This document shows, piece by piece, positions 1-64,000 of a stretch of DNA of 64,000 bases. The position numbers were made by a program, and so were the translations under genes. Position 1 is the first letter of the stretch. The number at the start of each line of letters is the position of its first letter. Origin of the DNA: Clostridiales bacterium. GTDB lineage: Bacteria; Bacillota; Clostridia; Christensenellales; CAG-314. The notes below the pieces were generated by a model. That model did not search any database. It was not told the origin of the DNA and saw only the letters and a program-made list of their open reading frames with translations. The stretch is taken from positions 66,857 through 130,856 of the forward strand of contig JAFLVJ010000001.1 in assembly GCA_022508375.1 (NCBI GenBank), given 5' to 3'.

Positions 1-659
1 TAACTCATCTGCAACACGGTTGCAACATCCGAAACTGCCACGGGATTGGCAACACACACACCGCATACGTCCGTCCAGTTTTCGTACAGCGTGCTATCAG
101 TTGCCGCGGCGACAATAGCACCGCTTACGTCGCTTCCTCCGCGCGAAAAAGTTTGTCTTACGCCGGTTGCGCAACCGCCGTAAAAACCGCCCATCACGTA
201 CAGGTGCGCCCCCTGAACGCTTTGACGAATATTGCTGTAAGTTTCTTCCACATTGAGGTTGCCGTCGCTGTTAAAGCGCACAACCTGCTCCGCTTCAAGA
301 AACTGCGCTTGGAAAAACGCCGCAACCACCCTTGCCGACAGTTCTTCGCCGAGTGACGCACAGTACTGCAAACTATATAGCGTTGCCCTACTTCGGGCAT
401 CTGCTAACAGCGCGTCAATGTCAACGTCAATCGCATTAACTTTCACAAGTCTTCGATATTTGTCGGCAATCTTGCACCAAATATCCTTTGACGGATTGTG
501 ATAGTAGCTAATAAGCAAGTCTGTTGTTTTGGTGTCAGTTTGATATTCCTTACCAACCGCACTTACAACTATACACTTGTGAAAAGGCGTAACAATTTCT
601 TTCAAACGCATTAAGTTGCCTGCCGTTATTGCCGTTCCGCCGAATTTCGCCGTAATCAT
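1..659 (-). CDS. aspartate kinase, N-terminal part (gene continues beyond left edge)
   Basis: Manual reverse translation from ATG at 657-659 gives MITAKFGGTAI...FSRGGSDVSGAIVAAA...WTDVCGVCVANP, the amino-acid-kinase/aspartokinase pattern. It is missing from the ORF track because no stop lies inside the window. Confidence 0.8.
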   Translation of the reverse strand, partial: MITAKFGGTAITAGNLMRLKEIVTPFHKCIVVSAVGKEYQTDTKTTDLLISYYHNPSKDIWCKIADKYRRLVKVNAIDVDIDALLADARSRATLYSLQYCASLGEELSARVVAAFFQAQFLEAEQVVRFNSDGNLNVEETYSNIRQSVQGAHLYVMGGFYGGCATGVRQTFSRGGSDVSGAIVAAATDSTLYENWTDVCGVCVANPVAVSDVATVLQMS

Positions 660-707
660 GCTTTACTTTATGAAATATAATGACAAAATAGACAGCAAAT
701 TACCTGC

Positions 708-744
708 ATAAAAAAAGGACGCGTTGCTTTAAGCAACACATCCT
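708..744 (-). terminator. rho-independent terminator after the cdaA/small-ORF transcript
   Basis: On the minus strand, the 12-bp stem AGGAUGUGUUGC/GCAACGCGUCCU (two G-U pairs) is followed by UUUUUUUAU. Confidence 0.7.
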
Positions 745-786
745 AAACTACATACCTAATATATAATTTTTTTTCTAAAACACCCA

Positions 787-900
787 TTTGAGTTGAGCGG
801 GTAGAAGCGAGCAAGACGAGACGTTCACCCCACTTTACACCTGCATACCGAAGTAACGTTAAACTAACAAACGGGTGGGCCGAGTGTGTTACAACTCAAA
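787..900 (+). repeat. family A structured intergenic repeat, copy A1 (divergent)
   Basis: Closing inverted repeat TTTGAGTTG...CAACTCAAA. The core TAGAAGCGAGCAAGACGA is shared with the copies at 3677, 19058, 20525, 40747 and 50173. Confidence 0.6.
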
Positions 901-963
901 ACAATCTGCAACGAGTGTGCTTGCACACAAAGTGAAGCCGTTTTGAGCGAAATACACGATGTC

Positions 964-1089
964 TCAAACGCAATAGGCAACAAGAAGTACTACCATCACT
1001 GCGCAAACAATGGCAAGTAGTAACAATACAAAGTAATGCTTGAAAAAGTGTCCAACTCTTTGACCTGCTGTCATTCCTTTCTTTTTCAT
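964..1089 (-). CDS. 41-aa single-pass membrane peptide, translationally coupled to cdaA
   Basis: Too short for the ORF track. It reads MKKKGMTAGQRVGHFFKHYFVLLLLAIVCAVMVVLLVAYCV. Its ATG overlaps the cdaA TGA (ATGA at 1086-1089) and a GGGGGGAA SD lies 6 nt upstream. Confidence 0.5.
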   Translation of the reverse strand: MKKKGMTAGQRVGHFFKHYFVLLLLAIVCAVMVVLLVAYCV

Positions 1090-1937
1090 CTATTTTCCCC
1101 CCAAATCTTGTCTTCGGCGCTTTCGTCCGCTAGTCCCAAAGCGCATTCCAATATCGATTGCAATAGCTTTGCGTCAAGATAACGCTTGACCTTGTTATCG
1201 TGCACGGCGGAAATAATACCCGTTTCCTCGCTGACCACTATTGCCGTTACACCGGGGAAAGCCCCTGATACACCGATTGCCGCACGGTGACGCGTTCCAA
1301 ACTCACGGGGAAGGTTTTGCGCCTGTGTGAGGGGCAAATAGCAACCTGCCGCCACCACTCTGTTACCGGTGATAATCACCGCTCCGTCGTGCAAAGGCGT
1401 CTTGGGGAAAAACATTGTTTCCAACAGTTCGGCAGTGATTTCGGCGTTTACGCGAATACCGCTGTCCAGTATTTCATCAGATATATTGTCGGCAAATACG
1501 ATAAGTGCGCCGGTATCAGTCTTGCTCATACGAAGGCAAGCCTTGATAATTTCGTTGGTGGATTTAGTCAAATCCTCACTGCCGTATTGGGCAGGAGAAC
1601 CGTCCTTGTTTAGCTTGCGTCCGCCGGAAGTTCGGAAAATATTGCGGTTTATATCCTGCGTAAACAATACGATGCTCATTACGCACAGCACAACCAACGC
1701 GAAGTAAACGTAAAAAGTCAACTCACTTGCGGAAGTCAAAAATGCCACTCCAAACAGCACAAATATTACCAACGCCACCAAAAGAGTGTACAGTCGGAGA
1801 TTGCGTTTTTTTGCATAGCAGAAAAACAAAAAGAACACAAAAGTTGCCATAACGACGAATATTGCATAACTGATCGTCGTCATGAGATTGTCCATTTGCG
1901 TGATATTCGCAACAAATTTTTTCAAAAATTCCAGCAT
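1086..1937 (-). CDS. cdaA: diadenylate cyclase CdaA (three N-terminal TM helices plus a DAC domain)
   Basis: DAC-domain motifs GALIVF, PLHDGAVII and GTRHRAA, with an N-terminal hydrophobic region. Confidence 0.9.
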   Translation of the reverse strand: MLEFLKKFVANITQMDNLMTTISYAIFVVMATFVFFLFFCYAKKRNLRLYTLLVALVIFVLFGVAFLTSASELTFYVYFALVVLCVMSIVLFTQDINRNIFRTSGGRKLNKDGSPAQYGSEDLTKSTNEIIKACLRMSKTDTGALIVFADNISDEILDSGIRVNAEITAELLETMFFPKTPLHDGAVIITGNRVVAAGCYLPLTQAQNLPREFGTRHRAAIGVSGAFPGVTAIVVSEETGIISAVHDNKVKRYLDAKLLQSILECALGLADESAEDKIWGENR

Positions 1938-2136
1938 ACTAAATCATCAACCTTTTAGGGTATATATACATTACTGGATATATATTACTATATTTCAATG
2001 AAAAAATAAAGCATATTGCAAGTTTTTTTGTAGGAAATTTAGCATTTAAACAACATTTGATGCTATTTAGCTCAAAGCTATAAAGTAAGATAAGTTTTGC
2101 AAGGCGCGCATACAATATGGCTAGGAGGAAAACGAA

Positions 2137-3024
2137 ATGAAATTGGCAATTGTCGGCTACGGAAACTTAGGGAAAAGTCTGGAAAAGGAAATTGACAAGC
2201 GTACAGATTTAATGCTTACGGCAATCTACTCGAGAAGAACCTTGGATAACGGGCGGTACCGCCCGCTACAGTCAATTGCGACAACGCATGACTTCGACGT
2301 GGCATTGCTTGCCCTAGGAAGCTACAATGATATTGCCGAATATGCAACAACGTTTGCGCAACTGGATACGGTGGATAGTTTCGACACTCACGCAAAGATT
2401 GCCGATTACAAAAAGGCTGTCGGCGACGTTAAAAAGGACAGCCTGTCCATCATTTCCACAGGATGGGACCCGGGACTGTTGAGCCTTGCACGGGCAACGT
2501 TTGGTATCGGCGGAGGGGAAAGCGTTACGCTGTGGGGCGAAGGCGTGTCGCAAGGACACTCCAACGCGATACGGAGCATACGTGGCGTTATCGACGCCGT
2601 ACAGTTTACGCGTCCAAAGCCCAACGCCGATGAGCGCATATCAAACGGAGAAAGGAACAGCGCCAAGCTACACGACCGCATTTGCTACGTGGCGTGTATT
2701 GAAGCAGACAAACAACGCATAAAAAGAGAAATTGTCACCATGCCCGACTACTTCGCAGATTACGACACCGAGGTTATATTCACCACTCCCAACGAGGTAC
2801 GCCAACTGAAACAGCGCACCGCTCACCGCGGACAGGTCGTAACCGTTGGTGATGGTTTTTACGTCAAGACGGACGTGCGGCTAGATTGCAACACCGATTA
2901 CACGGCAAAAATCATGCTTGCTTACGCCGAGGCACTACCGCGCTTGAAAACGGACGGCTACCGCGGCGCACTGGACGTATTTGACATTCCATTGAAATAC
3001 TTGGTAGATAGACCGCTGATTTAA
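2137..3024 (+). CDS. ddh: meso-diaminopimelate D-dehydrogenase
   Basis: MKLAIVGYGNLGKS..., STGWDPGLLS and WGEGVSQGHSNAIRSIRGV resemble Corynebacterium Ddh. An AGGAGG RBS is present. Confidence 0.9.
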   Translation: MKLAIVGYGNLGKSLEKEIDKRTDLMLTAIYSRRTLDNGRYRPLQSIATTHDFDVALLALGSYNDIAEYATTFAQLDTVDSFDTHAKIADYKKAVGDVKKDSLSIISTGWDPGLLSLARATFGIGGGESVTLWGEGVSQGHSNAIRSIRGVIDAVQFTRPKPNADERISNGERNSAKLHDRICYVACIEADKQRIKREIVTMPDYFADYDTEVIFTTPNEVRQLKQRTAHRGQVVTVGDGFYVKTDVRLDCNTDYTAKIMLAYAEALPRLKTDGYRGALDVFDIPLKYLVDRPLI

Positions 3025-3051
3025 TTTGCCTTTTGCAACAATTGACAGCGC

Positions 3052-3098
3052 AAAAAAAAGGGACTTGTCGCTATAAATAACGACAAGTCCTGCTTTTA
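3052..3098. terminator. bidirectional terminator hairpin between ddh and the dCMP deaminase gene
   Basis: The 10-bp stem GGACTTGTCG...CGACAAGTCC is flanked by an A-run and a T-rich tail. Confidence 0.7.
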
Positions 3099-3145
3099 TA
3101 AATCAGGATTAAAATTGTATAACGTCTGTTTTACAACGTACACGT

Positions 3146-3589
3146 CTAAAATTTGTCTAGTTGAACGTTGGCTTCGTTAAGTATCTCCACCGCAAATTGG
3201 TCGGGATATCCTTCCTTGTACACTACGCGTTTTATCCCGGCGTTGACGATAAGCTTAGCGCATATCACGCAAGGTTGATGTGTGCAATACAAGGTTCCAC
3301 CGCTCAGATTTACACCCATACGGGCGGCGTTGACAATGGCGTTTTGTTCGGCGTGTACCGAGTAGCACGTTTCCAAATGCGTTGCGCTGGTAATACCCAT
3401 CTTTTGACGGAGGCACTCACCCTTTTCCTTGCAGCTCTTGACGCCTTCGGGCGCACCGTTGTAGCCTGTAGATAATATTCGGTTATCCCTTACTATTACC
3501 GCACCTACTTGACGGTCTGCCTTGAAACAACTCGACCAAGTTGCAACCTGCTCGGTAAGTTCCATAAACCGCTTATCCCACTTGTTCAT
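3146..3589 (-). CDS. comEB: dCMP deaminase (ComEB-type cytidine/deoxycytidylate deaminase)
   Basis: Zinc motifs HAEQNA and PCVICAKLIVNAGI. The start is moved to MNKWDKRF, which follows a GGGGGA RBS. Confidence 0.85.
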   Translation of the reverse strand: MNKWDKRFMELTEQVATWSSCFKADRQVGAVIVRDNRILSTGYNGAPEGVKSCKEKGECLRQKMGITSATHLETCYSVHAEQNAIVNAARMGVNLSGGTLYCTHQPCVICAKLIVNAGIKRVVYKEGYPDQFAVEILNEANVQLDKF

Positions 3590-3676
3590 ATTTACAATCC
3601 CCCAGTCGCATAGGTTGCGACAGCCCCCTTTGCACAAGGGGGCCTATTGTTTTTTTATAATACAAATTATCTTTTT

Positions 3677-3799
3677 TTGAGGTGGTAGAAGCAAGGTAGG
3701 CGAGGCGCACGAGGCTTGACCGACAGGAGCGTACTTAGCGTACGTGACCGAGGGCAAACGCAAGTGGAACAAAGCATACCGCCGCTTATTCCGCCTCAA
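3677..3799 (+). repeat. family A structured intergenic repeat, copy A2
   Basis: It resembles the copy at 40747-40869 very closely. Closing stem TTGAGGTGG/CCGCCTCAA, with an internal hairpin CGTAC-TTAGC-GTACG. It abuts the stop codon of the upstream minus-strand gene. Confidence 0.8.
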
Positions 3800-3801
3800 A
3801 A

Positions 3802-4698
3802 TTAATACTTTTGTTTGCGAATAGTTCCATCCATCTTATGGATGACAATGCTACCGTCTTGGTTTTTAGCCTTTTCCTTGGCGAATTCAATAGCTTCCGC
3901 TTGCGTATCGAAAAGTTTCAATGCCTTTTCGCCCTTGCTAAGCTTTACTTGCCACTTGCCGTCGTCGCGAGATGAAATGTGGTAAACCTTTGGACGGGCT
4001 TTTTCTTCCTCGGCGGGAGCTTCCTCTTTTGCAGGCTTTGCTGCGGGTTCTGCCTTCTTAGCGGGAGCTTTTTTAACTTCCTCTTTCTTGGCGGGTTCAG
4101 CTTTCTTAGCAGGAGCTTTCTTAGAGGTTTCTTTCTTGGATTCGTCCTTCTTAGCAGCTTCCTTTTCGGCGTTAGCCTTAGCAAGAGCAGCTTTGTATTC
4201 CGCTGCAGCGGTCTGTCTTCTCTTTACGGGAGCTTTTTCTTCATCGTCTTTTTCGTAAGCGACGCCGTCTTCATCATCTTCGTCCTCGTCGTCTTCGATT
4301 TCTTCCACGTGGTAAATCAAAGTGCGAGCTTCTTCAGCTGCAGATGAGGATTTAGTTGCGGAAGCCTTGTTTTCAGCAGGTTTAGACTCTTTCGCTGCGG
4401 GAGCAGGTTGAGAAGCCTTGCTTTCTTCCGCTTTGGGTGTTTCTTTTTGTTCTTCGGGTTTGGACTCCTCAGCTTTTGTTTCTTCAGCCTTGGGTTCCTC
4501 GGGTTTTTGCTCCTTACTTTCGTTTGCTTTTTCGGATTTGCGCAAACGTGACTTCGTGCGAGCAAGAGCAACGATAAGGCAAATCAAGATGATTACCAAT
4601 ACAAACGCTGCAACCGCAAGGATGTGCCACAAAAGCACGTCGAAACCGCCGACAGTAAATATGGGCGCGCCATAGTCTGATCTCATTACATTCAACAT
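3802..4698 (-). CDS. membrane-anchored protein with a K/E/A/P-rich low-complexity region and a C-terminal DUF2188-like domain
   Basis: N-terminal TM helix (LLWHILAVAAFVLVIILICLIVALA) and a long charged repeat region. The C-terminus, VYHISSRDDGKWQVKLSKGEKALKLFDTQAEAIEFAKEKAKNQ, resembles DUF2188. An AAGGAG RBS is present. Confidence 0.7.
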   Translation of the reverse strand: MLNVMRSDYGAPIFTVGGFDVLLWHILAVAAFVLVIILICLIVALARTKSRLRKSEKANESKEQKPEEPKAEETKAEESKPEEQKETPKAEESKASQPAPAAKESKPAENKASATKSSSAAEEARTLIYHVEEIEDDEDEDDEDGVAYEKDDEEKAPVKRRQTAAAEYKAALAKANAEKEAAKKDESKKETSKKAPAKKAEPAKKEEVKKAPAKKAEPAAKPAKEEAPAEEEKARPKVYHISSRDDGKWQVKLSKGEKALKLFDTQAEAIEFAKEKAKNQDGSIVIHKMDGTIRKQKY

Positions 4699-4830
4699 AA
4701 TAATGCTCCTTAATATTATTCCTGTAATATTATAGCATTATATGTAAAAAATAACAATCTTTTTTTTTAAAATATTTTGATAAAAAATAACTAATCGGCA
4801 AAAAATGAGCCAAAACAACAAGCAATTATC

Positions 4831-4858
4831 TTGACAATTTGCAATTCCGTGATATAAT
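4831..4858 (+). promoter_or_regulatory. sigma-A type promoter of groESL
   Basis: TTGACA at 4831-4836, a 16-nt spacer, then TGATATAAT (extended -10) with TATAAT at 4853-4858. Confidence 0.75.
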
Positions 4859-4862
4859 ATAA

Positions 4863-4889
4863 TTAGCAGTCGAGAGTCTTGACTGCTAA
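4863..4889 (+). promoter_or_regulatory. CIRCE operator (HrcA binding site)
   Basis: TTAGCAGTC-N9-GACTGCTAA is a perfect inverted repeat. It matches the CIRCE consensus TTAGCACTC-N9-GAGTGCTAA with one compensated change, and it lies between the promoter and groES. Confidence 0.9.
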
Positions 4890-4922
4890 CCAATTGGATA
4901 ATACTAGTTTTGGAGGCAAAAT

Positions 4923-6838
<1,916 letters not shown>

Positions 6839-6866
6839 TTACCGACCAAACGCAATATTAAATAAC

Positions 6867-6902
6867 AAAGGACACTTGAATTCAATTAAGTGTCCTTTTT
6901 TC
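6867..6902. terminator. bidirectional terminator between groEL and the ABC-F gene
   Basis: The hairpin AAAGGACACTT...AAGTGTCCTTT is followed by a T-run. Confidence 0.8.
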
Positions 6903-6905
6903 TGA

Positions 6906-8369
6906 TTACAATTGCACAACTTTTGTCGCTAACAAATCACGAAAGAATTTGTCATGTTCGACAAATAGCATTGTAGGATGGAACTCGCGTATCAAATTTT
7001 CTACTTGCATACGCGAATAAACGTCGATAAAGTTAAGAGGCTCATCCCACACATATATATGTGCTCGCTCGCACAAACTTTTGGCAATTAGCACCTTTTT
7101 CTTTTGTCCTCCCGAAAAGTCGCCTATATCTTTGTCAAACTGCTCACGGGAAAAATCAAGCTTGCGCAGTATCGCAAAAAACAAACTTTCTTCCAAGCCG
7201 TGATTTAATGCAAATTCTTTAAGTTTACCGCACAGCTGAGACGTATCTTGCGAAACGTAAGAGATGTTGAGTCCGCTACCGACAAATAATCTCCCATTAT
7301 ACGGCACATTTTCCCCTAACAACAATTTAACAAGACTGCTTTTGCCACTACCGTTTTTACCTGAAAGAGCAATTTGATCACCGCGCTTGATTTCAAACGA
7401 AACATTGCTACAAACAGTTTTTCCGTTGTAGCATATTGAAACATTGTCAAAAACAGCTAATGTTTCCGCTCTGTAATTTTGCGGAAATATTTTTAATGAC
7501 TCGGCGGTTTCTACATTTTTTAACAGTTGCGATTTTTGGTCTATTGCCCTTTGCTGACGGCGTTCTATTGCTTTAGCACGTTGCATCATTATTGCCGCAC
7601 AATGCCCAACGTAGCCCTTATCGCCTGCGCCTTTTTTATTCTTTTCTATTTTGTCTGCCCAATCTGCGGTTTGGCGCGTTGCCTGTTTGAGATTGGCTAT
7701 TTCTGATTTTAAACGCTCGTTTTGCATTGATTCAAACTTTTGCTGATTTTCGAAGTTTGTCATAAAGGTACTGAAATTGCCCTTCTGCACTTCTATATTA
7801 GATTTGTTAAGCGACAGAACATGGTCAATGCAACCGTCCAAGAAATATCTATCATGCGATACAAGAATAAAACCCTTTTTTCCGTTGAGATATCGCGAAA
7901 CCGTTTGTCGTCCTTCATAATCAAGATGGTTTGTAGGCTCATCAATAAGCAGAAAATGATTTTCCTTCAAAAACAATGCCACAAGCAACACCTTTGTCTG
8001 TTCTCCCTTTGATAAAGTAGAAAACGGTCTGTATAAAACGTCTGTTGCATCTATATTAATGCTGTTACACTCCTTTATAAATTGCCACTCTTGCGCTTCG
8101 GGACTGATTTCGTTCAGCACATCAACTGTGAGCTTTTCTTCATCCGGTACTACAAATGGAAAGTAGTCAAACTGAACAGACCTGGTTATGTTACCTTCAT
8201 AAGCATATTTGTTCATGAGCAAATTTAGAAACGTTGTTTTACCTCTGCCATTTCTTCCTATAAAACCAAGCTTCCAATCAGTATCAATTGCGAAACTGAC
8301 ATTTTCAAAAACATTGTTATAACTGCCCGGATATGCGAAAGTTAAATTATCTACTTTAATTAATGACAT
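6906..8369 (-). CDS. ABC-F ATPase of the Lsa/ARE type (candidate ribosomal-protection protein)
   Basis: Two ABC cassettes without TM domains. MSLIKVDNLTFAYPG...WKLGFIGRNGRGKTT..., FSTLSKGEQTKVLL and LLIDEPTNHLD resemble Lsa(A). The start is set at MSLIK after a GGAGGA RBS. The gene is visibly AT-richer than its neighbours. Confidence 0.85.
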   Translation of the reverse strand: MSLIKVDNLTFAYPGSYNNVFENVSFAIDTDWKLGFIGRNGRGKTTFLNLLMNKYAYEGNITRSVQFDYFPFVVPDEEKLTVDVLNEISPEAQEWQFIKECNSINIDATDVLYRPFSTLSKGEQTKVLLVALFLKENHFLLIDEPTNHLDYEGRQTVSRYLNGKKGFILVSHDRYFLDGCIDHVLSLNKSNIEVQKGNFSTFMTNFENQQKFESMQNERLKSEIANLKQATRQTADWADKIEKNKKGAGDKGYVGHCAAIMMQRAKAIERRQQRAIDQKSQLLKNVETAESLKIFPQNYRAETLAVFDNVSICYNGKTVCSNVSFEIKRGDQIALSGKNGSGKSSLVKLLLGENVPYNGRLFVGSGLNISYVSQDTSQLCGKLKEFALNHGLEESLFFAILRKLDFSREQFDKDIGDFSGGQKKKVLIAKSLCERAHIYVWDEPLNFIDVYSRMQVENLIREFHPTMLFVEHDKFFRDLLATKVVQL

Positions 8370-8378
8370 ATCATCCTC

Positions 8379-8418
8379 CAAAACAAAAAATATAGTCGCA
8401 AGAAGGTTTCTTGCGACT
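8379..8418 (-). terminator. leader attenuator terminator immediately upstream of the ABC-F RBS
   Basis: On the minus strand, AGUCGCAAGAA-ACC-UUCUUGCGACU (11-bp stem) is followed by AUAUUUUUUGUUUU, then GGAGGA and the ATG. Confidence 0.7.
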
Positions 8419-8587
8419 TGCGTAAAATTCATATTAACTACAATTCACATTTGCGCAAAATTGCCACATAACGGAGCAATAATTTGCGCTTAAATTAATG
8501 TAGAGTTGATTTGTTAAACGAAAAGATGTGAAACTATCTTGCAAAAGAGCATACTATCCCCCAAAAGAGATAGATCGCTTATTCAAA

Positions 8588-8611
8588 TTATTTGCAAGAA
8601 TTATTTACCAT
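8588..8611 (-). CDS. candidate 7-aa leader peptide MVNNSCK of the ABC-F attenuator
   Basis: ATG GTA AAT AAT TCT TGC AAA TAA is preceded by AAGGCGGTGA. Its TTCTTGC is identical to the 3' arm of the downstream terminator. Confidence 0.4.
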   Translation of the reverse strand: MVNNSCK

Positions 8612-8643
8612 CTTTTCACCGCCTTTTTGTTAAGGTTGTTTAT

Positions 8644-8672
8644 AATATATCAAATTTATTCGTAAACGTCAA
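8644..8672 (-). promoter_or_regulatory. promoter of the ABC-F leader
   Basis: On the minus strand, TTGACG (8672-8667), a 17-nt spacer, then TATATT (8649-8644) preceded by TG. Confidence 0.55.
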
Positions 8673-8683
8673 GATTTTGAGTG

Positions 8684-9577
8684 CTATACAGCAATTGCAC
8701 CACAAATAAAATAGGAACAAACTCCGAGCACGACTCCTGCGCCGTACATGATTGCAAGTATGACAAGATTTCGACGCCAGTGCTTGCGGTCCTTAAACAG
8801 TATTGCAAGCGCAATACCGCTATTTGATACAAGTCCGGCAAGCATTGCGGGAAGCTCGATTATTTTATCTACATACATACCCGTAATTATCACGCTACTT
8901 GCGCAGTTGGGTATAAGTCCTATTAGCGCCGTGAAAAAGCTTTGCGCAAATCCAAGCTTGGCGGTAAACCCTGTAATTTCATCCTGAAAGTAATAAAGTA
9001 ACAACCCGAAAATTGCGTTTATTACAAAGATATAAACGAAGATTTTGAGAGTGTGCAGTAAGGGATGTTTTACAAAATTCCAAAAACGGTTTGCTTTTTT
9101 CTCATTTTCGTGGCTTTCGTGACTCTCGTTAACGTCATGATTGCAGCAGCCCACTTCTTCGCTGAGTTGATACTCGGTAGCTAACTTTCGCCTATCAATT
9201 AAGTTTATCAAGTATCCGAGTAATATGGCGTAAACAATCTTGACAAGCAACACTATCCACACCACTCCGATTGTCTTGCCGTTAGTTAACAGTATCGGCA
9301 ACGCCTCATCGCTTGTAGCTACGAAAAAGGCTATGAGCGTACCCATCTTGAGGTAATCCTGACAGTACAGGTCGGTAGCCATCACGGAAAAACCGCATTG
9401 CGGAATAAGCCCCACACCGCTTGCCACCATAGGCGCAAGCTTTCCGTTTAGGAGCCTTACCGTCTTCAACTTCGCCTTTTCATTTCGCTCCAGAAACTCA
9501 ATAAGCAGATATATCACGAGCAAAAAAGGCGCGGCTATGGAGCTGTCTATTAGCGCATCAAGCACTACGTCCCACAT
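8684..9577 (-). CDS. ArsP_2 / putative manganese or heavy-metal transporter family permease
   Basis: MWDVVLDALIDS...GLIPQCGFSVMA...ATSDEALPILL...GLIPNCASSV, the duplicated IP(Q/N)C motif, is typical of the PF11449-type 10-TM family (from memory). Confidence 0.65.
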   Translation of the reverse strand: MWDVVLDALIDSSIAAPFLLVIYLLIEFLERNEKAKLKTVRLLNGKLAPMVASGVGLIPQCGFSVMATDLYCQDYLKMGTLIAFFVATSDEALPILLTNGKTIGVVWIVLLVKIVYAILLGYLINLIDRRKLATEYQLSEEVGCCNHDVNESHESHENEKKANRFWNFVKHPLLHTLKIFVYIFVINAIFGLLLYYFQDEITGFTAKLGFAQSFFTALIGLIPNCASSVIITGMYVDKIIELPAMLAGLVSNSGIALAILFKDRKHWRRNLVILAIMYGAGVVLGVCSYFICGAIAV

Positions 9578-9591
9578 GAATTCCTCTCAAA

Positions 9592-10128
9592 TTATACTTT
9601 TTGCTTTACCCGTATAACGTCAACCAAGTCAATGACGTATATCCTGTCGTCACCTGTATCGTGCAACACGTAAACCTCTTTACCGTTGTAATAAACCATT
9701 GATACCGGCGACGGATCAAATGATATTGTTGAAAACATTATCGACGTATCTCTGTAAATCGAGCCTTTATCCAAGTCAATACGCACGGAGTAATATATTC
9801 TGCCCCTGCGGTACCAACATGTATTAACTTGCTCAAGCTTGACGCGATACACAGGACACTGCTCCGCTACGCTTACGACGCGCTTATAACATGAGTAGTT
9901 GTAGATTGCTATACCGAAAAATACACATAAAAGTAACGGAAACAATCCGTATATTTCAATAAGTATAAAAATGTCCAATTCTGCATCTAATAAATTTACC
10001 AGTAAACAAAGCGCTACAAACACGACAGAAAAAATACAAGCAAATATCAGGTAAAATTTCATCCTAAATTTGCGCCACCTGCATTCGACGCTGTTTTTGG
10101 CTTGCTCTTTGGTTATGGAATAAGTCAT
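9592..10128 (-). CDS. two-TM membrane protein, paralog 1 of a tandem pair, function unknown
   Basis: ITKEQAKNSVECRWRKF, two TM helices, and a C-terminal beta-rich domain ending VYVLHDTGDDRIYVIDLVD. A GAGGTGA RBS is present. Confidence 0.7.
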   Translation of the reverse strand: MTYSITKEQAKNSVECRWRKFRMKFYLIFACIFSVVFVALCLLVNLLDAELDIFILIEIYGLFPLLLCVFFGIAIYNYSCYKRVVSVAEQCPVYRVKLEQVNTCWYRRGRIYYSVRIDLDKGSIYRDTSIMFSTISFDPSPVSMVYYNGKEVYVLHDTGDDRIYVIDLVDVIRVKQKV

Positions 10129-10177
10129 GTCAACATTTCACCTCACACAATTGATGTCACGGTTAAGTCTATTTATT

Positions 10178-10717
10178 TTATGCGTCTATCCTATCTACCA
10201 AGTCGATAACATAGACCTTTGCGTTGTTTTTGTCGTACAATACGTAAACGTCCTTATTGTTGTAGTCGGACATTTTAAAGGGCACAAGCCATCCGTACGT
10301 GGCAAATATTGCCGTCGTATCCATAGTTACACGCCCACTGTCAGTTTGAAACTCGACGGTGTAATAAAGTACTCCACCGCGATACAGATAGCTGCCGTGT
10401 GGCTTGTCAAGCGTAACACGGTACGCGGGGCAATTGCCTACAGCTCGGATAACTCGCCTGTAACACACACAGTTGTAAATAAACATGCCGCCAAACGGTC
10501 CAAATACAATCAAAGCCAGAAATATACACGCGGGAATCAGCGCACTTAGTTCCTCTTGTGGCTGGATGGTGGCAATCATGATAATAATCGGCGTGAAAAT
10601 CACCAAAAATATAGCGCACATTATCACACACGTTATCATGTTATATCGGCGCCACCTGCATTCGGCTCCGTTTTTAGCCTGTTCTTTTGTTATAATACAC
10701 AATCTATCATCAGTCAT
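10178..10717 (-). CDS. two-TM membrane protein, paralog 2 of a tandem pair, function unknown
   Basis: ITKEQAKNGAECRWRRY...VYVLYDKNNAKVYVIDLVD is colinear with the 9592-10128 product. Confidence 0.65.
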   Translation of the reverse strand: MTDDRLCIITKEQAKNGAECRWRRYNMITCVIMCAIFLVIFTPIIIMIATIQPQEELSALIPACIFLALIVFGPFGGMFIYNCVCYRRVIRAVGNCPAYRVTLDKPHGSYLYRGGVLYYTVEFQTDSGRVTMDTTAIFATYGWLVPFKMSDYNNKDVYVLYDKNNAKVYVIDLVDRIDA

Positions 10718-10735
10718 AATTGCACTATGATTCTA

Positions 10736-11377
10736 TTATTTTTTGTCTGTGAGAAGTCCAAGCTCTGCACACAAATCTTCCAGTGATAAGTCGTCGCGAT
10801 TGATTTCCTCAAACTCTATCGTGTGCTCCGAAGCGCGCTCCACCTTGGTTATCGGGTTTTTGTAGGACGAAGCGCCCGATGACTTTGCCGTTTGTGGCGT
10901 TACGGTCGCAGCAACCTTTTCAGCCCTGTTGATGTCGTAAGTGCCCGATTCGTATTCCTTTACTATATCCTTGCCTTCGTAGGCGTCAATGATATCTTCG
11001 ATTTTGCTTTGAAGCTTGTTAAACTCCGCAACTTCCTCCGCCGACAGCGAAGAAATGATAATTTGCGAATAAGCGCGCCACGTCGCGTAAAAAATCTTTG
11101 CGCGGGTCAACACTATATCGGAGTACTTTTCCGCATCGTACTTCATGCGTTGCGCAAGGTTTTGCGACACAATCAGCGATTGCGAAATGGCTTGTTCGTC
11201 ATCCTGATACTTCTTGACCTGTTGACGAAGCGTTTCGTTTTCGTCAGTAAGTTGATCAATACGCTCTTTTTGCGATACGCGAATCTCTTTTTCGCGTTCG
11301 GAAGTCTTTTCCAATTCCTCAAGATACTTGTCAACTTGGGCGGTATCGTAACCGCGCATTTTCTTATTAAATTTCAT
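10736..11377 (-). CDS. DivIVA-domain protein
   Basis: The N-terminus FNKKMRGYDTAQVDKYLEEL is followed by a coiled coil. Its ATG overlaps the pncB stop (TAATG). Confidence 0.8.
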   Translation of the reverse strand: MKFNKKMRGYDTAQVDKYLEELEKTSEREKEIRVSQKERIDQLTDENETLRQQVKKYQDDEQAISQSLIVSQNLAQRMKYDAEKYSDIVLTRAKIFYATWRAYSQIIISSLSAEEVAEFNKLQSKIEDIIDAYEGKDIVKEYESGTYDINRAEKVAATVTPQTAKSSGASSYKNPITKVERASEHTIEFEEINRDDLSLEDLCAELGLLTDKK

Positions 11378-12813
11378 TATTTCACCGTTTTGCGATCTTT
11401 TAATATTAGTTGCTCCTTGAGCGCGTACAATTTGTCGGATAAATCCACCTTGTATTCGTGTGGATTTGTTAGGCGTTTGTATTCATCCCAAAAGCCGTCA
11501 AGGCTTGCCTGACAGTCCTGCTGAAGTTCGTAGGCGGTCTTTTTCGGTAATACTCGCTTTCCGTCACGTATTGCGTCAACGTACAGTTCCTTGACGTAAA
11601 AGTCGTAAACCTCTTTAGTCTTCCACCGCTCTAACGGATGTGTGATGGTTAGCGGACTCGTTTCGTCAATAGTCTCGCCCGCAAGACATATTAGGTCGGC
11701 AATGGCTTTGTCGGTGTCCTTACCGAAAAGTCGATACACCGTTTTCACACCGGGATTTGTCATCTTGATGGGGTTGTCGCTTATCTTCATCTTGGGATAG
11801 TCGCAACCGTTTTCGTTTACGTTTGCCAACTTATAAACACCGCCCAGGCTAGGGGTATTGTTGCTTGTAATAAGCCGTGTGCCCACGCCGTAGATATCAA
11901 TACGCGCGCCTTGCTGTTTAAGCGACTCCAACACGTATTCGTCAATGTCAGAGCTGGCGAAAATCTTACAGTCGTCATGTCCTGCGTCGTCAAGCATCTT
12001 TCGCGCTTGCTTGGACAGATACGCAAGGTCGCCACTGTCCAGACGGATTCCCAATGGCTTGTATCCCTTGGACTTAAGGTAATCGAAGGTCTTTATCGCG
12101 TTGGGTACGCCGCTGTTGAGCGTGTCGTAGGTATCAACAAGTAGCAGACAGTTGTCGGGATAGGTGTCGGCATAGGCAATAAAAGCGTCCAGCTCCGTAG
12201 GGAATGACATAACCCAACTGTGGGCGTGTGTGCCCTTGGGAGGAAGGTCAAACATCTGGGCGCACAACACGTTACTAGTTGACGAACAGCCGCCTATAAC
12301 CGCCGCACGCGCTCCGTATATGGCGGCGTCCGGTCCTTGCGCTCTACGCAAGCCGAACTCCAATACACTGCTTGGCGCCGCAGCATGACACACTCTGCGT
12401 GCCTTGGTTGCAATGAGCGTTTGATGGTTAACTATATTGAGCAACGCCGCCTCTACAAGCTGCGCTTGACATATGGGCGCGGTAACTATAAGCAACGGTT
12501 CATAGGGAAACACCACCGTACCTTCGGGAACCGCGCGAACACTGCCCGTAAACTTGAAATCCTTAAGCCATTGCAAAAATTCCTTGCTAAACGCCTTGGT
12601 GGAACGCAGATACTTGATATCGTCCGCGGAAAAATGTAGGTTTTCGATATATTCGATTGCCTGCTCCAAGCCGGCGGCAATGCAAAAGTTACTTTCGTCA
12701 AAAGGACGGAAAAACAGGTCGAAGGTTGCAATTTCGTCCGTTTTGCCTTGACAAAAATAACCGTACATCATTGTTAACTCGTAAAAATCGGTTAAAAGTG
12801 TTAAATTACGCAT
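11377..12813 (-). CDS. pncB: nicotinate phosphoribosyltransferase
   Basis: LLTDFYELTMMYGYF and GTHAHSWVM, 478 aa, NAPRTase family. Confidence 0.9.
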   Translation of the reverse strand: MRNLTLLTDFYELTMMYGYFCQGKTDEIATFDLFFRPFDESNFCIAAGLEQAIEYIENLHFSADDIKYLRSTKAFSKEFLQWLKDFKFTGSVRAVPEGTVVFPYEPLLIVTAPICQAQLVEAALLNIVNHQTLIATKARRVCHAAAPSSVLEFGLRRAQGPDAAIYGARAAVIGGCSSTSNVLCAQMFDLPPKGTHAHSWVMSFPTELDAFIAYADTYPDNCLLLVDTYDTLNSGVPNAIKTFDYLKSKGYKPLGIRLDSGDLAYLSKQARKMLDDAGHDDCKIFASSDIDEYVLESLKQQGARIDIYGVGTRLITSNNTPSLGGVYKLANVNENGCDYPKMKISDNPIKMTNPGVKTVYRLFGKDTDKAIADLICLAGETIDETSPLTITHPLERWKTKEVYDFYVKELYVDAIRDGKRVLPKKTAYELQQDCQASLDGFWDEYKRLTNPHEYKVDLSDKLYALKEQLILKDRKTVK

Positions 12814-12856
12814 AACACACCTTGTTCAAGTTATATTTGCTTCGCAAGCGAAATAA

Positions 12857-14410
12857 CTATGCAGATAAATCGCCTTCCGAAGACTTCTTTTTCGATTTCT
12901 TGGGCTTGGAGTCCACCCAAGGCTTTAGGTGCTCAACGCCGTAGTTAAGATACGTTTTCGGCGGGAACAGGAACAGCAAAAACTTGTTGAGCTTCACCTG
13001 ATACGTTGTTCCGCATTGACATGTGACGGTTGTCACGCCCTTCGTGTCGTCGGCAGGGGAACTTGCAAGCGCCTTGTACTCGGGTAGGAACCTCCACACA
13101 GTAAGCGCGATTGCCGTTGCAAAACACACCACCATGAGCACAATGCCGTTGGGAACCTTATCAAAAATGCCCCACTTGATAAGGCTGAAAATACCGAATC
13201 CAAGCAGCAGTCCTATCACCGTAGCGTAACAAATAACGGCTACATAGTGTTTACTTCTGTCCGTTTGCCAAGTTTCAACGGGTGCGTGACATTCGTGACA
13301 ATCGGGACAGTACAGCTTGACCCTGTCAAACAGCGACCACACGCCCAATGCCGAATACACCGCAAGAGCCGTTGCGAAGAACCCGACAATAAACTTGCTT
13401 TCACCACCCAGTACAAACATCGTCACACCGACGCCCAGTAACACAATGGATAGCGCAAGCAATATCCAGCGCGACTTGAGCATTTCGTCCAAATCGGACT
13501 TAAACATCTTTTTGTACAGTGCGTGAAGTTCCTTGCGGTAGATTTTCGTCAACGTCCACAGTCCCATCACTATGGCGAAGATGGACACAAGCTGACTGAT
13601 CTTGATATCCGTTTGACGGGTGCCGATCCACAAAAACAGACTGTCGGTACGCAATCCCTCAATTACCAGACGCGCAATACCGTAGTAGATACCGTAAAAC
13701 GCCGTGCACCAACCCAACTTGTAGTGCTTGCTACGGGTAAGCAACAACACGCAAATGAGGAATCCCAACATTGTACATACACTTTCATAAAAGAAGGTCG
13801 CCTGATACCAACCGCCGGATGGGTTTTCGCCTAACGTGCCTATCCACACGGCGTAACCGTTGAAACGGGCAAACATTCCGCTACCTGCATGCGCAAGCTC
13901 ATCATATGCGTGTGTAATAAGGTTACCGTACGCCTCTTGATTGGCGAAGTTGCCCCAACGTCCGATACTTTGCGCGACCAACACTCCGGGCAAGATACTG
14001 TCCGTAACTATGCGGAAATCCTGCTTTTTTATTTTCGTCAGCACATACGCGGAAATATATCCCATGATAACTCCGCCGTAAATACCCAATCCGCCACTGC
14101 GGAACTGGAAGTAGGTTGACCAATTAGCCTCCTGACCTTTCCACGGGAAAATATACACGTATGCGCGCGCACCCAATACGCCAAAGGGAATGAGCACCAA
14201 CGCGTAAATAGTGATATCGTACGGATCGTAACCGCGCTTTTTGAAGTACAGCGCTCCAACTAATATTGCCAAACACATACCCGTCACAATACACAACGCG
14301 TAAACGTAAATTGGCAAACCGAATATAAACACTGCGGGACGACCGAAGTCCGTACCGTAACCGAAGTTTTCCGTTCCCCACACCATACTGGCTGAAAGTA
14401 AATTAGTCAA
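12857..14410 (-). CDS. lgt: prolipoprotein diacylglyceryl transferase with a ~230-aa C-terminal extension
   Basis: Lgt core (GLGIYGGVIMG, GRWGNFANQEAYG) in the first ~285 aa. Four more TM segments and Cys motifs CPDCHECH and CQCG follow. TTG start with an AAGGTG RBS. Confidence 0.85.
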   Translation of the reverse strand: MTNLLSASMVWGTENFGYGTDFGRPAVFIFGLPIYVYALCIVTGMCLAILVGALYFKKRGYDPYDITIYALVLIPFGVLGARAYVYIFPWKGQEANWSTYFQFRSGGLGIYGGVIMGYISAYVLTKIKKQDFRIVTDSILPGVLVAQSIGRWGNFANQEAYGNLITHAYDELAHAGSGMFARFNGYAVWIGTLGENPSGGWYQATFFYESVCTMLGFLICVLLLTRSKHYKLGWCTAFYGIYYGIARLVIEGLRTDSLFLWIGTRQTDIKISQLVSIFAIVMGLWTLTKIYRKELHALYKKMFKSDLDEMLKSRWILLALSIVLLGVGVTMFVLGGESKFIVGFFATALAVYSALGVWSLFDRVKLYCPDCHECHAPVETWQTDRSKHYVAVICYATVIGLLLGFGIFSLIKWGIFDKVPNGIVLMVVCFATAIALTVWRFLPEYKALASSPADDTKGVTTVTCQCGTTYQVKLNKFLLFLFPPKTYLNYGVEHLKPWVDSKPKKSKKKSSEGDLSA

Positions 14411-14543
14411 ATCTGTGCACCTTCTTATGTTAGATTAGTATATATTATATAATCTTTCAATATAGGTGTCAAATGAAAAATTCGTTACAAACTCTTGTAA
14501 AATTGTCAAAAAGTGCTATACTAGCGTTATGGAGGTGAGAAAA

Positions 14544-15023
14544 GTGACAAAAAAATACAAAATCGCGCTAGGTATCATGCTCGCAATTACGGCGATACTG
14601 TTAGTTGTATCATACGCGCTATTACCCACCGTAGCCAACGACATGAACAACGGTTTGCAGGATAGTAACACCGAAGACAACTCGGAACAACTGGGTAACG
14701 CGTTGGGCGTAGTGTTCGGACTGTTATTTTCATTACTTGCAGGGGTCACGTGGTTAATTACCGCATTGATTTTCGTGATATTCCTTCCGATAGTACTGAC
14801 GTCCAAGACGGAACAAAAAATGAAAAAGCGTGTAACGGTTCTACTTGTATTGACAGTCATATGCACGCTGTTCGTGATACCTGCCATGATACTGTGTTGG
14901 AGCATAGCAACCTACTCTATCCTGATGATGGCTGTGTTGATAATAACCGACCTGTGTTATATAGGCTGCTTCGTTACACAGTGCGTTACATTGAACAAAC
15001 TTCGCAAAAGTGTTGCAGCGTAA
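14544..15023 (+). CDS. multi-pass membrane protein, function unknown (paralog of the next gene)
   Basis: GTG start 6 nt after GGAGGTGA. The track ORF starts upstream at 14466 with no RBS. Topology and the KKxKI...AND...KxEQK motifs parallel 15046-15597. Confidence 0.6.
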   Translation: MTKKYKIALGIMLAITAILLVVSYALLPTVANDMNNGLQDSNTEDNSEQLGNALGVVFGLLFSLLAGVTWLITALIFVIFLPIVLTSKTEQKMKKRVTVLLVLTVICTLFVIPAMILCWSIATYSILMMAVLIITDLCYIGCFVTQCVTLNKLRKSVAA

Positions 15024-15045
15024 CGCAAAGTAAAGGGAGGAGCAT

Positions 15046-15597
15046 ATGAGAAAAATAAAAATACAACTGGCAATAACAATCGGTATCACGGTAATATTGC
15101 TGATGACGTCGTTTTTCTTGATAAGAACCAAAGCAAATGATTACCTAAGTATGTTAGATGAAATGAAAGGCGCAGATTGGGAAGAAGTTGAATACGGTGG
15201 GTTGGCATTTATCGCTACAATCATACTGATGATTGGTTCAATAATCAAGGTATTCGCATTGCCGTTACTTGTCACAGCCGTTATACTACTCCCCTTCTTG
15301 ATAATTGTGTTAATAGCAAAAAAAGAAAAAACACAAAAGGTTGTCACGTTGATACTCATGATATTATCCATCGTGATTACAATATTTATGCTACTATACG
15401 TATCGGGAATGACATTGTTACTTGTGCAATTTGCGGAAGGTACAACCACACTGGCACTGTCTTACGCACTGGAAATACTGTTTTGTTTAACGGCAGTAAG
15501 CCTTGTATCAAACTTAATTACCGTCATTGTATCTTACATAAAGGTCACCAAATATATCAAAGAATCCACAAATCAACCAATATATATAAACGGTTAA
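15046..15597 (+). CDS. multi-pass membrane protein, function unknown
   Basis: AAGGGAGGAG RBS and four or five hydrophobic segments. Confidence 0.65.
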   Translation: MRKIKIQLAITIGITVILLMTSFFLIRTKANDYLSMLDEMKGADWEEVEYGGLAFIATIILMIGSIIKVFALPLLVTAVILLPFLIIVLIAKKEKTQKVVTLILMILSIVITIFMLLYVSGMTLLLVQFAEGTTTLALSYALEILFCLTAVSLVSNLITVIVSYIKVTKYIKESTNQPIYING

Positions 15598-15617
15598 TAA
15601 CCGAATACAATTAACAA

Positions 15618-15643
15618 AACGCCCTATTTCGAGGGCGTTTTTC
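15618..15643 (+). terminator. rho-independent terminator
   Basis: AACGCCCT-ATTTC-GAGGGCGTT followed by TTTT. Confidence 0.8.
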
Positions 15644-15735
15644 TCTTATTTTCGATACTATGTGTGAAATAGTAGTTTGTTATTGATAACTTTTCAGAAC
15701 AATTTTGCATAATACGCCTAAGTTTCCTCGGATTA

Positions 15736-16080
15736 TTATCCGAAGAAACCTAGGCTAACCAAAAGAGCGTCGTTAATACGTTGCATCACGTCGGGCGGTA
15801 GCTCGCCGATTTTTTCCTTTATTCTGCTTTTGTCTATTGTACGAATTTGCTCCAACAGCACCACCGAATCCTTCGGTAGCGGCGTATTTGCCCGCGTAAG
15901 TTCGATGTGCGTAGGAAGTTTCGCTTTTGTAAGGCGCGACGTAGTTGCTGCTGCAATCACGGTTGGACTGTACTTGTTGCCTACGTCGTTTTGCAAGACT
16001 ACTATCGGACGGATTCCGCCCTGTTCGCTTCCCACAACGGGGTTGAGGTCGGCGTAATAAATTTCTCCTCGCTTAATCAC
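15736..16080 (-). CDS. mazF: MazF/PemK/EndoA-family endoribonuclease toxin
   Basis: [32 protein letters not shown]...VIAAATTS...[12 protein letters not shown] is closely EndoA-like. GTG start with an AAGGAG RBS. Confidence 0.9.
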
Positions 16081-16201
16081 TTTTATTCGCGCTCCTTATT
16101 TGCCGTATATGGCATGTAAATTGCGGCGCGCCACTTCTACCCGAGCTATCATTCGATTATACATACATAACGAATCATATAGCGCAAGTTGCAACGACAA
16201 A

Positions 16202-16283
16202 GGCGAGGGTGTTCCGAAAAAAGTGACTCCGCAAGGGGAGTTACGTTAGCGTGACGGGGAATTTTTTTCGGAATGCCCGAGCC
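16202..16283 (-). repeat. family B palindromic intergenic repeat, copy B1
   Basis: Reverse complement GGCTCGGGCATTCCGAAAAAAATTCCCC...GGAGTCACTTTTTTCGGAACACCCTCGCC matches the copies at 22235, 29950, 49898, 51928 and 59924. Confidence 0.8.
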
Positions 16284-16316
16284 AACTCGCTCTATTTGTA
16301 GATTATGTACCTATTC

Positions 16317-16354
16317 AAAAAAAAGTGCGCACTCGCTTGTTACGAGTGTGCACT
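16317..16354 (-). terminator. valS terminator
   Basis: On the minus strand, AGUGCACACUCG-loop-CGAGUGCGCACU is followed by UUUUUUUU. A second hairpin lies at 16394-16420. Confidence 0.75.
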
Positions 16355-16429
16355 TGTTTGTATCGGTTTATACTATAAAAGATATAAATCATTAAAACCG
16401 AAACGAAGTCGTTTCGGGCGACCCGAGAC

Positions 16430-19042
16430 TCACTTTAATTCGTCAAGTCTTGCCGTCAGTTGCGCTTTCAAGTCAAGGTACTTATTGAGCTTCGCCTTTT
16501 CGCTGTCAACTAGCTGAGCGGGAGCCTTCGACAAGAACCCGGGATTGTTAAGTTTGCCTTCTGCGCGAGCAATTTCGCTAGTGACGTTTTCCAGTTCCTT
16601 TGTTAAACGTTCGATTTCCTTGTCCTTATCTACCAGGTCGCCAAGGGGAACTTCGCAGGTGGCTGCTGCGCCAACAGTTTTGACTGTCTTTTCCGTACTT
16701 GGAGCGTGACTGAACACTACTTCTTCAAGCCCGCAAAGCTTGGTTAGGTACACACTGCACTCCTTAATGCGCTCGTCTTGCGCCACAACGTACAGGCGAA
16801 TACGCTTGGAAGGAACAACGCCGTATTCCGAACGGATATTGCGCACTTTGCTGATAAGCTCCTTGAGTTCTTCGACCAAGTTGCAGTCGTCGGCATAATA
16901 AAGCGCCTTGTTAAACTTGGGATAGCGTTGAATCATAATGCTCTCGCCGTGTTTGGGCATGTTTTGATAAATTTGCTCCGTAATGAAAGGAACAAATGGG
17001 TGCAACAGCTTCAAAATCTTGTCCAACACGTACGTCAAAACCGACAGCGTGTCCCTGCGCGCTATTTCGTCCGTACCGTATAGCACCGGCTTGGTAAGTT
17101 CGATATACCAATCGCAAAATTCACTCCACACGAAGTCGTACAACGTTTGCGCCGCCATACCAAGTTCGAACTTGTTTTGCAGTTCGGTAACCTGACGTAT
17201 TGTATCGTTGAGTTTGGTCAATATCCACTTGTCAGCTAAACTCAGCTTACATTTGGAAATGGATACAAGCTTTTTGCCTTCGACGTTCATCAACACGAAG
17301 CGGCTTGCGTTCCATATCTTATTCATGAAGTTACGGGTTCCTTCAATCTTGTCGGAGGAAAACCTTATGTCCGAGCCGTTGGCCACACCATTAAGCAATG
17401 CAAAGCGCAAAGTATCTGCACCGTAACTGTCTATAAACTCCACGGGGTCAACGCCGTTACCGAGCGACTTACTCATCTTGCGTCCCTGTTCGTCGCGTAC
17501 AATTCCGTGCATGAGCACGTCCTTAAAGGGAACCTCACCTGTTGCATATAGCGAACTGAATATCATGCGCGCAACCCAGAAGAAGATTATATCGTAGCCA
17601 CAGCTTAACACGGTTGTGGGGAAGAATGCCTTGAAGTCGTCGCTGCCCTCAGTGAAGCCAAGCGTACTAAACGGCCACAACGCACTGGAAAACCACGTGT
17701 CAAGCACATCTTCGTCTTGGTGCAAGTGAACGTTTCCGCAATGCGGACATACCTTCGGTTCTGTCTCCTCGCATATCTCTGCGCCACATTCGTCGCAGTA
17801 CCACACAGGGATACGGTGTCCCCACCACAGTTGGCGCGAAATGCACCAATCGCGGATATTTTCCATCCAATTGAAGTACGTTTTTTCAAAACGGTCCGGA
17901 TGAAAGCGTATTTTTGACTTTTTGACGGCCTTAATTGCGGGCTCCGCTAAGGGTTGCATCTTTACAAACCATTGCTTGGAAACAATAGGCTCAACCGTCG
18001 TGTGACAGCGGTAACAGCTACCCACGTTGTGACGGTGCGGCTCCACCTTTTGCAATATGCCCATTTCCTTGAGTTTAGCAACGATGCGCTTTCTCGCTTC
18101 GTACCTGTCAAGTCCTGCGAACTCGCCTGCATTTTCGTTCATGGTGCCGTCATCGTTCATCACGCGAATTACGGGAAGGTTGTGACGTACGCCCACTTCG
18201 AAGTCGTTGGGGTCGTGCGCAGGAGTAATCTTTACTACGCCCGTACCAAATTGCATATCGACGTACTCGTCGGCAATTACGGGGATTTCACGGTTCACAA
18301 AGGGAACCACTACCGTTTTACCTATAAGATGCTTGTACCGCTCGTCGTTAGGGTTGACCGCAACAGCCGTGTCCCCAAGCATAGTTTCGGGACGGGTTGT
18401 AGCAAATGTTACCGTTGTTGTACCGTCCGGCGTCGTGTAGCCGTAATGCCAAAAGTTTCCGTCCTGCTCGGTGTACTCTACCTCGGCGTCACTTAACGCT
18501 GTCTGACATACGGGACACCAGTTGGTGATTCGGCTACCGCGATAAATCAGTCCCTTTTTGTACAATGATACGAATTGCTTGCGTACAGCCTTGCTCAACT
18601 TTTCGTCCATTGTAAACGCAAGACGGCTCCAGTCGCAACTGCTACCTAACTTTTTAAGCTGCTCGATGATTCGTCCGCCGTATTGCTCCTTCCACTGCCA
18701 TGCGCGCTCAAGAAACTTTTCACGTCCAAGATCGTGCTTGTCAATGCCTTCCTTTTTGAGTGCTTCGACGATTTTAACCTCGGTTGCAATACTGGCGTGG
18801 TCCGTACCCGGAAGCCACAGCGTGTTGTAGCCTTGCATGCGCTTGAAGCGAATGAGCGTATCCTGAATGGCGTTGTCCAGTCCGTGTCCAAGGTGCAATT
18901 GCCCCGTAATGTTGGGAGGCGGCGTAACCATACTGAAGTAGCGTTTGCCAACTTCCGCCTTAGGGGTAAAGTAACCCTTGTTCATCCAAAATTGGTACAG
19001 CTCGCTTTCGAACTCTACCGGATTATACGTTTTGTCTAGCAT
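16430..19042 (-). CDS. valS: valine--tRNA ligase
   Basis: 870 aa with PPPNITGQLHLGH (HIGH), KMSKS and a C-terminal coiled coil. Confidence 0.97.
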   Translation of the reverse strand: MLDKTYNPVEFESELYQFWMNKGYFTPKAEVGKRYFSMVTPPPNITGQLHLGHGLDNAIQDTLIRFKRMQGYNTLWLPGTDHASIATEVKIVEALKKEGIDKHDLGREKFLERAWQWKEQYGGRIIEQLKKLGSSCDWSRLAFTMDEKLSKAVRKQFVSLYKKGLIYRGSRITNWCPVCQTALSDAEVEYTEQDGNFWHYGYTTPDGTTTVTFATTRPETMLGDTAVAVNPNDERYKHLIGKTVVVPFVNREIPVIADEYVDMQFGTGVVKITPAHDPNDFEVGVRHNLPVIRVMNDDGTMNENAGEFAGLDRYEARKRIVAKLKEMGILQKVEPHRHNVGSCYRCHTTVEPIVSKQWFVKMQPLAEPAIKAVKKSKIRFHPDRFEKTYFNWMENIRDWCISRQLWWGHRIPVWYCDECGAEICEETEPKVCPHCGNVHLHQDEDVLDTWFSSALWPFSTLGFTEGSDDFKAFFPTTVLSCGYDIIFFWVARMIFSSLYATGEVPFKDVLMHGIVRDEQGRKMSKSLGNGVDPVEFIDSYGADTLRFALLNGVANGSDIRFSSDKIEGTRNFMNKIWNASRFVLMNVEGKKLVSISKCKLSLADKWILTKLNDTIRQVTELQNKFELGMAAQTLYDFVWSEFCDWYIELTKPVLYGTDEIARRDTLSVLTYVLDKILKLLHPFVPFITEQIYQNMPKHGESIMIQRYPKFNKALYYADDCNLVEELKELISKVRNIRSEYGVVPSKRIRLYVVAQDERIKECSVYLTKLCGLEEVVFSHAPSTEKTVKTVGAAATCEVPLGDLVDKDKEIERLTKELENVTSEIARAEGKLNNPGFLSKAPAQLVDSEKAKLNKYLDLKAQLTARLDELK

Positions 19043-19057
19043 ATAAAACTCCTTTAC

Positions 19058-19097
19058 GAGGAATTATAAACTTCGTCTTGCTCGCTTCTAATCCCTC
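19058..19097 (-). repeat. miniature family A hairpin (copy A6) in the valS 5' UTR
   Basis: On the minus strand, GAGGGATT-AGAAGCGAGCAAGACGAAGTTTAT-AATTCCTC. It carries the same 18-nt core as A1, in the opposite orientation. Confidence 0.55.
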
Positions 19098-19163
19098 TAA
19101 ATAATTTTTGTATTTTATTATTCTAATTTTTAAATTTATCCTAAAAGATGTTCGCTGCGTCAA

Positions 19164-19370
19164 CAAAAAATGCCCTCTACTTGATAACCAAGTAAAGGGC
19201 GAATTGTCGCGGTACCACCTTGTTTCGAAATTGTAATACAATTTCCTCATTGAGCCGATAACGGAGCCAACCGAACAACACTACTTGCACATGTTTCGCG
19301 CTGTCAACTTGACGAACTACATAAGGCAGTCTGTCTTGCGGAATTTACACCGTAGTCCGCTCTCTGTAAA
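19164..19370 (-). promoter_or_regulatory. T-box leader (tRNA-sensing riboswitch) of valS
   Basis: On the minus strand there is an AGAGAG box near 19360 and the conserved T-box sequence GGTGGTACCGCG (19219-19208). Next comes the terminator GCCCUUUACUUG...CAAGUAGAGGGC plus AUUUUUUG (19200-19164). The specifier codon was not resolved. Confidence 0.8.
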
Positions 19371-19519
19371 GACAAATGTTGCCAAACCTTTCGTCTGCAA
19401 ACGTTTTTGCAATAAAATACTACCATATAGCAACAAATAAAGCAAGCGTTTCGAGCATACCTTGTCACAAATTTTACGTGATTTTAATAGTATGCAATAT
19501 ACCACAATGGAGGATTAAA

Positions 19520-20506
19520 TTGAAAAAAATAATTACAATCACTGTGGCGCTTTTGCTAGTTTTAACGGCTGTTTTCAGCTTTGCGGCATGCAAGAAAAGT
19601 GACGCAATTCGCCTAAACGAAGTAACGCACAGCCTATTTTACACACCGCAGTATCTGGCGATGGCGCTGGGATACTTCGAGGACGAGGGCGTAACCGTAG
19701 AAGTAACCAACGGTCAAGGCGCTAACAACGTAATGACGGCACTACTCACCAACGAAGCGGATATCGGACTTATGGGCGTCGAAGCTAATATATACGTATT
19801 TTTGGAAGGCAAAAAGGACTACCCCAAGGTAGTTGCTCAACTGACAAAGCGTGACGGCAGTTTTTTGGTTGCGCGCAATGACATACCCAACTTCGACTAC
19901 AAGTCAATTGAAAACACGACTTTCCTAATGGGTAGGAAGGGCGGAACTCCTGCCATGATACTTCAATACGTACTCAACAACAAAGGGTACTATGACGGAA
20001 CGAACATCACAATGGACTACTCGATAGAGTTTGGCGCGCTAGGCCCGGCATTTACAGGCGGAACGGGCGACTATGTACCGCTGTTTGAACCGGCAGCAAG
20101 TCAGATTGTCAAGGAAGGCAAGGGATATATCGTGTCGGCAATTGGTATGGACAGCGGCGAAATCCCCTACACCTGCTACTCGGTGTCGTCGAAATTCATG
20201 AATGAGCACCCAGACAAAGTGGAAAGCTTTCTTCGCGCGGTATGGCGCGGAACAGAATACGCGCTCACTCACACAGCGGAAGAATGCGCCGAGCTTGTAT
20301 CCAAGTACTTTGACGGAACCACCATGGATTTACTTGTTGCGGCAATCAAAAACTATCAGGACTTCGACGTGTGGATGACATCACCCATCACCAACAAGGA
20401 CGCATTTAACCGCATGCAGGATATCATGGATAACGCAGGCGAACTTGTCAGCCGCGTAAGCTACGAGGACATTGTAGATAATACGATTGCGAACAAGATT
20501 AAATAA
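19520..20506 (+). CDS. ABC transporter substrate-binding lipoprotein (NMT1/THI5-SsuA-like)
   Basis: TTG start after GGAGGA. Signal peptide with lipobox FAAC. NMT1-like periplasmic-binding-fold sequence. Confidence 0.75.
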   Translation: MKKIITITVALLLVLTAVFSFAACKKSDAIRLNEVTHSLFYTPQYLAMALGYFEDEGVTVEVTNGQGANNVMTALLTNEADIGLMGVEANIYVFLEGKKDYPKVVAQLTKRDGSFLVARNDIPNFDYKSIENTTFLMGRKGGTPAMILQYVLNNKGYYDGTNITMDYSIEFGALGPAFTGGTGDYVPLFEPAASQIVKEGKGYIVSAIGMDSGEIPYTCYSVSSKFMNEHPDKVESFLRAVWRGTEYALTHTAEECAELVSKYFDGTTMDLLVAAIKNYQDFDVWMTSPITNKDAFNRMQDIMDNAGELVSRVSYEDIVDNTIANKIK

Positions 20507-20524
20507 TGTAACTAACTATTTTAC

Positions 20525-20643
20525 GTGTGGACTTAGAACCGAGCAAGATTAGGCAAGTAAGCATTTCGAGAAAGCGTACTAGGCGTAACTACTCGAAGTA
20601 ATGCGGAACTTAACAACGTATTGCGACGGTTATAAGCCCACTC
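20525..20643 (+). repeat. family A structured intergenic repeat, copy A3
   Basis: Closing stem GTGTGGACTTA/TAAGCCCACTC. The core TTAGAACCGAGCAAGATTAGGCAAG...GCGTACTAGGCGTAAC lies between two genes of one operon. Confidence 0.65.
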
Positions 20644-20663
20644 GACAAGGAGTACAAAAGTCA

Positions 20664-21407
20664 ATGTCTATACTACAACTACAGGACGTAAGCAAGGTCT
20701 TTTACACCAAGACGCAACAGACAACAGCAGTATCGCATCTGTCACTGGAAGTAAACGCAGGCGAATTTGTGGCATTGATTGGACCGTCAGGTTGTGGCAA
20801 AACCACCATTTTGTCACTGATTAGCGGGTTACTTGCGCCAACAAGCGGAAAGATCGTGACAAGCGGCGACAATGCAATCGGCTACATGCTTCAACGCGAC
20901 CAACTGTTTGAGTGGCGCACTATCGAAAAGAACGTAACGCTCGGGTTGGAAATCAAACATAAAAATACGCCGGAAATGCGGGCGCATGCCTTCGAATTAC
21001 TCAAGAAATACGGATTGTGGGAATTTCGCAAGCACTATCCGCAACAGATAAGTGGCGGTATGCGCCAAAGAGTTGCGCTCATTCGTACACTTGCAACCGA
21101 TCCCGACCTACTACTGCTTGACGAACCTTTTTCGGCGCTGGATTTTCAAACACGGTTGGAAGTGTGCGACGACGTGTACTCGATAATCAAGAAGGAAAAT
21201 AAAACTGCCCTTCTCGTTACACACGATATATCGGAGGCAATTTCGCTTGCGGACAGAATTATCGTATTGACCGCACGACCTGCTACGGTGCTTACCGTAC
21301 AAGAAACGGGACTTAACGATATAGATTCGCCACTTAAACGGCGTCAAAGCCCTAAATTCAGCAAGCAATTTGAAATATTGCACAGCTATCTACACGGAAC
21401 AATCTAA
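20664..21407 (+). CDS. ABC transporter ATP-binding protein (NitT/TauT/Ssu family)
   Basis: GPSGCGKTT, ISGGMRQRVALIRTL and LLLLDEPFSALD. The start is moved to MSILQLQDV after AAGGAG, because the track start lies inside repeat A3. Confidence 0.9.
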   Translation: MSILQLQDVSKVFYTKTQQTTAVSHLSLEVNAGEFVALIGPSGCGKTTILSLISGLLAPTSGKIVTSGDNAIGYMLQRDQLFEWRTIEKNVTLGLEIKHKNTPEMRAHAFELLKKYGLWEFRKHYPQQISGGMRQRVALIRTLATDPDLLLLDEPFSALDFQTRLEVCDDVYSIIKKENKTALLVTHDISEAISLADRIIVLTARPATVLTVQETGLNDIDSPLKRRQSPKFSKQFEILHSYLHGTI

Positions 21408-21416
21408 CAGAAAGTT

Positions 21417-22229
21417 ATGAATACAAGTAAGAAAAAAACATTCACGCGAGAACACTTATTGTTTTTGCGGAATCAAAAACGAAGAAAAATTTTTGTACAC
21501 GTTACACAAGTGGGCGTATTGATATTGCTACTGTGGCTGTGGGAGCTTGCAGCGACACTCGGATGGATTGACAGCTTTATTATGAGCAGCCCCTCGCGCA
21601 TATGGAACACGCTAAAGGAATTGATTGGCGCAGGTACGTTGTGGAAACATATGGGAGTGTCACTACTTGAAACGTTAGCAGGATTTGCAATCGGCACGAC
21701 TCTGGGATACCTTGTAGCTGTAATACTGTGGTGGAACACGTTTCTCAAGGACGTATTTGAACCGTACGTGGTAGTTTTGAACAGCCTTCCCAAGATTGCA
21801 CTCGGTCCTATTATCATAATATGGGCGGGCACGGGTAAGGCGTCGATAATAACCATGGCGGTATTGATAAGCGTAGTAATAACAACCATTACGATATTAA
21901 ACGGATTTCTTGCAACGGACAAGGATAAGGCGCTACTGCTTCGCTCGATGGGTGCAAATAAGCTACAGATATTTACCAAGCTTGTGGCGCCATCCAACGT
22001 GCCTACGCTAATGGCAACGTTAAAGATAAACGTAGGAATGGCATGGATTGGTTCCATTATGGGCGAATACCTTGTTTCCAAGGAAGGATTGGGGTATTTG
22101 ATAGTTTACGGCTCGCAAGTTTTCCGACTGGATCTTGTCATGACCTGCACCATTGTACTGTGTCTGCTTGCCGGTGTAATGTACGCGATAGTTTCCATAC
22201 TGGAAAAGATTGTGGTAAAAAGGTTTTAA
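21417..22229 (+). CDS. ABC transporter permease (BPD_transp_1, SsuC-like)
   Basis: Six TM segments and an EAA-like loop (LLRSMGANKLQIFTKLVAPSNVP). Confidence 0.85.
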   Translation: MNTSKKKTFTREHLLFLRNQKRRKIFVHVTQVGVLILLLWLWELAATLGWIDSFIMSSPSRIWNTLKELIGAGTLWKHMGVSLLETLAGFAIGTTLGYLVAVILWWNTFLKDVFEPYVVVLNSLPKIALGPIIIIWAGTGKASIITMAVLISVVITTITILNGFLATDKDKALLLRSMGANKLQIFTKLVAPSNVPTLMATLKINVGMAWIGSIMGEYLVSKEGLGYLIVYGSQVFRLDLVMTCTIVLCLLAGVMYAIVSILEKIVVKRF

Positions 22230-22234
22230 TAATA

Positions 22235-22318
22235 GGCTCAGGTATTTCGAAAAAGATTCCCCACTGCGCTATCGCTGCGTTCCCCTATCGGAGTCACTTT
22301 TTTCGAAACACCTGAGCC
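22235..22318 (+). repeat. family B palindromic intergenic repeat, copy B2 (best-formed)
   Basis: GGCTCAGGTATTTCGAAAAAGATTCCCCACTGCGCTATCGCTGCGTTCCCCTATCGGAGTCACTTTTTTCGAAACACCTGAGCC. The outer ~21-bp arms are nearly perfectly complementary. Confidence 0.85.
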
Positions 22319-22389
22319 TTATACAATGAACGGTCAACAATATTTTCAATTATTTGCATATTTATAATCCGCGCGAAATACTACTTAAT

Positions 22390-23370
22390 ATGAATAAATT
22401 AAACGCACTATTGGGCGACGTGGCTGTAACAGTCGGCTGCTGTATCGGAGTAGGATTTTTGAGCGGAAAGGAAGCGCAGGTGTTTTTCGGAAACGTATTT
22501 AACGTAGCGATATTTGCCGTAGTGTTTTTTGTTGCCAACCTTGCTTTAAGAGAATACTGTCGAATGCACCGTTGCGACACAGTAGGAAGACTGTCGTCAA
22601 GCCTATTCGGCAAAGTATCTAAGGTGTGTAACGTAGGAATAGCCTTATGTAGTTTCGTGTGTATAGTTACGGTACTGGCAGGCGTTGAGCAATGTTTATC
22701 AAGTATGTTTTACCTGAGCAAGCTTCCCTTGTACGCCTTCGTAACTGCGCTAATTGCAACGCTACTACTGCGCCGCGACATAAAAGCGCTTAAATATGCC
22801 AACTTCGTAGCCATTGTCATGGCGGTGATATTGATAATTTTATTATGTCACAACTCGCACGAATGTGTTGACAACCTGCAAGTACCTATATATCAACCGA
22901 TTATCTACGCGTTGTTTTCCATCACGATGTCGCTGGGCGTAACAACACAGCTCGCCGGCAAGGCAAGTCGAAATCATAACGTTTTATCCGCAGCAATTGC
23001 AAGCGTAATTGTCGCCTCAATGATGATTGTAATGTTACGGTTAAGTAACTCTAACGTACAACTACCGGCTTTAAACAATATTACTAGTCCAATATTGCTT
23101 GCATACGCCGTAGTAACACTACTTTTATCGGCAGTAACTGGAATTGTCGCAAACGCATATCCTATCGTTCAAGAACTGAAAAGTTTAATAACTGACGACA
23201 CTGTATGTAACGCCTTGATATTCGGTACGGCGCTAGCGTTTAGTATGTTCGGGTTCGACTTCGCGGTAAAATTCGGTTACATGCTTGTAAGCGCTTTCGG
23301 TTTGGCTGTTGTTGTGTTGATAATATTTAAGATGATAATTAAAAGAAATAAATCACGAATTTCAACATGA
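22390..23370 (+). CDS. YkvI-like multi-pass membrane transporter family protein
   Basis: The N-terminal GVGFLSGKEAQVFF motif resembles YkvI (GAGFASGQE..FF), followed by about 10 hydrophobic segments. The start is moved to MNKLNALLG. Confidence 0.5.
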   Translation: MNKLNALLGDVAVTVGCCIGVGFLSGKEAQVFFGNVFNVAIFAVVFFVANLALREYCRMHRCDTVGRLSSSLFGKVSKVCNVGIALCSFVCIVTVLAGVEQCLSSMFYLSKLPLYAFVTALIATLLLRRDIKALKYANFVAIVMAVILIILLCHNSHECVDNLQVPIYQPIIYALFSITMSLGVTTQLAGKASRNHNVLSAAIASVIVASMMIVMLRLSNSNVQLPALNNITSPILLAYAVVTLLLSAVTGIVANAYPIVQELKSLITDDTVCNALIFGTALAFSMFGFDFAVKFGYMLVSAFGLAVVVLIIFKMIIKRNKSRIST

Positions 23371-23372
23371 TA

Positions 23373-23405
23373 AAAAGGTTCCCATTATTGAATCGGGAAC
23401 CTTTT
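23373..23405. terminator. bidirectional terminator hairpin
   Basis: AAAAGGTTCCC-loop-GGGAACCTTTT. Confidence 0.75.
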
Positions 23406-23457
23406 GCTATTCAACTTTTTGATATCTTCTTGTTGTAAGTAATAACAGTTATACAAA

Positions 23458-25176
23458 TTATATTTTAAAGTGTTTTTCCAAAAATTGCTTGTACAGAGCT
23501 TGTTCGTCGTCGGCAAAATACGCCCTTTCATTACTTGTTGCAAAGCGCTTGTAGCTGATAGAAAGCAAGGCGTAAGCAAGCTGTCTGACAGTGTCGATAT
23601 TTTCGTTAAACGTACAATTAAATACTTTTTTAATAAGTTTATAGGAGTTTTCCAACTTCCTGACGGACACGGTGCGCAATGAAGCCGCCACCGCTAGCGC
23701 CGAAACGAATGCTTTGTCACTTACAGTAAGTTGGGACAAATCCAAGGCGTAAAATCCGTTGTTTGTGGACATTACAAGCTTGTCCCTATACCCCAGTTGT
23801 ATCATCTTGCGCAGAAAATCCATATTTAACGACGACTCGGATATTATGCCGGCAAGACACCGCTTGGCAAAGTCGAAAAACTGCTCCTTATCTTGCGGAA
23901 TGAAGTTTACAACTATCGCGCCGAGGGCATTTGCCTCCTTATAAAACGAATCGACGTCCGCCTTAATGATACAGCCAAGGCATAGCTTGTACAGGCATTG
24001 AATGAGCAGATAACTGTCCGCGCCCAAATACAAATTGTCCTGCTCCATGTCTTGTAGCAAGGCGAACTGGGCAACGGACGACAGCTGCGTGGGAATATCG
24101 AAGTGTCGCGCAAGGCTGTTTTTGGTTGTGACTGTATCCAACGCTACCTTGATATGCTTATTGAAATATGTTAGATACGTTTGCGCCACTCCGTCCCAAG
24201 GTACTGCGCGCAAAAGCAACAATATGGCTTCTCGCGCCAAATCATGCTTGCCACAGTTGAAAAACGTTCGCGCGCACAATGCAAGTGCTGAACACCCCGC
24301 GTCCTTGTAGTGAGAGTACAGTATTTCGGTAAGCTTCAAGGTGACTTCGCCGTGACCTATATTCGACGACGCAATTTGAACGTAGTCCATCATGGCAAGG
24401 TCGCTTATTTCCTCGCCGTAGTTAATTAACCTTTGAAGCAGTTGCTCCAAGACGTCGGCGTATTTGACGCTTGAGCGAGACAGGATCTGTACGCAGGCAC
24501 CCAATCCGCGCGCTGTGACTTCCGTTGATAAGGCGTAACGAAATGCAAAGGGTACGCCGTCCTCCCACCGCTGCTCGGTAAGACACAAAAACAGCTGCAT
24601 TTCCAAAGTCTGATCGTCGTCAGTTTCGATTCCCATAAATTGATCGCGAAGTTCCACACCTTCGGCAATATTGCCCTCCAAAAAGGCGCGTTCCATTCGC
24701 TGACACAAATTTAGGCTAAACTCGGGTGACTTAACGTCGTAAAAAATACTTCGTTGCGACTTATTCCCTACCGTGTACTCCAACACCTCGGCAAGCATTT
24801 CGTCGTCGTCCGTATCGAAATAGTCGTCGTACTCAAGTGAGTAAAAGCCAAGCAAATCCTCGTCGGCGCTGAGTTTATTCACGTCGCTTTGCGAATCCTT
24901 GTTGCCCATATACCCCGAAATCAGCTCCACTGCGTCGCCAAGCTTGTTGACGTCCTCGCAGCAATTGTGGGTGAAGTAATACTTGGCAATCATATTTCGG
25001 TACAATTCGGTAGCGTATCCTACGTCGCGAAGCGCGCATAGACACCCTATCTGGTTGAGCATGCTTTCGTAGCTATCAACGCGCGCAAAAAGACACAGGG
25101 CGTCGAAATACTCCCCTGCGTCCACCTTGGCAAGTCCTGCCGAAAATATTGCTTTGTCGTTGAGATTTATTGTCAT
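23458..25176 (-). CDS. 572-aa helical-repeat protein, function unknown
   Basis: Long ORF 10 nt downstream of hslO with an alpha-helical, TPR-like composition. I recognise no family motif. Confidence 0.6.
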   Translation of the reverse strand: MTINLNDKAIFSAGLAKVDAGEYFDALCLFARVDSYESMLNQIGCLCALRDVGYATELYRNMIAKYYFTHNCCEDVNKLGDAVELISGYMGNKDSQSDVNKLSADEDLLGFYSLEYDDYFDTDDDEMLAEVLEYTVGNKSQRSIFYDVKSPEFSLNLCQRMERAFLEGNIAEGVELRDQFMGIETDDDQTLEMQLFLCLTEQRWEDGVPFAFRYALSTEVTARGLGACVQILSRSSVKYADVLEQLLQRLINYGEEISDLAMMDYVQIASSNIGHGEVTLKLTEILYSHYKDAGCSALALCARTFFNCGKHDLAREAILLLLRAVPWDGVAQTYLTYFNKHIKVALDTVTTKNSLARHFDIPTQLSSVAQFALLQDMEQDNLYLGADSYLLIQCLYKLCLGCIIKADVDSFYKEANALGAIVVNFIPQDKEQFFDFAKRCLAGIISESSLNMDFLRKMIQLGYRDKLVMSTNNGFYALDLSQLTVSDKAFVSALAVAASLRTVSVRKLENSYKLIKKVFNCTFNENIDTVRQLAYALLSISYKRFATSNERAYFADDEQALYKQFLEKHFKI

Positions 25177-25186
25177 TAGCTAGCTT

Positions 25187-26050
25187 CTATTTGCCAAAAA
25201 GCTTGTTTACAGCCTCTTGGTCGTAAACGTATTTCTTTCCGCAAAAGTGGCAGCACACCTCTATTTGCCCCATTTCCGCAACAATTGAATCCGCCTCGCT
25301 TTTGCCAAGGCTCCTAACGACGCGATTGATCTTGCGCTTGTTACAGTTGCACTTGTAGCTTACCGTCGAGCTTTCGGTAATTACGGGATTGAAACGTCCG
25401 AAAAAGCGCATTATTACTTCCTCAGCCGTGCTTCCGTCAAATTGATAGCTCATTTCGTCCATGGCGTACATTACCGTTTCCAATTGAGATAGCAGTTCAT
25501 CAGGACAACTGGGCATTACCTGCACGAACACACCACCGGCGGACGTACAACGCTTTTTGTTTAATCCAACGCCGAGCGTTACCCCACAGGGTTGTTGCTC
25601 GCTGGTCGCGTAGTAATAGGCAAAGTCCGATGCGATTTCACCGCTAACAAGCTTAGAGGTGCCAACATAAGGCTGTTTAAGCCCTATATCCTTGATGACT
25701 GTAAGTTGACCGTCACACCCAACAGCCATTCCTACGTCGAGGTGACCGTCGGGTTTTACGACGGTTTCCACAACGGGGTTATCAACGTCACCCTTCACGT
25801 GTCCGTCGCCGTCGGCGCATACGGTGATTTTACCAAGCGGACCACCGCCGTCAATAGTTACGGTAAGGTAATCCTCTTTGTTTTTAAATTCCTTGCCCAT
25901 CAATGCCGCCATAGTGAGCGCACGACCCAAAGCCGCTGCGGCAACGGGGGAAAGATTGTGTATTTTTATTGCACGGTTAACTATATCCTTGCTTTCCACA
26001 GCGGATATTATCACAGAGTTTTGTATTATCGCTTTTGTTAATATTGACAT
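25187..26050 (-). CDS. hslO: redox-regulated chaperone Hsp33
   Basis: C-terminal zinc centre CNCNKRK...CCHFCGKKY and an Hsp33 N-domain. Confidence 0.9.
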   Translation of the reverse strand: MSILTKAIIQNSVIISAVESKDIVNRAIKIHNLSPVAAAALGRALTMAALMGKEFKNKEDYLTVTIDGGGPLGKITVCADGDGHVKGDVDNPVVETVVKPDGHLDVGMAVGCDGQLTVIKDIGLKQPYVGTSKLVSGEIASDFAYYYATSEQQPCGVTLGVGLNKKRCTSAGGVFVQVMPSCPDELLSQLETVMYAMDEMSYQFDGSTAEEVIMRFFGRFNPVITESSTVSYKCNCNKRKINRVVRSLGKSEADSIVAEMGQIEVCCHFCGKKYVYDQEAVNKLFGK

Positions 26051-26060
26051 ATTGTTTCCT

Positions 26061-26780
26061 TTATTTTTTTGTTGCGTAAAAGCTTATTCGTTGACTTGTT
26101 GCAGATAACGGCTCGCCGTAGTCGGAAGAAACTTCGATTACTTCAAAGCCCGCGTTATCAAGTGCCGACTGCACGTACGAAACCGTATGTATATATTGCA
26201 GATGACGTTCGTCATGTCGTACGTAACGCCCGTTGCCGTCATCAACGAACAGGGTCAGGTTCATTTCCACAGTATCGCCCTTAAAGCTGTTGGACCACAA
26301 GAGAGTTTCGCCTTCGTCATCCCAAAAGAATACGTTACTACCCACTATCTGCGTAAGCTTGTATTCGCTTGACACGTCAAATACAAACGGAGCGCCTTGC
26401 TTTACGTTTGCCGCAACCCGCTTGAAAAACGGAACCAGCTCGCTCGGCTTAAGGTAATTAACTCCGTCATTGATACAAATTGCCATGTCCACAGCGTGGG
26501 CAAGTTGAAGCTTTGTCATGTCCTGTTGAACGAATTTCGCCTTGCACTTGGTCTGCGCGACGTTTAGCATATCGATACTTCGGTCTATGCCGATAGCGCG
26601 TAATCCGAGGTCTGATAGGCGCTTGGTCATCTTACCTGTACCGCATGCGATGTCAACAATTTCGCAAACGGTATGTTTTTTTGCAATATTATACAAATAT
26701 TGCGACCAACGTTCGTAGTCGCAATCTTTGTGTGTAAATTTGTCGTAGTAACCTGCTAATATCGAATAATTTTGATTCAT
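26061..26780 (-). CDS. class I SAM-dependent methyltransferase
   Basis: Motif I is VDIACGTGKMT, followed by GIDRSIDML. Confidence 0.8.
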   Translation of the reverse strand: MNQNYSILAGYYDKFTHKDCDYERWSQYLYNIAKKHTVCEIVDIACGTGKMTKRLSDLGLRAIGIDRSIDMLNVAQTKCKAKFVQQDMTKLQLAHAVDMAICINDGVNYLKPSELVPFFKRVAANVKQGAPFVFDVSSEYKLTQIVGSNVFFWDDEGETLLWSNSFKGDTVEMNLTLFVDDGNGRYVRHDERHLQYIHTVSYVQSALDNAGFEVIEVSSDYGEPLSATSQRISFYATKK

Positions 26781-27928
26781 CAGTTTTTATTGTCGTCGTT
26801 TAACTTGTCGATGGCGTACGCGTCGTCATCCATAGCGTAGGCGTCCGATTCACTGTTGGAAATTTCGCTGTCGGTAATATTTTCAACCTTAACGGAATCA
26901 TTGGCAACCACCTGCATTTTGTCCACTAGTTCGTCGCTAGCCGTAGGTTGCTCAACATTGGATTTACCGTTCTGTTTGCCCTTCTTGGACTTGGATTCGT
27001 GTTGTTCCTGTTCCATGGTTACGGCGTCCTGTTGCTTGGATTGCTTTTTCTTCTTTACTTCTACGGGGTGGAACAGCGCAAACGTCTTCATCATGTGCGT
27101 CTGCCACACCAACGGGAAGTACAATCCACCAAACATCAACAGTACAATAAGATAAATCTGTTGCAACAATCCGCCACGGAAAATAAAGTACAGTGCGATT
27201 GGAGCCAACGCCAATACCATGTGAATAAGGTTAGGCAACACATTTAACCACAAAAGATGCCAACTGTCATCCAGGTTTTGCCTTACCGATTGCTTGTAAG
27301 TGACGGATACCGAGCAAAGTATTGCCAAGTATATCACAACAAATAGCAAAACAATTGAAAGTAGTACCGCAAGCACTATCGCAAGCCACAAAATGCTGCC
27401 GCTGAGCGCTATGAACATGCTGTAAATTCCCATTACGGACAATGCAATCACCGCCGTTGTGACGAAAGCGTATATAATGTTGGCTTTGAGCCCTTTCCAC
27501 ATGCTCTTGAACACGCCCACAGCGGAAAGTTTACCCGTCCAAAAGGCGTCGCGAATGACAGCAAAGCCACCGGACAGCATCACTGTTATAAGCAGTGACG
27601 ACAATACGGTAAACCAACCGTATGTGAAATTGCTTTGCTGAACTTGCGTGGCGTAGTATTCGTCAATGCCCATCCAAGCGCCGGTAGAGAAACCGAAACT
27701 GTTGAGTACAGGCAAAGTTTGGGAAATTTCCGTCGTGTGCATATTTCCCAACATCAATACAACGAATATCGGAGCAAGACACACCACCATCAAAAAGTTG
27801 AAGCCGAATAGCCTCCAAATGTTTTCGCGGTAAATAACCTTAAAAAACTGCCATGTGTTAAGTCTGTTTAAGCGTTTGGTAACGTGCGAATTACGCTCGT
27901 TTTCCAGTTTGATTCTACTGTAATCCAT
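26780..27928 (-). CDS. multi-pass membrane protein with an acidic C-terminal tail (possibly DUF624/YesL-like)
   Basis: The start is moved to MDYSRIKLE after AAGGAAA. Six or more TM segments. The DUF624 assignment is tentative. Confidence 0.55.
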   Translation of the reverse strand: MDYSRIKLENERNSHVTKRLNRLNTWQFFKVIYRENIWRLFGFNFLMVVCLAPIFVVLMLGNMHTTEISQTLPVLNSFGFSTGAWMGIDEYYATQVQQSNFTYGWFTVLSSLLITVMLSGGFAVIRDAFWTGKLSAVGVFKSMWKGLKANIIYAFVTTAVIALSVMGIYSMFIALSGSILWLAIVLAVLLSIVLLFVVIYLAILCSVSVTYKQSVRQNLDDSWHLLWLNVLPNLIHMVLALAPIALYFIFRGGLLQQIYLIVLLMFGGLYFPLVWQTHMMKTFALFHPVEVKKKKQSKQQDAVTMEQEQHESKSKKGKQNGKSNVEQPTASDELVDKMQVVANDSVKVENITDSEISNSESDAYAMDDDAYAIDKLNDDNKN

Positions 27929-28170
27929 ATCGATTTCCTTTTTAATGCGAAGATTGCATATTTTTACGTATATATTGTAACAAATAATATTTATTTTATC
28001 AAGTATATTGCGACTTTTTATTACTAAGATAAAATGTCGATTAAACAAAGGCGAATGTTTGATACTGATTTACATAGATGTGATGGACTAAAGGCATACC
28101 GACGCTAATATTCCCTCAGTTATGTCAAAATATTACAAAATCATGCATATTATATTGTCAAAGGAGTTAT

Positions 28171-29142
28171 ATGGTTAATATTGCTATTGTAGGCGCAACG
28201 GGACTTGTCGGGGAAAAACTTACGCAAATTTTGTTGCAAAAAATGCCACGTGCGTGTCTCAGATTATTCGGCAACACGTCGGTAGGAAACAGGGTGGTTT
28301 GCAACGGAAAGCAGTTTGTAGTTGAGGACACCGAAAGTCTGCTTACAGCGCAGTTGGACTACGCAATGTTTATGGCGACAAACGAAGTGTCGGCAAGATA
28401 CATTCCCCTACTTGTAGCAAAGGGTGTCACCTGTATAGACAACAGTTCGACGTTCCGCTTAAACGATGACGTTCCGCTTGTGGTAACTTGCATTAACGGC
28501 GACAAGATTGGGACGCACAAGTTGATTGCCAACCCCAATTGCTCTACCATTCAGGTTGTAATAGCAATAAACGCACTCAAGTCATTGCATCCGACAAAGC
28601 TTACCGCAGTCACATATCAGGCAGTAAGCGGCGCAGGAAAAAAAGCTTTAAATGACCTAAATATGAAAAACGGTTACGGAAAATTGAACGAATTTCGTCA
28701 TCCGATATACGACAACGTTATACCGCTAATCGGTGAAATACGAAAGGACGGATTTACGACCGAGGAACGGAAACTGACCGATGAAAGCCGAAAAATACTC
28801 GAATTACCGCATCTCAAGGTGAATGCTTTTTGCGCACGAATACCTGTATCTGTCGGTCACAGTGTATTTGTCAACGTGCGCTTTAAGGAAAAGTTTAACA
28901 CGGATACTGTTACACAACTGCTTAGCAATGCTCCCAACATTTTACTACTGGACGATCCTAACTCAGGTCTGTACCCTATGCCGATGACATTACGCAATAC
29001 CAAATACGTTGGCGTAGGCAGAGTCACCAAAGACCCCACAGATAACGCGGTAAACTTCTTCGTGGTGGCGGACAACCTGCTTAGAGGCGCGGCGTACAAC
29101 GCTTTCGAAATACTCAAATACTGTCTTGGAGACACAACATGA
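28171..29142 (+). CDS. asd: aspartate-semialdehyde dehydrogenase
   Basis: IAIVGATGLVG, the active-site NPNCSTIQ, and SGAGKKA. Confidence 0.92.
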   Translation: MVNIAIVGATGLVGEKLTQILLQKMPRACLRLFGNTSVGNRVVCNGKQFVVEDTESLLTAQLDYAMFMATNEVSARYIPLLVAKGVTCIDNSSTFRLNDDVPLVVTCINGDKIGTHKLIANPNCSTIQVVIAINALKSLHPTKLTAVTYQAVSGAGKKALNDLNMKNGYGKLNEFRHPIYDNVIPLIGEIRKDGFTTEERKLTDESRKILELPHLKVNAFCARIPVSVGHSVFVNVRFKEKFNTDTVTQLLSNAPNILLLDDPNSGLYPMPMTLRNTKYVGVGRVTKDPTDNAVNFFVVADNLLRGAAYNAFEILKYCLGDTT

Positions 29143-29987
29143 ATACACTGATTACTGCGTTGGCTACGCCGTACAAGGACGGCAAGGTGGACACGCTAAG
29201 TTACGAAAAATTGGTCCTCTACCAATTGAACTCGGGCGTAGATGCCTTGCTTGCCGTCGGCACCACCGCCGAGGCGCAACTGCTGACGAAAAACGAAAAA
29301 CAGCTGTTGATTACCCAAACCAAACAATTAGCAAAGCGCACTCCTGTATGGGTGGGGATAGCAGGACGTTCCACAACGGATGTCATGTGCGAGGCAGTGT
29401 TCGCCGAGGAGCTGGGTGCAGACGGTCTGCTTGTTGCTCCGCCTGCGTTTGTCAAGTGTACTCCTAAAGGCTACGTGCAGTACATAAATGAAATATTGAA
29501 AGTTGTGTCTATCCCTGTCATGCTGTACAATGCGCCAAGCAGGTGCAACTACACCTTAAATAAAGAGGCGGTCAGTGAACTTAGCAAGCGCGTTCGCTAC
29601 ATGAAAGATGCAGGCAAAAACCTCAGTTACACTGCCGCGCTATCCTCCAAGATGAAGGTGCTGTGCGGAAACGACACATTACTTTGCGATATGCTAAATT
29701 GCGGTGCCAGTGGCGTTGTGTCGGTAGTATCAAACGTGGCGCCGTTGCTCACAAGGCGAATACTTGACGGTCAGTACACCGCGGAGGACTACGAACTATT
29801 CAAACGGCTGTGTAAATTGTCCATGCTTGAGGTAAGTCCCGTTGCAATCAAATATTTGCTGTACAAGAAGGGAATTTTCGAAGGATACAATATGCGCCTT
29901 CCGCTAACGAGAGCCAACGAGCAGACACGAAAAAAAATCAATAAGTTTTGGCTCGGATATTCAAAAAAAGATTCCCCGCTACGCTAA
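29139..29987 (+). CDS. dapA: 4-hydroxy-tetrahydrodipicolinate synthase
   Basis: ALATPYKDGKVD...VGTTAEAQLLT...YNAPSR. It overlaps the asd stop, and its last ~12 codons lie inside repeat B3. Confidence 0.9.
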   Translation: MNTLITALATPYKDGKVDTLSYEKLVLYQLNSGVDALLAVGTTAEAQLLTKNEKQLLITQTKQLAKRTPVWVGIAGRSTTDVMCEAVFAEELGADGLLVAPPAFVKCTPKGYVQYINEILKVVSIPVMLYNAPSRCNYTLNKEAVSELSKRVRYMKDAGKNLSYTAALSSKMKVLCGNDTLLCDMLNCGASGVVSVVSNVAPLLTRRILDGQYTAEDYELFKRLCKLSMLEVSPVAIKYLLYKKGIFEGYNMRLPLTRANEQTRKKINKFWLGYSKKDSPLR

Positions 29988-30030
29988 CGCTTCACTCCCC
30001 TATCCGAGTCACTTTGGGGAATACCTGAAA
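29950..30030 (+). repeat. family B palindromic repeat, copy B3 (degenerate right arm)
   Basis: GGCTCGGATATTCAAAAAAAGATTCCCCGCTACGCTAACGCTTCACTCCCCTATCCGAGTCACTTTGGGG. It overlaps the 3' end of dapA. Confidence 0.7.
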
Positions 30031-30141
30031 CTTGTAATTGCGGGAAGCAAACTGAACTTCAAACAATCAAAAACTCCCTTTGTTGAATAATCAAAGGAAG
30101 TTAGCGCCGTCAGGTTACTGATGCGATAAAGAGGCAAAAGT

Positions 30142-30873
30142 ATGAATATAGCAGTATTTGGCGCGTGTGGACGCGTTGGAAGCAAGGTTGTTCAACTTGC
30201 CCAAAAACGCGGCCACACCGTCGTACCCATCGACATAAAAAACAAAGATAAATCAAACGCCCCTACCGACATATTTCGTCGTTCAACGAATGTTACGGTA
30301 AGGTCAGACAGTTCACAATGCAATGATGACTGTTGTAGTTGTGTGGCAAATGAAAGTAAAACGGTTGAGCCGAATCCGATTGACGCGGTGATTGACTTTT
30401 CTACCGCTGAGGCGACTAAGGAAGTATGCGAATACTGCGTGGCTCACCGCTGCGCGCTTATCAGCGGAGTGACGGGCAGAAACGACGAGCAGCAACGCTT
30501 AATTGACGAGCTGTCGGCGTTGCTACCGGTTATATGCAAGTCGAACTTTTCCATAGGCATAGACATGCTACACAAGATATGTCAAGCCGTGGCAAGCGAA
30601 CTGCCCGACTGGGACTGCGAAATCGTAGAAACGCACCGCCGTGGCAAAAAGGACGCTCCGAGCGGTACAGCGAAAAGCCTTGCCACCGCAGTTGCCAAAC
30701 AAAAAAACTTTAAAAGCGTAACAACACACGCACTACGCTTGGGCAGTAACTGTGGGCGTCACGAAGTTATATTTGCCACCAACGGTGAAAGTCTTACCCT
30801 TGTTCACCAAGCGGAAAACGTGGACATATTCGCCCTCGGCGCAGTAATCGAATGTGAGAAACTCGCAAAATAA
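30142..30873 (+). CDS. dapB: 4-hydroxy-tetrahydrodipicolinate reductase with a Cys-rich insertion
   Basis: IAVFGACGRVGS and ETHRRGKKDAPSGTA. There is an insertion of roughly 40 aa, ...SQCNDDCCSCVANE..., after the first beta-alpha unit. Confidence 0.85.
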   Translation: MNIAVFGACGRVGSKVVQLAQKRGHTVVPIDIKNKDKSNAPTDIFRRSTNVTVRSDSSQCNDDCCSCVANESKTVEPNPIDAVIDFSTAEATKEVCEYCVAHRCALISGVTGRNDEQQRLIDELSALLPVICKSNFSIGIDMLHKICQAVASELPDWDCEIVETHRRGKKDAPSGTAKSLATAVAKQKNFKSVTTHALRLGSNCGRHEVIFATNGESLTLVHQAENVDIFALGAVIECEKLAK

Positions 30874-30902
30874 AAAACTCACCCTTTTTGGCGTGAGTTT
30901 TC
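30874..30902 (+). terminator. dapB terminator
   Basis: AAACTCAC...GTGAGTTT followed by a T-run. Confidence 0.6.
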
Positions 30903-30938
30903 GAACTATTTAGTATATTAAATTGAAATTTATTGTTC

Positions 30939-31376
30939 CTATAATCTCTTGTCCAAACACTGAATATATTGTGCAACTAAAAAATAATTTTCCATATCCT
31001 TTTCATCCAATCCTCTAAACGCAAAAAGGTCATCATATATTTCCGCCACTCTAGTAATATCTTCACCTTCAATATGAAAGAATCCCGTTATCAAATCAAT
31101 ACCAACTAAAACAGACGCATCTTTCGATTTATATACTACAATTTGAGGCACCGTGCCATGCGGCAGTTTCTCTCTATTAGTCTCGTTCTCCGTAATATTC
31201 AATTTAACAACTTTGCAAAACTTTAAAGATTTAAATTCTTCGAAGGCATATTTAAGGCAGAAGTAATCATTTATTTCTGTGCCGCTTTTTCGGTTCGGTT
31301 TTAACCTATCACGGTTTTCGCTATATATACGTTTCCACTCTTGAACCATTTCAATAGTTGGTTCTTTTGTTAACAT
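30939..31376 (-). CDS. 145-aa hypothetical protein in a markedly AT-rich islet
   Basis: Clean ORF with no motif I recognise. Its composition is clearly AT-richer than the flanking dapB and U32 genes. Confidence 0.55.
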   Translation of the reverse strand: MLTKEPTIEMVQEWKRIYSENRDRLKPNRKSGTEINDYFCLKYAFEEFKSLKFCKVVKLNITENETNREKLPHGTVPQIVVYKSKDASVLVGIDLITGFFHIEGEDITRVAEIYDDLFAFRGLDEKDMENYFLVAQYIQCLDKRL

Positions 31377-31413
31377 ATCAAACTCTCCGTTAAATTACTG
31401 TATAGGGTACAAC

Positions 31414-32655
31414 TTATTCTTCCGTATCAAGTTTTTTGCGCAAGATGTCGCCTGCAGTGAGCGGATAGGGGCAATTGATGGTGAGTATCTGCTTGACCTT
31501 GTTGCACACTTCAACGGCATTACCCTTATCATCCTTTGCGTACTCGACGGTAAACGTCTTGCCACTGTCACCCGTTGCCGACAGCACCTCTAACGTTTCG
31601 CCTACAACAAATTTGTTGCGTTGTTCGACGGTTGCAACGCCGTCTTTTACGTCCTTGATGACTGCCACGAACTTGTACTCCTCCACCGCCTTGCTTGATG
31701 GATAATACTGACGGCTTTCCTGTTCGTCGAAGTAAAAGCCCGTTGTGTATTCGCGGTGAGATGCCTTGTTGAGTTCGGCGTTGAGTTCATCGATCAGCTC
31801 CTGCGTAAAGTTGCCGCTTGCAATAGCGTTTAGCGCCCTGCGATATGCCGCCACAACCGTTGCCACGTAAAAAGCCGACTTCATTCGACCTTCGATCTTG
31901 AAGCTGACAACGCCTGCCTCGATAAGCTCGGGCAAATGCGCAAGCATGTTCATATCCTTTGAGTTGAATATGTAAGTTCCCCGTTCGTCTTCCATGACGG
32001 GCATACTGTCGTTTCGGCTGACTTCCCTGACTTCCCACTGCCAACGACACGCCTGTACGCACTCGCCGCGGTTACTGTTGCGGTTTGTAAGATAGTTGCT
32101 CATAAGGCACCTACCCGAGTAACTTACGCACATAGCACCGTGAACGAATGTTTCAAGCTGAACGTCGGGACAAAACTTGGAAATTTCCGCAATTTGCTTG
32201 AGCGGAACTTCACGCGCAAGCACTACGCGCTCGGCGCCCTGTTTTTTCCAAAAATCCACCGCGTATTTGTTGGTGGTATTGGCTTGCGTGGATACGTGTA
32301 TTGCAAGCTTGCTGTGAGCACGTACGTAATCGAATACGCCCACGTCGGAAATTAGCACCGCGTCAACTTTTGCCCGTTGTAATAGCTCAAGATAGTCTTG
32401 AAGATCATCGAAATCGCAGTTACTTGCAAATATGTTGAGCGTCACGTACACCTTTTTGTTGAGGCTGTGCACATACTGTACCGCCTCGACGATTTCGTCA
32501 TCGGTAAAGTTATCGGCAAAGGCGCGAAGTCCGTAGCGTTTGCCTGCAAGATATACCGCATCCGCTCCAAAGTGAAAAGCGGTAACAAGTTTTTCCATGT
32601 TACCGGCCGGTGCTAAAAGTTCGATTTGGGGTGCAATTTTTGTTTGTTTTTTCAT
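31414..32655 (-). CDS. peptidase U32 family protein (TrhP-like tRNA hydroxylation factor)
   Basis: ELLAPAGN...AGADAVY and the N-terminal barrel of the U32 family. It sits next to a TrmR-like methyltransferase, as in B. subtilis yrrMNO. Confidence 0.85.
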   Translation of the reverse strand: MKKQTKIAPQIELLAPAGNMEKLVTAFHFGADAVYLAGKRYGLRAFADNFTDDEIVEAVQYVHSLNKKVYVTLNIFASNCDFDDLQDYLELLQRAKVDAVLISDVGVFDYVRAHSKLAIHVSTQANTTNKYAVDFWKKQGAERVVLAREVPLKQIAEISKFCPDVQLETFVHGAMCVSYSGRCLMSNYLTNRNSNRGECVQACRWQWEVREVSRNDSMPVMEDERGTYIFNSKDMNMLAHLPELIEAGVVSFKIEGRMKSAFYVATVVAAYRRALNAIASGNFTQELIDELNAELNKASHREYTTGFYFDEQESRQYYPSSKAVEEYKFVAVIKDVKDGVATVEQRNKFVVGETLEVLSATGDSGKTFTVEYAKDDKGNAVEVCNKVKQILTINCPYPLTAGDILRKKLDTEE

Positions 32656-32717
32656 GGTTCGAAATGCAATAAAAAGTGTGATTGTTGATTGAAGGCGGTC
32701 AGACGCATATCACCGCC

Positions 32718-33299
32718 TTAAAATAATTTTGTTGAAATAGTTACCCCATCACCAATACGGTGCAGCGTTGTACTGTACCGTTCGTTGGTGGTAATATCGT
32801 CAAGAAACGCTCGCATGTTGCGGGCGACGGTTATATGCTTATGGCGCTTGTTGTCGGGAACGTGCTCCACCAGTCCCTTGTACAGGACGTTATCGCATAC
32901 GAGCGTTCCGCCAATTTCAAGCAAGTCCGTAAGGTACGGAAAGAACACCTCGTATTGACCCTTGGGACCGTCAAGAAAAATGAAGTCGTAGCTTCCCGTA
33001 AGCTTAGGAACGATTTCTCGCGCGTCGCCAACGAAAATGTTGACGCGATTGAGCAATCCGAACTCGGCAAAGTTTTTGCGGGCTAAGCTTGCGCTACCTT
33101 CGTCCATTTCAATTGTGTTGAGCGTAGCCTTCGATGCCGAAAGCATCACGATACCGCTGTACCCTATAGCCGTGCCGATTTCGAGAATCCTAGACGGCTG
33201 TTTTTGCTTTACGGTTGCGTATAGCAATTCCTTGGTGTCGTCCAGCATCACGGGAATATATCGTTCTCGCGCGAATTTTTCCAGTTGTTGTAAATCCAT
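32718..33299 (-). CDS. SAM-dependent O-methyltransferase (YrrM/TrmR-like)
   Basis: ILEIGTAIGYS and FIFLDGPKGQY, O-methyltransferase family 3. Confidence 0.8.
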   Translation of the reverse strand: MDLQQLEKFARERYIPVMLDDTKELLYATVKQKQPSRILEIGTAIGYSGIVMLSASKATLNTIEMDEGSASLARKNFAEFGLLNRVNIFVGDAREIVPKLTGSYDFIFLDGPKGQYEVFFPYLTDLLEIGGTLVCDNVLYKGLVEHVPDNKRHKHITVARNMRAFLDDITTNERYSTTLHRIGDGVTISTKLF

Positions 33300-33302
33300 A
33301 AG

Positions 33303-35303
33303 TTATACTTCCATGATGATGGGTAGCACGATAGGATTGCGCTTCCATTTTACGCGGAAATAATGCCGTATTGTTTTTTGTATAGCAGTCTTGATTCCGC
33401 CGATACTGCCAACGCCTTGGTTCGACAGCCGCGTAAGCTCCGACTTGACTTCCTGCTTGAGGTCGTCAACGGGATTGTCGGCGTCACCCTGGAAGAAACA
33501 ACCGCGACTTACAATTTCGACGTCCGTTACAAGCCTACCCGTGCGTTTGTTTAGTCCCACAACACACACCAGTATTCCGTCTTCGGACAGCGTCAATCTG
33601 TCACGCAATACTGCGTTTCCGATATCGCCCACGCCCAAACCGTCCACCATTACGCTACCGCTTGCAACAGTCCCAACAACCTTGAAGGTATTGGGGTCAA
33701 CCTCAACACAGTCGCCGATATCGGGAATAATAACGTTGTTCTTTTTATGTTTGAGGTTGCATACTAGCGTTGCGTGCTGTTTGAGGTGTCGATATTCGCC
33801 GTGAACCGGTATAAAATACTTGGGTTTTACCAAGGTGTAGATGAGCTTCAAGTCCTCCTGACAGGCGTGTCCCGATACGTGTACTGCGCTAAGCGCCGAA
33901 TACACCACGTTTGCGCCCAGTCGATACAGCTTGTTAATGACGCTATATACGTCGCGCTCGTTACCTGGGATGGGATTTGCAGAAATAACTATCGTGTCAT
34001 TGCTTCCGATTTGAATTTTGTTAAATTCACCGCTTGCCATGCGCGTCAAAGCAGCCATGGGTTCGCCTTGGCTACCTGTGGAAAGTATAAGCAGCCTTCC
34101 GTCCTCGATATTACCGATCTTATCGATATCCACAAACATATCGTTATCCACGCTTAGCATACCCACGCGCTTGGCAGTTTCGATATACTTGTTCATACTC
34201 TTGCCGGTCAGCACAATCTTGCGGCGATATATCTTGGCAAGGTCGATAATCATACCCAGTCTGTCCACGTTGGAAGCAAACGTCGCAATGATGATACGCC
34301 GTCCCTTTGCCTCCTGAAAGACGTTGTTTATAGTTTCGCGCACTACCGTCTCGCTGATGGTATAGCCGGGTTTTTCCACATTGGTCGATTCACTCATCAA
34401 CAGCAACACGCCCTGCTTGCCTATTTCCGCAATGCGGTTGAGGTTCATTATTTCATTGCCCAGCGGGGTAAAGTCTATCTTGAAGTCGCCCGTATGCAAC
34501 ACGTTACCAACCGGGGTGCGTAAACATACCGCAACACTACCCGCCACCGAATGCGACACGGGGATAAATTCGGCAGACATCTGTCCCAGACTTACAACGC
34601 TGTTGTCGGATACGGGAACAAAGTTAACCTTGTCGTAAACGCCGTGCTCGATAAGTTTGTTTTCCACCAAGGCAAGCGTCAAACGCGTGCCGTAAACATC
34701 TACTTTGCCGCCCAGTTTATCCACTATGAAGGGAAGCGCGCCTATGTGGTCCTCGTGTCCGTGTGTGAGCAATATGCCCTTGACGCGACTGCGGTTTTCG
34801 CATAGATATGTTACGTCGGGAATAACCACGTCAACGCCCGGCATGTCGGAACTGGGGAATGCCATACCTACGTCCAACACAACGATACTGTCGCCGTATT
34901 CGAACAGCGTCATGTTTTTGCCTATTTCGCCAACGCCGCCTAGGAACATAACTTTGAGCTTTCCGCGGGGCTTTTTGGTAGCATTTGCATGAGTAGCTTG
35001 CTGTGTTTTTTTGTACCCCTTGTTGGCAGTTTGAGCGCTTGGGCTTTGTTTATTAACAGTTTGTGCGCTGTTTTGCTTAGGGGGTTGAGTTTGTTTATTA
35101 TTTGCTTGCGGTTTATTAAAGGCTTGCTTCGGGTCTTGTTTTTGCCTGTTGGCAGCCTGTTGATTACCTGTTGCTTTGCCGTTTGGCTGTTGTTTGTTAG
35201 CAGTTTGTTTGTTGTTGGATTTTATATTGTTTCTTTGTTGATTATTTTTTTGTTGTTGATTGCTTTCTCGCAATTGGGAAGAATTATTTAGTTTGTTTTT
35301 CAT
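33303..35303 (-). CDS. rnj: ribonuclease J with a ~110-aa Q/N/K-rich N-terminal extension
   Basis: GGVGEIGKNM and HGHEDHIGALPF (metallo-beta-lactamase/beta-CASP). The ATG at 35303 lies 6 nt after AGGTG. There is no in-frame start between it and the catalytic core except the M of MFLGG. Confidence 0.88.
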   Translation of the reverse strand: MKNKLNNSSQLRESNQQQKNNQQRNNIKSNNKQTANKQQPNGKATGNQQAANRQKQDPKQAFNKPQANNKQTQPPKQNSAQTVNKQSPSAQTANKGYKKTQQATHANATKKPRGKLKVMFLGGVGEIGKNMTLFEYGDSIVVLDVGMAFPSSDMPGVDVVIPDVTYLCENRSRVKGILLTHGHEDHIGALPFIVDKLGGKVDVYGTRLTLALVENKLIEHGVYDKVNFVPVSDNSVVSLGQMSAEFIPVSHSVAGSVAVCLRTPVGNVLHTGDFKIDFTPLGNEIMNLNRIAEIGKQGVLLLMSESTNVEKPGYTISETVVRETINNVFQEAKGRRIIIATFASNVDRLGMIIDLAKIYRRKIVLTGKSMNKYIETAKRVGMLSVDNDMFVDIDKIGNIEDGRLLILSTGSQGEPMAALTRMASGEFNKIQIGSNDTIVISANPIPGNERDVYSVINKLYRLGANVVYSALSAVHVSGHACQEDLKLIYTLVKPKYFIPVHGEYRHLKQHATLVCNLKHKKNNVIIPDIGDCVEVDPNTFKVVGTVASGSVMVDGLGVGDIGNAVLRDRLTLSEDGILVCVVGLNKRTGRLVTDVEIVSRGCFFQGDADNPVDDLKQEVKSELTRLSNQGVGSIGGIKTAIQKTIRHYFRVKWKRNPIVLPIIMEV

Positions 35304-35323
35304 TATTTTCACCTATATTAAAT

Positions 35324-36292
35324 TCACCGCTTCGAACGCTGGCGGGCAAGCTTGCGGCTGTGTCTTTCCGTGCCCACTACGTCCACGCGCTTGTAAAAGT
35401 ACGGACGGTTGTCCGCTTGGAAGTACTCCACAATGTTGATGCACTTGAGATAAAAGAAAAATACAAAGTTGGGTACAGTCAGGGTAATTGTTGACGCAAT
35501 TGGGTTGTCGATAAACATAATTGACACCACGCTTACCACAGCCATCAGGCACACTACAATCAGGATCTTCCAAAATACGCGCCAAAAACGCAACATAATC
35601 TTGGATAATCCCAGCTTGAAAGCTTGACGCGTGGACATATTTTCGCACACTACCGACGGCAAACAAAACGCAAACAGCGTTTGACGGATGACGTAAAACA
35701 GCAACGCGATAATTGCCACGGGAATAATAGTCCACCAATTGAACGCTATCAAAAATGTAAGATAGAAGCCCACGCAACCGGCAATTATCAATACATCCAA
35801 TGGCAAAACAAGCGCCGTCTGAAGTAACACAAATTGCCAAGCCCTGCCCTGTTTCTTTACAAAAAACCATATAAAGGGACGTTCGGCGTTACTGGTCATG
35901 AACTCCTCCAACTGACATTCGCACGCCACGTCGGATAACGACACCAACATTCGGTAGAGGGTAAAGATAAATACGAAAATCAAGTAGGACAGCGTAACAT
36001 TACCCCAAGGTACATCTACCGAGGTTATGGATTGCTTAACAGTGGATATCAGTTCGGAAAACTCCACGGCAAATTGCTCGCTATCGAACTCCGCCGAAAA
36101 AATGCTATTGACAGTGTCGTATAAAAAATCCTTGATATTGTTATCCCGTACAATATGAACGACCTCGTCAAACACATTGCCGAAAATCAGGCTTCCAAGT
36201 GCCACAATCAACGCAAGCAACAGCGCTTGATACAATATTGTTTTGAGCAGTACCTTCCAATTAGCGGAGGCAAGTCTAAGCGGTTTTATCAC
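35324..36292 (-). CDS. multi-pass membrane protein, function unknown
   Basis: 322 aa with at least six hydrophobic segments and a basic C-terminus. Confidence 0.65.
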   Translation of the reverse strand: MIKPLRLASANWKVLLKTILYQALLLALIVALGSLIFGNVFDEVVHIVRDNNIKDFLYDTVNSIFSAEFDSEQFAVEFSELISTVKQSITSVDVPWGNVTLSYLIFVFIFTLYRMLVSLSDVACECQLEEFMTSNAERPFIWFFVKKQGRAWQFVLLQTALVLPLDVLIIAGCVGFYLTFLIAFNWWTIIPVAIIALLFYVIRQTLFAFCLPSVVCENMSTRQAFKLGLSKIMLRFWRVFWKILIVVCLMAVVSVVSIMFIDNPIASTITLTVPNFVFFFYLKCINIVEYFQADNRPYFYKRVDVVGTERHSRKLARQRSKR

Positions 36293-36304
36293 GACAGTTA
36301 CCTC

Positions 36305-37126
36305 CTAATCGAAAAGTTTTTGTACCAAATCCCTGCGTTCGCCGCCGATGTCGTCGTAGAACTTTTTGAAAGCGAAGGACGGGATAAACATCAGACACAG
36401 CGTGAGCGCAACGCCGTACACCAACACGTGTAGCTTGAAGGGCGCAAGCATATACGCCACTATCAGCACGACAAGACGTAACGACGCGTACAGCAGCGAC
36501 ATACCAAATAGGTTCATCTGTCTTGAGGACATCACGCGAGCCGAGTGGGACATTGCAACGTTGAAACGGTAGTTATCGCTGTACATAAGCGGAAAAGTCA
36601 TCAATAGCAACCCAAATAGGTATGTCAAAAACACCCTGATTGCAAACGCCAATACCATCGTGATGGATACAATCGCATAGACGTTACCGATAAACTTTAT
36701 CAGGTAACTCAGTCCTACAACTACCAACATCGCAAGTTCGTTTGCGACAATGCACACGACGACGTAAAGCAACATCTGCGGAAAAATTAACAGCGCCTTT
36801 TTTATGGGGAACACTTGCATCTTGCCTACGCGCATATGTCTGCTAATCATAACGACAAGCAGGCACATGGTTAGCACTAGCAACAGGATAGCGCACAACG
36901 TCACCCACCAGTATTTGCCCAGCCTTAGCACCGTCAATACTGATGTTAACATACCCAAAAAGTTATCCGCTGTAATATTGCCGTTGATAAGTGCGTCAAA
37001 TATCGACAACTCCCGAGCAGGATTGTAGAAAAACGCCAACAGCACAGCAACGGGCAACACGACGTACACCAGTCGCCAAAAATTGCGAAAGATATATGAA
37101 AATGTAGATTTTCTTTGTAATCTCAT
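36305..37126 (-). CDS. multi-pass membrane protein, function unknown
   Basis: 273 aa with at least six hydrophobic segments, immediately upstream of the previous gene. Confidence 0.65.
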   Translation of the reverse strand: MRLQRKSTFSYIFRNFWRLVYVVLPVAVLLAFFYNPARELSIFDALINGNITADNFLGMLTSVLTVLRLGKYWWVTLCAILLLVLTMCLLVVMISRHMRVGKMQVFPIKKALLIFPQMLLYVVVCIVANELAMLVVVGLSYLIKFIGNVYAIVSITMVLAFAIRVFLTYLFGLLLMTFPLMYSDNYRFNVAMSHSARVMSSRQMNLFGMSLLYASLRLVVLIVAYMLAPFKLHVLVYGVALTLCLMFIPSFAFKKFYDDIGGERRDLVQKLFD

Positions 37127-37251
37127 ATTTCACCCTTAATTACTTGTAGTAATTATACAGTATATAACGCATTTTTTCAACTATTTAACGGATATAAATA
37201 GTTTGCCACGCCAATATCTGTCAAAAAATACACAAAACCATCACATGGGTC

Positions 37252-37283
37252 AAAAAAAAACGCCCGAGTATAACTCAGGCGTT
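37252..37283 (-). terminator. strong rho-independent terminator closing the phage-like operon
   Basis: On the minus strand, AACGCCUGAG-UUAUA-CUCGGGCGUU is followed by UUUUUUUUU. Confidence 0.8.
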
Positions 37284-37554
37284 AAACAAAGTTGCAGCCA
37301 ACCAATTAACTGCGCGTTTGGTCGGCTGTTTCAAAATATGTCCGCAAAGTTCGGGCGTGTACCGAACATTTGCGCCCTTGCGAGAGGGGGTGCAGAGGGG
37401 AGATATGCGACTTCTCCCCCTGCAGTCACAAAGATGAAGCTTGTGCATCACAAGCTTCCTTGTTAGTCCGACCGCAGGGATGCACAAGCACACGTCAGTG
37501 CAGGGTTGCAAGGCGCAAGCCGCCGTCAACCAAGTCCCTGCGCGTTTGGTCGGA
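37284..37554 (-). ncRNA. candidate structured 3' UTR or ncRNA between the last phage-like gene and the terminator
   Basis: No plausible ORF. At least four strong hairpins, at 37344-37373, 37391-37424, 37436-37458 and 37466-37480/37535-37555. Two 32-nt direct repeats (27/32 identical) each carry GCGTTTGGTCGG. The strand is inferred only from the operon context. Confidence 0.35.
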
Positions 37555-38484
37555 CTAGGGTATTAAGGTTGTGTTTACCCAATCCACAAACGCGCTGTAG
37601 TACGTTCCGAGGTGCACCACCATGAAGGAGTCGAAGGACAGTATAATCTTGCCTTCCTCACGTGTAAGCGGAAAAAATACATCCTGACTGACGGCATATT
37701 TTTCCTTTTCTATCATGCGACGGTAACCAGTTTCGCCGTATTCGAGATACAGCTTGCTGTTGTTGTAAGCGCGGTTGTACGCCGCCCTTCGCGCCGCTTC
37801 GTAGGCTTTGGCGCGGGAAGCCTGATACTTGGCTTCCTTTTCGTCCAATCCCGTGTTGTACTTTTCGATACTGCGTGCAAGCGCTTCCTCGTCCTGTTTG
37901 AGCTTTTGATATTTTTGTATAATACGCGCCGCTTTTTCCTCCTCGAGGTCGGCGCACCTTTCTTGGTAGATTTGTTCGGCGTCCTGTTGCTCCTTATCTA
38001 CAAGCGCCATCTTGTCGGTCCACTCCTTGTTTTTTCGGTTTGTTTTCTTTTCCATCTTGGTTACCAACTGCTCCTCGTACTTGGTGGCAACTGTGGAAAA
38101 TATCAACCCATTATTTATCAAACGACGGTGTAACGCCTCGTATTCCTTGTAGTATTCGTCCAAAACAGCCTGCGCGCTCTTATCCTTGCTAAGCTGCATT
38201 TGAGCAAGCTTGTTTGCTAAGCTTTTGACAGTTGTATTGTAACTTTTGTCCAAGGCAGACTGCTTGGAAATGATGCTTGCAGCTACTTGCTCTTCCGCCA
38301 TTTGCATCAATTCTTCTTCCGTCTTGGGCTCGTATATCAGTTTAGTAAGATAAAGACTGTCCGGCATGTCCAGCTTCGGCTCGACAAATTCCAACGAGTA
38401 CTTTTCGTCAATGTAAAGTATGCGCGTTTTCAGTCCGTTGTAGATGTGCGCTAGCTCTAATAGCCTTTCGTTTGTTACTGCCAT
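37555..38484 (-). CDS. 309-aa coiled-coil protein of the phage-like cluster, function unknown
   Basis: Long K/E/Q/A-rich heptad-like region, and the last gene of the operon. Confidence 0.6.
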   Translation of the reverse strand: MAVTNERLLELAHIYNGLKTRILYIDEKYSLEFVEPKLDMPDSLYLTKLIYEPKTEEELMQMAEEQVAASIISKQSALDKSYNTTVKSLANKLAQMQLSKDKSAQAVLDEYYKEYEALHRRLINNGLIFSTVATKYEEQLVTKMEKKTNRKNKEWTDKMALVDKEQQDAEQIYQERCADLEEEKAARIIQKYQKLKQDEEALARSIEKYNTGLDEKEAKYQASRAKAYEAARRAAYNRAYNNSKLYLEYGETGYRRMIEKEKYAVSQDVFFPLTREEGKIILSFDSFMVVHLGTYYSAFVDWVNTTLIP

Positions 38485-38486
38485 AT

Positions 38487-39734
38487 CTACACCTCATACG
38501 TTCGCGCGGACAGTTCCATACTATCCAGCTGCATGTTGCCTTGCGATTGCACGCTAACGGTAAACTGCCGTCCCGCTCCCGTAATGGGCAACCGCTGAGT
38601 AGTGTTTTTACCGCACACTTTGTAACGACGGTTTTCCGTCCCGTTGTCAATCCACACTTCCAAGTCGCTCTTGGTGCGGACGATAAGTCTATCCAGATAC
38701 TTGACGTCGGAGGTTTTAAAGTCCACCGTCTTGCAGTAACAGCTGACGGTAGGTTCATCCGTATTTACGTATAGCATGTTACCGATGACCGCATAAATCT
38801 TACCATCGGTCGAACAGATATTTTCCACCTTGGCGTCCAATACCGCTACTATCCTGTTGCTATCCACGTCCAACTCAAGCAGAATATCGTTGACTAATTG
38901 ATCGCCGTCCTTCCTCTTGCAGGCGATGTAATACTTGCCGTTGTGAACGCACGCCACCGCTCCGTCGAAACTTACGAAGTCGTTTAACTGGGTGAAAATA
39001 GCAGACAGGGTGTTATTTTTTACCTCGTACAATCCGTTGGTGGAGGCAAATATTGCGCGTTTGCCTAGCTTTGCTACGCTAAACGTTTGTACTTTACCCA
39101 CGTTGTAACCAAATGGTTCGAACTTCATGTTGTAATCCAACCCGTCCGCCTTTAGCGTGTAGCAGGTATCGCCGAGAATATACAGCTTGTCAAGTGCAAC
39201 TAACGCGTCCAGTTCGGAGTGGGCTGTTATATTGACCGTTTCATCCCACCGTCTGATATCGCCGGCTTTGGTCATGTACAGTTGCTTTCCGTTAATTCCG
39301 AATATGCGGTCGCCGTACACTTCGAGACAGGTAAAGTATGCCGAAGTCATTTTATTCGACTCTACCCCATCTACAGTGCTGTATGTTCCCGTCGAACAGG
39401 AAAACACAAGCGCGTCCTGATAGATAACGTGGCTTATCGTCTTGTATGTATTGTTTGCCAAGCGGTATGCGTAGTCGTCGTCCAAATAGCCGAATACTCC
39501 GTGTTCGGCTAGCAGGTACAGCTTGTCACCATAGAAACGAAACGCTTGATCCACTTTAAAGTAAAAGGGCATCTTTGTCAATGCAAAAGTTGACGAGAGC
39601 CCCGTTCCGTTCAAAGCGACGTTTCGCTGATTTACAAATTCGCCCTTCGTCTTGTTGAAGTTCAAATCCAACGTTATCTTGCGTTGTTTGGCGGTTATGG
39701 GGCGAATTTTTTTGCAAAAGAACACTACAACCAC
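38487..39734 (-). CDS. 415-aa beta-rich protein of the phage-like cluster (possible adaptor/nozzle-like structural protein); start uncertain
   Basis: Repetitive beta-strand pattern (…LYILGD…, …IFASTNGLYEV…, …KIYAVIGNMLYV…). The GTG start overlaps the upstream gene and has no spaced RBS. Confidence 0.5.
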   Translation of the reverse strand: MVVVFFCKKIRPITAKQRKITLDLNFNKTKGEFVNQRNVALNGTGLSSTFALTKMPFYFKVDQAFRFYGDKLYLLAEHGVFGYLDDDYAYRLANNTYKTISHVIYQDALVFSCSTGTYSTVDGVESNKMTSAYFTCLEVYGDRIFGINGKQLYMTKAGDIRRWDETVNITAHSELDALVALDKLYILGDTCYTLKADGLDYNMKFEPFGYNVGKVQTFSVAKLGKRAIFASTNGLYEVKNNTLSAIFTQLNDFVSFDGAVACVHNGKYYIACKRKDGDQLVNDILLELDVDSNRIVAVLDAKVENICSTDGKIYAVIGNMLYVNTDEPTVSCYCKTVDFKTSDVKYLDRLIVRTKSDLEVWIDNGTENRRYKVCGKNTTQRLPITGAGRQFTVSVQSQGNMQLDSMELSARTYEV

Positions 39735-40273
39735 CCCCTTGCGGGCATGCGCATAGAGGATGTCTTGACGCCTGCCACCTGCAATGCGTCCTTAAAACGC
39801 GTATCCCAAGCTTTGGCAAGCTCCCAGTCGCCCGTCACAGCGTAGAACTCGCGAACAATGCCATACACAAACGTCCGCTCGGTAATTCGCGGTGAAGGCA
39901 TATGTACTTGATCGCCCCACCCAAGCACGTCGGGCAAGCGCGCGTAACACAGGTTGTATTTGCCGTCCGATTGCACATACAGTCCGCCGTCTCCGTAGCG
40001 ATAATTTACATCGCAGCCTTGCTCATCCAACAGGGATATCACTCGGCACATATGCAGCGAAGCGGTATCGGCAAAGCCGTCGATAACTTCCACCACCGTC
40101 TTGCGCAATGACGTTGCATAATCGCGATACAGCTCCTCGTAAACGAAGTTGCAACTGTTAAGCAATATTTTCACCACGTTGTCGTCAGGCAACACCTCGC
40201 TATCGAAGTATTCCTGTGGCAATCCAAGGTTGAGTATCTCGGCAGAGGTTTTTATTATTTCGTTCGTTTTCAT
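39725..40273 (-). CDS. 182-aa phage-like structural or accessory protein, function unknown
   Basis: AGGAGA RBS, located in the position of head-completion genes. Confidence 0.55.
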   Translation of the reverse strand: MKTNEIIKTSAEILNLGLPQEYFDSEVLPDDNVVKILLNSCNFVYEELYRDYATSLRKTVVEVIDGFADTASLHMCRVISLLDEQGCDVNYRYGDGGLYVQSDGKYNLCYARLPDVLGWGDQVHMPSPRITERTFVYGIVREFYAVTGDWELAKAWDTRFKDALQVAGVKTSSMRMPARGWL

Positions 40274-40314
40274 TGTGTCTCCTAGTTGTTCAAATTAAAT
40301 CGAACATTATCAAA

Positions 40315-40572
40315 TTAATGTTGCGACAATTTGGCGTTATTCTTTTCGATATCTTCAAATACTTGATTAGCATTCCCCACGCTTGTGTAGCGTGCATACT
40401 CCACCGTTCGCACGTCCAATTCGTCATACGGAACGACAAATTCCAACGCGCTTGTGACGGCGTTTCTCACTTCGTATCGGCATTTATTCGTGTTGTAATA
40501 CAGCCGATATCCGTCGTTGACGGAACGCAACCTTTGAGCGATATCGTATAGGTCTTGTGTGATTTCTATCAA
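40315..40572 (-). CDS. 85-aa protein of the phage-like cluster, function unknown
   Basis: TTG start 7 nt after AGGAGA. Confidence 0.5.
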   Translation of the reverse strand: MIEITQDLYDIAQRLRSVNDGYRLYYNTNKCRYEVRNAVTSALEFVVPYDELDVRTVEYARYTSVGNANQVFEDIEKNNAKLSQH

Positions 40573-40746
40573 TTGTGTATCTCCTAAATCTCACGTGCCA
40601 CAGGCACATATCGCTACTCACGTGAGCGAGTACAAATCATCCTCTTGTAAAGTTTTTTCAACCCAAATGTGCAATTACTGCACGGTGATGACGTACTCGC
40701 CACGAGTAACTTTGTTTAGCGATATACTTTCTATGTTACTTTTTAT

Positions 40747-40869
40747 TTGCGGCGGCAGATGCGAAGTAGGCGAGGCGCACGAGGCTTGATTGACGGGAGT
40801 GTACTAGGCGTACACGACCGAAAGCAAACGCAATTGCAACAAAGCATACCGACGCATACCCCGCCTCAA
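40747..40869 (+). repeat. family A structured intergenic repeat, copy A4, inside the phage-like operon
   Basis: Near-identical to A2 (3677-3799). Closing stem TTGCGGCGG/CCGCCTCAA. It abuts the stop of the capsid gene. Confidence 0.8.
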
Positions 40870-40870
40870 A

Positions 40871-42037
40871 TTACGCTTCGGTAATTCCCGAAATCATCGC
40901 TTGTCCGATAGGACGGTCGCAAATAAGGTCGGCGTACTTGACAAGGGTTGCCGTATATACGGGTTTACCCGTTACCTGCTTGATGATACGTCCGTCGTCA
41001 CCTTCCAGCCAGCGCCAATCGCACAGTTGATGAAGCTTGAAGTCGCTGCTGTTAAGTATGTACATGGTTCCAGCAGGTGCAAAGCGGTCGCTTACAACGG
41101 GAATACCGTTGTAGGAAATTGCCTTGTAACCGCCTTGAAGATTCATCACGTCGATGTTGGTGCGGTTGGTGATGAGGTAATCCTGATAGGCTCGTTTTAC
41201 ACCGCCGCTGCACACAATGAAGTCGGCAGTGGAACCGGCAACTTCTTCGAGGGTGTCGATTGCCTTTTGAATGGTTACGTCCGTCAATTTGGACGAAGTT
41301 GTTTTGTAGGGTGTAAGCCATTTGTTGGAGGCGCGAGTGATTCCATACAGCGTGTCGCTATCGCCGAAAATTGCACCCAAGCCTGTAAGTTCCTTGTTGT
41401 AGCTGCCCTGAACAGTCAGGAAATCGCCTGATGTAACAGTTCCCGAACCGATGGAAGCTCCGCTGAGGGTGATTGTTTTGCTTGTGCGATCAACGTCAAC
41501 AATACGGCGGGCAGATACAACAGGAGTCTTGCCACTGTTTCCGATTACATCGACCACCATTCCTTCGATGACGTTGTTTACGGCGTCAACGGTAAGCTTG
41601 TTTCCGCTAGCTGCGGTTACCTTGCACAGCATTCCGCTACCGTCGCCGAACAGCATCCTGCCGAAGTTGAACTTGGAAGCGCGCAAAAGTCCTTCCATTT
41701 CCGCCTCGAGAAGATTAACAAACGCACCGCTGTTGTTTTCGCTTGCGCGTATTGCCTTATCGGAAATTTCGATTGTACCGTACAGGTTTTTCAACGTCAG
41801 CACGAATTGCGCGTAGTTGTTACCGGCGGAAGACGGAAGTTCGCCTTCCTCGGTGCCTGCGCCGATACCGCCGTTTATGCCGAAGGGCGCAAGTTTGCGA
41901 ATTTCTTTACCCCATACGTCGCTTGACGTTTGTTCGAAACGGGCGAGCAGGGGATTGACCGCAGTGTTAAGTTGATCGGCGACAACGCCGAGATACAGGG
42001 TTTTAAGCGCGTTGTCGGCGCTAGTAAGTGTTACCAT
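40871..42037 (-). CDS. major capsid protein (HK97-fold type with an inserted domain)
   Basis: 388 aa directly after the scaffold gene, with an AAAGGAGAA RBS. Its N-terminal and C-terminal segments are typical of phage capsid families (from memory). Confidence 0.75.
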   Translation of the reverse strand: MVTLTSADNALKTLYLGVVADQLNTAVNPLLARFEQTSSDVWGKEIRKLAPFGINGGIGAGTEEGELPSSAGNNYAQFVLTLKNLYGTIEISDKAIRASENNSGAFVNLLEAEMEGLLRASKFNFGRMLFGDGSGMLCKVTAASGNKLTVDAVNNVIEGMVVDVIGNSGKTPVVSARRIVDVDRTSKTITLSGASIGSGTVTSGDFLTVQGSYNKELTGLGAIFGDSDTLYGITRASNKWLTPYKTTSSKLTDVTIQKAIDTLEEVAGSTADFIVCSGGVKRAYQDYLITNRTNIDVMNLQGGYKAISYNGIPVVSDRFAPAGTMYILNSSDFKLHQLCDWRWLEGDDGRIIKQVTGKPVYTATLVKYADLICDRPIGQAMISGITEA

Positions 42038-42049
42038 AGTTTTTCTCCT

Positions 42050-42415
42050 TTAATTGAAATATTTTTTTGCCAATTCCGACGCTTCACGCAGTGTCTTGGG
42101 GCGGTTTGGCAACGCCATAGACACGTTTCCGCCACCCGTCATGACTTTAGGAGGCGTTGCTGAATTTGTATTTACGCTTTGGCAGTCCGCATTGCTGTCG
42201 GCGCTTTGCGGAGCGGGGACTGTAGCCACGTCAACCGCGGTTGACTGCGTATTATTTACTTGCGGTGATGGTTGCCCACTTGTACCGCTGTCTTGTGTTT
42301 TTTGTTCAGCCTGTTTCAATGCCGAAAGCTCCTGACACTTTTGTGTAAAGCTCTTTTCCAGTTCGGTGTAGCCTTTAAGCAGTTCTTCGGCGCTATTGAA
42401 TTTACCGTATTCCAT
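42050..42415 (-). CDS. scaffolding-like protein
   Basis: 121 aa with helical ends and a Q/S/T/P-rich centre, between portal and capsid. The ATG lies 1 nt after the portal stop and has an AAGGAGAAA RBS. Confidence 0.55.
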   Translation of the reverse strand: MEYGKFNSAEELLKGYTELEKSFTQKCQELSALKQAEQKTQDSGTSGQPSPQVNNTQSTAVDVATVPAPQSADSNADCQSVNTNSATPPKVMTGGGNVSMALPNRPKTLREASELAKKYFN

Positions 42416-42416
42416 G

Positions 42417-44327
42417 TTAATAATTACTTTCTCCTTGTTTATTTTTGATGGAAGCACAGTCGATGAGTGCGCTTTCCTTATGTTTGGCGATATGGGCTAA
42501 AATTTTTGCACGATACTCCACGTCAACGTCGTCGATATCAGCTGCAATTATGTGTCGGGTATGCTCCTCGATGTGCAGGGCGTGGTCGTCCACAGGCAGT
42601 ACCTCGGCGTGGTCGATATCCACGTTTTCGCGTTGTGCGCGTGCGATGTGCATTTGCGCAATATCCTGAGCGCTATCCCAGTTGCCGAATCCCATCATGG
42701 ATAGCACCTTGGCTTTGGTGCTTTGCGACAGCCGCCCTTCGCTATCCGTCAAGATACCCGCGTTGAGCAAATCGAACAGCATACTTCTGCGCGTTGCGGG
42801 ACTGTCTGTCAGTTCGTTTTCCGTTTCGAACACCACGTCGTCGCTGCCGATATCGCTTGAGGTAAAGTAAAACAGTTCCGCGCTGTTTTGACCGTCGGCG
42901 TAGCGCATGAGCTTAGCGTTACTAACGAACTGCTTGTACAGCCTCAAGATATACTGCGATATCCGCTTGATGCACCTCTTGATACTATCTACACTGCCCG
43001 CCAAACGAATATCGTCCTGCTCGGCAATGAGCTGCAACGCAACGCCACTTGTAACGGTGGTCGGGGTGCTGCTTTTGCGGGCGAACTCCGACACACCGGA
43101 AATATCGTTGAACTCGCTTAGCAAGTGCTCCTCTTCCTTGGCGAAGTCGCTCGGCACGTCGCCGCTGTCCATGAGCTGCGGCTTGACGGCGCCCTGACGG
43201 TAAACGAGAATTTTGCCGGGGGACAGACCTTCTTCTTCGAGGTTGTCGGTATCCACCGAGCCGTCCTCGACGGTCAACACTCCCATTGCCAGACGGTTGA
43301 GGAACTCATGCTTGCGATTCTTCACCGCGTTGTAGGCGCGCTGTATGGGAATGACCCGTTCCACCATGCTTGTCCCCCAAAAACATCCTGCTTGATCCAA
43401 GGAAACTTGCCTGATAAACGGATAGGCATATTCGCCGTTTTCACCCAGCATGTACGGCAATTCGCCGTAGTACAGCAGCTCGTTTCCGGCAACTATTTCC
43501 AGCTTGCCGTGTGGATGTGCAGACGTTGGCTTGGTATAGCGTTCGATTACCAGTACTTGGTCGTTTTTCGTTTCCTGCACAATGGACGGAACCACGGTAT
43601 TGTATCCCAGTCCGCCCACGCTTGCCGCGCCGTCAATGGCAAATACCTTGACGGTATCACCTGCAATATCTACACCCCATGTGTCTTTTACCTCGCTTGC
43701 ACTATATACCTTGGCATGAATGACTGATGTACAATCCTCCACACTTGCGGTGACGTTGCTGTCGGGATATATCTCGAATGGGGAACAAACGGAAACCGTT
43801 GCCTCATCGCAAGCGGCGTCCCAACTTACCTTGTAAAAGGACGTTCCGCACACTTCGCTCCACGCCGTTGCACGGGTGATGATTTCGTCAAGGTGCATTT
43901 TTTCCCGCGCAGAACTTAATATCTTGGTGGCAAGCTTGGCGCTGTTCACGTCGGCGTCACTGCCGGAAAAAGGTCTCGCCATTGGACGGGGACGTACGCG
44001 GTTGAGGCGAGACATGCGCGTCTCCACTATTGTTGCGATGTGGTTGAATACCTGCTTTTCCTGCCAAAAGTAATACTTGTCCTCCTGCTCGATACTGCCA
44101 CGCGGGGACACTGCACAGTACTGGTTGCCCATTACGAAGTTCATATTCAGTTGCCAGTTGAGCTCGTAAGGACGGCGCATTTTTTGCCGCGCGGCGAAGT
44201 CCGATTTGACGCTGTTAACTACTTCTTCGGCGAATTCGGGCGTTACGGGTTTTGCCTGTTGCTGCTGCGTTTCGGGCGAAGAATTCATGTTTTCGTGGTA
44301 TGGGGTGGGATTATTGCTTGTCGTCAT
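42417..44327 (-). CDS. phage portal protein
   Basis: 636 aa, upstream of scaffold and capsid and downstream of terminase. Its size and conserved N-terminal region (NWQLNMNFVMGNQY) are portal-like. Confidence 0.75.
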   Translation of the reverse strand: MTTSNNPTPYHENMNSSPETQQQQAKPVTPEFAEEVVNSVKSDFAARQKMRRPYELNWQLNMNFVMGNQYCAVSPRGSIEQEDKYYFWQEKQVFNHIATIVETRMSRLNRVRPRPMARPFSGSDADVNSAKLATKILSSAREKMHLDEIITRATAWSEVCGTSFYKVSWDAACDEATVSVCSPFEIYPDSNVTASVEDCTSVIHAKVYSASEVKDTWGVDIAGDTVKVFAIDGAASVGGLGYNTVVPSIVQETKNDQVLVIERYTKPTSAHPHGKLEIVAGNELLYYGELPYMLGENGEYAYPFIRQVSLDQAGCFWGTSMVERVIPIQRAYNAVKNRKHEFLNRLAMGVLTVEDGSVDTDNLEEEGLSPGKILVYRQGAVKPQLMDSGDVPSDFAKEEEHLLSEFNDISGVSEFARKSSTPTTVTSGVALQLIAEQDDIRLAGSVDSIKRCIKRISQYILRLYKQFVSNAKLMRYADGQNSAELFYFTSSDIGSDDVVFETENELTDSPATRRSMLFDLLNAGILTDSEGRLSQSTKAKVLSMMGFGNWDSAQDIAQMHIARAQRENVDIDHAEVLPVDDHALHIEEHTRHIIAADIDDVDVEYRAKILAHIAKHKESALIDCASIKNKQGESNY

Positions 44328-44544
44328 AATTTTGCTCCTTGTTTTTCAGTTCCATTTTTTTCTTGATTGTGTTTTGCGGACTCTTCGGAACGCGGGGCGC
44401 AAGCCCTTCGCCGACTATATCGCTTAGGCACTTTGAGCACAGATAACATCTGCCCGCTCTGCCCTTGATGGCAAATTGATACTCCGCGTCGTTTTTGCAA
44501 TCTCTTACGTCGCACTTGGTTTTGTTTGTTATAGGTTGTAGCAT
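44311..44544 (-). CDS. 77-aa zinc-ribbon-like protein
   Basis: CDVRDC...CYLCSKC cysteine pairs and an AAAGGAGAA RBS. It overlaps the portal start by 17 nt. Confidence 0.55.
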   Translation of the reverse strand: MLQPITNKTKCDVRDCKNDAEYQFAIKGRAGRCYLCSKCLSDIVGEGLAPRVPKSPQNTIKKKMELKNKEQNYDDKQ

Positions 44545-44561
44545 TGTGTTCTCCTTTTACG

Positions 44562-44873
44562 TTATTCTTCGTCGTCCGATTGTTCGGTTGACGGTTGCTT
44601 GGTTTCTTCATAGACGTTGAGCAAGCGGATCAATCTGAGCTTTTCCACTTGCAGTTGTTCGTCCGTCATCTTGGTGACGTCGGTGTTGTCGTCCGTTAGG
44701 GTGATAAGCGCCTTCAAGGCGTTAACGTCGGGGTGCGCGCGCTTGGTTACAATCTTGCTCTTGACAAGCTTTTTTTCACCGTCCACCACTACGTACTCGT
44801 CCGTCTTTTCGCGGTAGGCGTACCCCTTGGCTTTTTTGAGTAGTATCTTGGTTATCAGTTGCTTCGTGTCCAT
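44562..44873 (-). CDS. 103-aa protein, possibly terminase small-subunit-like
   Basis: KRAHPDVNALKALITL resembles the conserved PD..A segment of some TerS proteins, and the tail is acidic. The assignment is tentative. Confidence 0.4.
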   Translation of the reverse strand: MDTKQLITKILLKKAKGYAYREKTDEYVVVDGEKKLVKSKIVTKRAHPDVNALKALITLTDDNTDVTKMTDEQLQVEKLRLIRLLNVYEETKQPSTEQSDDEE

Positions 44874-44880
44874 GTTGATT

Positions 44881-46290
44881 TCATCTTCTTAATCGCTTCA
44901 TCAATTTTTCCTTATCCTTTTGTACCCAGGTCTTTTCAGGTTTTGCTTCCTCCTTATCCGTTAGCGAACACACGTAGTAACGCAGTTCGTCCATGGCGTG
45001 ATCGTCTCGCTTTATCGGGGCGTCGCCGTTCCCCCAAAAGTATCCTTTTATTTCCCGAATCATGTTTAAGCAATTACTGAATATGTACAGCTTAGGGGGA
45101 CCGCTTAGCGGTTTGAGCATAGCCTTGACCTTGTTGATTCCGAAAAATATACTTTTGTTGACCCGCGTGTTTACCGTGATTCCCTGCTCGTTGAACAGTT
45201 CGGCAACACTCTTGATTCCGTTTAGCGTGCGCTGATTTGCCGCGCTGTCCATAAGCGCCGAGATACGACCGAACTTGTCCCTTTTCCAGTTGAGTCGCTG
45301 GCTTATTTCCTTAATCCTTGCGGCGTGATACACCACGTCACGCCCCGCCTCGTAGTGCTCCGCAACCACATACACGTTTCCGTCGTAGTCGCGCATATAC
45401 CAGTGACAGGACAATGGATTGTTAAGCCCCGGGTCGATACTTATGCCGTCCTGCCAGTCCGTCGGTAATTCGCGTGGCTCAATGACGTTGAGCTCGCTAA
45501 ACTCGGGATACACCAGTCCGTAACTGGCGGTGAACCGTCCGTAACGGCGACTTTCCAACATTTCGGCGGATATGCTTTCGCTCATCAGCTCGACTTCGCT
45601 TTGGTTGAGGTAAGGGTTGTCGCTCCACTCCATAAATTCGTACCACACTTCCTTAGAATTGTGGCTGTTGAGATATATTTCGTCGTACACCCAGCTGAGT
45701 CCTTTGAGCGGAGTCATGGTTCCGAATACGTGCCCTTGTCTGTCCAGTACGCGCATACGGCACTCCTCGTATATGTCAAGAGGCGGTTCCTCGTCGAACC
45801 ACACGAAGTCAAGACTCGTACCTTGAAACTTTTCCCGTCCCGCCTCGCAGCTTTTGAAGGCAATCTTGGAAGTCCCGCCCAAGACGTTATCGACAATTAT
45901 GTAGTCGATGACGCCGTACTCGGGACTGGCCTTGGAGCCGTTCGACATCACGATTTCCTTTATCCAGCTTTTGTCAAGATAGTACAAAATTTTTTGCTGA
46001 GCCACGTCGCGTTGCACCTGCTGGGATAGCGACACCACCCAACAACTGACGTTTGCGAGGTTTTGTCGGTATGGGTGAATACCGCGCGCAAGCCACACCG
46101 TTTCCACTGCTCCGCACTCCGTCTTGCCACTGCGATTTCCGCCGAATACCCAACGGTTGCGTTTGAGGCACTTGTGAAAAGCCATCTGCTTGACATGCAC
46201 CTTGCCCTTGTTGTAGCGCGCAAGCGGACTTTCCAACCGCCTGCGCTCTTCCTGTTCGATTTGTTTTATTCTGGTAAGAATTTCTTTCAT
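44881..46290 (-). CDS. terminase large subunit
   Basis: Walker A GGNRSGKTECG, Walker B-like LDFVWFDEEP and a C-terminal nuclease-like region. The start is placed at MKEILTRIK. The track ORF extends to 46386. Confidence 0.85.
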   Translation of the reverse strand: MKEILTRIKQIEQEERRRLESPLARYNKGKVHVKQMAFHKCLKRNRWVFGGNRSGKTECGAVETVWLARGIHPYRQNLANVSCWVVSLSQQVQRDVAQQKILYYLDKSWIKEIVMSNGSKASPEYGVIDYIIVDNVLGGTSKIAFKSCEAGREKFQGTSLDFVWFDEEPPLDIYEECRMRVLDRQGHVFGTMTPLKGLSWVYDEIYLNSHNSKEVWYEFMEWSDNPYLNQSEVELMSESISAEMLESRRYGRFTASYGLVYPEFSELNVIEPRELPTDWQDGISIDPGLNNPLSCHWYMRDYDGNVYVVAEHYEAGRDVVYHAARIKEISQRLNWKRDKFGRISALMDSAANQRTLNGIKSVAELFNEQGITVNTRVNKSIFFGINKVKAMLKPLSGPPKLYIFSNCLNMIREIKGYFWGNGDAPIKRDDHAMDELRYYVCSLTDKEEAKPEKTWVQKDKEKLMKRLRR

Positions 46291-46421
46291 AAAATTTTTG
46301 AAGTATTTTGTCCTAGTCAATACTTGTCTAATACAGACACAACTCGGCAAAATTTCTTTCTGCCGCGGTTTTACACTTAAATACACTCACACCATGAGCC
46401 GGCCCGAGCGGCAAGGAGCGG

Positions 46422-47162
46422 ATGATGTTTAAAAAAGTTGTTATGATTATTGCAATACTGCTGTCACTGGTAATATCCTACGGTAAGGTCGCTTACGCCG
46501 AAGGCGAAACTTGGGCGCGCGTCATCAAGGACGGGGTATATCTGTACACTACGGCGGATACCAATCAACAGTTGTTTCTGTTGGAAAAGTCCTACTACGT
46601 CAACGTCGTTTACGAAACGGAGGACATGTATCAGGTGGCAGTAATGCCACAGGGTTCGACGGAATTTGTTCAGGTGATAGGCTGGGTTATCAAGGGCGAA
46701 GTGACAATTAGTTCCGCTCCGCTCGAACCGGTATATCCTACCGAAATGCTCACCGTCACCGCCGACTCGGTGGAACTGAAACTGTCACCCACACCAAGCG
46801 CTCAGGCCAGTTGTGCCGTGCTTAATCTACAACGGGTGTACTACTACGGTAAAATAAACAGTTACGGTAAAGTATGGTACTATGTCCGATACGCGGGGCG
46901 GTTCGGGTACCTCGACGCAAGCTGCGTTAGCCAACCGAATATCAGTTTGCACCCGACCCCACTTCCAAGCACACCCGCAAGCACCGTGCCGCAAACGCCG
47001 CCCTCATCGGATGACGTAACCGACCCACCTAAGAGCAGCTCGCCCACTTCGGAAATACTGCTCATCGCATTCGTTGTGTTGCTTGCTGTTGGACTTACAT
47101 TGGCGCTATTCCTCCCTGGTAACGTCAAGAAAAAAAGCAACGTGTTCGAGCAAGATATTTAA
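46422..47162 (+). CDS. secreted SH3b-like repeat protein with a P/T/S linker and a C-terminal TM anchor
   Basis: Signal peptide, two SH3-like modules (ARVIKDGVYLY..., VWYYVRYAGRFGYLDASCV), a PTPLPSTPAST linker and a TM segment. It lies on the opposite strand inside the phage-like region. Confidence 0.65.
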   Translation: MMFKKVVMIIAILLSLVISYGKVAYAEGETWARVIKDGVYLYTTADTNQQLFLLEKSYYVNVVYETEDMYQVAVMPQGSTEFVQVIGWVIKGEVTISSAPLEPVYPTEMLTVTADSVELKLSPTPSAQASCAVLNLQRVYYYGKINSYGKVWYYVRYAGRFGYLDASCVSQPNISLHPTPLPSTPASTVPQTPPSSDDVTDPPKSSSPTSEILLIAFVVLLAVGLTLALFLPGNVKKKSNVFEQDI

Positions 47163-47175
47163 CGGTGAAGCAACC

Positions 47176-47607
47176 TCACTCACCGCAGATGAAATTGTAG
47201 TGCCCGTAGTTGGCGCTAAACCACTGCTCGTCGCAGCCGATGGATTCAAGCGCACGCTTAAACGCCTCACGGGCGTAGCGAATTTTGCGATAAACCGTGG
47301 ACATTGAAACCTTGTATTTTATCGCAAGGTCTTTTTTGTCACAGTATTTAAAGTACACCGTCACAAGCAACGCGCGGTAGGTCTTGGGAACAATCAACAG
47401 CGCCTTTTTGACGGCGGTACAAAAAGCGTTACACTCGTCGATTTTTTCGGAGATGTCTGCAATAGCCTGAATCTGCCCCATTGTTCCGTCGCGCCAGTAC
47501 GTCGTATCGTAGGATCGCATTGCGATAAGCTCCAGCTCCTTTGTGAGAATATTTGCGGTTTTTTTCATGCGAATAGCGTTGTTCAATATAAGCAGTTCGT
47601 AGTTCAC
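47176..47607 (-). CDS. ArpU/RinA-like late transcriptional activator (sigma-70 region-4-like HTH)
   Basis: 143 aa with the C-terminal HTH LAIKYKVSMSTVYRKIRYAREAFKRAL. GTG start after AAGGAGGTGA. It occupies the usual position upstream of packaging genes. Confidence 0.55.
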   Translation of the reverse strand: MNYELLILNNAIRMKKTANILTKELELIAMRSYDTTYWRDGTMGQIQAIADISEKIDECNAFCTAVKKALLIVPKTYRALLVTVYFKYCDKKDLAIKYKVSMSTVYRKIRYAREAFKRALESIGCDEQWFSANYGHYNFICGE

Positions 47608-47788
47608 TTGCTCACCTCCTTTTTTTTCCGACCAAACGCCCTTATCTAATTAAAGTCGCATACCACAGATCTCCCGTAAGGACGACAAGTTCGGCGCAGG
47701 TCCGTACTTGTCGAACGTTAGTTTTAACATATAGGGTTGGTTGTGCGATAGTTTTGGTCGTTTTCGAACTTTTGTTCTATTCGCTCTC

Positions 47789-47797
47789 ATTATAGCA
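47789..47797 (-). promoter_or_regulatory. extended -10 promoter element for the regulator gene
   Basis: TGCTATAAT on the minus strand, with no good -35. It predicts a structured 5' UTR of about 175 nt. Confidence 0.45.
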
Positions 47798-48037
47798 CAC
47801 TAAATATGACAACAGTCTGTCAGTTTTTTTAAAATTGGCGGCTATTTTTTTCAAATTTTATATTTTTTTATTTAACGTTTACATACATCACTTTAACTCT
47901 TGGTACACTTATTTCATATTAACCTTCCTACTGTATAACTCATGCTCAATCAAATCACATTAAATTGGATAACTATCCGTCGGTTTTTTGCAATTTTACG
48001 CAAAAATTATTTGAAGGTCACAACATGTCGTAAATTG

Positions 48038-48066
48038 TTGAAATAAATATAAGTATTTGATATAAT
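48038..48066 (+). promoter_or_regulatory. sigma-A type promoter of the 599-aa surface protein gene
   Basis: TTGAAA, a 17-nt spacer, then TATAAT. Confidence 0.6.
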
Positions 48067-48091
48067 AGGAAACAATGGAGTTACAAACTAT

Positions 48092-49891
48092 ATGAAAAAA
48101 CTACTATGTATCTCAATAATATTACTGTTTATCTTTGTCGCCATTATTCCTGCGGTGGTTTTTGCCGCAAGCAGCACGGCGGAAGATATCGTTTATTTCC
48201 TCAACCCTACCGCTATCACTGCCATGGGCGACAGTCTGTTTATTGCAGATAGGATTGAGGAAAACAAAAGCGTTATCATGCGCTACGACGTAACGGAATC
48301 CGAGCCGATACTATCGGAAATATTCGAAGTGGATGGTTGCATAACCAACCTTGCTCAAAAGGATAACGGACTGTACGCTGTGTTTACGGACAAGATTGTC
48401 GAATACTCGACAAGTTTCAACGCACTTAACAGTTGGAGCATAGCAAACCCCATCGACGTTGTATATGGCACATACGGTTCGGACAAGACGGAATACGTCC
48501 TCAAGTCGGACGGTCTGCTTCGTCCGGGTACAGGCGGCAACACTATCAACTTCACTAACGGAATATCCTGCATTGCCATTGGCGACAGCTTGATGTACGC
48601 CTACAAGCAAGGCAACAGCACTTATTACGGCGAGTTCGATGGCAAAAATACCGTTTACCCCTCCAACTACAGTATAAGCAACTCCAACTCCAACGCTCAA
48701 TTGACAAGTCTTGCGCTAAAGGGAATGTTTATATGGAATGACAAGACGGCGTTGTTCACCGCTGATACTGTTGGCTACATTGTAGTTGGCGAAGTGTCTT
48801 GCGAATACGCAAGTCTGCTTGAGTACGACGAGGACTGTGATATCATTGACGCAACTGCGCAGGGTAGCAACCTGTACCTGCTAAACGACAACAACCAAAT
48901 AGAAGTGTTCGTGCAAAACGAACTGGGCAATTTCGACAAAACTGCTACCATCGGTAACGACGAATTGAACCAAAAAGAGCCAACCGTTTCGGAATTTAAG
49001 TCATTTACGCTTGTAAACAGCCTTGGCTATCCCACCAATATCGTGTTCAAAACAACGGGCGGAAACAGCATCGATAACATCATTACCGACGCTACGGAGT
49101 ACATTGTTATAGGATACGACGGCGAACAAAACAGCAATTTCTACTACGTACTTATAGGCGACAAATTCGGTTGGGTCAAGAAAAGCGACAACACCACCGA
49201 CGTCAACAATGACGAAGGACTCGCAGTGATTGACACATCGGTTAGCGGAAACGGCTTCAGCTACAAGGCGAAGTTTGTATCGTTAAACGCCGTTTATGTT
49301 TCGACGTTACCGCGACTTGCTTACTATGACAACGAAAGTTACCGCGTAACCTACCAGCAGTCATCCAACAATAAACTCGAAGTATCCGTTTTGCAAAGAT
49401 TTGACGAAGGTGAAATAGCCTGGTACTACGTGAGCTTCCTCTACGACGGGCAAACCTGCTACGGTTTTGTTCGCGACAAGGACATCAAGATGTATATAAC
49501 CTTCGGCAACGACAGCGACGTTGAGGTAATCGGCAACCGCAAGATAAATACACCGCTATTTTCAAGCGTTAAAGTGTACAACAACGGAAACCCCGCCACA
49601 ATGACGGAGGAAAACTACGCATACGATACTGAAGGAAAACAACTTAAACTATCCGCAGGTACGCGCGTTACACTCATAAGCGTTGACGACAACGGCGTGG
49701 CATTCATTCAAATAAAGAAAAGCAACTACTACGGATACGTTTACGCCGACAATCTTATTGAGACAGGCGCCATCACCACCAACGCTACCGTTGGCTTGAT
49801 ACTGCTTGCCGTGGCAATTGCGCTTGTTATTACACTTACGATCGTTTACCTTAGACGTATGAAACGTCGCAGAGAGGTCATCGGCGAATAA
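48092..49891 (+). CDS. 599-aa secreted beta-propeller-like plus SH3b-like protein with a C-terminal TM anchor
   Basis: Signal peptide, repetitive beta-rich N-terminal half, SH3-like modules (FYYVLIGDKFGWVKK, WYYVSFLYDGQTCYGFV, GYVYADNL) and a C-terminal TM plus RRMKRRRE. Confidence 0.65.
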   Translation: MKKLLCISIILLFIFVAIIPAVVFAASSTAEDIVYFLNPTAITAMGDSLFIADRIEENKSVIMRYDVTESEPILSEIFEVDGCITNLAQKDNGLYAVFTDKIVEYSTSFNALNSWSIANPIDVVYGTYGSDKTEYVLKSDGLLRPGTGGNTINFTNGISCIAIGDSLMYAYKQGNSTYYGEFDGKNTVYPSNYSISNSNSNAQLTSLALKGMFIWNDKTALFTADTVGYIVVGEVSCEYASLLEYDEDCDIIDATAQGSNLYLLNDNNQIEVFVQNELGNFDKTATIGNDELNQKEPTVSEFKSFTLVNSLGYPTNIVFKTTGGNSIDNIITDATEYIVIGYDGEQNSNFYYVLIGDKFGWVKKSDNTTDVNNDEGLAVIDTSVSGNGFSYKAKFVSLNAVYVSTLPRLAYYDNESYRVTYQQSSNNKLEVSVLQRFDEGEIAWYYVSFLYDGQTCYGFVRDKDIKMYITFGNDSDVEVIGNRKINTPLFSSVKVYNNGNPATMTEENYAYDTEGKQLKLSAGTRVTLISVDDNGVAFIQIKKSNYYGYVYADNLIETGAITTNATVGLILLAVAIALVITLTIVYLRRMKRRREVIGE

Positions 49892-49897
49892 CGTTGT

Positions 49898-49978
49898 AAC
49901 TCGCGTATTGCAAAAAAGGTTCCGCACTGCGCTTACGCTGCGTTCCCATTACGGAGTCACTTTTTCGTAACACACTTG
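49898..49978 (+). repeat. family B palindromic repeat, copy B4 (degenerate outer arms)
   Basis: ...GCAAAAAAGGTTCCGCACTGCGCTTACGCTGCGTTCCCATTACGGAGTCACTTTTTCGTAACAC. Confidence 0.7.
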
Positions 49979-50060
49979 TTACCGACAATGCGGTCTGCAC
50001 ACTTAATTAAATAATAATTTTTTATTGTGCCTAATAAATAAAAAAAATTATGAAATACGA

Positions 50061-50092
50061 AAAAGGCTTCCCTTCATTGGGAAGTCTTTTTA
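50061..50092. terminator. bidirectional terminator hairpin
   Basis: AAAAAGGCTTCCC-TTCATT-GGGAAGTCTTTTT. Confidence 0.65.
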
Positions 50093-50172
50093 TTTGTTTA
50101 TGTTATGTTGTACACTTTAACGCAGTATTGCGCCGCTATATAATACGCAAATTGAATATTTCTCAATTACCC

Positions 50173-50299
50173 GATGACGGGGCTAGAAACAAGCAAGACA
50201 AGGCAAAGGAGCACTTTCAAGGGGAGTGTACTTAGGCGTACACGACCCGAAGAAAAGCGCACTTTAACGCAGTATTGCGCCGTTTATAGCCCCGTCATC
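50173..50299 (+). repeat. family A structured intergenic repeat, copy A5
   Basis: Perfect 13-bp closing stem GATGACGGGGCTA/TAGCCCCGTCATC. The core is TAGAAACAAGCAAGACAAGGCAAAGG...GTGTAC-TTAGGC-GTACAC. It overlaps the last 12 codons of the next gene. Confidence 0.75.
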
Positions 50300-50914
50300 A
50301 CTGATAAGGGTGATTTTGCTTACAGATACCTCATACGCCGTACGCGTAACCACGGTGTCGTCGTTGAGCTTCTTTTGATACTCGCGCGATTGAACACGTC
50401 CCACCACGTTGACGTGCTCACCTACGGCAAGCGACGATGCAAAGCGGGCATTGCGTCCCCACACAATACAGGGTATGTAATCACTCTTGTTGTACTGGCG
50501 GTTTACGGCAATGAGCAAATCGCAAATTTCACGGTTGAATGGCGTTGTGCGATAAATGGGCGGCTTGCACACGAATCCCGTCAGCTCCAACGTATTTGGG
50601 TTGATGGTCTCGTCATAAGGCAACACGTCGCGCGCAAAAACCGTCAGCATAAGCTTGCTTTTGTCCTCGATCATCTTGTTGTAACTGCGAAATTGCCCCG
50701 AAACGGTAACCTCGCATCCCTCGCGAAAACTATCGGACAAAAGATGCTCGGATACGGAAACAGGTAGCAGGTCCTCCATGCCTGAAAGGCGTTTTACTGC
50801 TAGCGTAACCTCGTAAAATTTCTCTCCGAAAATCTCGTGTGAGTAAACGGGCTCATGTTGTACCCTTCCGCAAAGCGTTACGCTGTTGTTGTGCGTGTTT
50901 TCCGTTGTGATCAT
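50264..50914 (-). CDS. tandem double OB-fold, SSB-like protein
   Basis: Two internal repeats follow the pattern N.V.L.G.V...P...H...G..FY...L.V.R.SG..D.LPV...VSG..RS, which is typical of short SSB-like OB folds. There is no acidic SSB tail. Confidence 0.5.
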   Translation of the reverse strand: MITTENTHNNSVTLCGRVQHEPVYSHEIFGEKFYEVTLAVKRLSGMEDLLPVSVSEHLLSDSFREGCEVTVSGQFRSYNKMIEDKSKLMLTVFARDVLPYDETINPNTLELTGFVCKPPIYRTTPFNREICDLLIAVNRQYNKSDYIPCIVWGRNARFASSLAVGEHVNVVGRVQSREYQKKLNDDTVVTRTAYEVSVSKITLISDDGAINGAILR

Positions 50915-50938
50915 AATATTAACTCTCCCTTTGTGTAT

Positions 50939-51688
50939 TCAAACGTTGTTCGCAGCCGTCGTGTCGCGTATTTGCTTGCCGGTGTTATCTATGTAGTAAT
51001 TGTCCTTGTAGATGAGCTCTCCAATTGGACAAAACTTTAATCCTTTTAACTGTAACGCTTCAAAAATCAACGGCAACGCTTCCACTATGTGGTCGCTGTT
51101 GTTATGACACAGTATCACGTCGCCGCTTGTCGCCTTTTGAACGCGTTCGGCAATTTGTCGTGCAGTAAGCCCCTTCCAGTCCAAGCTGTCTATGCTCCAC
51201 TGCACTGTATATAACCCCAATCCCTTGGCTACAGCAAGCAGTTGATTGTTGTAGTCGCCAAATGGCGGTCGAAATAGCGTGACGGGTTTACCTGTAATTT
51301 CAAATATCTTTTTGCTACTATTAACCAATTCATCTCGGCATTGGCTTTCGCTGAGTTTGCTCATTTGTGGGTGCGTTGCGCTGTGGGTACCTATTTCGAA
51401 ACCGCGCAAGGCAATCTCGCCCACCATTTCGGGATATTTATCCACCCAAAATCCCACCAGAAAAAACGTCGCCTTGACGTTGTAGCGGTCGCATACGTCC
51501 ATAATCTGTCTAGTTTTGTCCGCGCCCCAAGCGGCGTCGAAGCTTATGGAAACATAGTTATCATCCCTGTCCACGCAGTATATGGGGACTTCCTTTTTGT
51601 TGGCGAAAGCCTGAGCATAACCACCCATTCCGCATACCAACAATACACATACCAACGTCACCGATACAGCAATCAAGGTTTGTTTCAT
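50939..51688 (-). CDS. polysaccharide deacetylase (NodB/CE4 family), membrane-anchored or secreted
   Basis: SFDAAWGAD, ATFFLVG, THSATHP and LCHNN motifs, with an N-terminal signal/TM segment. Confidence 0.88.
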   Translation of the reverse strand: MKQTLIAVSVTLVCVLLVCGMGGYAQAFANKKEVPIYCVDRDDNYVSISFDAAWGADKTRQIMDVCDRYNVKATFFLVGFWVDKYPEMVGEIALRGFEIGTHSATHPQMSKLSESQCRDELVNSSKKIFEITGKPVTLFRPPFGDYNNQLLAVAKGLGLYTVQWSIDSLDWKGLTARQIAERVQKATSGDVILCHNNSDHIVEALPLIFEALQLKGLKFCPIGELIYKDNYYIDNTGKQIRDTTAANNV

Positions 51689-51927
51689 ATCAATTACCTA
51701 CTCCAAACAGTAAATTGACAACAAACGAAGATGATTTTACAAGATGAGCGTATTGTAACACACAAGACAAAGCGCTCCCTGACAACTACTGTCATTTATT
51801 GTCTGTTTATAGTGTATTTTATTTGTAAAACAGTAAAAATATGTCACAAAAAAAGGCTCCCCTTACATAAAGAGAAACCTTTTTAACCATTAAATTGTGA
51901 CCGATATTAAACAACCGCAGCAAAGTA

Positions 51928-52009
51928 GGCGAGTATGTTCCGAAAAAGTGACCCGTCAGGGGAACGTAGCGCAAGCGCAGTGCGGAATCTGTTTCGGAAT
52001 ATACGAGCC
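51928..52009 (-). repeat. family B palindromic repeat, copy B5
   Basis: Reverse complement GGCTCGTATATTCCGAAACAGATTCCGCACTGCGCTTGCGCTACGTTCCCCTGACGGGTCACTTTTTCGGAACATACTCGCC. Confidence 0.8.
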
Positions 52010-52014
52010 TAAGC

Positions 52015-53712
52015 CTAAAAGTCGAAGTCGAACTTCTTACCCGAATTGCGGCGTTCGGGCGTATTGTACACAAATTTATCATCCAATGGATTACTTGAAC
52101 AAACGTATGCACTTTCCACCGCTTGCGGAAGATTACTAAATTCCTTGCACTGATAGTAACGCTCCAACTTGCTGAACAGCACGTAACCGCAATTTGCCTC
52201 GGTGACGATACACTCGCCCACAGCAAGGCTGGATAACGCGCTCTTGGGGACCAATGAAATCGTTTCGACTTGGTAAGTTTCAATTTCCTCCTTGCTACCG
52301 TTTAATGCACTTACGGGTGCGATTCGGGTAAACTCTCCGCACTCGGTACTGAATTCCTTAAGCGTTAGCGGATTATTGCTTCCTATAAACACGTGAACGT
52401 TGAGGTTATCGCGTATGATTTCCGCCACGTCCTTACCGTAAACGTTATTCAGCTGCGCGTAGCTTTGCAGTATCAATATGAAGAAAATGTTTCGACCACC
52501 GCAGGCGGATATGACTGTTTCGAAGTCGGTGATTGCGGGGAAGTTGCCAAATTCGTCCAAGATGAAGTAAAACGGAACATCAAGCTTGCCAGTCGGACGG
52601 TTATTGGCGTATTCGATAAGAAAGTTGTACGCACTTTGAATGAGCGCCGATATCACCTGGTAATGCGCCTTCAGCTCATCGCGGTACGATATAAATATCG
52701 CTATCGGTCTGTCACTTACCATTTCGCCGAAATCAAAGCTGTTGCAACTGGTAATCAGACGCACTTCACCGCTTTTATATACCGACATCTTGGCGTTAAA
52801 TGTGCTTACTATGCACTTGCGAGTGTTGGGAGCATTTTCCAAAATGCAGTTTTTGGCAATTGTATAGGCACGGGAATCTTTCTTACGGCTGGAAAAGTAA
52901 CCGTTGTCGTTGTAACGAGTTTCGTTACCGTCGCGCATTGAGTCCATGATGGCAAGCAACGTACGGAAGGAAAAAGTTTCCTCAGTAATGGGAGCAGTTC
53001 CGTCCGTAGGCTTCGTATCCTCAAGCATAGCCCAGATACCTGCGCGAAGCAAATCCCTTGCCGAATCCTCCCAGTAGGGGTCGGTGTTTTTTTCGGTGGA
53101 AATTATACGCAAAGCGAGATTGTCGATTTCGTTTCCGACATCCTCCATTGCTATCTTTTTAAGCTGCTCTACCGCTCTGTCTAGCTTGACCTGACTTTCG
53201 TACACCACACCCTGAAAACGATTGCGAGCGCCGTTTGACGTTTCCACTATTTCGATTTCATCTTCCATGTTGCACGCCCGCATATATTTCTTGAATATGG
53301 GGGTTAACGGATTCCAACATTCGGAGTGAAGAAAATCACGAAAGTTGAACAGCTTTACGTTGTACCCTTCGGCGCGAAGCGTTTCACTTAGATTGCGGTA
53401 CAATTCGCCTTTCGGGTCGGATATAATCATAGAGCGCTTTTCCTTTTGATGGGCGTAGGACAGTATTGTCGGAACTACGTACTGGGTCGTTTTGCCCAAA
53501 CGGGTTGCTGCAATTACTCCAACGTGGTTTTCCTGCTTGGAGTAGGTTTGCAGCAGCTGTCCGTTGACGTATCTGCTGGCTTTTAGCACACCGCTAACCT
53601 TTTTGCGATGAAGCTCATCGTATGCAACGGTGTTTTCGAAGTCGCCAGACATGTCCTTGTAATGCAAAAGCTTGGTGTTTTCGTATCCACGAAGTATATC
53701 ATTGTAGTTCAT
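52015..53712 (-). CDS. soluble TraG/VirD4-like type IV coupling-protein-family ATPase (no TM segments)
   Basis: Walker A AATRLGKTT, SDPKGELY, Walker B FYFILDEFGNF, and ILQSYAQLNNVYG of the TraG-D_C/T4CP family. Its ATG overlaps the upstream stop (ATGA). Confidence 0.75.
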   Translation of the reverse strand: MNYNDILRGYENTKLLHYKDMSGDFENTVAYDELHRKKVSGVLKASRYVNGQLLQTYSKQENHVGVIAATRLGKTTQYVVPTILSYAHQKEKRSMIISDPKGELYRNLSETLRAEGYNVKLFNFRDFLHSECWNPLTPIFKKYMRACNMEDEIEIVETSNGARNRFQGVVYESQVKLDRAVEQLKKIAMEDVGNEIDNLALRIISTEKNTDPYWEDSARDLLRAGIWAMLEDTKPTDGTAPITEETFSFRTLLAIMDSMRDGNETRYNDNGYFSSRKKDSRAYTIAKNCILENAPNTRKCIVSTFNAKMSVYKSGEVRLITSCNSFDFGEMVSDRPIAIFISYRDELKAHYQVISALIQSAYNFLIEYANNRPTGKLDVPFYFILDEFGNFPAITDFETVISACGGRNIFFILILQSYAQLNNVYGKDVAEIIRDNLNVHVFIGSNNPLTLKEFSTECGEFTRIAPVSALNGSKEEIETYQVETISLVPKSALSSLAVGECIVTEANCGYVLFSKLERYYQCKEFSNLPQAVESAYVCSSNPLDDKFVYNTPERRNSGKKFDFDF

Positions 53713-55334
53713 TTTGAGTAACCTCCAAAACCGTAAGCGTTGCGCGAGTTGCCTTTGAGAATCTTTTCGTACGGCTTAAACAGCTCCGCCGTGATGACGG
53801 TAAACTTGCTGTTGAAGCGCTGTTCGCTAAACAACTTGTCCAGGGCACGCTCAATAGCGTTGGGTGAACAGTTACACAGCATATCTACAACATCCTTGTC
53901 AGCCGAAATGGGCTTAGTCATATACAGTTTGCTCTTTTTGTCAAGCAGAACCTTGACGATATCTTGTTTTTCTTCCGCGCTGATATCCGCAAGATTAACA
54001 CACTCGACGCTGTTACCAAGCTTAGTTGCGTTAGCTTCGTCACACACACAAATGGGCAGTATAGGACTGAGATCCAACGTTACGCGTGGAGTGTTCAAAC
54101 GAAAACGACGGCGCTTTGCGCTGTTAAGGAAGCTTTTGACGTGACCGATTGCGGTGTTGTCAACATCACCCTTGAGCGTAAGTATGTAAACGTTGTTTTT
54201 GTCGTCGTTGCAGCTACGCACGAAAACGTTGCTTGCCGTCGGATCGAAGTCGTAAGGTTTGAGGTCGGCAACGTCGATACGTTCGCAGTGATTTGCGGAT
54301 ACAGCAGACACTATTGCTTCAAGATAAGCTTCCAATACGTATCCCGATTCGCTCACCAGACACAGCGGACGGTAGCCGTCATGCTGACGTAGGTCGGAGT
54401 TGCGTAACTTGGTCTTGATGTCGCTTTGCTCCTGCTTGCGCTTGAGGGGCATTGATTGTAGCGAATCGAGATTGAGGGATAAATCGTTGTAACTGAGTTT
54501 TAGCGGGAGGTCACATACTTCCGACAGTATTGCTTTGTTATCGGAAAACAGCACCTTTTCCTTGTCTTTGATGTCGATGGCGTTGCCGAATATCAGCCTT
54601 GCGCACATTGGTTGAAACGCTTCGGATTTAACCTTGTTGGACGCAACACCCTTTTTAAGCAATGCAATTTCCTGACTTTTACATGTGTGTTTTATACCGC
54701 AGTTTTGCTCAACTGTTTCAAGCAAATATTCAAAGTTGCTGTTTTCAACAGTTGCAGCAAGGCGGTTTAAGCACTCTTGTAGCGCAACTGTATCGTTACT
54801 TGCGTAGAGGTAACGGGTTAGTGCAAGCAAGCTTACAAGGTCTGCCCACTGTCCTGCTTTGTTGAGGTTTTTAAGTCCGATATCCAATTGCTTATCCACA
54901 AAGATACCTTCGCATTGCAGTGTACCAAGCAGGCGCATTGCAACTATGTTACCTGCCAATGCTGTATCGCTTAGAGCCTTGCATATTTGCGCTTGCGTAG
55001 CATTTGCGTCCGCAGCCAAGTTGTTGCTCAAGGCAAGCTTTATGGCCTTGCTCTTGATGGACACCATTTCCTGCATGTCATCATCTACAAGCGTGTATTC
55101 GTTCAACTCGCAGTACTGACGTATGCGGCTATAACGCATTGCGTCACCGTAGGTTACAATTTCCTTGATCGGTTCATCTTCCGAAAGCTTGAATAGATAG
55201 TCTTTGCTTGCTTGCGGAATGTAAAATAAATCTGCAAGGTAATTGAATACTCTTACCTTGTCGCAGTACTTGCCCAGTGCCGATGCGTACAAAAAGTACT
55301 GGGCAAGAAATGTTTCATTAACTATATTGATCAT
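53709..55334 (-). CDS. 541-aa protein with a Sel1-like repeat and an uncharacterised C-terminal domain
   Basis: AGNIVAMRLLGTLQCEGIFVDKQLDIGLKNLNKAGQWADLVSLLAL fits the Sel1 repeat pattern. The C-terminal half has AAA-lid-like spacing but no P-loop (tentative). The ATG at 55334 lies 9 nt after GGAGGTG. Confidence 0.6.
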   Translation of the reverse strand: MINIVNETFLAQYFLYASALGKYCDKVRVFNYLADLFYIPQASKDYLFKLSEDEPIKEIVTYGDAMRYSRIRQYCELNEYTLVDDDMQEMVSIKSKAIKLALSNNLAADANATQAQICKALSDTALAGNIVAMRLLGTLQCEGIFVDKQLDIGLKNLNKAGQWADLVSLLALTRYLYASNDTVALQECLNRLAATVENSNFEYLLETVEQNCGIKHTCKSQEIALLKKGVASNKVKSEAFQPMCARLIFGNAIDIKDKEKVLFSDNKAILSEVCDLPLKLSYNDLSLNLDSLQSMPLKRKQEQSDIKTKLRNSDLRQHDGYRPLCLVSESGYVLEAYLEAIVSAVSANHCERIDVADLKPYDFDPTASNVFVRSCNDDKNNVYILTLKGDVDNTAIGHVKSFLNSAKRRRFRLNTPRVTLDLSPILPICVCDEANATKLGNSVECVNLADISAEEKQDIVKVLLDKKSKLYMTKPISADKDVVDMLCNCSPNAIERALDKLFSEQRFNSKFTVITAELFKPYEKILKGNSRNAYGFGGYSK

Positions 55335-55341
55335 TGCGATA

Positions 55342-55920
55342 CTACACCTCCTTGTCAAGTTGCTTTTTTGCCTTGTTTTTGCAAGGGATTACAGTGTCGA
55401 TAAGACCGTACTCCAGCGCTTCCTGCGCCGTCATACTTTTGTCTCGGTCGGTATCGATATTGATTTGGCGAATACTCTTGCCGGTATTTTCCGACAAAAT
55501 CGTGTTTAGACGCTTGCGCATGCGCTCAATGTGGTTGGCGGCGATAATTATATCGCTGGCTTGACCTTGCGCACCACCCAAAGGCTGGTGAATCAGTATG
55601 TCGCAGTTTTCGGTTGCTCTGCGGTAGCCGCGGCTTCCTGCGGACAACAAAAAAGCACCCATACTGGCTGCCCTTCCAATTCCAACTGTGACGATACGCG
55701 CTTTGATAAAGTTCATCGTATCGTATATCGCGAGACCTGCACTTACACTACCACCGGGCGAATTGATTTGAATGGTAATTTCTTCTGCGCCGTTGTCATC
55801 GAGATATTGTAATTGGGAAATGACCAATTCAGCCATTACGTCGTCAATAACACCGAAAATATTTACGGTATTACGCTTCAAGCTGTAATCCAACGAAAAA
55901 TCTTCTTTGCACTTTATCAT
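55342..55920 (-). CDS. clpP: ClpP-family serine protease paralog with a divergent N-terminus
   Basis: INSPGGSVSAGLAIYDTM, AASMGAFLL (Ser), IHQPLGGAQGQASD (His) and DTDRD (Asp) are all present. The canonical N-terminal axial-loop sequence is replaced. The ATG at 55920 lies 8 nt after GGTGGTGA. Confidence 0.85.
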   Translation of the reverse strand: MIKCKEDFSLDYSLKRNTVNIFGVIDDVMAELVISQLQYLDDNGAEEITIQINSPGGSVSAGLAIYDTMNFIKARIVTVGIGRAASMGAFLLSAGSRGYRRATENCDILIHQPLGGAQGQASDIIIAANHIERMRKRLNTILSENTGKSIRQINIDTDRDKSMTAQEALEYGLIDTVIPCKNKAKKQLDKEV

Positions 55921-56026
55921 TTTGATTCTCACCACCTTTAAAAAATATTGTTTAGTACACGAAAAACGCGTTTTCGCACCTTGTGCGTTTCGCCCTAAAT
56001 TGCGCGTTTTTACGCCTTACATCTAT

Positions 56027-56055
56027 ATTATAATGATGTTATATAACTTTGTCAA
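56027..56055 (-). promoter_or_regulatory. consensus sigma-A promoter of the clpP-like operon
   Basis: On the minus strand, TTGACA (56055-56050), a 17-nt spacer, then TATAAT (56032-56027). A ~100-nt 5' UTR with hairpins and three AAACGC repeats follows. Confidence 0.7.
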
Positions 56056-56150
56056 ACATTTTATATTACATTTTTAAAATATTTTCAAAATATTTATATT
56101 GCATTTTCAACACATATAAATTCGCAATTATTCACAAAACTCCCCTAACA

Positions 56151-56183
56151 AAAATAAAAAAAACTCCCCTTAAAACAGGGGAG
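56151..56183 (-). terminator. terminator of the 2-hydroxyacid dehydrogenase gene
   Basis: On the minus strand, CUCCCCU-GUUUUA-AGGGGAG is followed by UUUUUUUUAUUUU. Confidence 0.7.
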
Positions 56184-56215
56184 CAAAGAGTGGAATCTTT
56201 TTCGGAATACCCTTG

Positions 56216-57154
56216 CTAATATCCTTTAGTCAAGTCCACCACGTTTCGGGGCGATTGACCGTCAAGGAAAGCCTGCACGTTTGCTAACACGTCCATAACG
56301 TACGCGTCGTGTCCGTCATTTACCTGCATTGCCTTGTGTGGCGAAAGCAAAACGTTGTGCAACTTTTCGAAGTGCTTTTTGGATGGGAACAACTTGGCTT
56401 CGCCACGGCTCTTTTGGCGCCAGGTGTCAATGGCTGCGCCGGATAGCTCACCCTTTACAAGCGACTGGTACAACGCCTCCTCGTCAATGCAGTTTCCACG
56501 TCCAACGTTGACGATATATTTGCCCTTGAGATGGGCGAATATTTCCGCATTGAACATATCATTGGTTTCTTCTGTTTTGGGTAGGGACAGTATAAGCAAG
56601 TCGCAAGCCTCACACAACTCAATGAGATTATCTACTGTGGAAATGCCGTCGTAGTTTTTACCGCGGTTCAAGGTGTAGGCGGGTATGCCATTTGCAGAAA
56701 GTAACTTGTGTATTTCCTTGCCGATACTGCCGTAGCCTACAAGCCCTACTTTCATAGAAAACAGACTTTTCCAGTGGAGAGTCGGCGACCAATTTCCTTT
56801 GCGCAGATTTTTATCAAATTCCACCACTCTTGCCGTCAGCGCCAACGCCAGTGCGAAAGCATACTGCGCAATATAGCTGGAACAAGCGTGAGAGTTACAC
56901 AGTATAACACCACCCTCCGCCAACTTGTCAAGTGGAATTTCGTCCACACCGGTTTTGTAGGTAAACACTGCTTTAAGTCTATTTGCCGTTTCCAGTTCCG
57001 ATACGCCTAGCTTTTTGCCAATGAAAACGTCCACGTCTTCGAGGCTGAATCCTTCAAGTCCGGCAACGGTTACGTTAGCTTGTTTACTTAGACCATCCAC
57101 GAGCTTGGCAAAGGACGGATCCATCTTGTCTATACTCAACAATATATTAGTCAT
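56216..57154 (-). CDS. D-isomer-specific 2-hydroxyacid dehydrogenase family protein
   Basis: NAD-binding site VGLVGYGSIGKEI, the catalytic-domain pattern RGNCIDEEAL, and SPH near the C-terminus. Confidence 0.8.
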   Translation of the reverse strand: MTNILLSIDKMDPSFAKLVDGLSKQANVTVAGLEGFSLEDVDVFIGKKLGVSELETANRLKAVFTYKTGVDEIPLDKLAEGGVILCNSHACSSYIAQYAFALALALTARVVEFDKNLRKGNWSPTLHWKSLFSMKVGLVGYGSIGKEIHKLLSANGIPAYTLNRGKNYDGISTVDNLIELCEACDLLILSLPKTEETNDMFNAEIFAHLKGKYIVNVGRGNCIDEEALYQSLVKGELSGAAIDTWRQKSRGEAKLFPSKKHFEKLHNVLLSPHKAMQVNDGHDAYVMDVLANVQAFLDGQSPRNVVDLTKGY

Positions 57155-57266
57155 CTGTATTGTCTTAACTCCTTAATACAAATTGCTATTTATTACAATA
57201 AAAAATAATAAACCATTTTCATTTATTATTATTTTACTTAAAAGCACTGTCGCGATGAATGTGCTT

Positions 57267-58223
57267 TCACACCAATTGTTTTGCAAGCAAAGCAACTTGT
57301 TGCTCGCTTGCATTGAAGGTGTCGCCCTTTTGCGTATGCTTGAGCATAAATCCCGCAACGCCGAATACTGTTGCATCACGTTCGGTTAGACCGCTTAGCA
57401 ACGCATGCAACATGCACCCGTCAAAGGCATCGCCACCGCCGATCTTTTCCGTCACGGGAAATGTTTTTTCATCAAAGATATAGCGTTTAACTCCGTTACT
57501 TGTGTTGTGTAACGTTTTTACCATAACGCTGTGCTCCGAACCGGATAGCACCTTGCGATCGCGAAGTATCAGATACTCGCAGTCGAATTTAAGGAAAAAC
57601 TCCTGTTCGCTTACCTGCAAAAAAGTGTTAAGATCCAATGTGCTTGCAAGCACTATATCCGCGTAGCTACACGCCTGAACCAAATACGGACGGGCGTCGT
57701 CAACGCTCCACAACTTTGCGCGATAATTGAAGTCGAAGCTTATCTTTATTCCGCGTTGTTTCGCCTCTTTGAGAAGTCGGTAGCCAAGGGCGCGTGAACT
57801 ATCCGACAAAGCGAAGGAAATTCCGCTGACGTGGAACAGCGTTACACCGTCAAATACCCTATCGAAGTCGAAGTCGGTTTCATTTAGCCTAGTAAACTCC
57901 GAAAACTTGCGTAGATACAGCACGTTGGAGCCGCGCGAGGCTGTGCCGTTTTCCACAAAGTACATCCCTAACACGTCCCCTGCTATCTTGACGTCACTTG
58001 TATCGATATTGTTACAGTGCAAATGATTGATTACCGCTTGCCCCAGTTCGGTATTCGGTAAGGCTGTGATGTACTTGGTGGAGTGTCCCAAGCAGGACAT
58101 ACACGCCAACACGTTTGCTTCCGTTCCGCCGTAACACGCTTCAAAAGTTTTGCTATCCGCAATACCGCCGTCCACCGCGGCAAGCCGTAACATGATTTCA
58201 CCATACGCAAGTATCTTGTTCAT
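57267..58223 (-). CDS. PfkB-family sugar kinase (2-dehydro-3-deoxygluconokinase-like)
   Basis: N-terminal YGEIMLRL and C-terminal GGGDAFDGCMLHALL. The start is placed at MNKILAYGE by analogy with KdgK N-termini. The track ORF starts at 58253. Confidence 0.7.
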   Translation of the reverse strand: MNKILAYGEIMLRLAAVDGGIADSKTFEACYGGTEANVLACMSCLGHSTKYITALPNTELGQAVINHLHCNNIDTSDVKIAGDVLGMYFVENGTASRGSNVLYLRKFSEFTRLNETDFDFDRVFDGVTLFHVSGISFALSDSSRALGYRLLKEAKQRGIKISFDFNYRAKLWSVDDARPYLVQACSYADIVLASTLDLNTFLQVSEQEFFLKFDCEYLILRDRKVLSGSEHSVMVKTLHNTSNGVKRYIFDEKTFPVTEKIGGGDAFDGCMLHALLSGLTERDATVFGVAGFMLKHTQKGDTFNASEQQVALLAKQLV

Positions 58224-58317
58224 ATACTTTTTCATTCCTTTATCCATAATCAAGATATAATTTTAATTATAACGATTTGTAGAAAGCACAGCCGCGCGTC
58301 ATACGGTGTATGTGCTT

Positions 58318-59817
58318 TTATATATTTATCCTGTCCTTACACTCGTTGGCGTAATATAAGCACGCAAGCAATGCCTCGCCACATTCGCGCTTGATACGTC
58401 CGTTAAACAGACATTTCGTGCGATACACGTTGCCATCCATTGCCGACATAAACTTGCTTACGCGCGGGTAGTACAATCTTTTAACAAATATGACGTCGCG
58501 CGCTTTTACGCTTAATTCGTACTTGTAGTTAATTGCAATATCGCTGTATTTTATTAGGAAGTAATCACTGTCCAACTTGTCCGACGTAAGCTTGGGACTG
58601 CCCGGCGCGCGTAGCTTCGATGCGGCAAAAGCCTTCTTTTGTATAAATTTACACAGCTCCACTGCCGACATGTTGGCTATTACGTAAAAATACATATTGG
58701 GCTTGCCACCTTCCAACAGATCGCGCGCAATGCCAAACAAGTTCTTGGATAGCTCGAACGGAACGATGTTTTTGTCCGTTAAACCGAAGTTGTTTTCAAT
58801 CGTTCCAAGAATGATATCTTTAAATACCGTTTCGGCGTCCTGTTCTATCGTGCCGTCGCTTTTGAAAGCCTTAACGTCGCTTTTTTTCATAGCGAGCGAA
58901 ATAGGCTGAGCAAACTTGTTTTTCCAGGTGGTCTTTTTATAGCCGCGCTTTTCAACAAGCAGATATCCGTCGTTGCTGAATATTAGTCCGTTTATGCCGA
59001 TTTGATTTCCGAAGGGGGATTTCGATAACGGACTGACCTTGCTTCCGCTTTCGTAAACGTCGCGTAACGACACCTGATCGTTGAGCGTGTAGTCCATACA
59101 ACGGTTAGTGATGAGCATGTCGAAGTACTGACTGCGTTGTGTTTTTAGCGTAAGGTTATTGCCGTCTATTACCACGTCGGCAAGCCTTATCGTAGCGCCG
59201 TTAGATACGCGACTTCCCTTGTGTGCCTCGAGTAATGCAAGCGAATTGTCCTGCACAAACTTGGGCAGTTGATGCTTGATTGCACTGTCATCTAGCTTTA
59301 CATGAACATTGCCGTCGATGTTGGCATACACGTTGACACTTGGCAAATACAACTTGCCATCCTTAACGTACGCGTCAATATCCTTTTGGCGCTGAACGTA
59401 CATTTTGGAATATTCGTCCTTTTCGCAATTTTTAATTTTTTTCCGAACGGACGGCGTATTTACGACGTACATTATGTCCGCAGGCGGAGCAACTCCGTCC
59501 TTGTTTTTCTTAGGTTCGGCGTGTCCCCAGTACTGAGTTATAATCTTGTGGTGATCGTCCTCGATTTTGAGTGATTCTTCCAACTTGTGACGCGCGCGCA
59601 ACGCGATACTTGCAACAAGCAGCGTTGCAATTGCCACCACAACAATGGATATCGTGTCTCCGCTGGTTATGAAGTCCTTGACAATATCCCAAAAGGCTTC
59701 AAATGATGCAAACCCGCCCGCCAAGGCAAGAATTGCTGCAATCACCAGGATAAGCCCGAGAAATTGCACCCAAAAGTTGGCGAAGATCTTTTTGACAGTC
59801 TGTAAAAACTTTTTCAT
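58318..59817 (-). CDS. 499-aa protein with two N-terminal TM helices and a large uncharacterised soluble domain
   Basis: TM helices FWVQFLGLILVIAAILALAGGFA and ISIVVVAIATLLVASIAL. A segment GINGLIFSNDGYLLVEKRGYKKTTWKNKFAQP faintly recalls a Nudix-fold beta-strand without the Nudix box. It is AT-richer than the core genes. Confidence 0.55.
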   Translation of the reverse strand: MKKFLQTVKKIFANFWVQFLGLILVIAAILALAGGFASFEAFWDIVKDFITSGDTISIVVVAIATLLVASIALRARHKLEESLKIEDDHHKIITQYWGHAEPKKNKDGVAPPADIMYVVNTPSVRKKIKNCEKDEYSKMYVQRQKDIDAYVKDGKLYLPSVNVYANIDGNVHVKLDDSAIKHQLPKFVQDNSLALLEAHKGSRVSNGATIRLADVVIDGNNLTLKTQRSQYFDMLITNRCMDYTLNDQVSLRDVYESGSKVSPLSKSPFGNQIGINGLIFSNDGYLLVEKRGYKKTTWKNKFAQPISLAMKKSDVKAFKSDGTIEQDAETVFKDIILGTIENNFGLTDKNIVPFELSKNLFGIARDLLEGGKPNMYFYVIANMSAVELCKFIQKKAFAASKLRAPGSPKLTSDKLDSDYFLIKYSDIAINYKYELSVKARDVIFVKRLYYPRVSKFMSAMDGNVYRTKCLFNGRIKRECGEALLACLYYANECKDRINI

Positions 59818-59923
59818 AACTACTCCTGCCGTCGCATGGCATCGATTTTACAACACGGTTGTTACAATTAACCACGCGACATTATATACAAGTTTAACAT
59901 ATAAATGTAAATATCGTCAAGAG

Positions 59924-60052
59924 GGCTCGGGTATGCCGAAAAAGATTCCCACTCGATTTCTACGAAATACGCTGAGGGTCGAGCTATGCTCTCGCAGCAC
60001 TTCGCTTGCGCTGCATACCCCTAACGGAGTCACTTTTTCCGAACACCATCCT
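59924..60052 (+). repeat. family B repeat, copy B7, with a nested ~45-bp insertion (module C)
   Basis: The B arms GGCTCGGGTATGCCGAAAAAGATTCCCACT...CCCCTAACGGAGTCACTTTTTCCGAACACC flank CGATTTCTACGAAATACGCTGAGGGTCGAGCTATGCTCTCGCAGC. That insert recurs at 60404-60450. Confidence 0.7.
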
Positions 60053-60222
60053 CTATGTCGTTGCGGTTGTTTAACGTTATTTCGGTATGCAGTTTTAAAT
60101 TATGGTGGCGAAACACCCTCGTCTATGCTATTGCGGATGTTTAACTGTACTTTGTAGCAAGCTACAAATATAATAGGATAGTAACGAATAATAATTATTA
60201 AAGAAAATTTACTGTAAAATAA

Positions 60223-60251
60223 TTGACAAAAACAAATACAGGTGGTAAGAT
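60223..60251 (+). promoter_or_regulatory. promoter of tRNA-Asn
   Basis: TTGACA, a 17-nt spacer, then TAAGAT, about 18 nt before the tRNA 5' end. Confidence 0.6.
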
Positions 60252-60269
60252 ACAAAAGCAATTGAATAT

Positions 60270-60344
60270 TCCTCGTTAGCTCAGCGGCAGAGCATCCGGC
60301 TGTTAACCGGAGGGTCGTTGGTTCAAACCCAACACGGGGAGCCA
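60270..60344 (+). tRNA. tRNA-Asn (anticodon GTT), CCA encoded
   Basis: Manual cloverleaf: acceptor TCCTCGT/ACGGGGA, D-arm TAGCTCAGCGGCAGAGCA, anticodon stem TCCGG/CCGGA with loop CTGTTAA, T-arm GTTGG-TTCAAAC-CCAAC, discriminator G plus CCA. Confidence 0.9.
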
Positions 60345-60345
60345 T

Positions 60346-60373
60346 GCGCTTACATTTTGTAAGCGCTTTTTTT
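60346..60373 (+). terminator. tRNA-Asn terminator
   Basis: GCGCTTAC-ATTTT-GTAAGCGC followed by TTTTTTT. Confidence 0.8.
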
Positions 60374-60403
60374 ATCGTGTTGTGTTTGAACAAACCCAAC
60401 CAC

Positions 60404-60500
60404 GCGCTTTCTTCGAAAGACGCTGGGGGTCGTCGCTACGCTCCTCGCCGCGGGGAGCCACCTGCACTTACAGAAATGTAGGTGCATTTTTGTTTTATCG
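60404..60500 (+). repeat. module C repeat followed by a duplicate of the tRNA-Asn 3' end and terminator
   Basis: CGGGGAGCCA at 60451-60460 repeats tRNA positions 60335-60344. A covarying hairpin GCACTTACAGAAATGTAGGTGC, a T-run and TTATCGTTTGGTTTGAAC follow, paralleling 60346-60395. Confidence 0.6.
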
Positions 60501-60574
60501 TTTGGTTTGAACCAGTTATATTTAACACTTTTTACAAGACAAGCATATATTTTTATAATTTTATGTTATTATAG

Positions 60575-60604
60575 TTGATAAATTCAACAATAATATGGTA
60601 AAAT
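60575..60604 (+). promoter_or_regulatory. candidate promoter of the HTH-nadE gene with an overlapping palindrome
   Basis: TTGATA, an 18-nt spacer, then TGGTAAAAT. The palindrome GTTGA-TAAAT-TCAAC at 60574-60588 overlaps the -35. Confidence 0.45.
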
Positions 60605-60637
60605 ACATTATAAATTACTAATTTGTGAAGGAAAAAT

Positions 60638-62761
60638 ATGCAAGAAATTGTAAAACGTCTAAACGAATCGAAAAAAAGCAAGGGTTACACTCTAAAACAA
60701 TTGTCTATTCAATCGGGGTTAACGCTTGGCACAGTAAATAAAATAATGAGCGGAGAACTCAAGTCCATCAAGCCGGACAAGTTGGCTAAGCTTGCTCAGG
60801 CGTTGGACGTCACCACCGAATATCTGTTAAACGGCGACAAAGTATCCACTACCGCCCCCCACAGCGACTACCTCGGCATTGTAAAGATTGCGTGCATTTC
60901 TCCCGAGGTACGCGTAGGTGACACCGACTTCAACGCCACCGAAATTATTTCGCGCGCAAAGCAAGCTGCTAGCTCGGGCGTTAAAATTGCACTGTTCCCC
61001 GAGCTGTGCGTGACGGGATACACCTGCGGAGACCTATTCTTCCAAGAAGCGTTGCGCGTATCGTCACTAAATGCACTAAACAGGATATGCGAGGAGACTT
61101 CAGCGCTTGACATTATATGTATCGTGGGACTACCCATTTGCGGAACGCTTGGCAAGATGTACAACGCAGGAGCGGTGATATACCACGGTCAAGTATTGGG
61201 TGTAATACCCAAGAAAAACTTACCCAACTACAACGAGTTCATGGAAAAACGTCTGTTTTGCGCATACGCAGGTGAAAACACCACAATCAGTATTAACGGG
61301 CGCGACGTTCCATTCGGTATAAAGCTTATATTTGTTAATACGTTGCACCGCGACGTACGGTTTGCGCTGGAAATATGCGAGGACGTATGGGTTGCCGATT
61401 CGCCATCGGTATCACACTCGATATCAGGCGCCAACGCAATATTTAACCTGTCGGCAAGCAACGAAACAATTGTAAAGGGTGACTTCCGCAAAAAGATGAT
61501 AGAAATGCAGTCGGCAAAGTGCGGAGTAATATACGCATACTGTTCGTCCGGCATGTCGGAGTCCACTTCACAGACGGTTTTTTCGGCGCATGACATAATA
61601 TGCGAAAACGGCGAGTGTCTTGCAGAGTCCAAACCCTTCGCGACGGGATACGCCGAAGCGGAGGTTGACTTCGGATTTATCGAAAACGAGAGAGCGCACC
61701 TAGACCACTCCGAATCGTTACAGGGCTACACCACGATCGAATACGAAATGCCTCTTGGCGGAACCGCGCGAGTCTATAAAAGCACTCCGTTCGTACCAAC
61801 GGACAGTAACGAGCTAAACGCAGTATGTGAAAGAGCATTAACAATACTTGCTTACGGTCTTAAAAAGCGTATTGAGCACGTTAAATCCGCCAAACTCGTA
61901 CTTGGCGTATCGGGAGGAAGCGACAGCACGCTGGCATTGACGATATGCGCAAGAGCGTTGAAACTGATGAACCGCCCTGCAAGCGATATTATTGCAGTAA
62001 CCATGCCCTGCTTCGGCACAAGTAAGCGAACGTTAAACAACTCCATTGCGCTTGCCAACGCATTTGGCGCAACGCTAATGCAAATTGATATTACCGACGC
62101 CGTCACTCAGCACCTCAAGGATATCAAACACGACTTTAGCCCCGACACCACTTACGAAAATGCGCAAGCGCGCGAACGCACGCAGGTATTGATGGACATA
62201 GCAAACCAAGTAAACGGTCTAGTCATAGGTACCGGCGACATGTCCGAGTCCGCCCTTGGTTGGTCAACCTTCAACGGTGACCAGATGTCGATGTACGGAG
62301 CAAATGCAAGCGTACCCAAAACGCTTGTCAAGTCAATACTGCGCTACGTTGCTGATACAAGCAGCAAAGCAATACGTGACGTCATAATGGACGTATTAGA
62401 TACTCCCGTATCACCCGAATTACTGCCGCCAACAGCCAACGGAGAAATTGCGCAAATAACGGAAGATAACGTTGGACCGTATGAGTTGCACGATTACTTC
62501 CTGTTTATGATGATTCGTAAAGGGTTTACACCACGCAAAGTGTACGAACTGGCAAAGTTAAGTTTTGCAGGGAAATACGACAGTGATACCATACTAAAGT
62601 GGTTAAAGTTCTTTACTAAGCGCTTTTTCACACAACAGTTCAAGCGCAGTTGCTCACCGGACAGCGTTCGCCTCGGTTCTGTTGACATATCCAAAATGGG
62701 ACTGCGCATTCCGTCTGATGCGTGCTACACCATGTGGCTGAAGGAATTGGAAAGCTTATAA
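60638..62761 (+). CDS. nadE: glutamine-dependent NAD+ synthetase fused to an N-terminal XRE-family HTH domain
   Basis: Residues 1-65, KGYTLKQLSIQSGLTLGTVNKIMSGE...LAKLAQALDVTTEYLLNG, form an HTH_3-type domain. A CN-hydrolase domain follows (ALFPELCVTGYTCGDLF, EICEDVW), then the NAD synthase domain (GVSGGSDST). It is one uninterrupted ORF. Confidence 0.85.
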   Translation: MQEIVKRLNESKKSKGYTLKQLSIQSGLTLGTVNKIMSGELKSIKPDKLAKLAQALDVTTEYLLNGDKVSTTAPHSDYLGIVKIACISPEVRVGDTDFNATEIISRAKQAASSGVKIALFPELCVTGYTCGDLFFQEALRVSSLNALNRICEETSALDIICIVGLPICGTLGKMYNAGAVIYHGQVLGVIPKKNLPNYNEFMEKRLFCAYAGENTTISINGRDVPFGIKLIFVNTLHRDVRFALEICEDVWVADSPSVSHSISGANAIFNLSASNETIVKGDFRKKMIEMQSAKCGVIYAYCSSGMSESTSQTVFSAHDIICENGECLAESKPFATGYAEAEVDFGFIENERAHLDHSESLQGYTTIEYEMPLGGTARVYKSTPFVPTDSNELNAVCERALTILAYGLKKRIEHVKSAKLVLGVSGGSDSTLALTICARALKLMNRPASDIIAVTMPCFGTSKRTLNNSIALANAFGATLMQIDITDAVTQHLKDIKHDFSPDTTYENAQARERTQVLMDIANQVNGLVIGTGDMSESALGWSTFNGDQMSMYGANASVPKTLVKSILRYVADTSSKAIRDVIMDVLDTPVSPELLPPTANGEIAQITEDNVGPYELHDYFLFMMIRKGFTPRKVYELAKLSFAGKYDSDTILKWLKFFTKRFFTQQFKRSCSPDSVRLGSVDISKMGLRIPSDACYTMWLKELESL

Positions 62762-62774
62762 ATAGGTAATCACT

Positions 62775-63458
62775 ATGCGAATGAGACTGAAAAAACACTT
62801 AGATGAACGAATTGCCGAAGCACAAAGTGTACTGCTTGCACGTGAAGGGGACGAATGGTACAAATTGACCGAAAGCGAAAAGCTGCAGTTTGCACTGCCG
62901 CTTGAAAGTATCTTCGGCACAGAGCGATGCCATAATCCCTTGACCCTTGAAATCGGTTGCGGAAAGGGCGCGTGGGCTACGCAATCCGCCTTGCTTCACC
63001 CTGACGTCAATTACATAGGCGTGGAAAAACTCAGCAACGTAATCGTCGTTGCTTGCGAGCAGGCGCAGGAGCACAATTTGCTTAATTTGAAATTTTTAAA
63101 CGTCAGGGCGGAAAATCTCAGTTACCACCTTCCACCCCACTCGGTGGATACAATTGCGCTAAACTTCTCCTGTCCCTTTCCCAAGAAAACCTACGCCAAC
63201 CGCAGACTGACAAGCAAAAACTTTCTTGCAATGTACAAGGGACTGTTGAAGCCAGAAGGTGTAATCTGCCAAAAAACGGACGACCTTAATTTCTTTCAGT
63301 GGTCTATTGACAGCTTTACGGAAAACGGTTACGAAGTTTACGACATTTGCTACGACCTACCTGCGAATGCAGAGGGCAACGTCATCACTGAATACGAAGC
63401 CAAGTTCCGCGAGCTTGGCAAGCCGATATATGCACTAAAGGCAACACTTCATCGGTGA
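62775..63458 (+). CDS. trmB: tRNA (guanine-N7)-methyltransferase
   Basis: LEIGCGKGAW...YIGVEK...FSCPFPKK is the TrmB pattern. Confidence 0.88.
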   Translation: MRMRLKKHLDERIAEAQSVLLAREGDEWYKLTESEKLQFALPLESIFGTERCHNPLTLEIGCGKGAWATQSALLHPDVNYIGVEKLSNVIVVACEQAQEHNLLNLKFLNVRAENLSYHLPPHSVDTIALNFSCPFPKKTYANRRLTSKNFLAMYKGLLKPEGVICQKTDDLNFFQWSIDSFTENGYEVYDICYDLPANAEGNVITEYEAKFRELGKPIYALKATLHR

Positions 63459-63520
63459 GACGACTATTGATACAATAGCACCAATATCAGTACATAAATC
63501 TATTTCAACAAGAAATAAAA

Positions 63521-63553
63521 AGCCACCGACGGTAACCGCCGATGGCTTTTTTT
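63521..63553. terminator. bidirectional terminator hairpin between trmB and the topoisomerase gene
   Basis: AGCCACCGACGG-TAA-CCGCCGATGGCT (imperfect) is flanked by A- and T-runs. Confidence 0.6.
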
Positions 63554-63593
63554 CATACTATTACATTTCCTGCTCGATTGAGGCGTTCACGAC

Positions 63594-64000
63594 TTACTCT
63601 TTCGATGCTCCCGTTTCGTACCTAAGAACTTTATCCACGGCTATACCGCCTTTTTTACCTTGCGGGAGCTTGCCCTTGTGATTTTTGCTCTCGACGCTTA
63701 CATCACTGCTATCCACAACGTAGGTAGAAGCCTTGTCGTAGATTGCAATCTTAAACGGTTCCTCATTCATATAGCTTGCGTAAACAATACAGTCGCCGTT
63801 GTTGCCAAATTCGATACCTTTAGCGCCCTTGCAGTTACGCGCATGCTTGGTGATATCCTTGACGGACAAACGTTTCATAAATCCCTTATTGGTAACCATG
63901 AGCGCTTCGCCCTTTTCCTTAGCCACCTGACCGCCGAAGATTATATACTCGTCGTCATCAAGATTGATGCAGTGTACACCACCGGCAACTCTACCCTGAA
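63594..64000 (-). CDS. C-terminal part of a type IIA topoisomerase subunit A (GyrA/ParC beta-pinwheel); gene continues beyond the right edge
   Basis: The frame is open to the window edge. ...RVAGGVHCINLDDDEYIIFGG...ALMVTNKGFMKRLSVKDI...GAKGIEF is typical of GyrA/ParC C-terminal blades. Confidence 0.7.
   Translation of the reverse strand, partial: QGRVAGGVHCINLDDDEYIIFGGQVAKEKGEALMVTNKGFMKRLSVKDITKHARNCKGAKGIEFGNNGDCIVYASYMNEEPFKIAIYDKASTYVVDSSDVSVESKNHKGKLPQGKKGGIAVDKVLRYETGASKE

Follow-up and report, generated by a model that had tools for sequence, protein, structure and literature searches.

The roughly 10-kb operon on the minus strand at 37.3-47.6 kb of the window (i.e., the whole 64-kb stretch of DNA analysed here) is probably a domesticated module of podovirus origin, fixed in the chromosome, which would build a small DNA-filled particle of the gene transfer agent (GTA) type and which is known from the genes of MAGs alone. 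This reading rests on the conservation of synteny and position, on intact ORFs, on strong purifying selection and on divergence in step with host genes, and it bears out the domesticated system that an initial annotation of this DNA had listed among its options. A minimal podovirus-like particle had been listed separately, on condition that the 415-aa protein is a nozzle; structure models now indicate exactly this, together with an adaptor, and since the GTA-like and the podovirus-like readings are both supported, they hold together. Every gene named at the outset was recovered, all of them on the minus strand (Table 1), and the base composition is host-like (GC 0.484 in the cluster and 0.478 in the host).

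Table 1. Features of the cluster and its surroundings, with window coordinates and the basis of each assignment.
Feature	Position	Strand	Basis
Sigma-70 region-4-like / ArpU-type regulator, 143 aa	47176..47607	-	profile matches
Membrane-anchored protein, 246 aa	46422..47162	+	translation features
Non-coding motif ATTTTGCCGAGTTGTGTC	46336..46353	-	TerL-upstream alignment, 12 species
Large terminase (TerL), 469 aa	44881..46290	-	Terminase_6N/6C, phrog_2
TerS-like protein, 103 aa	44562..44873	-	weak phrog_309 match
Four-Cys zinc-ribbon protein, basic tail, 77 aa	44311..44544	-	conserved motif
P22/SU10-type portal, 636 aa	42417..44327	-	PF16510 P22_portal, SU10_portal, phrog_156
Scaffold candidate, 135 aa	42050..42457	-	position and composition
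Major capsid protein (MCP), 388 aa	40871..42037	-	NF033394, phrog_14242
Conserved protein, 85 aa	40315..40572	-	conservation only
Predicted head-to-tail adaptor, 182 aa	39725..40273	-	AF2 model and Foldseek
Predicted tail nozzle / hub with beta-propeller, 415 aa	38487..39734	-	AF2 model and Foldseek
Helical Glu/Lys-rich protein, 309 aa, last operon gene	37555..38484	-	PF25588 DUF7934
Intrinsic terminator closing the operon	37259..37283	-	11-bp stem and T9
Neighbouring surface protein, 599 aa	48092..49891	+	translation features

Related loci, all of them MAG sequences, were drawn from a collection with one genome per species, in which the capsid protein has 399 matches. In all sufficiently long loci the order regulator, 246-aa protein, TerL, 103-aa protein, portal, 135-aa protein, MCP, 85-aa protein, adaptor, nozzle and 309-aa protein is collinear. 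The cluster is often flanked by SSB/deacetylase genes on one side and rnj on the other (rnj lies downstream in 27 of 49 loci and m322 in 40, SSB upstream in 21 of 43), although distant lineages have other flanking genes, e.g., hrcA-grpE-dnaK downstream in locus L047, which counts against the GTA-like reading. Distances between capsid, TerL and portal sequences correlate with those between rnj sequences (r 0.65-0.80, Mantel p 0.001) and, in unsaturated pairs, dS of the cluster genes (0.27-0.66) equals that of the flanking host genes (0.28-0.57). The view that the genes are functional rather than decaying is upheld by core ORFs intact in 96-100% of loci and by dN/dS of 0.03-0.2 (0.15-0.44, the highest of the cluster, for the 135-aa protein), compared with 0.06-0.07 for rnj; the comparison of synteny and dN/dS across relatives, proposed as a check, thus gave collinear order and purifying selection. 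Loci labelled Christensenellaceae or Christensenella (L057, L058, L061, L063, L064 and L069) also carry the cluster. Judged from these comparisons of genes, it is vertically inherited, under strong purifying selection, in a large group of uncultured gut Clostridia.

The packaging and head genes are assigned with different degrees of firmness. TerL matches Terminase_6N (E 1.5e-10), Terminase_6C (E 1.1e-6) and phrog_2 (E 4e-31), is intact in 63/63 loci (dN/dS 0.07-0.08), and starts at ATG 46290 rather than at GTG 46386, because the N-terminus MKEIL..IE.EE.RR is conserved. The gene claimed to encode a TerS-like protein exists, being found in 66/66 loci (dN/dS 0.06-0.17), whilst the one match that points to the TerS role, and makes it a putative assignment, is a weak one to the small-terminase family phrog_309 (E 0.003); at 103 aa the protein is too short for the usual N-terminal DNA-binding domain. 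The conserved zinc-ribbon gene keeps its motif KCDV.DCKN...KG..G.CFLC..C...PKSP.N.IKK in about 30 loci, and its product has no match in family profile searches. A 95-aa ORF overlapping it is not conserved and was rejected as the gene. The portal (P22_portal E 1.2e-22, SU10_portal E 2.6e-6, phrog_156 E 1e-34) is full length in 66/67 loci, with dN/dS of 0.04-0.05. Between the portal and capsid genes, the 135-aa protein, with helical N- and C-termini and a low-complexity middle, is a scaffold candidate by this position and composition only, and profile searches of Pfam, PHROG and NCBIfam gave it no match. The capsid protein matches NF033394 capsid_maj_Podo (E 7.8e-89), phrog_14242 (E 8e-66) and, weakly, SU10_MCP; it is 62-94% identical over 80 loci, more conserved than rnj, with dN/dS of 0.03-0.14. 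The 85-aa protein occurs in 57/73 loci (dN/dS 0.07) and has no family match in profile searches.

The cluster had been described as head-only and without a tail, and this has to be given up. The AF2 model of the 182-aa protein (pLDDT 87.6) has podovirus adaptors as its top Foldseek matches, i.e., those of Pa223 (9nwi_A, E 4.6e-7), KHP30, SU10 (7z47_B) and N4 (9lc0_H) and T7 gp11; two of 29 orthologs weakly match the Pfam family SU10_adaptor, and the protein is full length in 68/71 loci. The model of the 415-aa protein (pLDDT 84.5, pTM 0.84) matches the Pa223 tail (9nwi_Y, E 1.9e-17, TMq 0.75) and further VP1, GP4, P22 gp10 (8eap_D, E 1e-12), Sf6, T7 gp12 and SU10. By their predicted folds, then, the first is a podovirus head-to-tail adaptor and the second a podovirus tail nozzle of the P22 gp10 / T7 gp12 type. 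Among the core genes, that of the nozzle evolves fastest (19-51% identity); it is full length in 67/69 loci. The 309-aa protein belongs to PF25588 DUF7934 (E 3.9e-16), is full length in 52/56 loci (dN/dS 0.12-0.20) and finds nothing in the PDB, in PHROGs or in the phage collection, where the nozzle has no match either. For the 309-aa protein, roles as a needle or plug, as an internal component or as an abundant part of the virion are all possible.

The regulator matches phrog_36 (transcriptional regulator, E 1.2e-5) and the sigma-factor family phrog_1740, its residues 53-125 weakly match ECF-sigma NCBIfam models, and there is a weak PDB match to SigW sigma-4; it is full length in all 52 loci covering its position (dN/dS 0.06). 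When the TerL upstream regions of 12 species are aligned, a nearly invariant block, ATTTTGCCGAGTTGTGTC, stands some 45 nt ahead of the TerL start. The window contains no second match to it, even if 3 mismatches are tolerated, and its 12-mer core is present in 14 fetched loci, in nearly all of them directly upstream of TerL. The block is a candidate for the promoter or operator that controls the structural operon. At the other end, termination after the 309-aa gene, as first proposed, agrees with a terminator rated strong (six G-C pairs in the stem), past which lies a strong promoter of the following gene (37180-37152).

If the domesticated GTA-like reading is correct, the sigma-like regulator would switch on the structural operon via the conserved ATTTTGCCGAGTT element that precedes TerL, and would probably do so in only part of the cell population. 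A procapsid would be built on the portal from the capsid protein and the 135-aa scaffold; TerL and the truncated TerS-like protein, perhaps with the zinc-ribbon protein, would package host DNA in headfuls and largely irrespective of its sequence, and adaptor and nozzle would seal the portal. Exit by lysis and attachment would depend on genes beyond the window, much as FpGTA has a second operon for them; that neither the cluster nor the window contains a tail fibre, receptor-binding protein, holin or endolysin gene counts against the reading. Relatives that branch deeper still have additional tail-protein genes and a holin gene at the end of the cluster, and the lineage of the window therefore carries a reduced core. 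By one GTA criterion, which depends on capsid size, the locus that encodes a particle must not fit into it.

The closest known system is FpGTA I of Faecalibacterium prausnitzii, most likely related in design as judged by architecture and annotation; its description (PMC12946183, 2026) overtakes the earlier statement that such a gene set was undescribed. FpGTA forms particles of about 40 nm with about 9 kb of random host DNA (Borodovich et al., Nat Commun 2026, PMC12946183). By homology search, the same authors found FpGTA in no genus other than Faecalibacterium. For Christensenellaceae MAGs they report fragments of 4.1 and 6.3 kb packaged in a GTA-like manner, with no genes named, and for FpGTA a separate operon II with fibre, RBP, holin and endolysin (PMC12946183). 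FpGTA I, too, lies in the chromosome of a gut member of the Clostridia, where it spans about 10.5 kb with some ten ORFs. Its order corresponds to that of the cluster here: a TerS-like protein lacking the DNA-binding domain comes first, then TerL, the portal, a small protein, the capsid protein, a small ORF, adaptor and nozzle, with further proteins at the end, including a helical one annotated as ‘TolA’. Its nozzle was assigned from PDB 8eap, also a top Foldseek match of the 415-aa model; apart from a podovirus stub, it neither shows nor encodes a tail, and it is near-ubiquitous in its host clade. The hosts differ, however (Ruminococcaceae for FpGTA, Christensenellales-like MAGs here), as do the capsids (FpGTA's was named as N4-gp56 family, whereas here capsid_maj_Podo is matched and N4-gp56 is not) and the product encoded between portal and capsid (a Prp-annotated protein in FpGTA, the unannotated 135-aa protein here). 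The cluster also has, unlike FpGTA, an adjacent sigma-like regulator and an opposite-strand membrane-protein gene inside, and no counterpart of the fibre/RBP/holin/endolysin operon was found in the window.

GTAs of the RcGTA type in Alphaproteobacteria are phage-derived head and packaging clusters, chromosomally fixed, vertically inherited over an order or class and under purifying selection, without integration or replication genes, with a truncated TerS and with accessory genes at other loci. The cluster shares the fixed, vertical character, the purifying selection, the absence of integration and replication genes and, putatively, the truncated TerS, but RcGTA resembles siphoviruses in having an HK97-type head, prohead protease, tape measure and long tail, whereas podovirus-like parts and no protease are seen here, and its regulation by CtrA/GafA has no counterpart at this locus. 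The RcGTA neck is a marginal Foldseek match of the adaptor model (6te8, E 0.04). Short-tailed phages of the P22/SU10/Pa223 type resemble the cluster in the P22_portal, SU10_portal and weak SU10_MCP and SU10_adaptor matches and in the adaptor and nozzle folds, but their needle, fibre/tailspike, ejection, lysis, replication and lysogeny genes were not found here, and the phage collection holds no close relative (capsid protein at most 32% identical).

The particle could instead have been selected for something other than gene transfer, with packaging kept and delivery not the point, which we regard as rather unlikely. PBSX, for instance, has been argued to be a killing or lysis-linked particle; further possibilities are the export of DNA and a role against related phages, as a decoy or as a defence. 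The evidence for domestication fits such a particle equally well, fibre and receptor-binding genes are absent from the cluster and the window whilst present in deeper relatives, and DNA delivery is unproven even for FpGTA according to Borodovich et al. (PMC12946183). However, adaptor and nozzle form a DNA exit channel conserved under purifying selection, and fibre and lysis genes may sit elsewhere, as in FpGTA II. Moreover, we know of no killing mechanism for a podovirus stub.

That the cluster is an ordinary or decaying prophage, i.e., the remnant of a temperate podovirus with its other modules nearby or recently lost, is very improbable. Its capsid family does have distant relatives in true phages (capsids of Arthrobacter and Microbacterium phages, 27-32% identical) as well as 3047 clusters of relatives, and related contigs are flagged as viral in IMG/VR. 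Against this, both flanks consist of housekeeping genes for tens of kb, as does the rest of the window (only the left flank had been called ordinary host DNA before), the ORFs show no sign of decay, and conservation of the capsid protein exceeds that of RNase J. Profile searches of the whole window found no integrase, repressor, replication, fibre, holin or endolysin gene, in agreement with what had been reported from first reading, nor was a receptor-binding protein gene found there; a search for flanking att-like repeats likewise found none, so that the proposed look for contiguous lysis or integrase genes or att boundaries turned up neither in these 64 kb. In IMG/VR, 57 loci of this kind are entered as viral, an observation that counts against the GTA-like reading.

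The known capsid-forming satellites, cf-PICIs, are mobile, carry integrase, regulatory and replication genes and HK97-type heads with protease and connectors, and need helper tails. A satellite or mobile island of this kind, with its own heads and the tails of a helper phage, was another of the original options and would suit a small chromosomal element, compact and rich in head genes, that encodes capsid, portal and terminase itself, includes a late-regulator-like gene and lacks the genes of a long tail, but it is scarcely credible given that none of those cf-PICI traits was found, that profile searches of the cluster genes gave no AlpA, primase or prohead protease, that att repeats are lacking, that site and gene order are constant across many species with host-like dS, and that the cluster's own adaptor and nozzle would block a borrowed tail.

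Two further genes at the locus encode proteins that, as read from their translations, have a signal peptide and a C-terminal TM helix or anchor. The 246-aa protein, whose gene lies inside the cluster on the opposite strand, combines these with a beta-rich domain and a Pro/Ser/Thr linker; it has no Pfam, PHROG or NCBIfam match and a non-significant SH3b-type PDB hint, and it occurs in 51/55 loci with position and orientation unchanged (dN/dS 0.08). The gene of the 599-aa surface protein, for which profile searches gave no family match, is divergent from that of the regulator, and shows conserved synteny in 31 loci (22-45% identity, dN/dS 0.10).

The minus-strand operon quite probably encodes a domesticated, podovirus-like particle of the gene transfer agent (GTA) type. 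It combines phage-derived structural and packaging genes with no gene for integration, lysogeny or replication in the cluster or the window, and related loci show vertical inheritance and purifying selection. The main alternative, a domesticated particle whose function is not transfer, seems to us unlikely. The gene list of the initial annotation was right, every listed gene having been located on the minus strand, and the operon ends as claimed, at a strong intrinsic terminator.

Features of the cluster and of its surroundings, in window coordinates
Feature	Position	Strand	Remarks
Cluster, ~10.3 kb	37259-47607	-	from ~47.6 kb down to the strong intrinsic terminator
Sigma-70 region-4-like regulator	47176-47607	-	phrog_36 E 1.2e-5; weak ECF-sigma matches
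246-aa membrane-anchored protein	46422-47162	+	antisense, between regulator and TerL
Large terminase (TerL)	44881-46290	-	Terminase_6N/6C, phrog_2 E 4e-31; start ATG 46290, set by conserved N-terminus
TerS-like protein, 103 aa	44562-44873	-	phrog_309 E 0.003 only
Zinc ribbon, 77 aa, four Cys	44311-44544	-	motif kept in ~30 related loci
Portal, P22/SU10 type	42417-44327	-	P22_portal E 1e-22
Scaffold candidate, 135 aa	42050-42457	-	position only
Major capsid protein	40871-42037	-	NF033394 capsid_maj_Podo E 7.8e-89; phrog_14242 E 8e-66
Four further ORFs, 85 / 182 / 415 / 309 aa	37555-40572	-	
Strong intrinsic terminator	37283-37259	-	end of cluster
599-aa surface protein	48092-49891	+	adjoins cluster
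ClpP-like protein	55342-55935	-	divergent; below NCBIfam trusted cut-offs
549-aa protein	53709-55358	-	no family match
VirD4-like ATPase	52015-53712	-	CD1115-family coupling protein

Profile searches against Pfam, PHROGs, NCBIfam and PDB gave nothing decisive for the unknown proteins (the 415-aa protein had weak beta-propeller and phrog_511 matches), and structure prediction was therefore needed. Two structures, those of the 415-aa and 182-aa proteins, were predicted from ortholog alignments and then searched with Foldseek. The top matches of the 415-aa model (pLDDT 84.5, pTM 0.84) are podovirus tail nozzles, including that of Pa223 (9nwi_Y, E 2e-17, TMq 0.75) and, within the top four, P22 gp10 (8eap_D, E 1e-12, TMq 0.64), with further nozzle matches in VP1, GP4, Sf6, T7 gp12 and SU10; by its modelled fold, this protein is a predicted podovirus tail nozzle. 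The 182-aa model (pLDDT 87.6) matches the podovirus head-to-tail adaptors of Pa223, KHP30, SU10, N4 and T7 (gp11), and two orthologs weakly match Pfam SU10_adaptor, so that a head-to-tail adaptor is what the model predicts. Since portal, adaptor and nozzle are all encoded, the predicted particle would have a minimal short tail. The earlier description of the cluster as head-only, without tail genes, was thus mistaken, whilst the podovirus-like particle envisaged there in case the 415-aa protein were a nozzle is borne out by the model and its Foldseek matches. Of the unknowns earmarked for structural comparison, the 182-aa and 415-aa proteins could be placed and the 309-aa protein could not: helical and rich in Glu and Lys, it belongs to DUF7934 (a Pfam-type family assignment) and has no other match in the Pfam, PHROG, NCBIfam and PDB profile searches. 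The 85-aa protein, the zinc-ribbon protein and the scaffold candidate likewise drew no family match. Neither the DUF7934 protein nor the nozzle matched any of 50,697 phage records by tblastn, and the cluster has no recognisable genes for fibres, a needle, ejection proteins or lysis. A 95-aa ORF overlapping the zinc-ribbon gene was dropped, being unconserved among related loci.

The cluster is very widely conserved. Over 6000 homologs of its capsid protein occur in a 90%-clustered protein collection (the best 120 all at least 78% identical), and there are 399 matches in a one-genome-per-species collection, the best 80 of which are 62-94% identical and come without exception from uncultured gut Clostridia, labelled, among others, Christensenellaceae, 'Subdoligranulum sp. 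CAG:314', Ca. Fimimonas and Ca. Heteroclostridium. In all loci long enough, labelled by tblastn and HMMs, there is a single gene order: regulator, 246-aa protein on the opposite strand, TerL, TerS-like protein, zinc ribbon, portal, scaffold candidate, capsid, 85-aa protein, adaptor, nozzle and DUF7934 protein. The neighbourhood is often shared too, with rnj (the RNase J gene) downstream in 27 of 49 loci, a neighbouring membrane-protein gene downstream in 40, and the SSB gene upstream in 21 of 43. ORFs are full-length for TerL in 63/63 loci, portal in 66/67, capsid in 70/71, adaptor in 68/71, nozzle in 67/69 and regulator in 52/52, and sequence conservation in these loci is higher for the capsid protein than for RNase J. 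In the two species pairs where dS was not saturated, dN/dS was 0.03-0.14 for the capsid, 0.04-0.05 for the portal, 0.07-0.08 for TerL, 0.16-0.23 for the adaptor, 0.19 for the nozzle and 0.12-0.20 for the DUF7934 protein, next to 0.06-0.07 for the host gene rnj, and dS is the same in cluster genes (0.27-0.66) as in flanking host genes (0.28-0.57). Pairwise distances follow those of rnj (r 0.65 for capsid, 0.74 for TerL, 0.80 for portal; Mantel p 0.001). Synteny, intact ORFs, low dN/dS, host-like dS and co-divergence with rnj argue for an element that is domesticated and vertically inherited, and a prophage, remnant or satellite would not leave this signature. The initial annotation had taken the genes for functional rather than decaying, proposed comparing synteny and dN/dS across relatives, and offered a domesticated GTA-like element as one reading; these comparisons, with one gene order and purifying selection, speak for it on both counts.

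The surroundings are those of a chromosome. Downstream, on the same strand, lie two multi-pass membrane proteins, served by a separate promoter, and then rnj, an O-methyltransferase, a U32 peptidase and dapB, in keeping with the host genes already noticed on the left flank; upstream come the divergently transcribed 599-aa surface-anchored protein, an SSB with two OB folds and a polysaccharide deacetylase. These flanking host genes recur at relatives' loci, the remainder of the window is housekeeping (GroEL, ValRS, Lgt, DAP pathway genes, NadE and others), and GC and GC3 of the cluster are host-like. A temperate prophage is effectively excluded by these recurrent flanks and by the missing contiguous lysogeny, replication, full tail and lysis modules: integrase, repressor and replication genes were detected neither in the cluster nor in the 64-kb window, and fibre, RBP, holin and endolysin genes were not found within it, so that the absence of integration, replication and lysis genes first noticed in the sequence stands. 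Effectively excluded as well is the satellite suggested earlier, since cf-PICIs have an integrase/replication module, att sites, strain-variable presence and tails borrowed from a helper, whereas the cluster has its own adaptor and nozzle, no integrase, regulatory or replication module, no credible att-like repeats at its flanks and the same chromosomal site in many species.

Two surface proteins accompany the cluster in position. The 246-aa protein inside it and the 599-aa protein beside it each have a signal peptide and a C-terminal TM anchor, and keep their positions in dozens of species; neither has a family match (SH3b-like hints are non-significant), and a receptor, immunity or release role is possible. 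The non-coding motif ATTTTGCCGAGTTRTGTC (ATTTTGCCGAGTTrTGTC) precedes TerL, nearly invariant, in 11 of the 12 species aligned, occurs once in the window and is almost confined to this position in other loci, which makes it a good candidate for a promoter or operator used by the adjacent sigma-like protein.

Deeper-branching relatives, with capsids ~63-72% identical, have extra genes between nozzle and DUF7934 protein, in some a single one for a ~340-395-aa protein and in others a pair for ~800-aa and ~670-aa proteins. These genes evolve rapidly (as at 13754-18188, 13580-17560 and 13570-18914 of the related loci L059, L065 and L067, respectively), one of the ~800-aa proteins has matches in Butyrivibrio and Bacillus phages that are annotated as tail proteins, and the last gene of the cluster in L065 and L067 is a holin (Phage_holin_1 E 4.5e-5, BhlA E 1.4e-13). 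Homologs of the extra tail and holin genes were not found in the window, whose lineage therefore retains the core only; its genes for fibre and lysis functions have either been lost or lie elsewhere.

A full-text search returned a sole directly relevant paper, that of Borodovich et al. (Nat Commun 2026, PMC12946183) on the GTA of Faecalibacterium prausnitzii (FpGTA). FpGTA I is a 10.5-kb operon of ten ORFs, with a TerS devoid of a DNA-binding domain, TerL, portal, small protein, capsid, adaptor, nozzle (identified through PDB 8eap) and other virion proteins; a second, unlinked operon of 5.5 kb, 125 kb away, encodes baseplate, fibre, RBP, holin and endolysin, and the particles, ~40 nm and tail-less in look, contain ~9 kb of random host DNA (PMC12946183). 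The window cluster has the same operon architecture as RCH50852-RCH50844 with their assigned roles, sharing TerL, portal, small protein, capsid, small ORF, adaptor, nozzle and further virion proteins, and its nozzle resembles P22 gp10 (8eap) in predicted structure. The two differ in that the FpGTA capsid (RCH50849.1) is named N4-gp56, whereas the window capsid is capsid_maj_Podo and matches no N4-gp56 model of NCBIfam at E <= 0.01, and in that nothing like the second operon, with its fibre/RBP, holin and endolysin, lies within the 64-kb window. FpGTA homologs are reported in Faecalibacterium only (PMC12946183); the capsid representatives and their clusters are all named 'Clostridia/Clostridiales bacterium', with no Faecalibacterium, and the cluster may be orthologous to FpGTA or independently domesticated. 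According to the same paper, several other gut Clostridia also package host DNA in a GTA-like manner; for Christensenellaceae MAGs the read lengths peak at 4.1 and 6.3 kb, and the genes behind this packaging are left unnamed (PMC12946183). The MAGs in which such packaging was seen include 928_concoct.122 (HGM11616) and scaffold 928T_NODE_10 (QANA01 sp019420265). Some loci labelled Christensenellaceae in the one-genome-per-species collection carry the cluster, a concrete candidate for these genes.

The cluster itself is new and undescribed, of a kind known only since 2026; the initial claim of an undescribed gene set holds for the locus and no longer for its architecture, which is that of FpGTA I. 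To our knowledge, GTAs are known in detail from a handful of lineages only, and FpGTA, reported in 2026 from a gut commensal, is the first podovirus-like one. Tentatively, we would suggest an ancient, order-wide podovirus domestication in Christensenellales-like gut Clostridia, separate from that of FpGTA, which could explain the 4-6 kb Christensenellaceae packaging, the fibre and holin having been shed and the particle being completed in trans by unlinked loci or fibreless. If active, the cluster would make capsid-mediated gene exchange inherent to a whole order of gut bacteria that are heritable and health-associated. It would also add a second podovirus-type GTA, perhaps independent in origin, to comparisons of phage domestication. 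The interest of the locus lies in this possible link to packaging, in the gene-loss series seen among relatives, from fibre-and-holin-bearing to reduced clusters, and in its conservation in many uncultured gut species, among them the lineage 'Subdoligranulum sp. CAG:314', which is very prevalent. The capsid sequence of this lineage (locus L047) recurs exactly on at least 1000 contigs of public assemblies, so the cluster must be very common among gut samples that have been sequenced.

There is a practical side as well, viral databases counting such chromosomal loci as viruses. In IMG/VR, 57 'viral' contigs (L081-L137) contain the capsid gene, in most cases within the same chromosomal cluster and in some with SSB/deacetylase or rnj flanks, and these entries are probably domesticated host loci, not viruses. 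In a few (L098, L129 and L133) the genes that follow the capsid gene differ, and these contigs may come from true phages. Organism labels call for similar caution. The cluster is found on contigs labelled 'Corallococcus sp.' (L021-L023), one of which (L022) also has the Firmicutes-type neighbours rnj and two-OB SSB, and, with rnj, in Ca. Fimimonas (L017, L019 and L037), which NCBI taxonomy places under Myxococcaceae; the labels of these MAGs look wrong. The order is probably Christensenellales in the GTDB taxonomy, NCBI organism labels having proved unreliable.

Some minor features of the window deserve mention. The 270 nt of minus-strand non-coding DNA between the DUF7934 stop and the terminator (37284-37554) have no Rfam match and contain a 37-nt imperfect direct repeat (81%; 37289-37325 and 37517-37553) and a hairpin with a perfect 10-bp stem (37436-37458); in the closest relative, L001, this spacer is 178 bp long. 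A perfect 23-nt direct repeat, CACTTTAACGCAGTATTGCGCCG, at 50113-50135 and 50260-50282 (spaced 147 nt), takes in the SSB gene's 3' end and the intergenic stretch next to the terminator of the 599-aa gene. The minus-strand block of three genes at 51750-56100 (ClpP-like, 549-aa and VirD4-like proteins) is an insertion of ~4 kb, missing from L001, where a 2-hydroxyacid dehydrogenase directly adjoins the deacetylase gene; the block may represent part of an ICE or a module of the defence type, and its ClpP, at 55.3 kb, was for this location rejected as a prohead protease. Finally, the plus-strand ORF at 60638-62761, a 707-aa glutamine-dependent NAD synthetase (CN_hydrolase and NAD_synthase), begins with an HTH_3 / Cro-C1-type domain, which may reflect a real fusion or an over-extended ORF, and just upstream of it lies a tRNA-Asn (60270-60344), the only hit of the Rfam scan.

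Follow-up and report, generated by a model that had tools for sequence, protein, structure and literature searches.

Analysis of the window, the whole 64,000-nt stretch of DNA examined, from an uncultured gut member of the Clostridia, revealed a three-gene operon on the minus strand that encodes, in this order, a ClpP-subfamily peptidase, a middle protein named MID here and a soluble T4CP ATPase, with all three genes translationally coupled. The results support a real module, conserved in hundreds of related bacteria, for which no description was found in the searchable literature. The operon looks like an undescribed protein-degradation machine and resembles neither a leftover of conjugation nor a known system of phage defence; its identity as a chromosomal, lineage-specific ATPase-adaptor-ClpP proteolytic machine made of three co-translated parts is proposed tentatively, at close to an even chance. 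The features are listed in Table 1.

Table 1. Features of the operon and its 5' boundary (positions are those of the window).
Feature	Position	Strand	Remarks
Intrinsic terminator of the upstream 2-hydroxyacid dehydrogenase gene	56163..56184	-	5' boundary of the operon
Promoter, sigma-70-type	56027..56055	-	TTGACA-17-TATAAT; 12/12 consensus matches
5' untranslated leader, ~100 nt	55924..56026	-	Three GCG-A(3-5)-CGC mini-palindromes; SD GGTGGTGA
ClpP gene, ClpP-subfamily serine peptidase	55342..55923	-	193 aa counted from ATG; Pfam CLP_protease 1e-63
MID gene	53709..55334	-	541 aa
MID N-terminal all-helical domain, aa 1-298	54441..55334	-	Sel1-like repeats ~aa 107-182
MID C-terminal AAA+-fold domain, aa 300-527, Lon/Clp type	53754..54437	-	Degenerate nucleotide site
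YGFGG motif in MID C-terminal tail	53721..53735	-	Putative ClpP-docking peptide
T4CP gene, soluble T4CP (VirD4/TraG-family) ATPase	52015..53712	-	565 aa; Pfam + NCBIfam
T4CP Walker A	53488-53511	-	
T4CP Walker B	52549-52566	-	

The perfect consensus promoter reported by the first-pass annotation was confirmed, and the same hexamers and spacing lie upstream of the orthologous operons at L043 and L041. The tight coupling was equally evident: 7 nt separate ClpP from MID, with an AGGAGG within the final ClpP codons, and MID and T4CP overlap at an ATGA. The leader, which had been described as structured, did not bear this out, since its folding energy (MFE -18.7 kcal/mol) was no lower than expected from shuffled sequences (z = -0.18), Rfam gave no match to it, and neither its sequence nor its mini-palindromes were found in close relatives, so that it is not conserved.

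The operon ClpP retains the Ser/His/Asp catalytic triad and scores under the NCBIfam ClpP equivalog cut-offs. In alignment with solved canonical ClpPs, its residue 15 falls on residue 25 and nothing earlier aligns; the kept triad and the divergent N-terminal axial region of the earlier description therefore stood, but the axial hairpin is deleted and not replaced by unrelated sequence. The ATPase-docking pocket is remodelled as well, with LYINSPGG changed to TIQINSPGG and KRFALPN to YRRATEN, residues that had escaped the first reading. Subfamily searches showed an N-terminus about 13 residues shorter than the canonical one, a pattern xxxQ-[IV][ND]S[PS]GG at the site of the gating Tyr63 in 101 of the best 120 matches (one has H, and 18 fall outside the search pattern), and a polar [YF]R[RK][AV]T in place of KRFALP in 118 of them. 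These hallmarks are kept in all ClpP-bearing linked loci and in nearly all of the best 120 database matches, which places the operon ClpP in a conserved subfamily that has lost the axial gating hairpin and altered its docking pocket while retaining the triad.

PHROG head-maturation protease families also match this ClpP (phrog_94, 3e-41), prohead proteases likewise lack axial loops, and only about 5.6 kb separate the operon from the start of a terminase/portal cluster. That the protein is a prohead-maturation protease and the operon part of this phage-like element is nonetheless hardly credible and largely refuted: cellular ClpPs are much closer to the operon ClpP (about 55-59% identity, E 5e-56), a deacetylase, an SSB and other genes lie between it and the phage cluster, at most related loci no phage genes accompany the operon, and the GC content of the phage cluster differs, while that of the operon equals its flanks.

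MID belongs to a family of which 255 clusters (at 50% identity) matched at E < 1e-30, all of about 535 aa. The AF2 model (pLDDT 90) predicts an all-helical N-terminal domain (pLDDT 89-90), a C-terminal AAA+-fold domain and a disordered tail (pLDDT < 50). The Sel1 repeats claimed for the N-terminal domain are supported by the family profile, which matched the solved Sel1-repeat protein 6ok3 (E 1e-5 over positions 112-182), but not by Pfam Sel1, which remained sub-threshold (4 of 26 members, best E 0.021); Foldseek gave SEL1L and bacterial Sel1-repeat proteins as the best, albeit weak, matches (E 0.03-1). A P-loop-less AAA+ module had been suggested only tentatively for the C-terminal domain, and the predicted structure confirms this: the top Foldseek matches in PDB were Lon AAA+ modules (E 8e-8), with ClpB, Hsp104 and ClpC next, and Lon again came first in an independent viral structure library. 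At the expected position of GPPGxGKT, MID reads LCLVSESGY, and a Walker A pattern occurs anywhere in the protein in only 5 of 251 family members.

GFG is invariant at the tail in a 26-sequence alignment, and xGFG lies within the last 30 residues of 219 of the 251 family members, with about 13% having no GFG there. The motif fits the published (V/I)GF/L docking tripeptide of Clp ATPases (PMC8182300, PMC9035409). Its GG is also under constraint from the T4CP SD, as the tail codons GGA GGT (GGAGG at 53722-53726) double as this signal, and in every related locus with a downstream T4CP the start of the latter lies 7-9 nt past the GGAGG of these codons. At L029, which has no downstream T4CP, IGFGG is encoded with GGCGGC codons that form no SD, and at L001 and L039 GFG is kept apart from the SD, which together argue for protein-level selection on the motif. 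Profiles and models thus show MID to combine a Sel1-like helical domain, a Lon-type AAA+ fold without Walker A and a flexible [Y/F/I]GFGG tail.

The assignment of the third gene to the T4CP family was verified by Pfam (T4SS-DNA_transf 1e-47, TraG-D_C 3e-26), by a match to the solved Cag5 (E 4e-9) and by the motifs AATRLGKT (Walker A, residue 68), DPKGE (residue 99) and FILDEF (Walker B, residue 383); the C-terminus has a basic stretch and ends in FDF. The N-terminal anchor was absent as described, no hydrophobic N-terminal or transmembrane segment being detected. The T4CP was shown to be soluble, with intact ATPase motifs, and to accompany MID at almost all loci; it is highly conserved and under strong purifying selection. 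Its score just reaches the cut-off of NCBIfam conju_CD1115 (253 vs 250 bits), and its nearest annotated relatives are T4CPs of conjugative plasmids, as would be expected of an orphan left among unrelated neighbours by a decayed conjugative element. This origin is very improbable and largely refuted by the low identity to the plasmid proteins (27-30%, compared with 49-87% within the MID-linked clade), by the lack of an N-terminal extension of about 100 residues that the 729-aa plasmid protein, a neighbour of a conjugation membrane protein, possesses, by the intact motifs and purifying selection, and by the conserved translational coupling to MID. Relaxase, VirB4 and integrase Pfam families were not recorded on the called genes of the window, in line with the earlier report for the first two, nor in annotated relatives. 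Across about 30 related loci, the T4CP was never inside a conjugation module, the finding that the first-pass annotation had named as evidence for a decayed ICE.

MID and T4CP were adjacent, and almost always overlapping, in 29 of the 30 distinct loci with the downstream region present, whereas a dedicated ClpP was found in 15 of 32 distinct loci. The trio recurs in many genomes, and two ClpP-subfamily members chosen independently of MID again lay in ClpP-MID-T4CP-FtsK_gamma operons, but the invariant core is MID plus T4CP and not the trio. Identity to the window proteins across related loci was 66-86% for ClpP, 49-87% for T4CP and 31-68% for MID, ranges that would be expected for two enzymes and an adaptor. 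Loci with ClpP have a MID tail of Y/F-GFGG, or RGFGYGG in one clade, and those without it I/M/C-GFGG; this covariation is confounded by phylogeny, because it reflects only about two independent losses of ClpP.

Most genomes have a fourth gene, outside the three-gene picture of the first reading, which encodes an FtsK-gamma winged-helix protein. This FtsK_gamma-family gene lies directly 3' of T4CP in 23 of 30 loci and is absent here (deleted); the protein has one or two gamma domains and in some clades is a full soluble FtsK (alpha, motor, gamma). These counts, the high conservation of the T4CP, the dispensability of ClpP in about half of the loci, and the position of the cluster beside ftsZ in L003, L010 and L013 and close to gyrB/gyrA in the window lineage are all consistent with a core function in DNA translocation (chromosome segregation, dimer resolution or clearance at division) by T4CP with FtsK-gamma/FtsK, in which MID and ClpP would only regulate the motor, for example through turnover of T4CP or its partner. 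We consider this unlikely, though worth weighing. ClpP-MID-T4CP occurs without any gamma protein in the window, L043 and L006, and the trio therefore functions without it; moreover, the core pair is tied to ClpP by the AAA+ fold of MID and its almost universal GFG tail, including at loci that encode no ClpP of their own.

The surroundings had been described as phage-like and repeat-rich. The terminase/portal cluster lies on one flank, but most of the neighbouring genes are housekeeping: no tandem repeats were found in 40-64 kb of the window, the base composition of the operon is native, and the other flank carries 2-hydroxyacid dehydrogenase, PfkB, NAD synthase, TrmB and GyrA. A role in defence or mobile-element maintenance, as the first-pass annotation had envisaged, is not supported. 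In an anti-phage or anti-plasmid system, MID would use its fast-evolving Sel1 domain to sense the invader and would set off destruction through ClpP or T4CP; the roughly 2-fold faster evolution of MID relative to its partners, the nearby phage genes, an AbiEii gene about 8 kb from one related locus and the variable accessory content of the cluster (ClpP, Sel1 protein, HTH regulator) would suit such a system. It is nevertheless improbable, as PADLOC gave no match for ClpP or MID and a single weak match in the P-loop region of T4CP (mad8, E 3e-4), and no MID homologs were found in 50,697 phage records, 72,556 plasmid records and a viral contig collection. In addition, housekeeping synteny is stable between genomes with 68% MID identity, and the neighbours shared by related loci are of division and repair type, not defence genes.

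Among known systems, ClpXP, ClpAP and ClpCP likewise pair a ClpP-family peptidase with an AAA+-fold protein, here encoded beside it, that bears [I/Y/F]GF on a flexible segment, and the proposed docking would follow the same logic, with a hexamer-on-heptamer symmetry mismatch. In contrast to these, the AAA+ domain of MID lacks a Walker A, which excludes it as the motor; the MID motif follows the lid subdomain at the very C-terminal end instead of lying in a large-subdomain loop; neither the axial hairpins nor the gating Tyr that ClpX engages is present in the dedicated ClpP; and a separate RecA-fold ATPase is translationally coupled. Tail docking itself is known from HslU on HslV and from proteasomal ATPases (HbYX) on the 20S core, where, as would be the case here, a short C-terminal motif after the AAA+ lid enters pockets of the protease ring; the present case differs in its ClpX-like (GF) motif, in having ClpP as the protease and in a tail-bearing protein that is no ATPase. 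Lon, the best structural match of the C-terminal domain in both libraries, also has a helical region before its AAA+ domain, but MID has a short docking-like tail in place of the fused S16 protease domain, lacks nucleotide-binding motifs and shows no similarity at the sequence level, its profile finding only Sel1 proteins in PDB.

The ClpP1/ClpP2 pairs of Listeria, Mycobacterium and Chlamydia include a second, divergent ClpP with altered partner specificity, and the window ClpP could similarly be a specialised paralog or form mixed rings with housekeeping ClpP; unlike them, it is encoded with its own putative partner and has wholly lost the axial loop. The T4CP shares nucleotide-binding and all-alpha domains, TraG-D_C and Walker A/B with the CD1115-family VirD4-like coupling proteins of Firmicutes conjugative plasmids (pLS20-type), from which it differs, besides identity and length, in being chromosomal, without conjugation genes nearby, highly conserved and expression-fused to MID. 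T4CPs are a sister family of FtsK, and the gamma-domain gene of most relatives recalls FtsK/SpoIIIE/SftA, except that the domain is on a separate, often motorless polypeptide and is missing from the window.

The non-canonical ATPase-protease machine first suggested for this operon gains from the Lon-like AAA+ fold, the [I/Y/F]GFGG tail, the remodelled ClpP face and the covariation. In the proteolytic machine proposed here, MID would act as a non-hydrolysing ring or adaptor, whose C-terminal tail would dock into ClpP like the (V/I)GF loops of ClpX, ClpA and ClpC. Where the operon has its own ClpP, the Y/F-GFGG tail and the altered pocket may form an insulated pair, and after loss of ClpP the I-GFGG tail may use the housekeeping ClpP. 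The hydrophobic GF peptide may not dock on the dedicated ClpP at all, because the pocket of the latter became polar (Q, T, R). Moreover, ClpP is missing from about half of the loci, so that the core function may be a different one, with proteolysis as an accessory to it. No T4CP is known to hand substrates to a protease; since MID is unable to hydrolyse ATP, the T4CP hexamer would probably serve as the motor or deliver the substrates, and the Sel1-like domain may pick substrates or hold the T4CP. The operon of the window would represent a minimal three-gene version without the FtsK-gamma component, which in most genomes would tether the complex to DNA, and this tie suggests DNA-associated proteins as the targets of the machine.

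The three-gene operon proposed by the first-pass annotation proved to be real and mostly accurately described. Its promoter matches the consensus perfectly, as had been claimed, and the coupling of the genes is as tight as reported, with a Shine-Dalgarno (SD) sequence inside the end of the first gene and a start-stop overlap between the second and the third. The encoded proteins are a divergent ClpP (hereafter the dedicated ClpP, as opposed to the canonical, housekeeping one), a middle protein (MID) and a soluble ATPase of the VirD4/TraG family (T4CP). The promoter is conserved in the close relatives, unlike the leader, whose sequence differs there. The leader had also been described as structured, which did not hold up: its folding gave a z of -0.18 against shuffled sequence, and there was no Rfam match. 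The leader has three GCG-A(3-5)-CGC mini-palindromes (55955-56010, minus strand), the last one followed by a T run. The corresponding leaders of L043 and L041, loci closely related to the window, lack them; a role as operator or weak attenuator is conceivable.

Coordinates of the operon and of annotated genes of the nearby phage-like cluster (positions in the window)
Feature	Position	Strand	Description
Promoter TTGACA-17-TATAAT	56055-56027	minus	12/12 consensus matches; shortly beyond the terminator of the preceding dehydrogenase gene
Leader	between promoter and ClpP	minus	~100 nt
ClpP gene	55923-55342	minus	193 aa
MID gene	55334-53709	minus	541 aa; 7-nt gap after ClpP, AGGAGG within the last ClpP codons
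T4CP gene	53712-52015	minus	565 aa; ATGA overlap with MID
Terminase gene	44881-46386	minus	phage-like cluster
Portal gene, P22-type	42417-44327	minus	phage-like cluster

The surroundings were not the repeat-rich accessory DNA that had been assumed: no tandem repeats were found nearby, the GC content of the operon equals that of its flanks, and the remaining genes of the window are mostly housekeeping ones (groEL/ES, valS, dapAB, RNase J, nadE, trmB, and gyrA). No second ClpP is encoded in the 64 kb. A compact phage-like cluster lies at 36300-46400, comprising a large terminase, a portal and about eight unannotated genes, with a GC content of 0.49-0.52, slightly above the surroundings; in L043, where MID is only 68% identical, it has kept its place with respect to the operon. 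The element may be old or domesticated. The precomputed Pfam annotation of the matching contig also lists a PemK-family toxin gene (~15736-16080, minus strand) adjoining valS. In this lineage the operon is separated from gyrB and gyrA by about 6-10 kb (L043, 230-4701; end of the window, ~63600-64000), and the locus may therefore be near the replication origin.

The recurrence of the trio across genomes, which the earlier annotation left to be checked, was evident from 32 distinct loci, some of them found from ClpP alone; the collection scan was based on a 9-sequence MID alignment, and the metagenome scan for MID contributed four loci. MID and T4CP were neighbors in 29 of the 30 loci with the downstream region present, and HMM-based detection placed the dedicated ClpP directly upstream of MID in 15 of 32. 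Two members of the ClpP subfamily selected independently of MID were both located within ClpP-MID-T4CP operons. Identity to the proteins of the window was 66-86% for ClpP, 49-87% for T4CP and 31-68% for MID. Two contigs of one MAG (JAIEAS01; L012 and L024) carry two different MID-T4CP pairs, which are either paralogous copies or the product of a mixed bin.

MID, the central protein of the cluster, is annotated merely as hypothetical and had no match in Pfam, NCBIfam, PHROG or PADLOC. An AlphaFold monomer model built on 26 homologs (pLDDT 90) showed helical repeats in residues 1-300. The MID family profile matched the solved Sel1-repeat protein 6ok3 with an E-value of 1e-5 and HcpB with 0.007, Pfam Sel1 stayed below its threshold, and the isolated N-terminal domain gave SEL1L and bacterial Sel1-repeat proteins as its best, weak fold matches. 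The tentative suggestion of an AAA+ module devoid of a P-loop in the C-terminal part was borne out: residues 300-527 adopt an AAA+ fold without Walker A, for which Foldseek retrieved LONP1 (E 8e-8), followed by bacterial Lon, ClpB, Hsp104, and ClpC from the PDB, and Lon AAA+ modules were again the best match in the viral structure library. At the P-loop position, after strand beta-1, the family consensus reads LCLxSDSxY, and a Walker A motif (GxxxxGK[ST]) anywhere in the protein was present in only 5 of 251 family members. Beta-2 is followed by a conserved Y-D-F-E-P-T segment that may serve as a pore loop. The family is uniform in length (~535 aa), comprises 255 clusters of 50% identity at E<1e-30, and derives from gut Clostridia MAGs labelled Christensenellaceae-like by their depositors; its hundreds of such clusters stem from metagenomes associated with humans, mice, rabbits and other animals. 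Searches of phage, plasmid and viral contig collections returned no MID homologs, and a role of the operon in phage morphogenesis, which the neighboring terminase and portal genes might bring to mind, is poorly supported.

MID ends in 12 disordered residues, within which the GFG is invariant across the 26-homolog alignment (AYGFGGYSK in the window). In 87% of the 251 members a [Y/F/I/L/M]GFG motif occupies the disordered tail, beside a Lon/Clp-type AAA+ fold. Clp ATPases dock on ClpP by a (V/I)GF/L tripeptide carried on a flexible loop (PMC8182300, PMC9035409); the MID tail matches this flexible element of ClpX and the other Clp ATPase partners, and binding to ClpP is predicted from that likeness. 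No match to the 24-residue tail peptide was detected among PDB sequences. The same stretch is read twice, as the Gly-Gly codons of the tail, invariably GGA GGN where T4CP follows, form the GGAGG SD of the overlapping T4CP gene (53721-53726 in the window, and in the related loci), and T4CP begins 7-9 nt beyond this GGAGG in all 29 MID-T4CP loci. Conservation of GFGG solely through these SD codons was considered and rejected: L029, the sole locus without a downstream T4CP, has GGC GGC codons and no GGAGG and yet keeps IGFGG, while in two further loci (L001 and L039) the GFG is separate from the SD. For these reasons, selection acts on the tail peptide itself.

The dedicated ClpP matched the Pfam CLP_protease family with an E-value of 1e-63 (214.7 bits, cut-off 20.2), and its Ser-His-Asp triad is present as described earlier, with conserved ASMG, IHQP, and DTDRD motifs. 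It nevertheless fell below every NCBIfam ClpP equivalog cut-off, scoring 209 against 308.6 for TIGR00493 and 218 against 249 for PRK00277. Because homology to solved ClpPs begins at residue 15, opposite their residue 25, the N-terminal axial beta-hairpin, which forms the pore gate and contacts the ATPase, is by alignment missing; members of the subfamily have 44-46 residues ahead of INSPGG, compared to 59 in the S. aureus ClpP sequence that served as alignment reference. The hydrophobic docking pocket includes a conserved gating Tyr, Tyr63 in the ClpP of S. aureus and B. subtilis (PMC8182300). Alignment with canonical ClpPs revealed that the dedicated ClpP has Gln at this position (LYINSPGG to TIQINSPGG) and two further pocket replacements (KRFALPN to YRRATEN and QLLFL to QLQYL). 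The same changes are shared by every MID-linked ClpP and by almost all of the top 120 database matches, whose identity is 71-100% and whose length is about 187 aa. As the remodelled pocket is polar, the dedicated ClpP may bind MID in another way or fail to bind it.

The MID tail varies with the presence of this protease: the residue before GFG is Y or F, or the variant GFGYGG occurs, in loci with a dedicated ClpP, and it is I, M or C in loci without one. The correlation is suggestive rather than statistical, since about two independent losses of ClpP account for it on a neighbor-joining tree. It looks like paralog insulation, with Y/F-GFGG paired with the dedicated ClpP and I-GFGG presumably with the housekeeping ClpP.

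T4CP carries the T4SS-DNA_transf, TrwB_AAD, and TraG-D_C domains together with Walker A and B. The lack of an N-terminal membrane anchor, noted by the first-pass annotation, was corroborated, as neither this protein nor its best-matching T4CP relatives have a hydrophobic N-terminal segment; the maximum 19-residue hydropathy (1.76) falls at the Walker B strand. In most family members the C-terminus consists of a basic stretch and a final FDF, FDY or WDF (52018-52035 in the window), a candidate docking peptide whose partner could be, for instance, the Sel1-like domain of MID. To our knowledge, no T4CP is known to act other than as a substrate receptor for a conjugation or secretion machine. The protein barely reaches the cut-off of the conju_CD1115 family; the CD1115 members of conjugative plasmids are 27-30% identical to it, about 730 aa long, and adjoin conjugation membrane proteins. 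No Pfam family of relaxases or mating-pair formation proteins (VirB4 and others) was recorded in the window, as had been stated, or in the annotated relatives, and no integrase was recorded in the window; a decayed conjugative element is a poorly supported reading.

The gene after T4CP belonged to a single FtsK_gamma winged-helix family in 23 of 30 loci, ranging from motor-less proteins of 210-470 aa up to a full soluble FtsK. FtsK-like genes downstream of T4CP in four loci (L021, 13292-15877; L028, 13306-15813; L017, 13326-14954; L019, 9598-11010) grade from full-motor to motor-less forms; by eye, their products show no obvious N-terminal membrane segment, and they open with an additional winged helix and a long acidic linker. 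L041, with the same flanking synteny as the window, has a 269-aa FtsK_gamma gene (9302-10111) between T4CP and a polysaccharide deacetylase gene, where the window has about 330 nt (51689-52014). No gamma-domain ORF exists in the 64 kb, and the gene was lost from the window and from L043 with no remnant left. Other recurrent neighbors absent from the window are a DUF1292-like protein, a 240-300-aa protein, an XRE-type regulator and a bona fide Sel1 protein. The DUF1292-like (100-150 aa) and the unannotated 240-300-aa genes vary in position (L001, L002, L003, L021, L025, L039, and others), some preceding ClpP or MID, others following FtsK. Genes for YgjP-like metallopeptidase, Macro/ASCH, HAD_SAK_2, and metallophosphatase proteins recur further downstream.

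The suggestion that the operon serves in defence is poorly supported. PADLOC-DB 2.0 had no match for ClpP or MID and only mad8 for T4CP (E 3e-4, over the P-loop region), and no recurrent defence or conjugation genes were found among the examined related loci. In the literature searched on ClpP with a VirD4/TraG coupling protein, FtsK, defence or CD1115, no such system was described, in agreement with the earlier statement that none with this composition was known to its author. The module is conserved, chromosomal and undescribed, and it stands outside every known defence or conjugation system. It is most aptly regarded as another form of the ClpP-partner theme, to which T4CP adds an unprecedented component.

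In the reading with the best support, MID acts as an AAA+-fold adaptor or ring without hydrolysis that recruits ClpP through its tail. The anatomy of the module, its conservation and the tail covariation are established, and the docking, the stoichiometry, the function of T4CP and the substrates are inferred. The tail would recruit the insulated, dedicated ClpP where it is encoded, and the housekeeping ClpP where it is absent. T4CP is likely the motor or substrate-delivery unit, because MID has no ATPase site and T4CP is its near-constant, co-translated partner with motifs intact. The gamma-domain partner of most genomes points to DNA-associated substrates. In a close rival, T4CP and the FtsK-gamma protein are primarily a DNA translocase, with MID and ClpP as no more than its regulators. 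Extended to its full length, that adaptor reading would make the module the first ATP-dependent compartmental protease powered by a RecA-fold hexamer of the FtsK/T4CP type and not by an AAA+ unfoldase, where a catalytically dead Lon-like AAA+ ring bridges T4CP to ClpP via its C-terminal GF tail and FtsK-gamma guides the complex along DNA in most genomes, yielding a DNA-tracking protease that, across a large clade of gut Clostridia, clears away proteins bound or crosslinked to DNA. We regard this whole scheme as rather unlikely.

The locus offers a natural ClpP lacking the gate and the canonical docking pocket, and the partner encoded beside it is a pseudo-ATPase whose C-terminus bears a ClpX-like motif. 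If true, the coupling of a soluble, highly conserved chromosomal T4CP to a ClpP partner would represent a new cellular role for this ATPase family.
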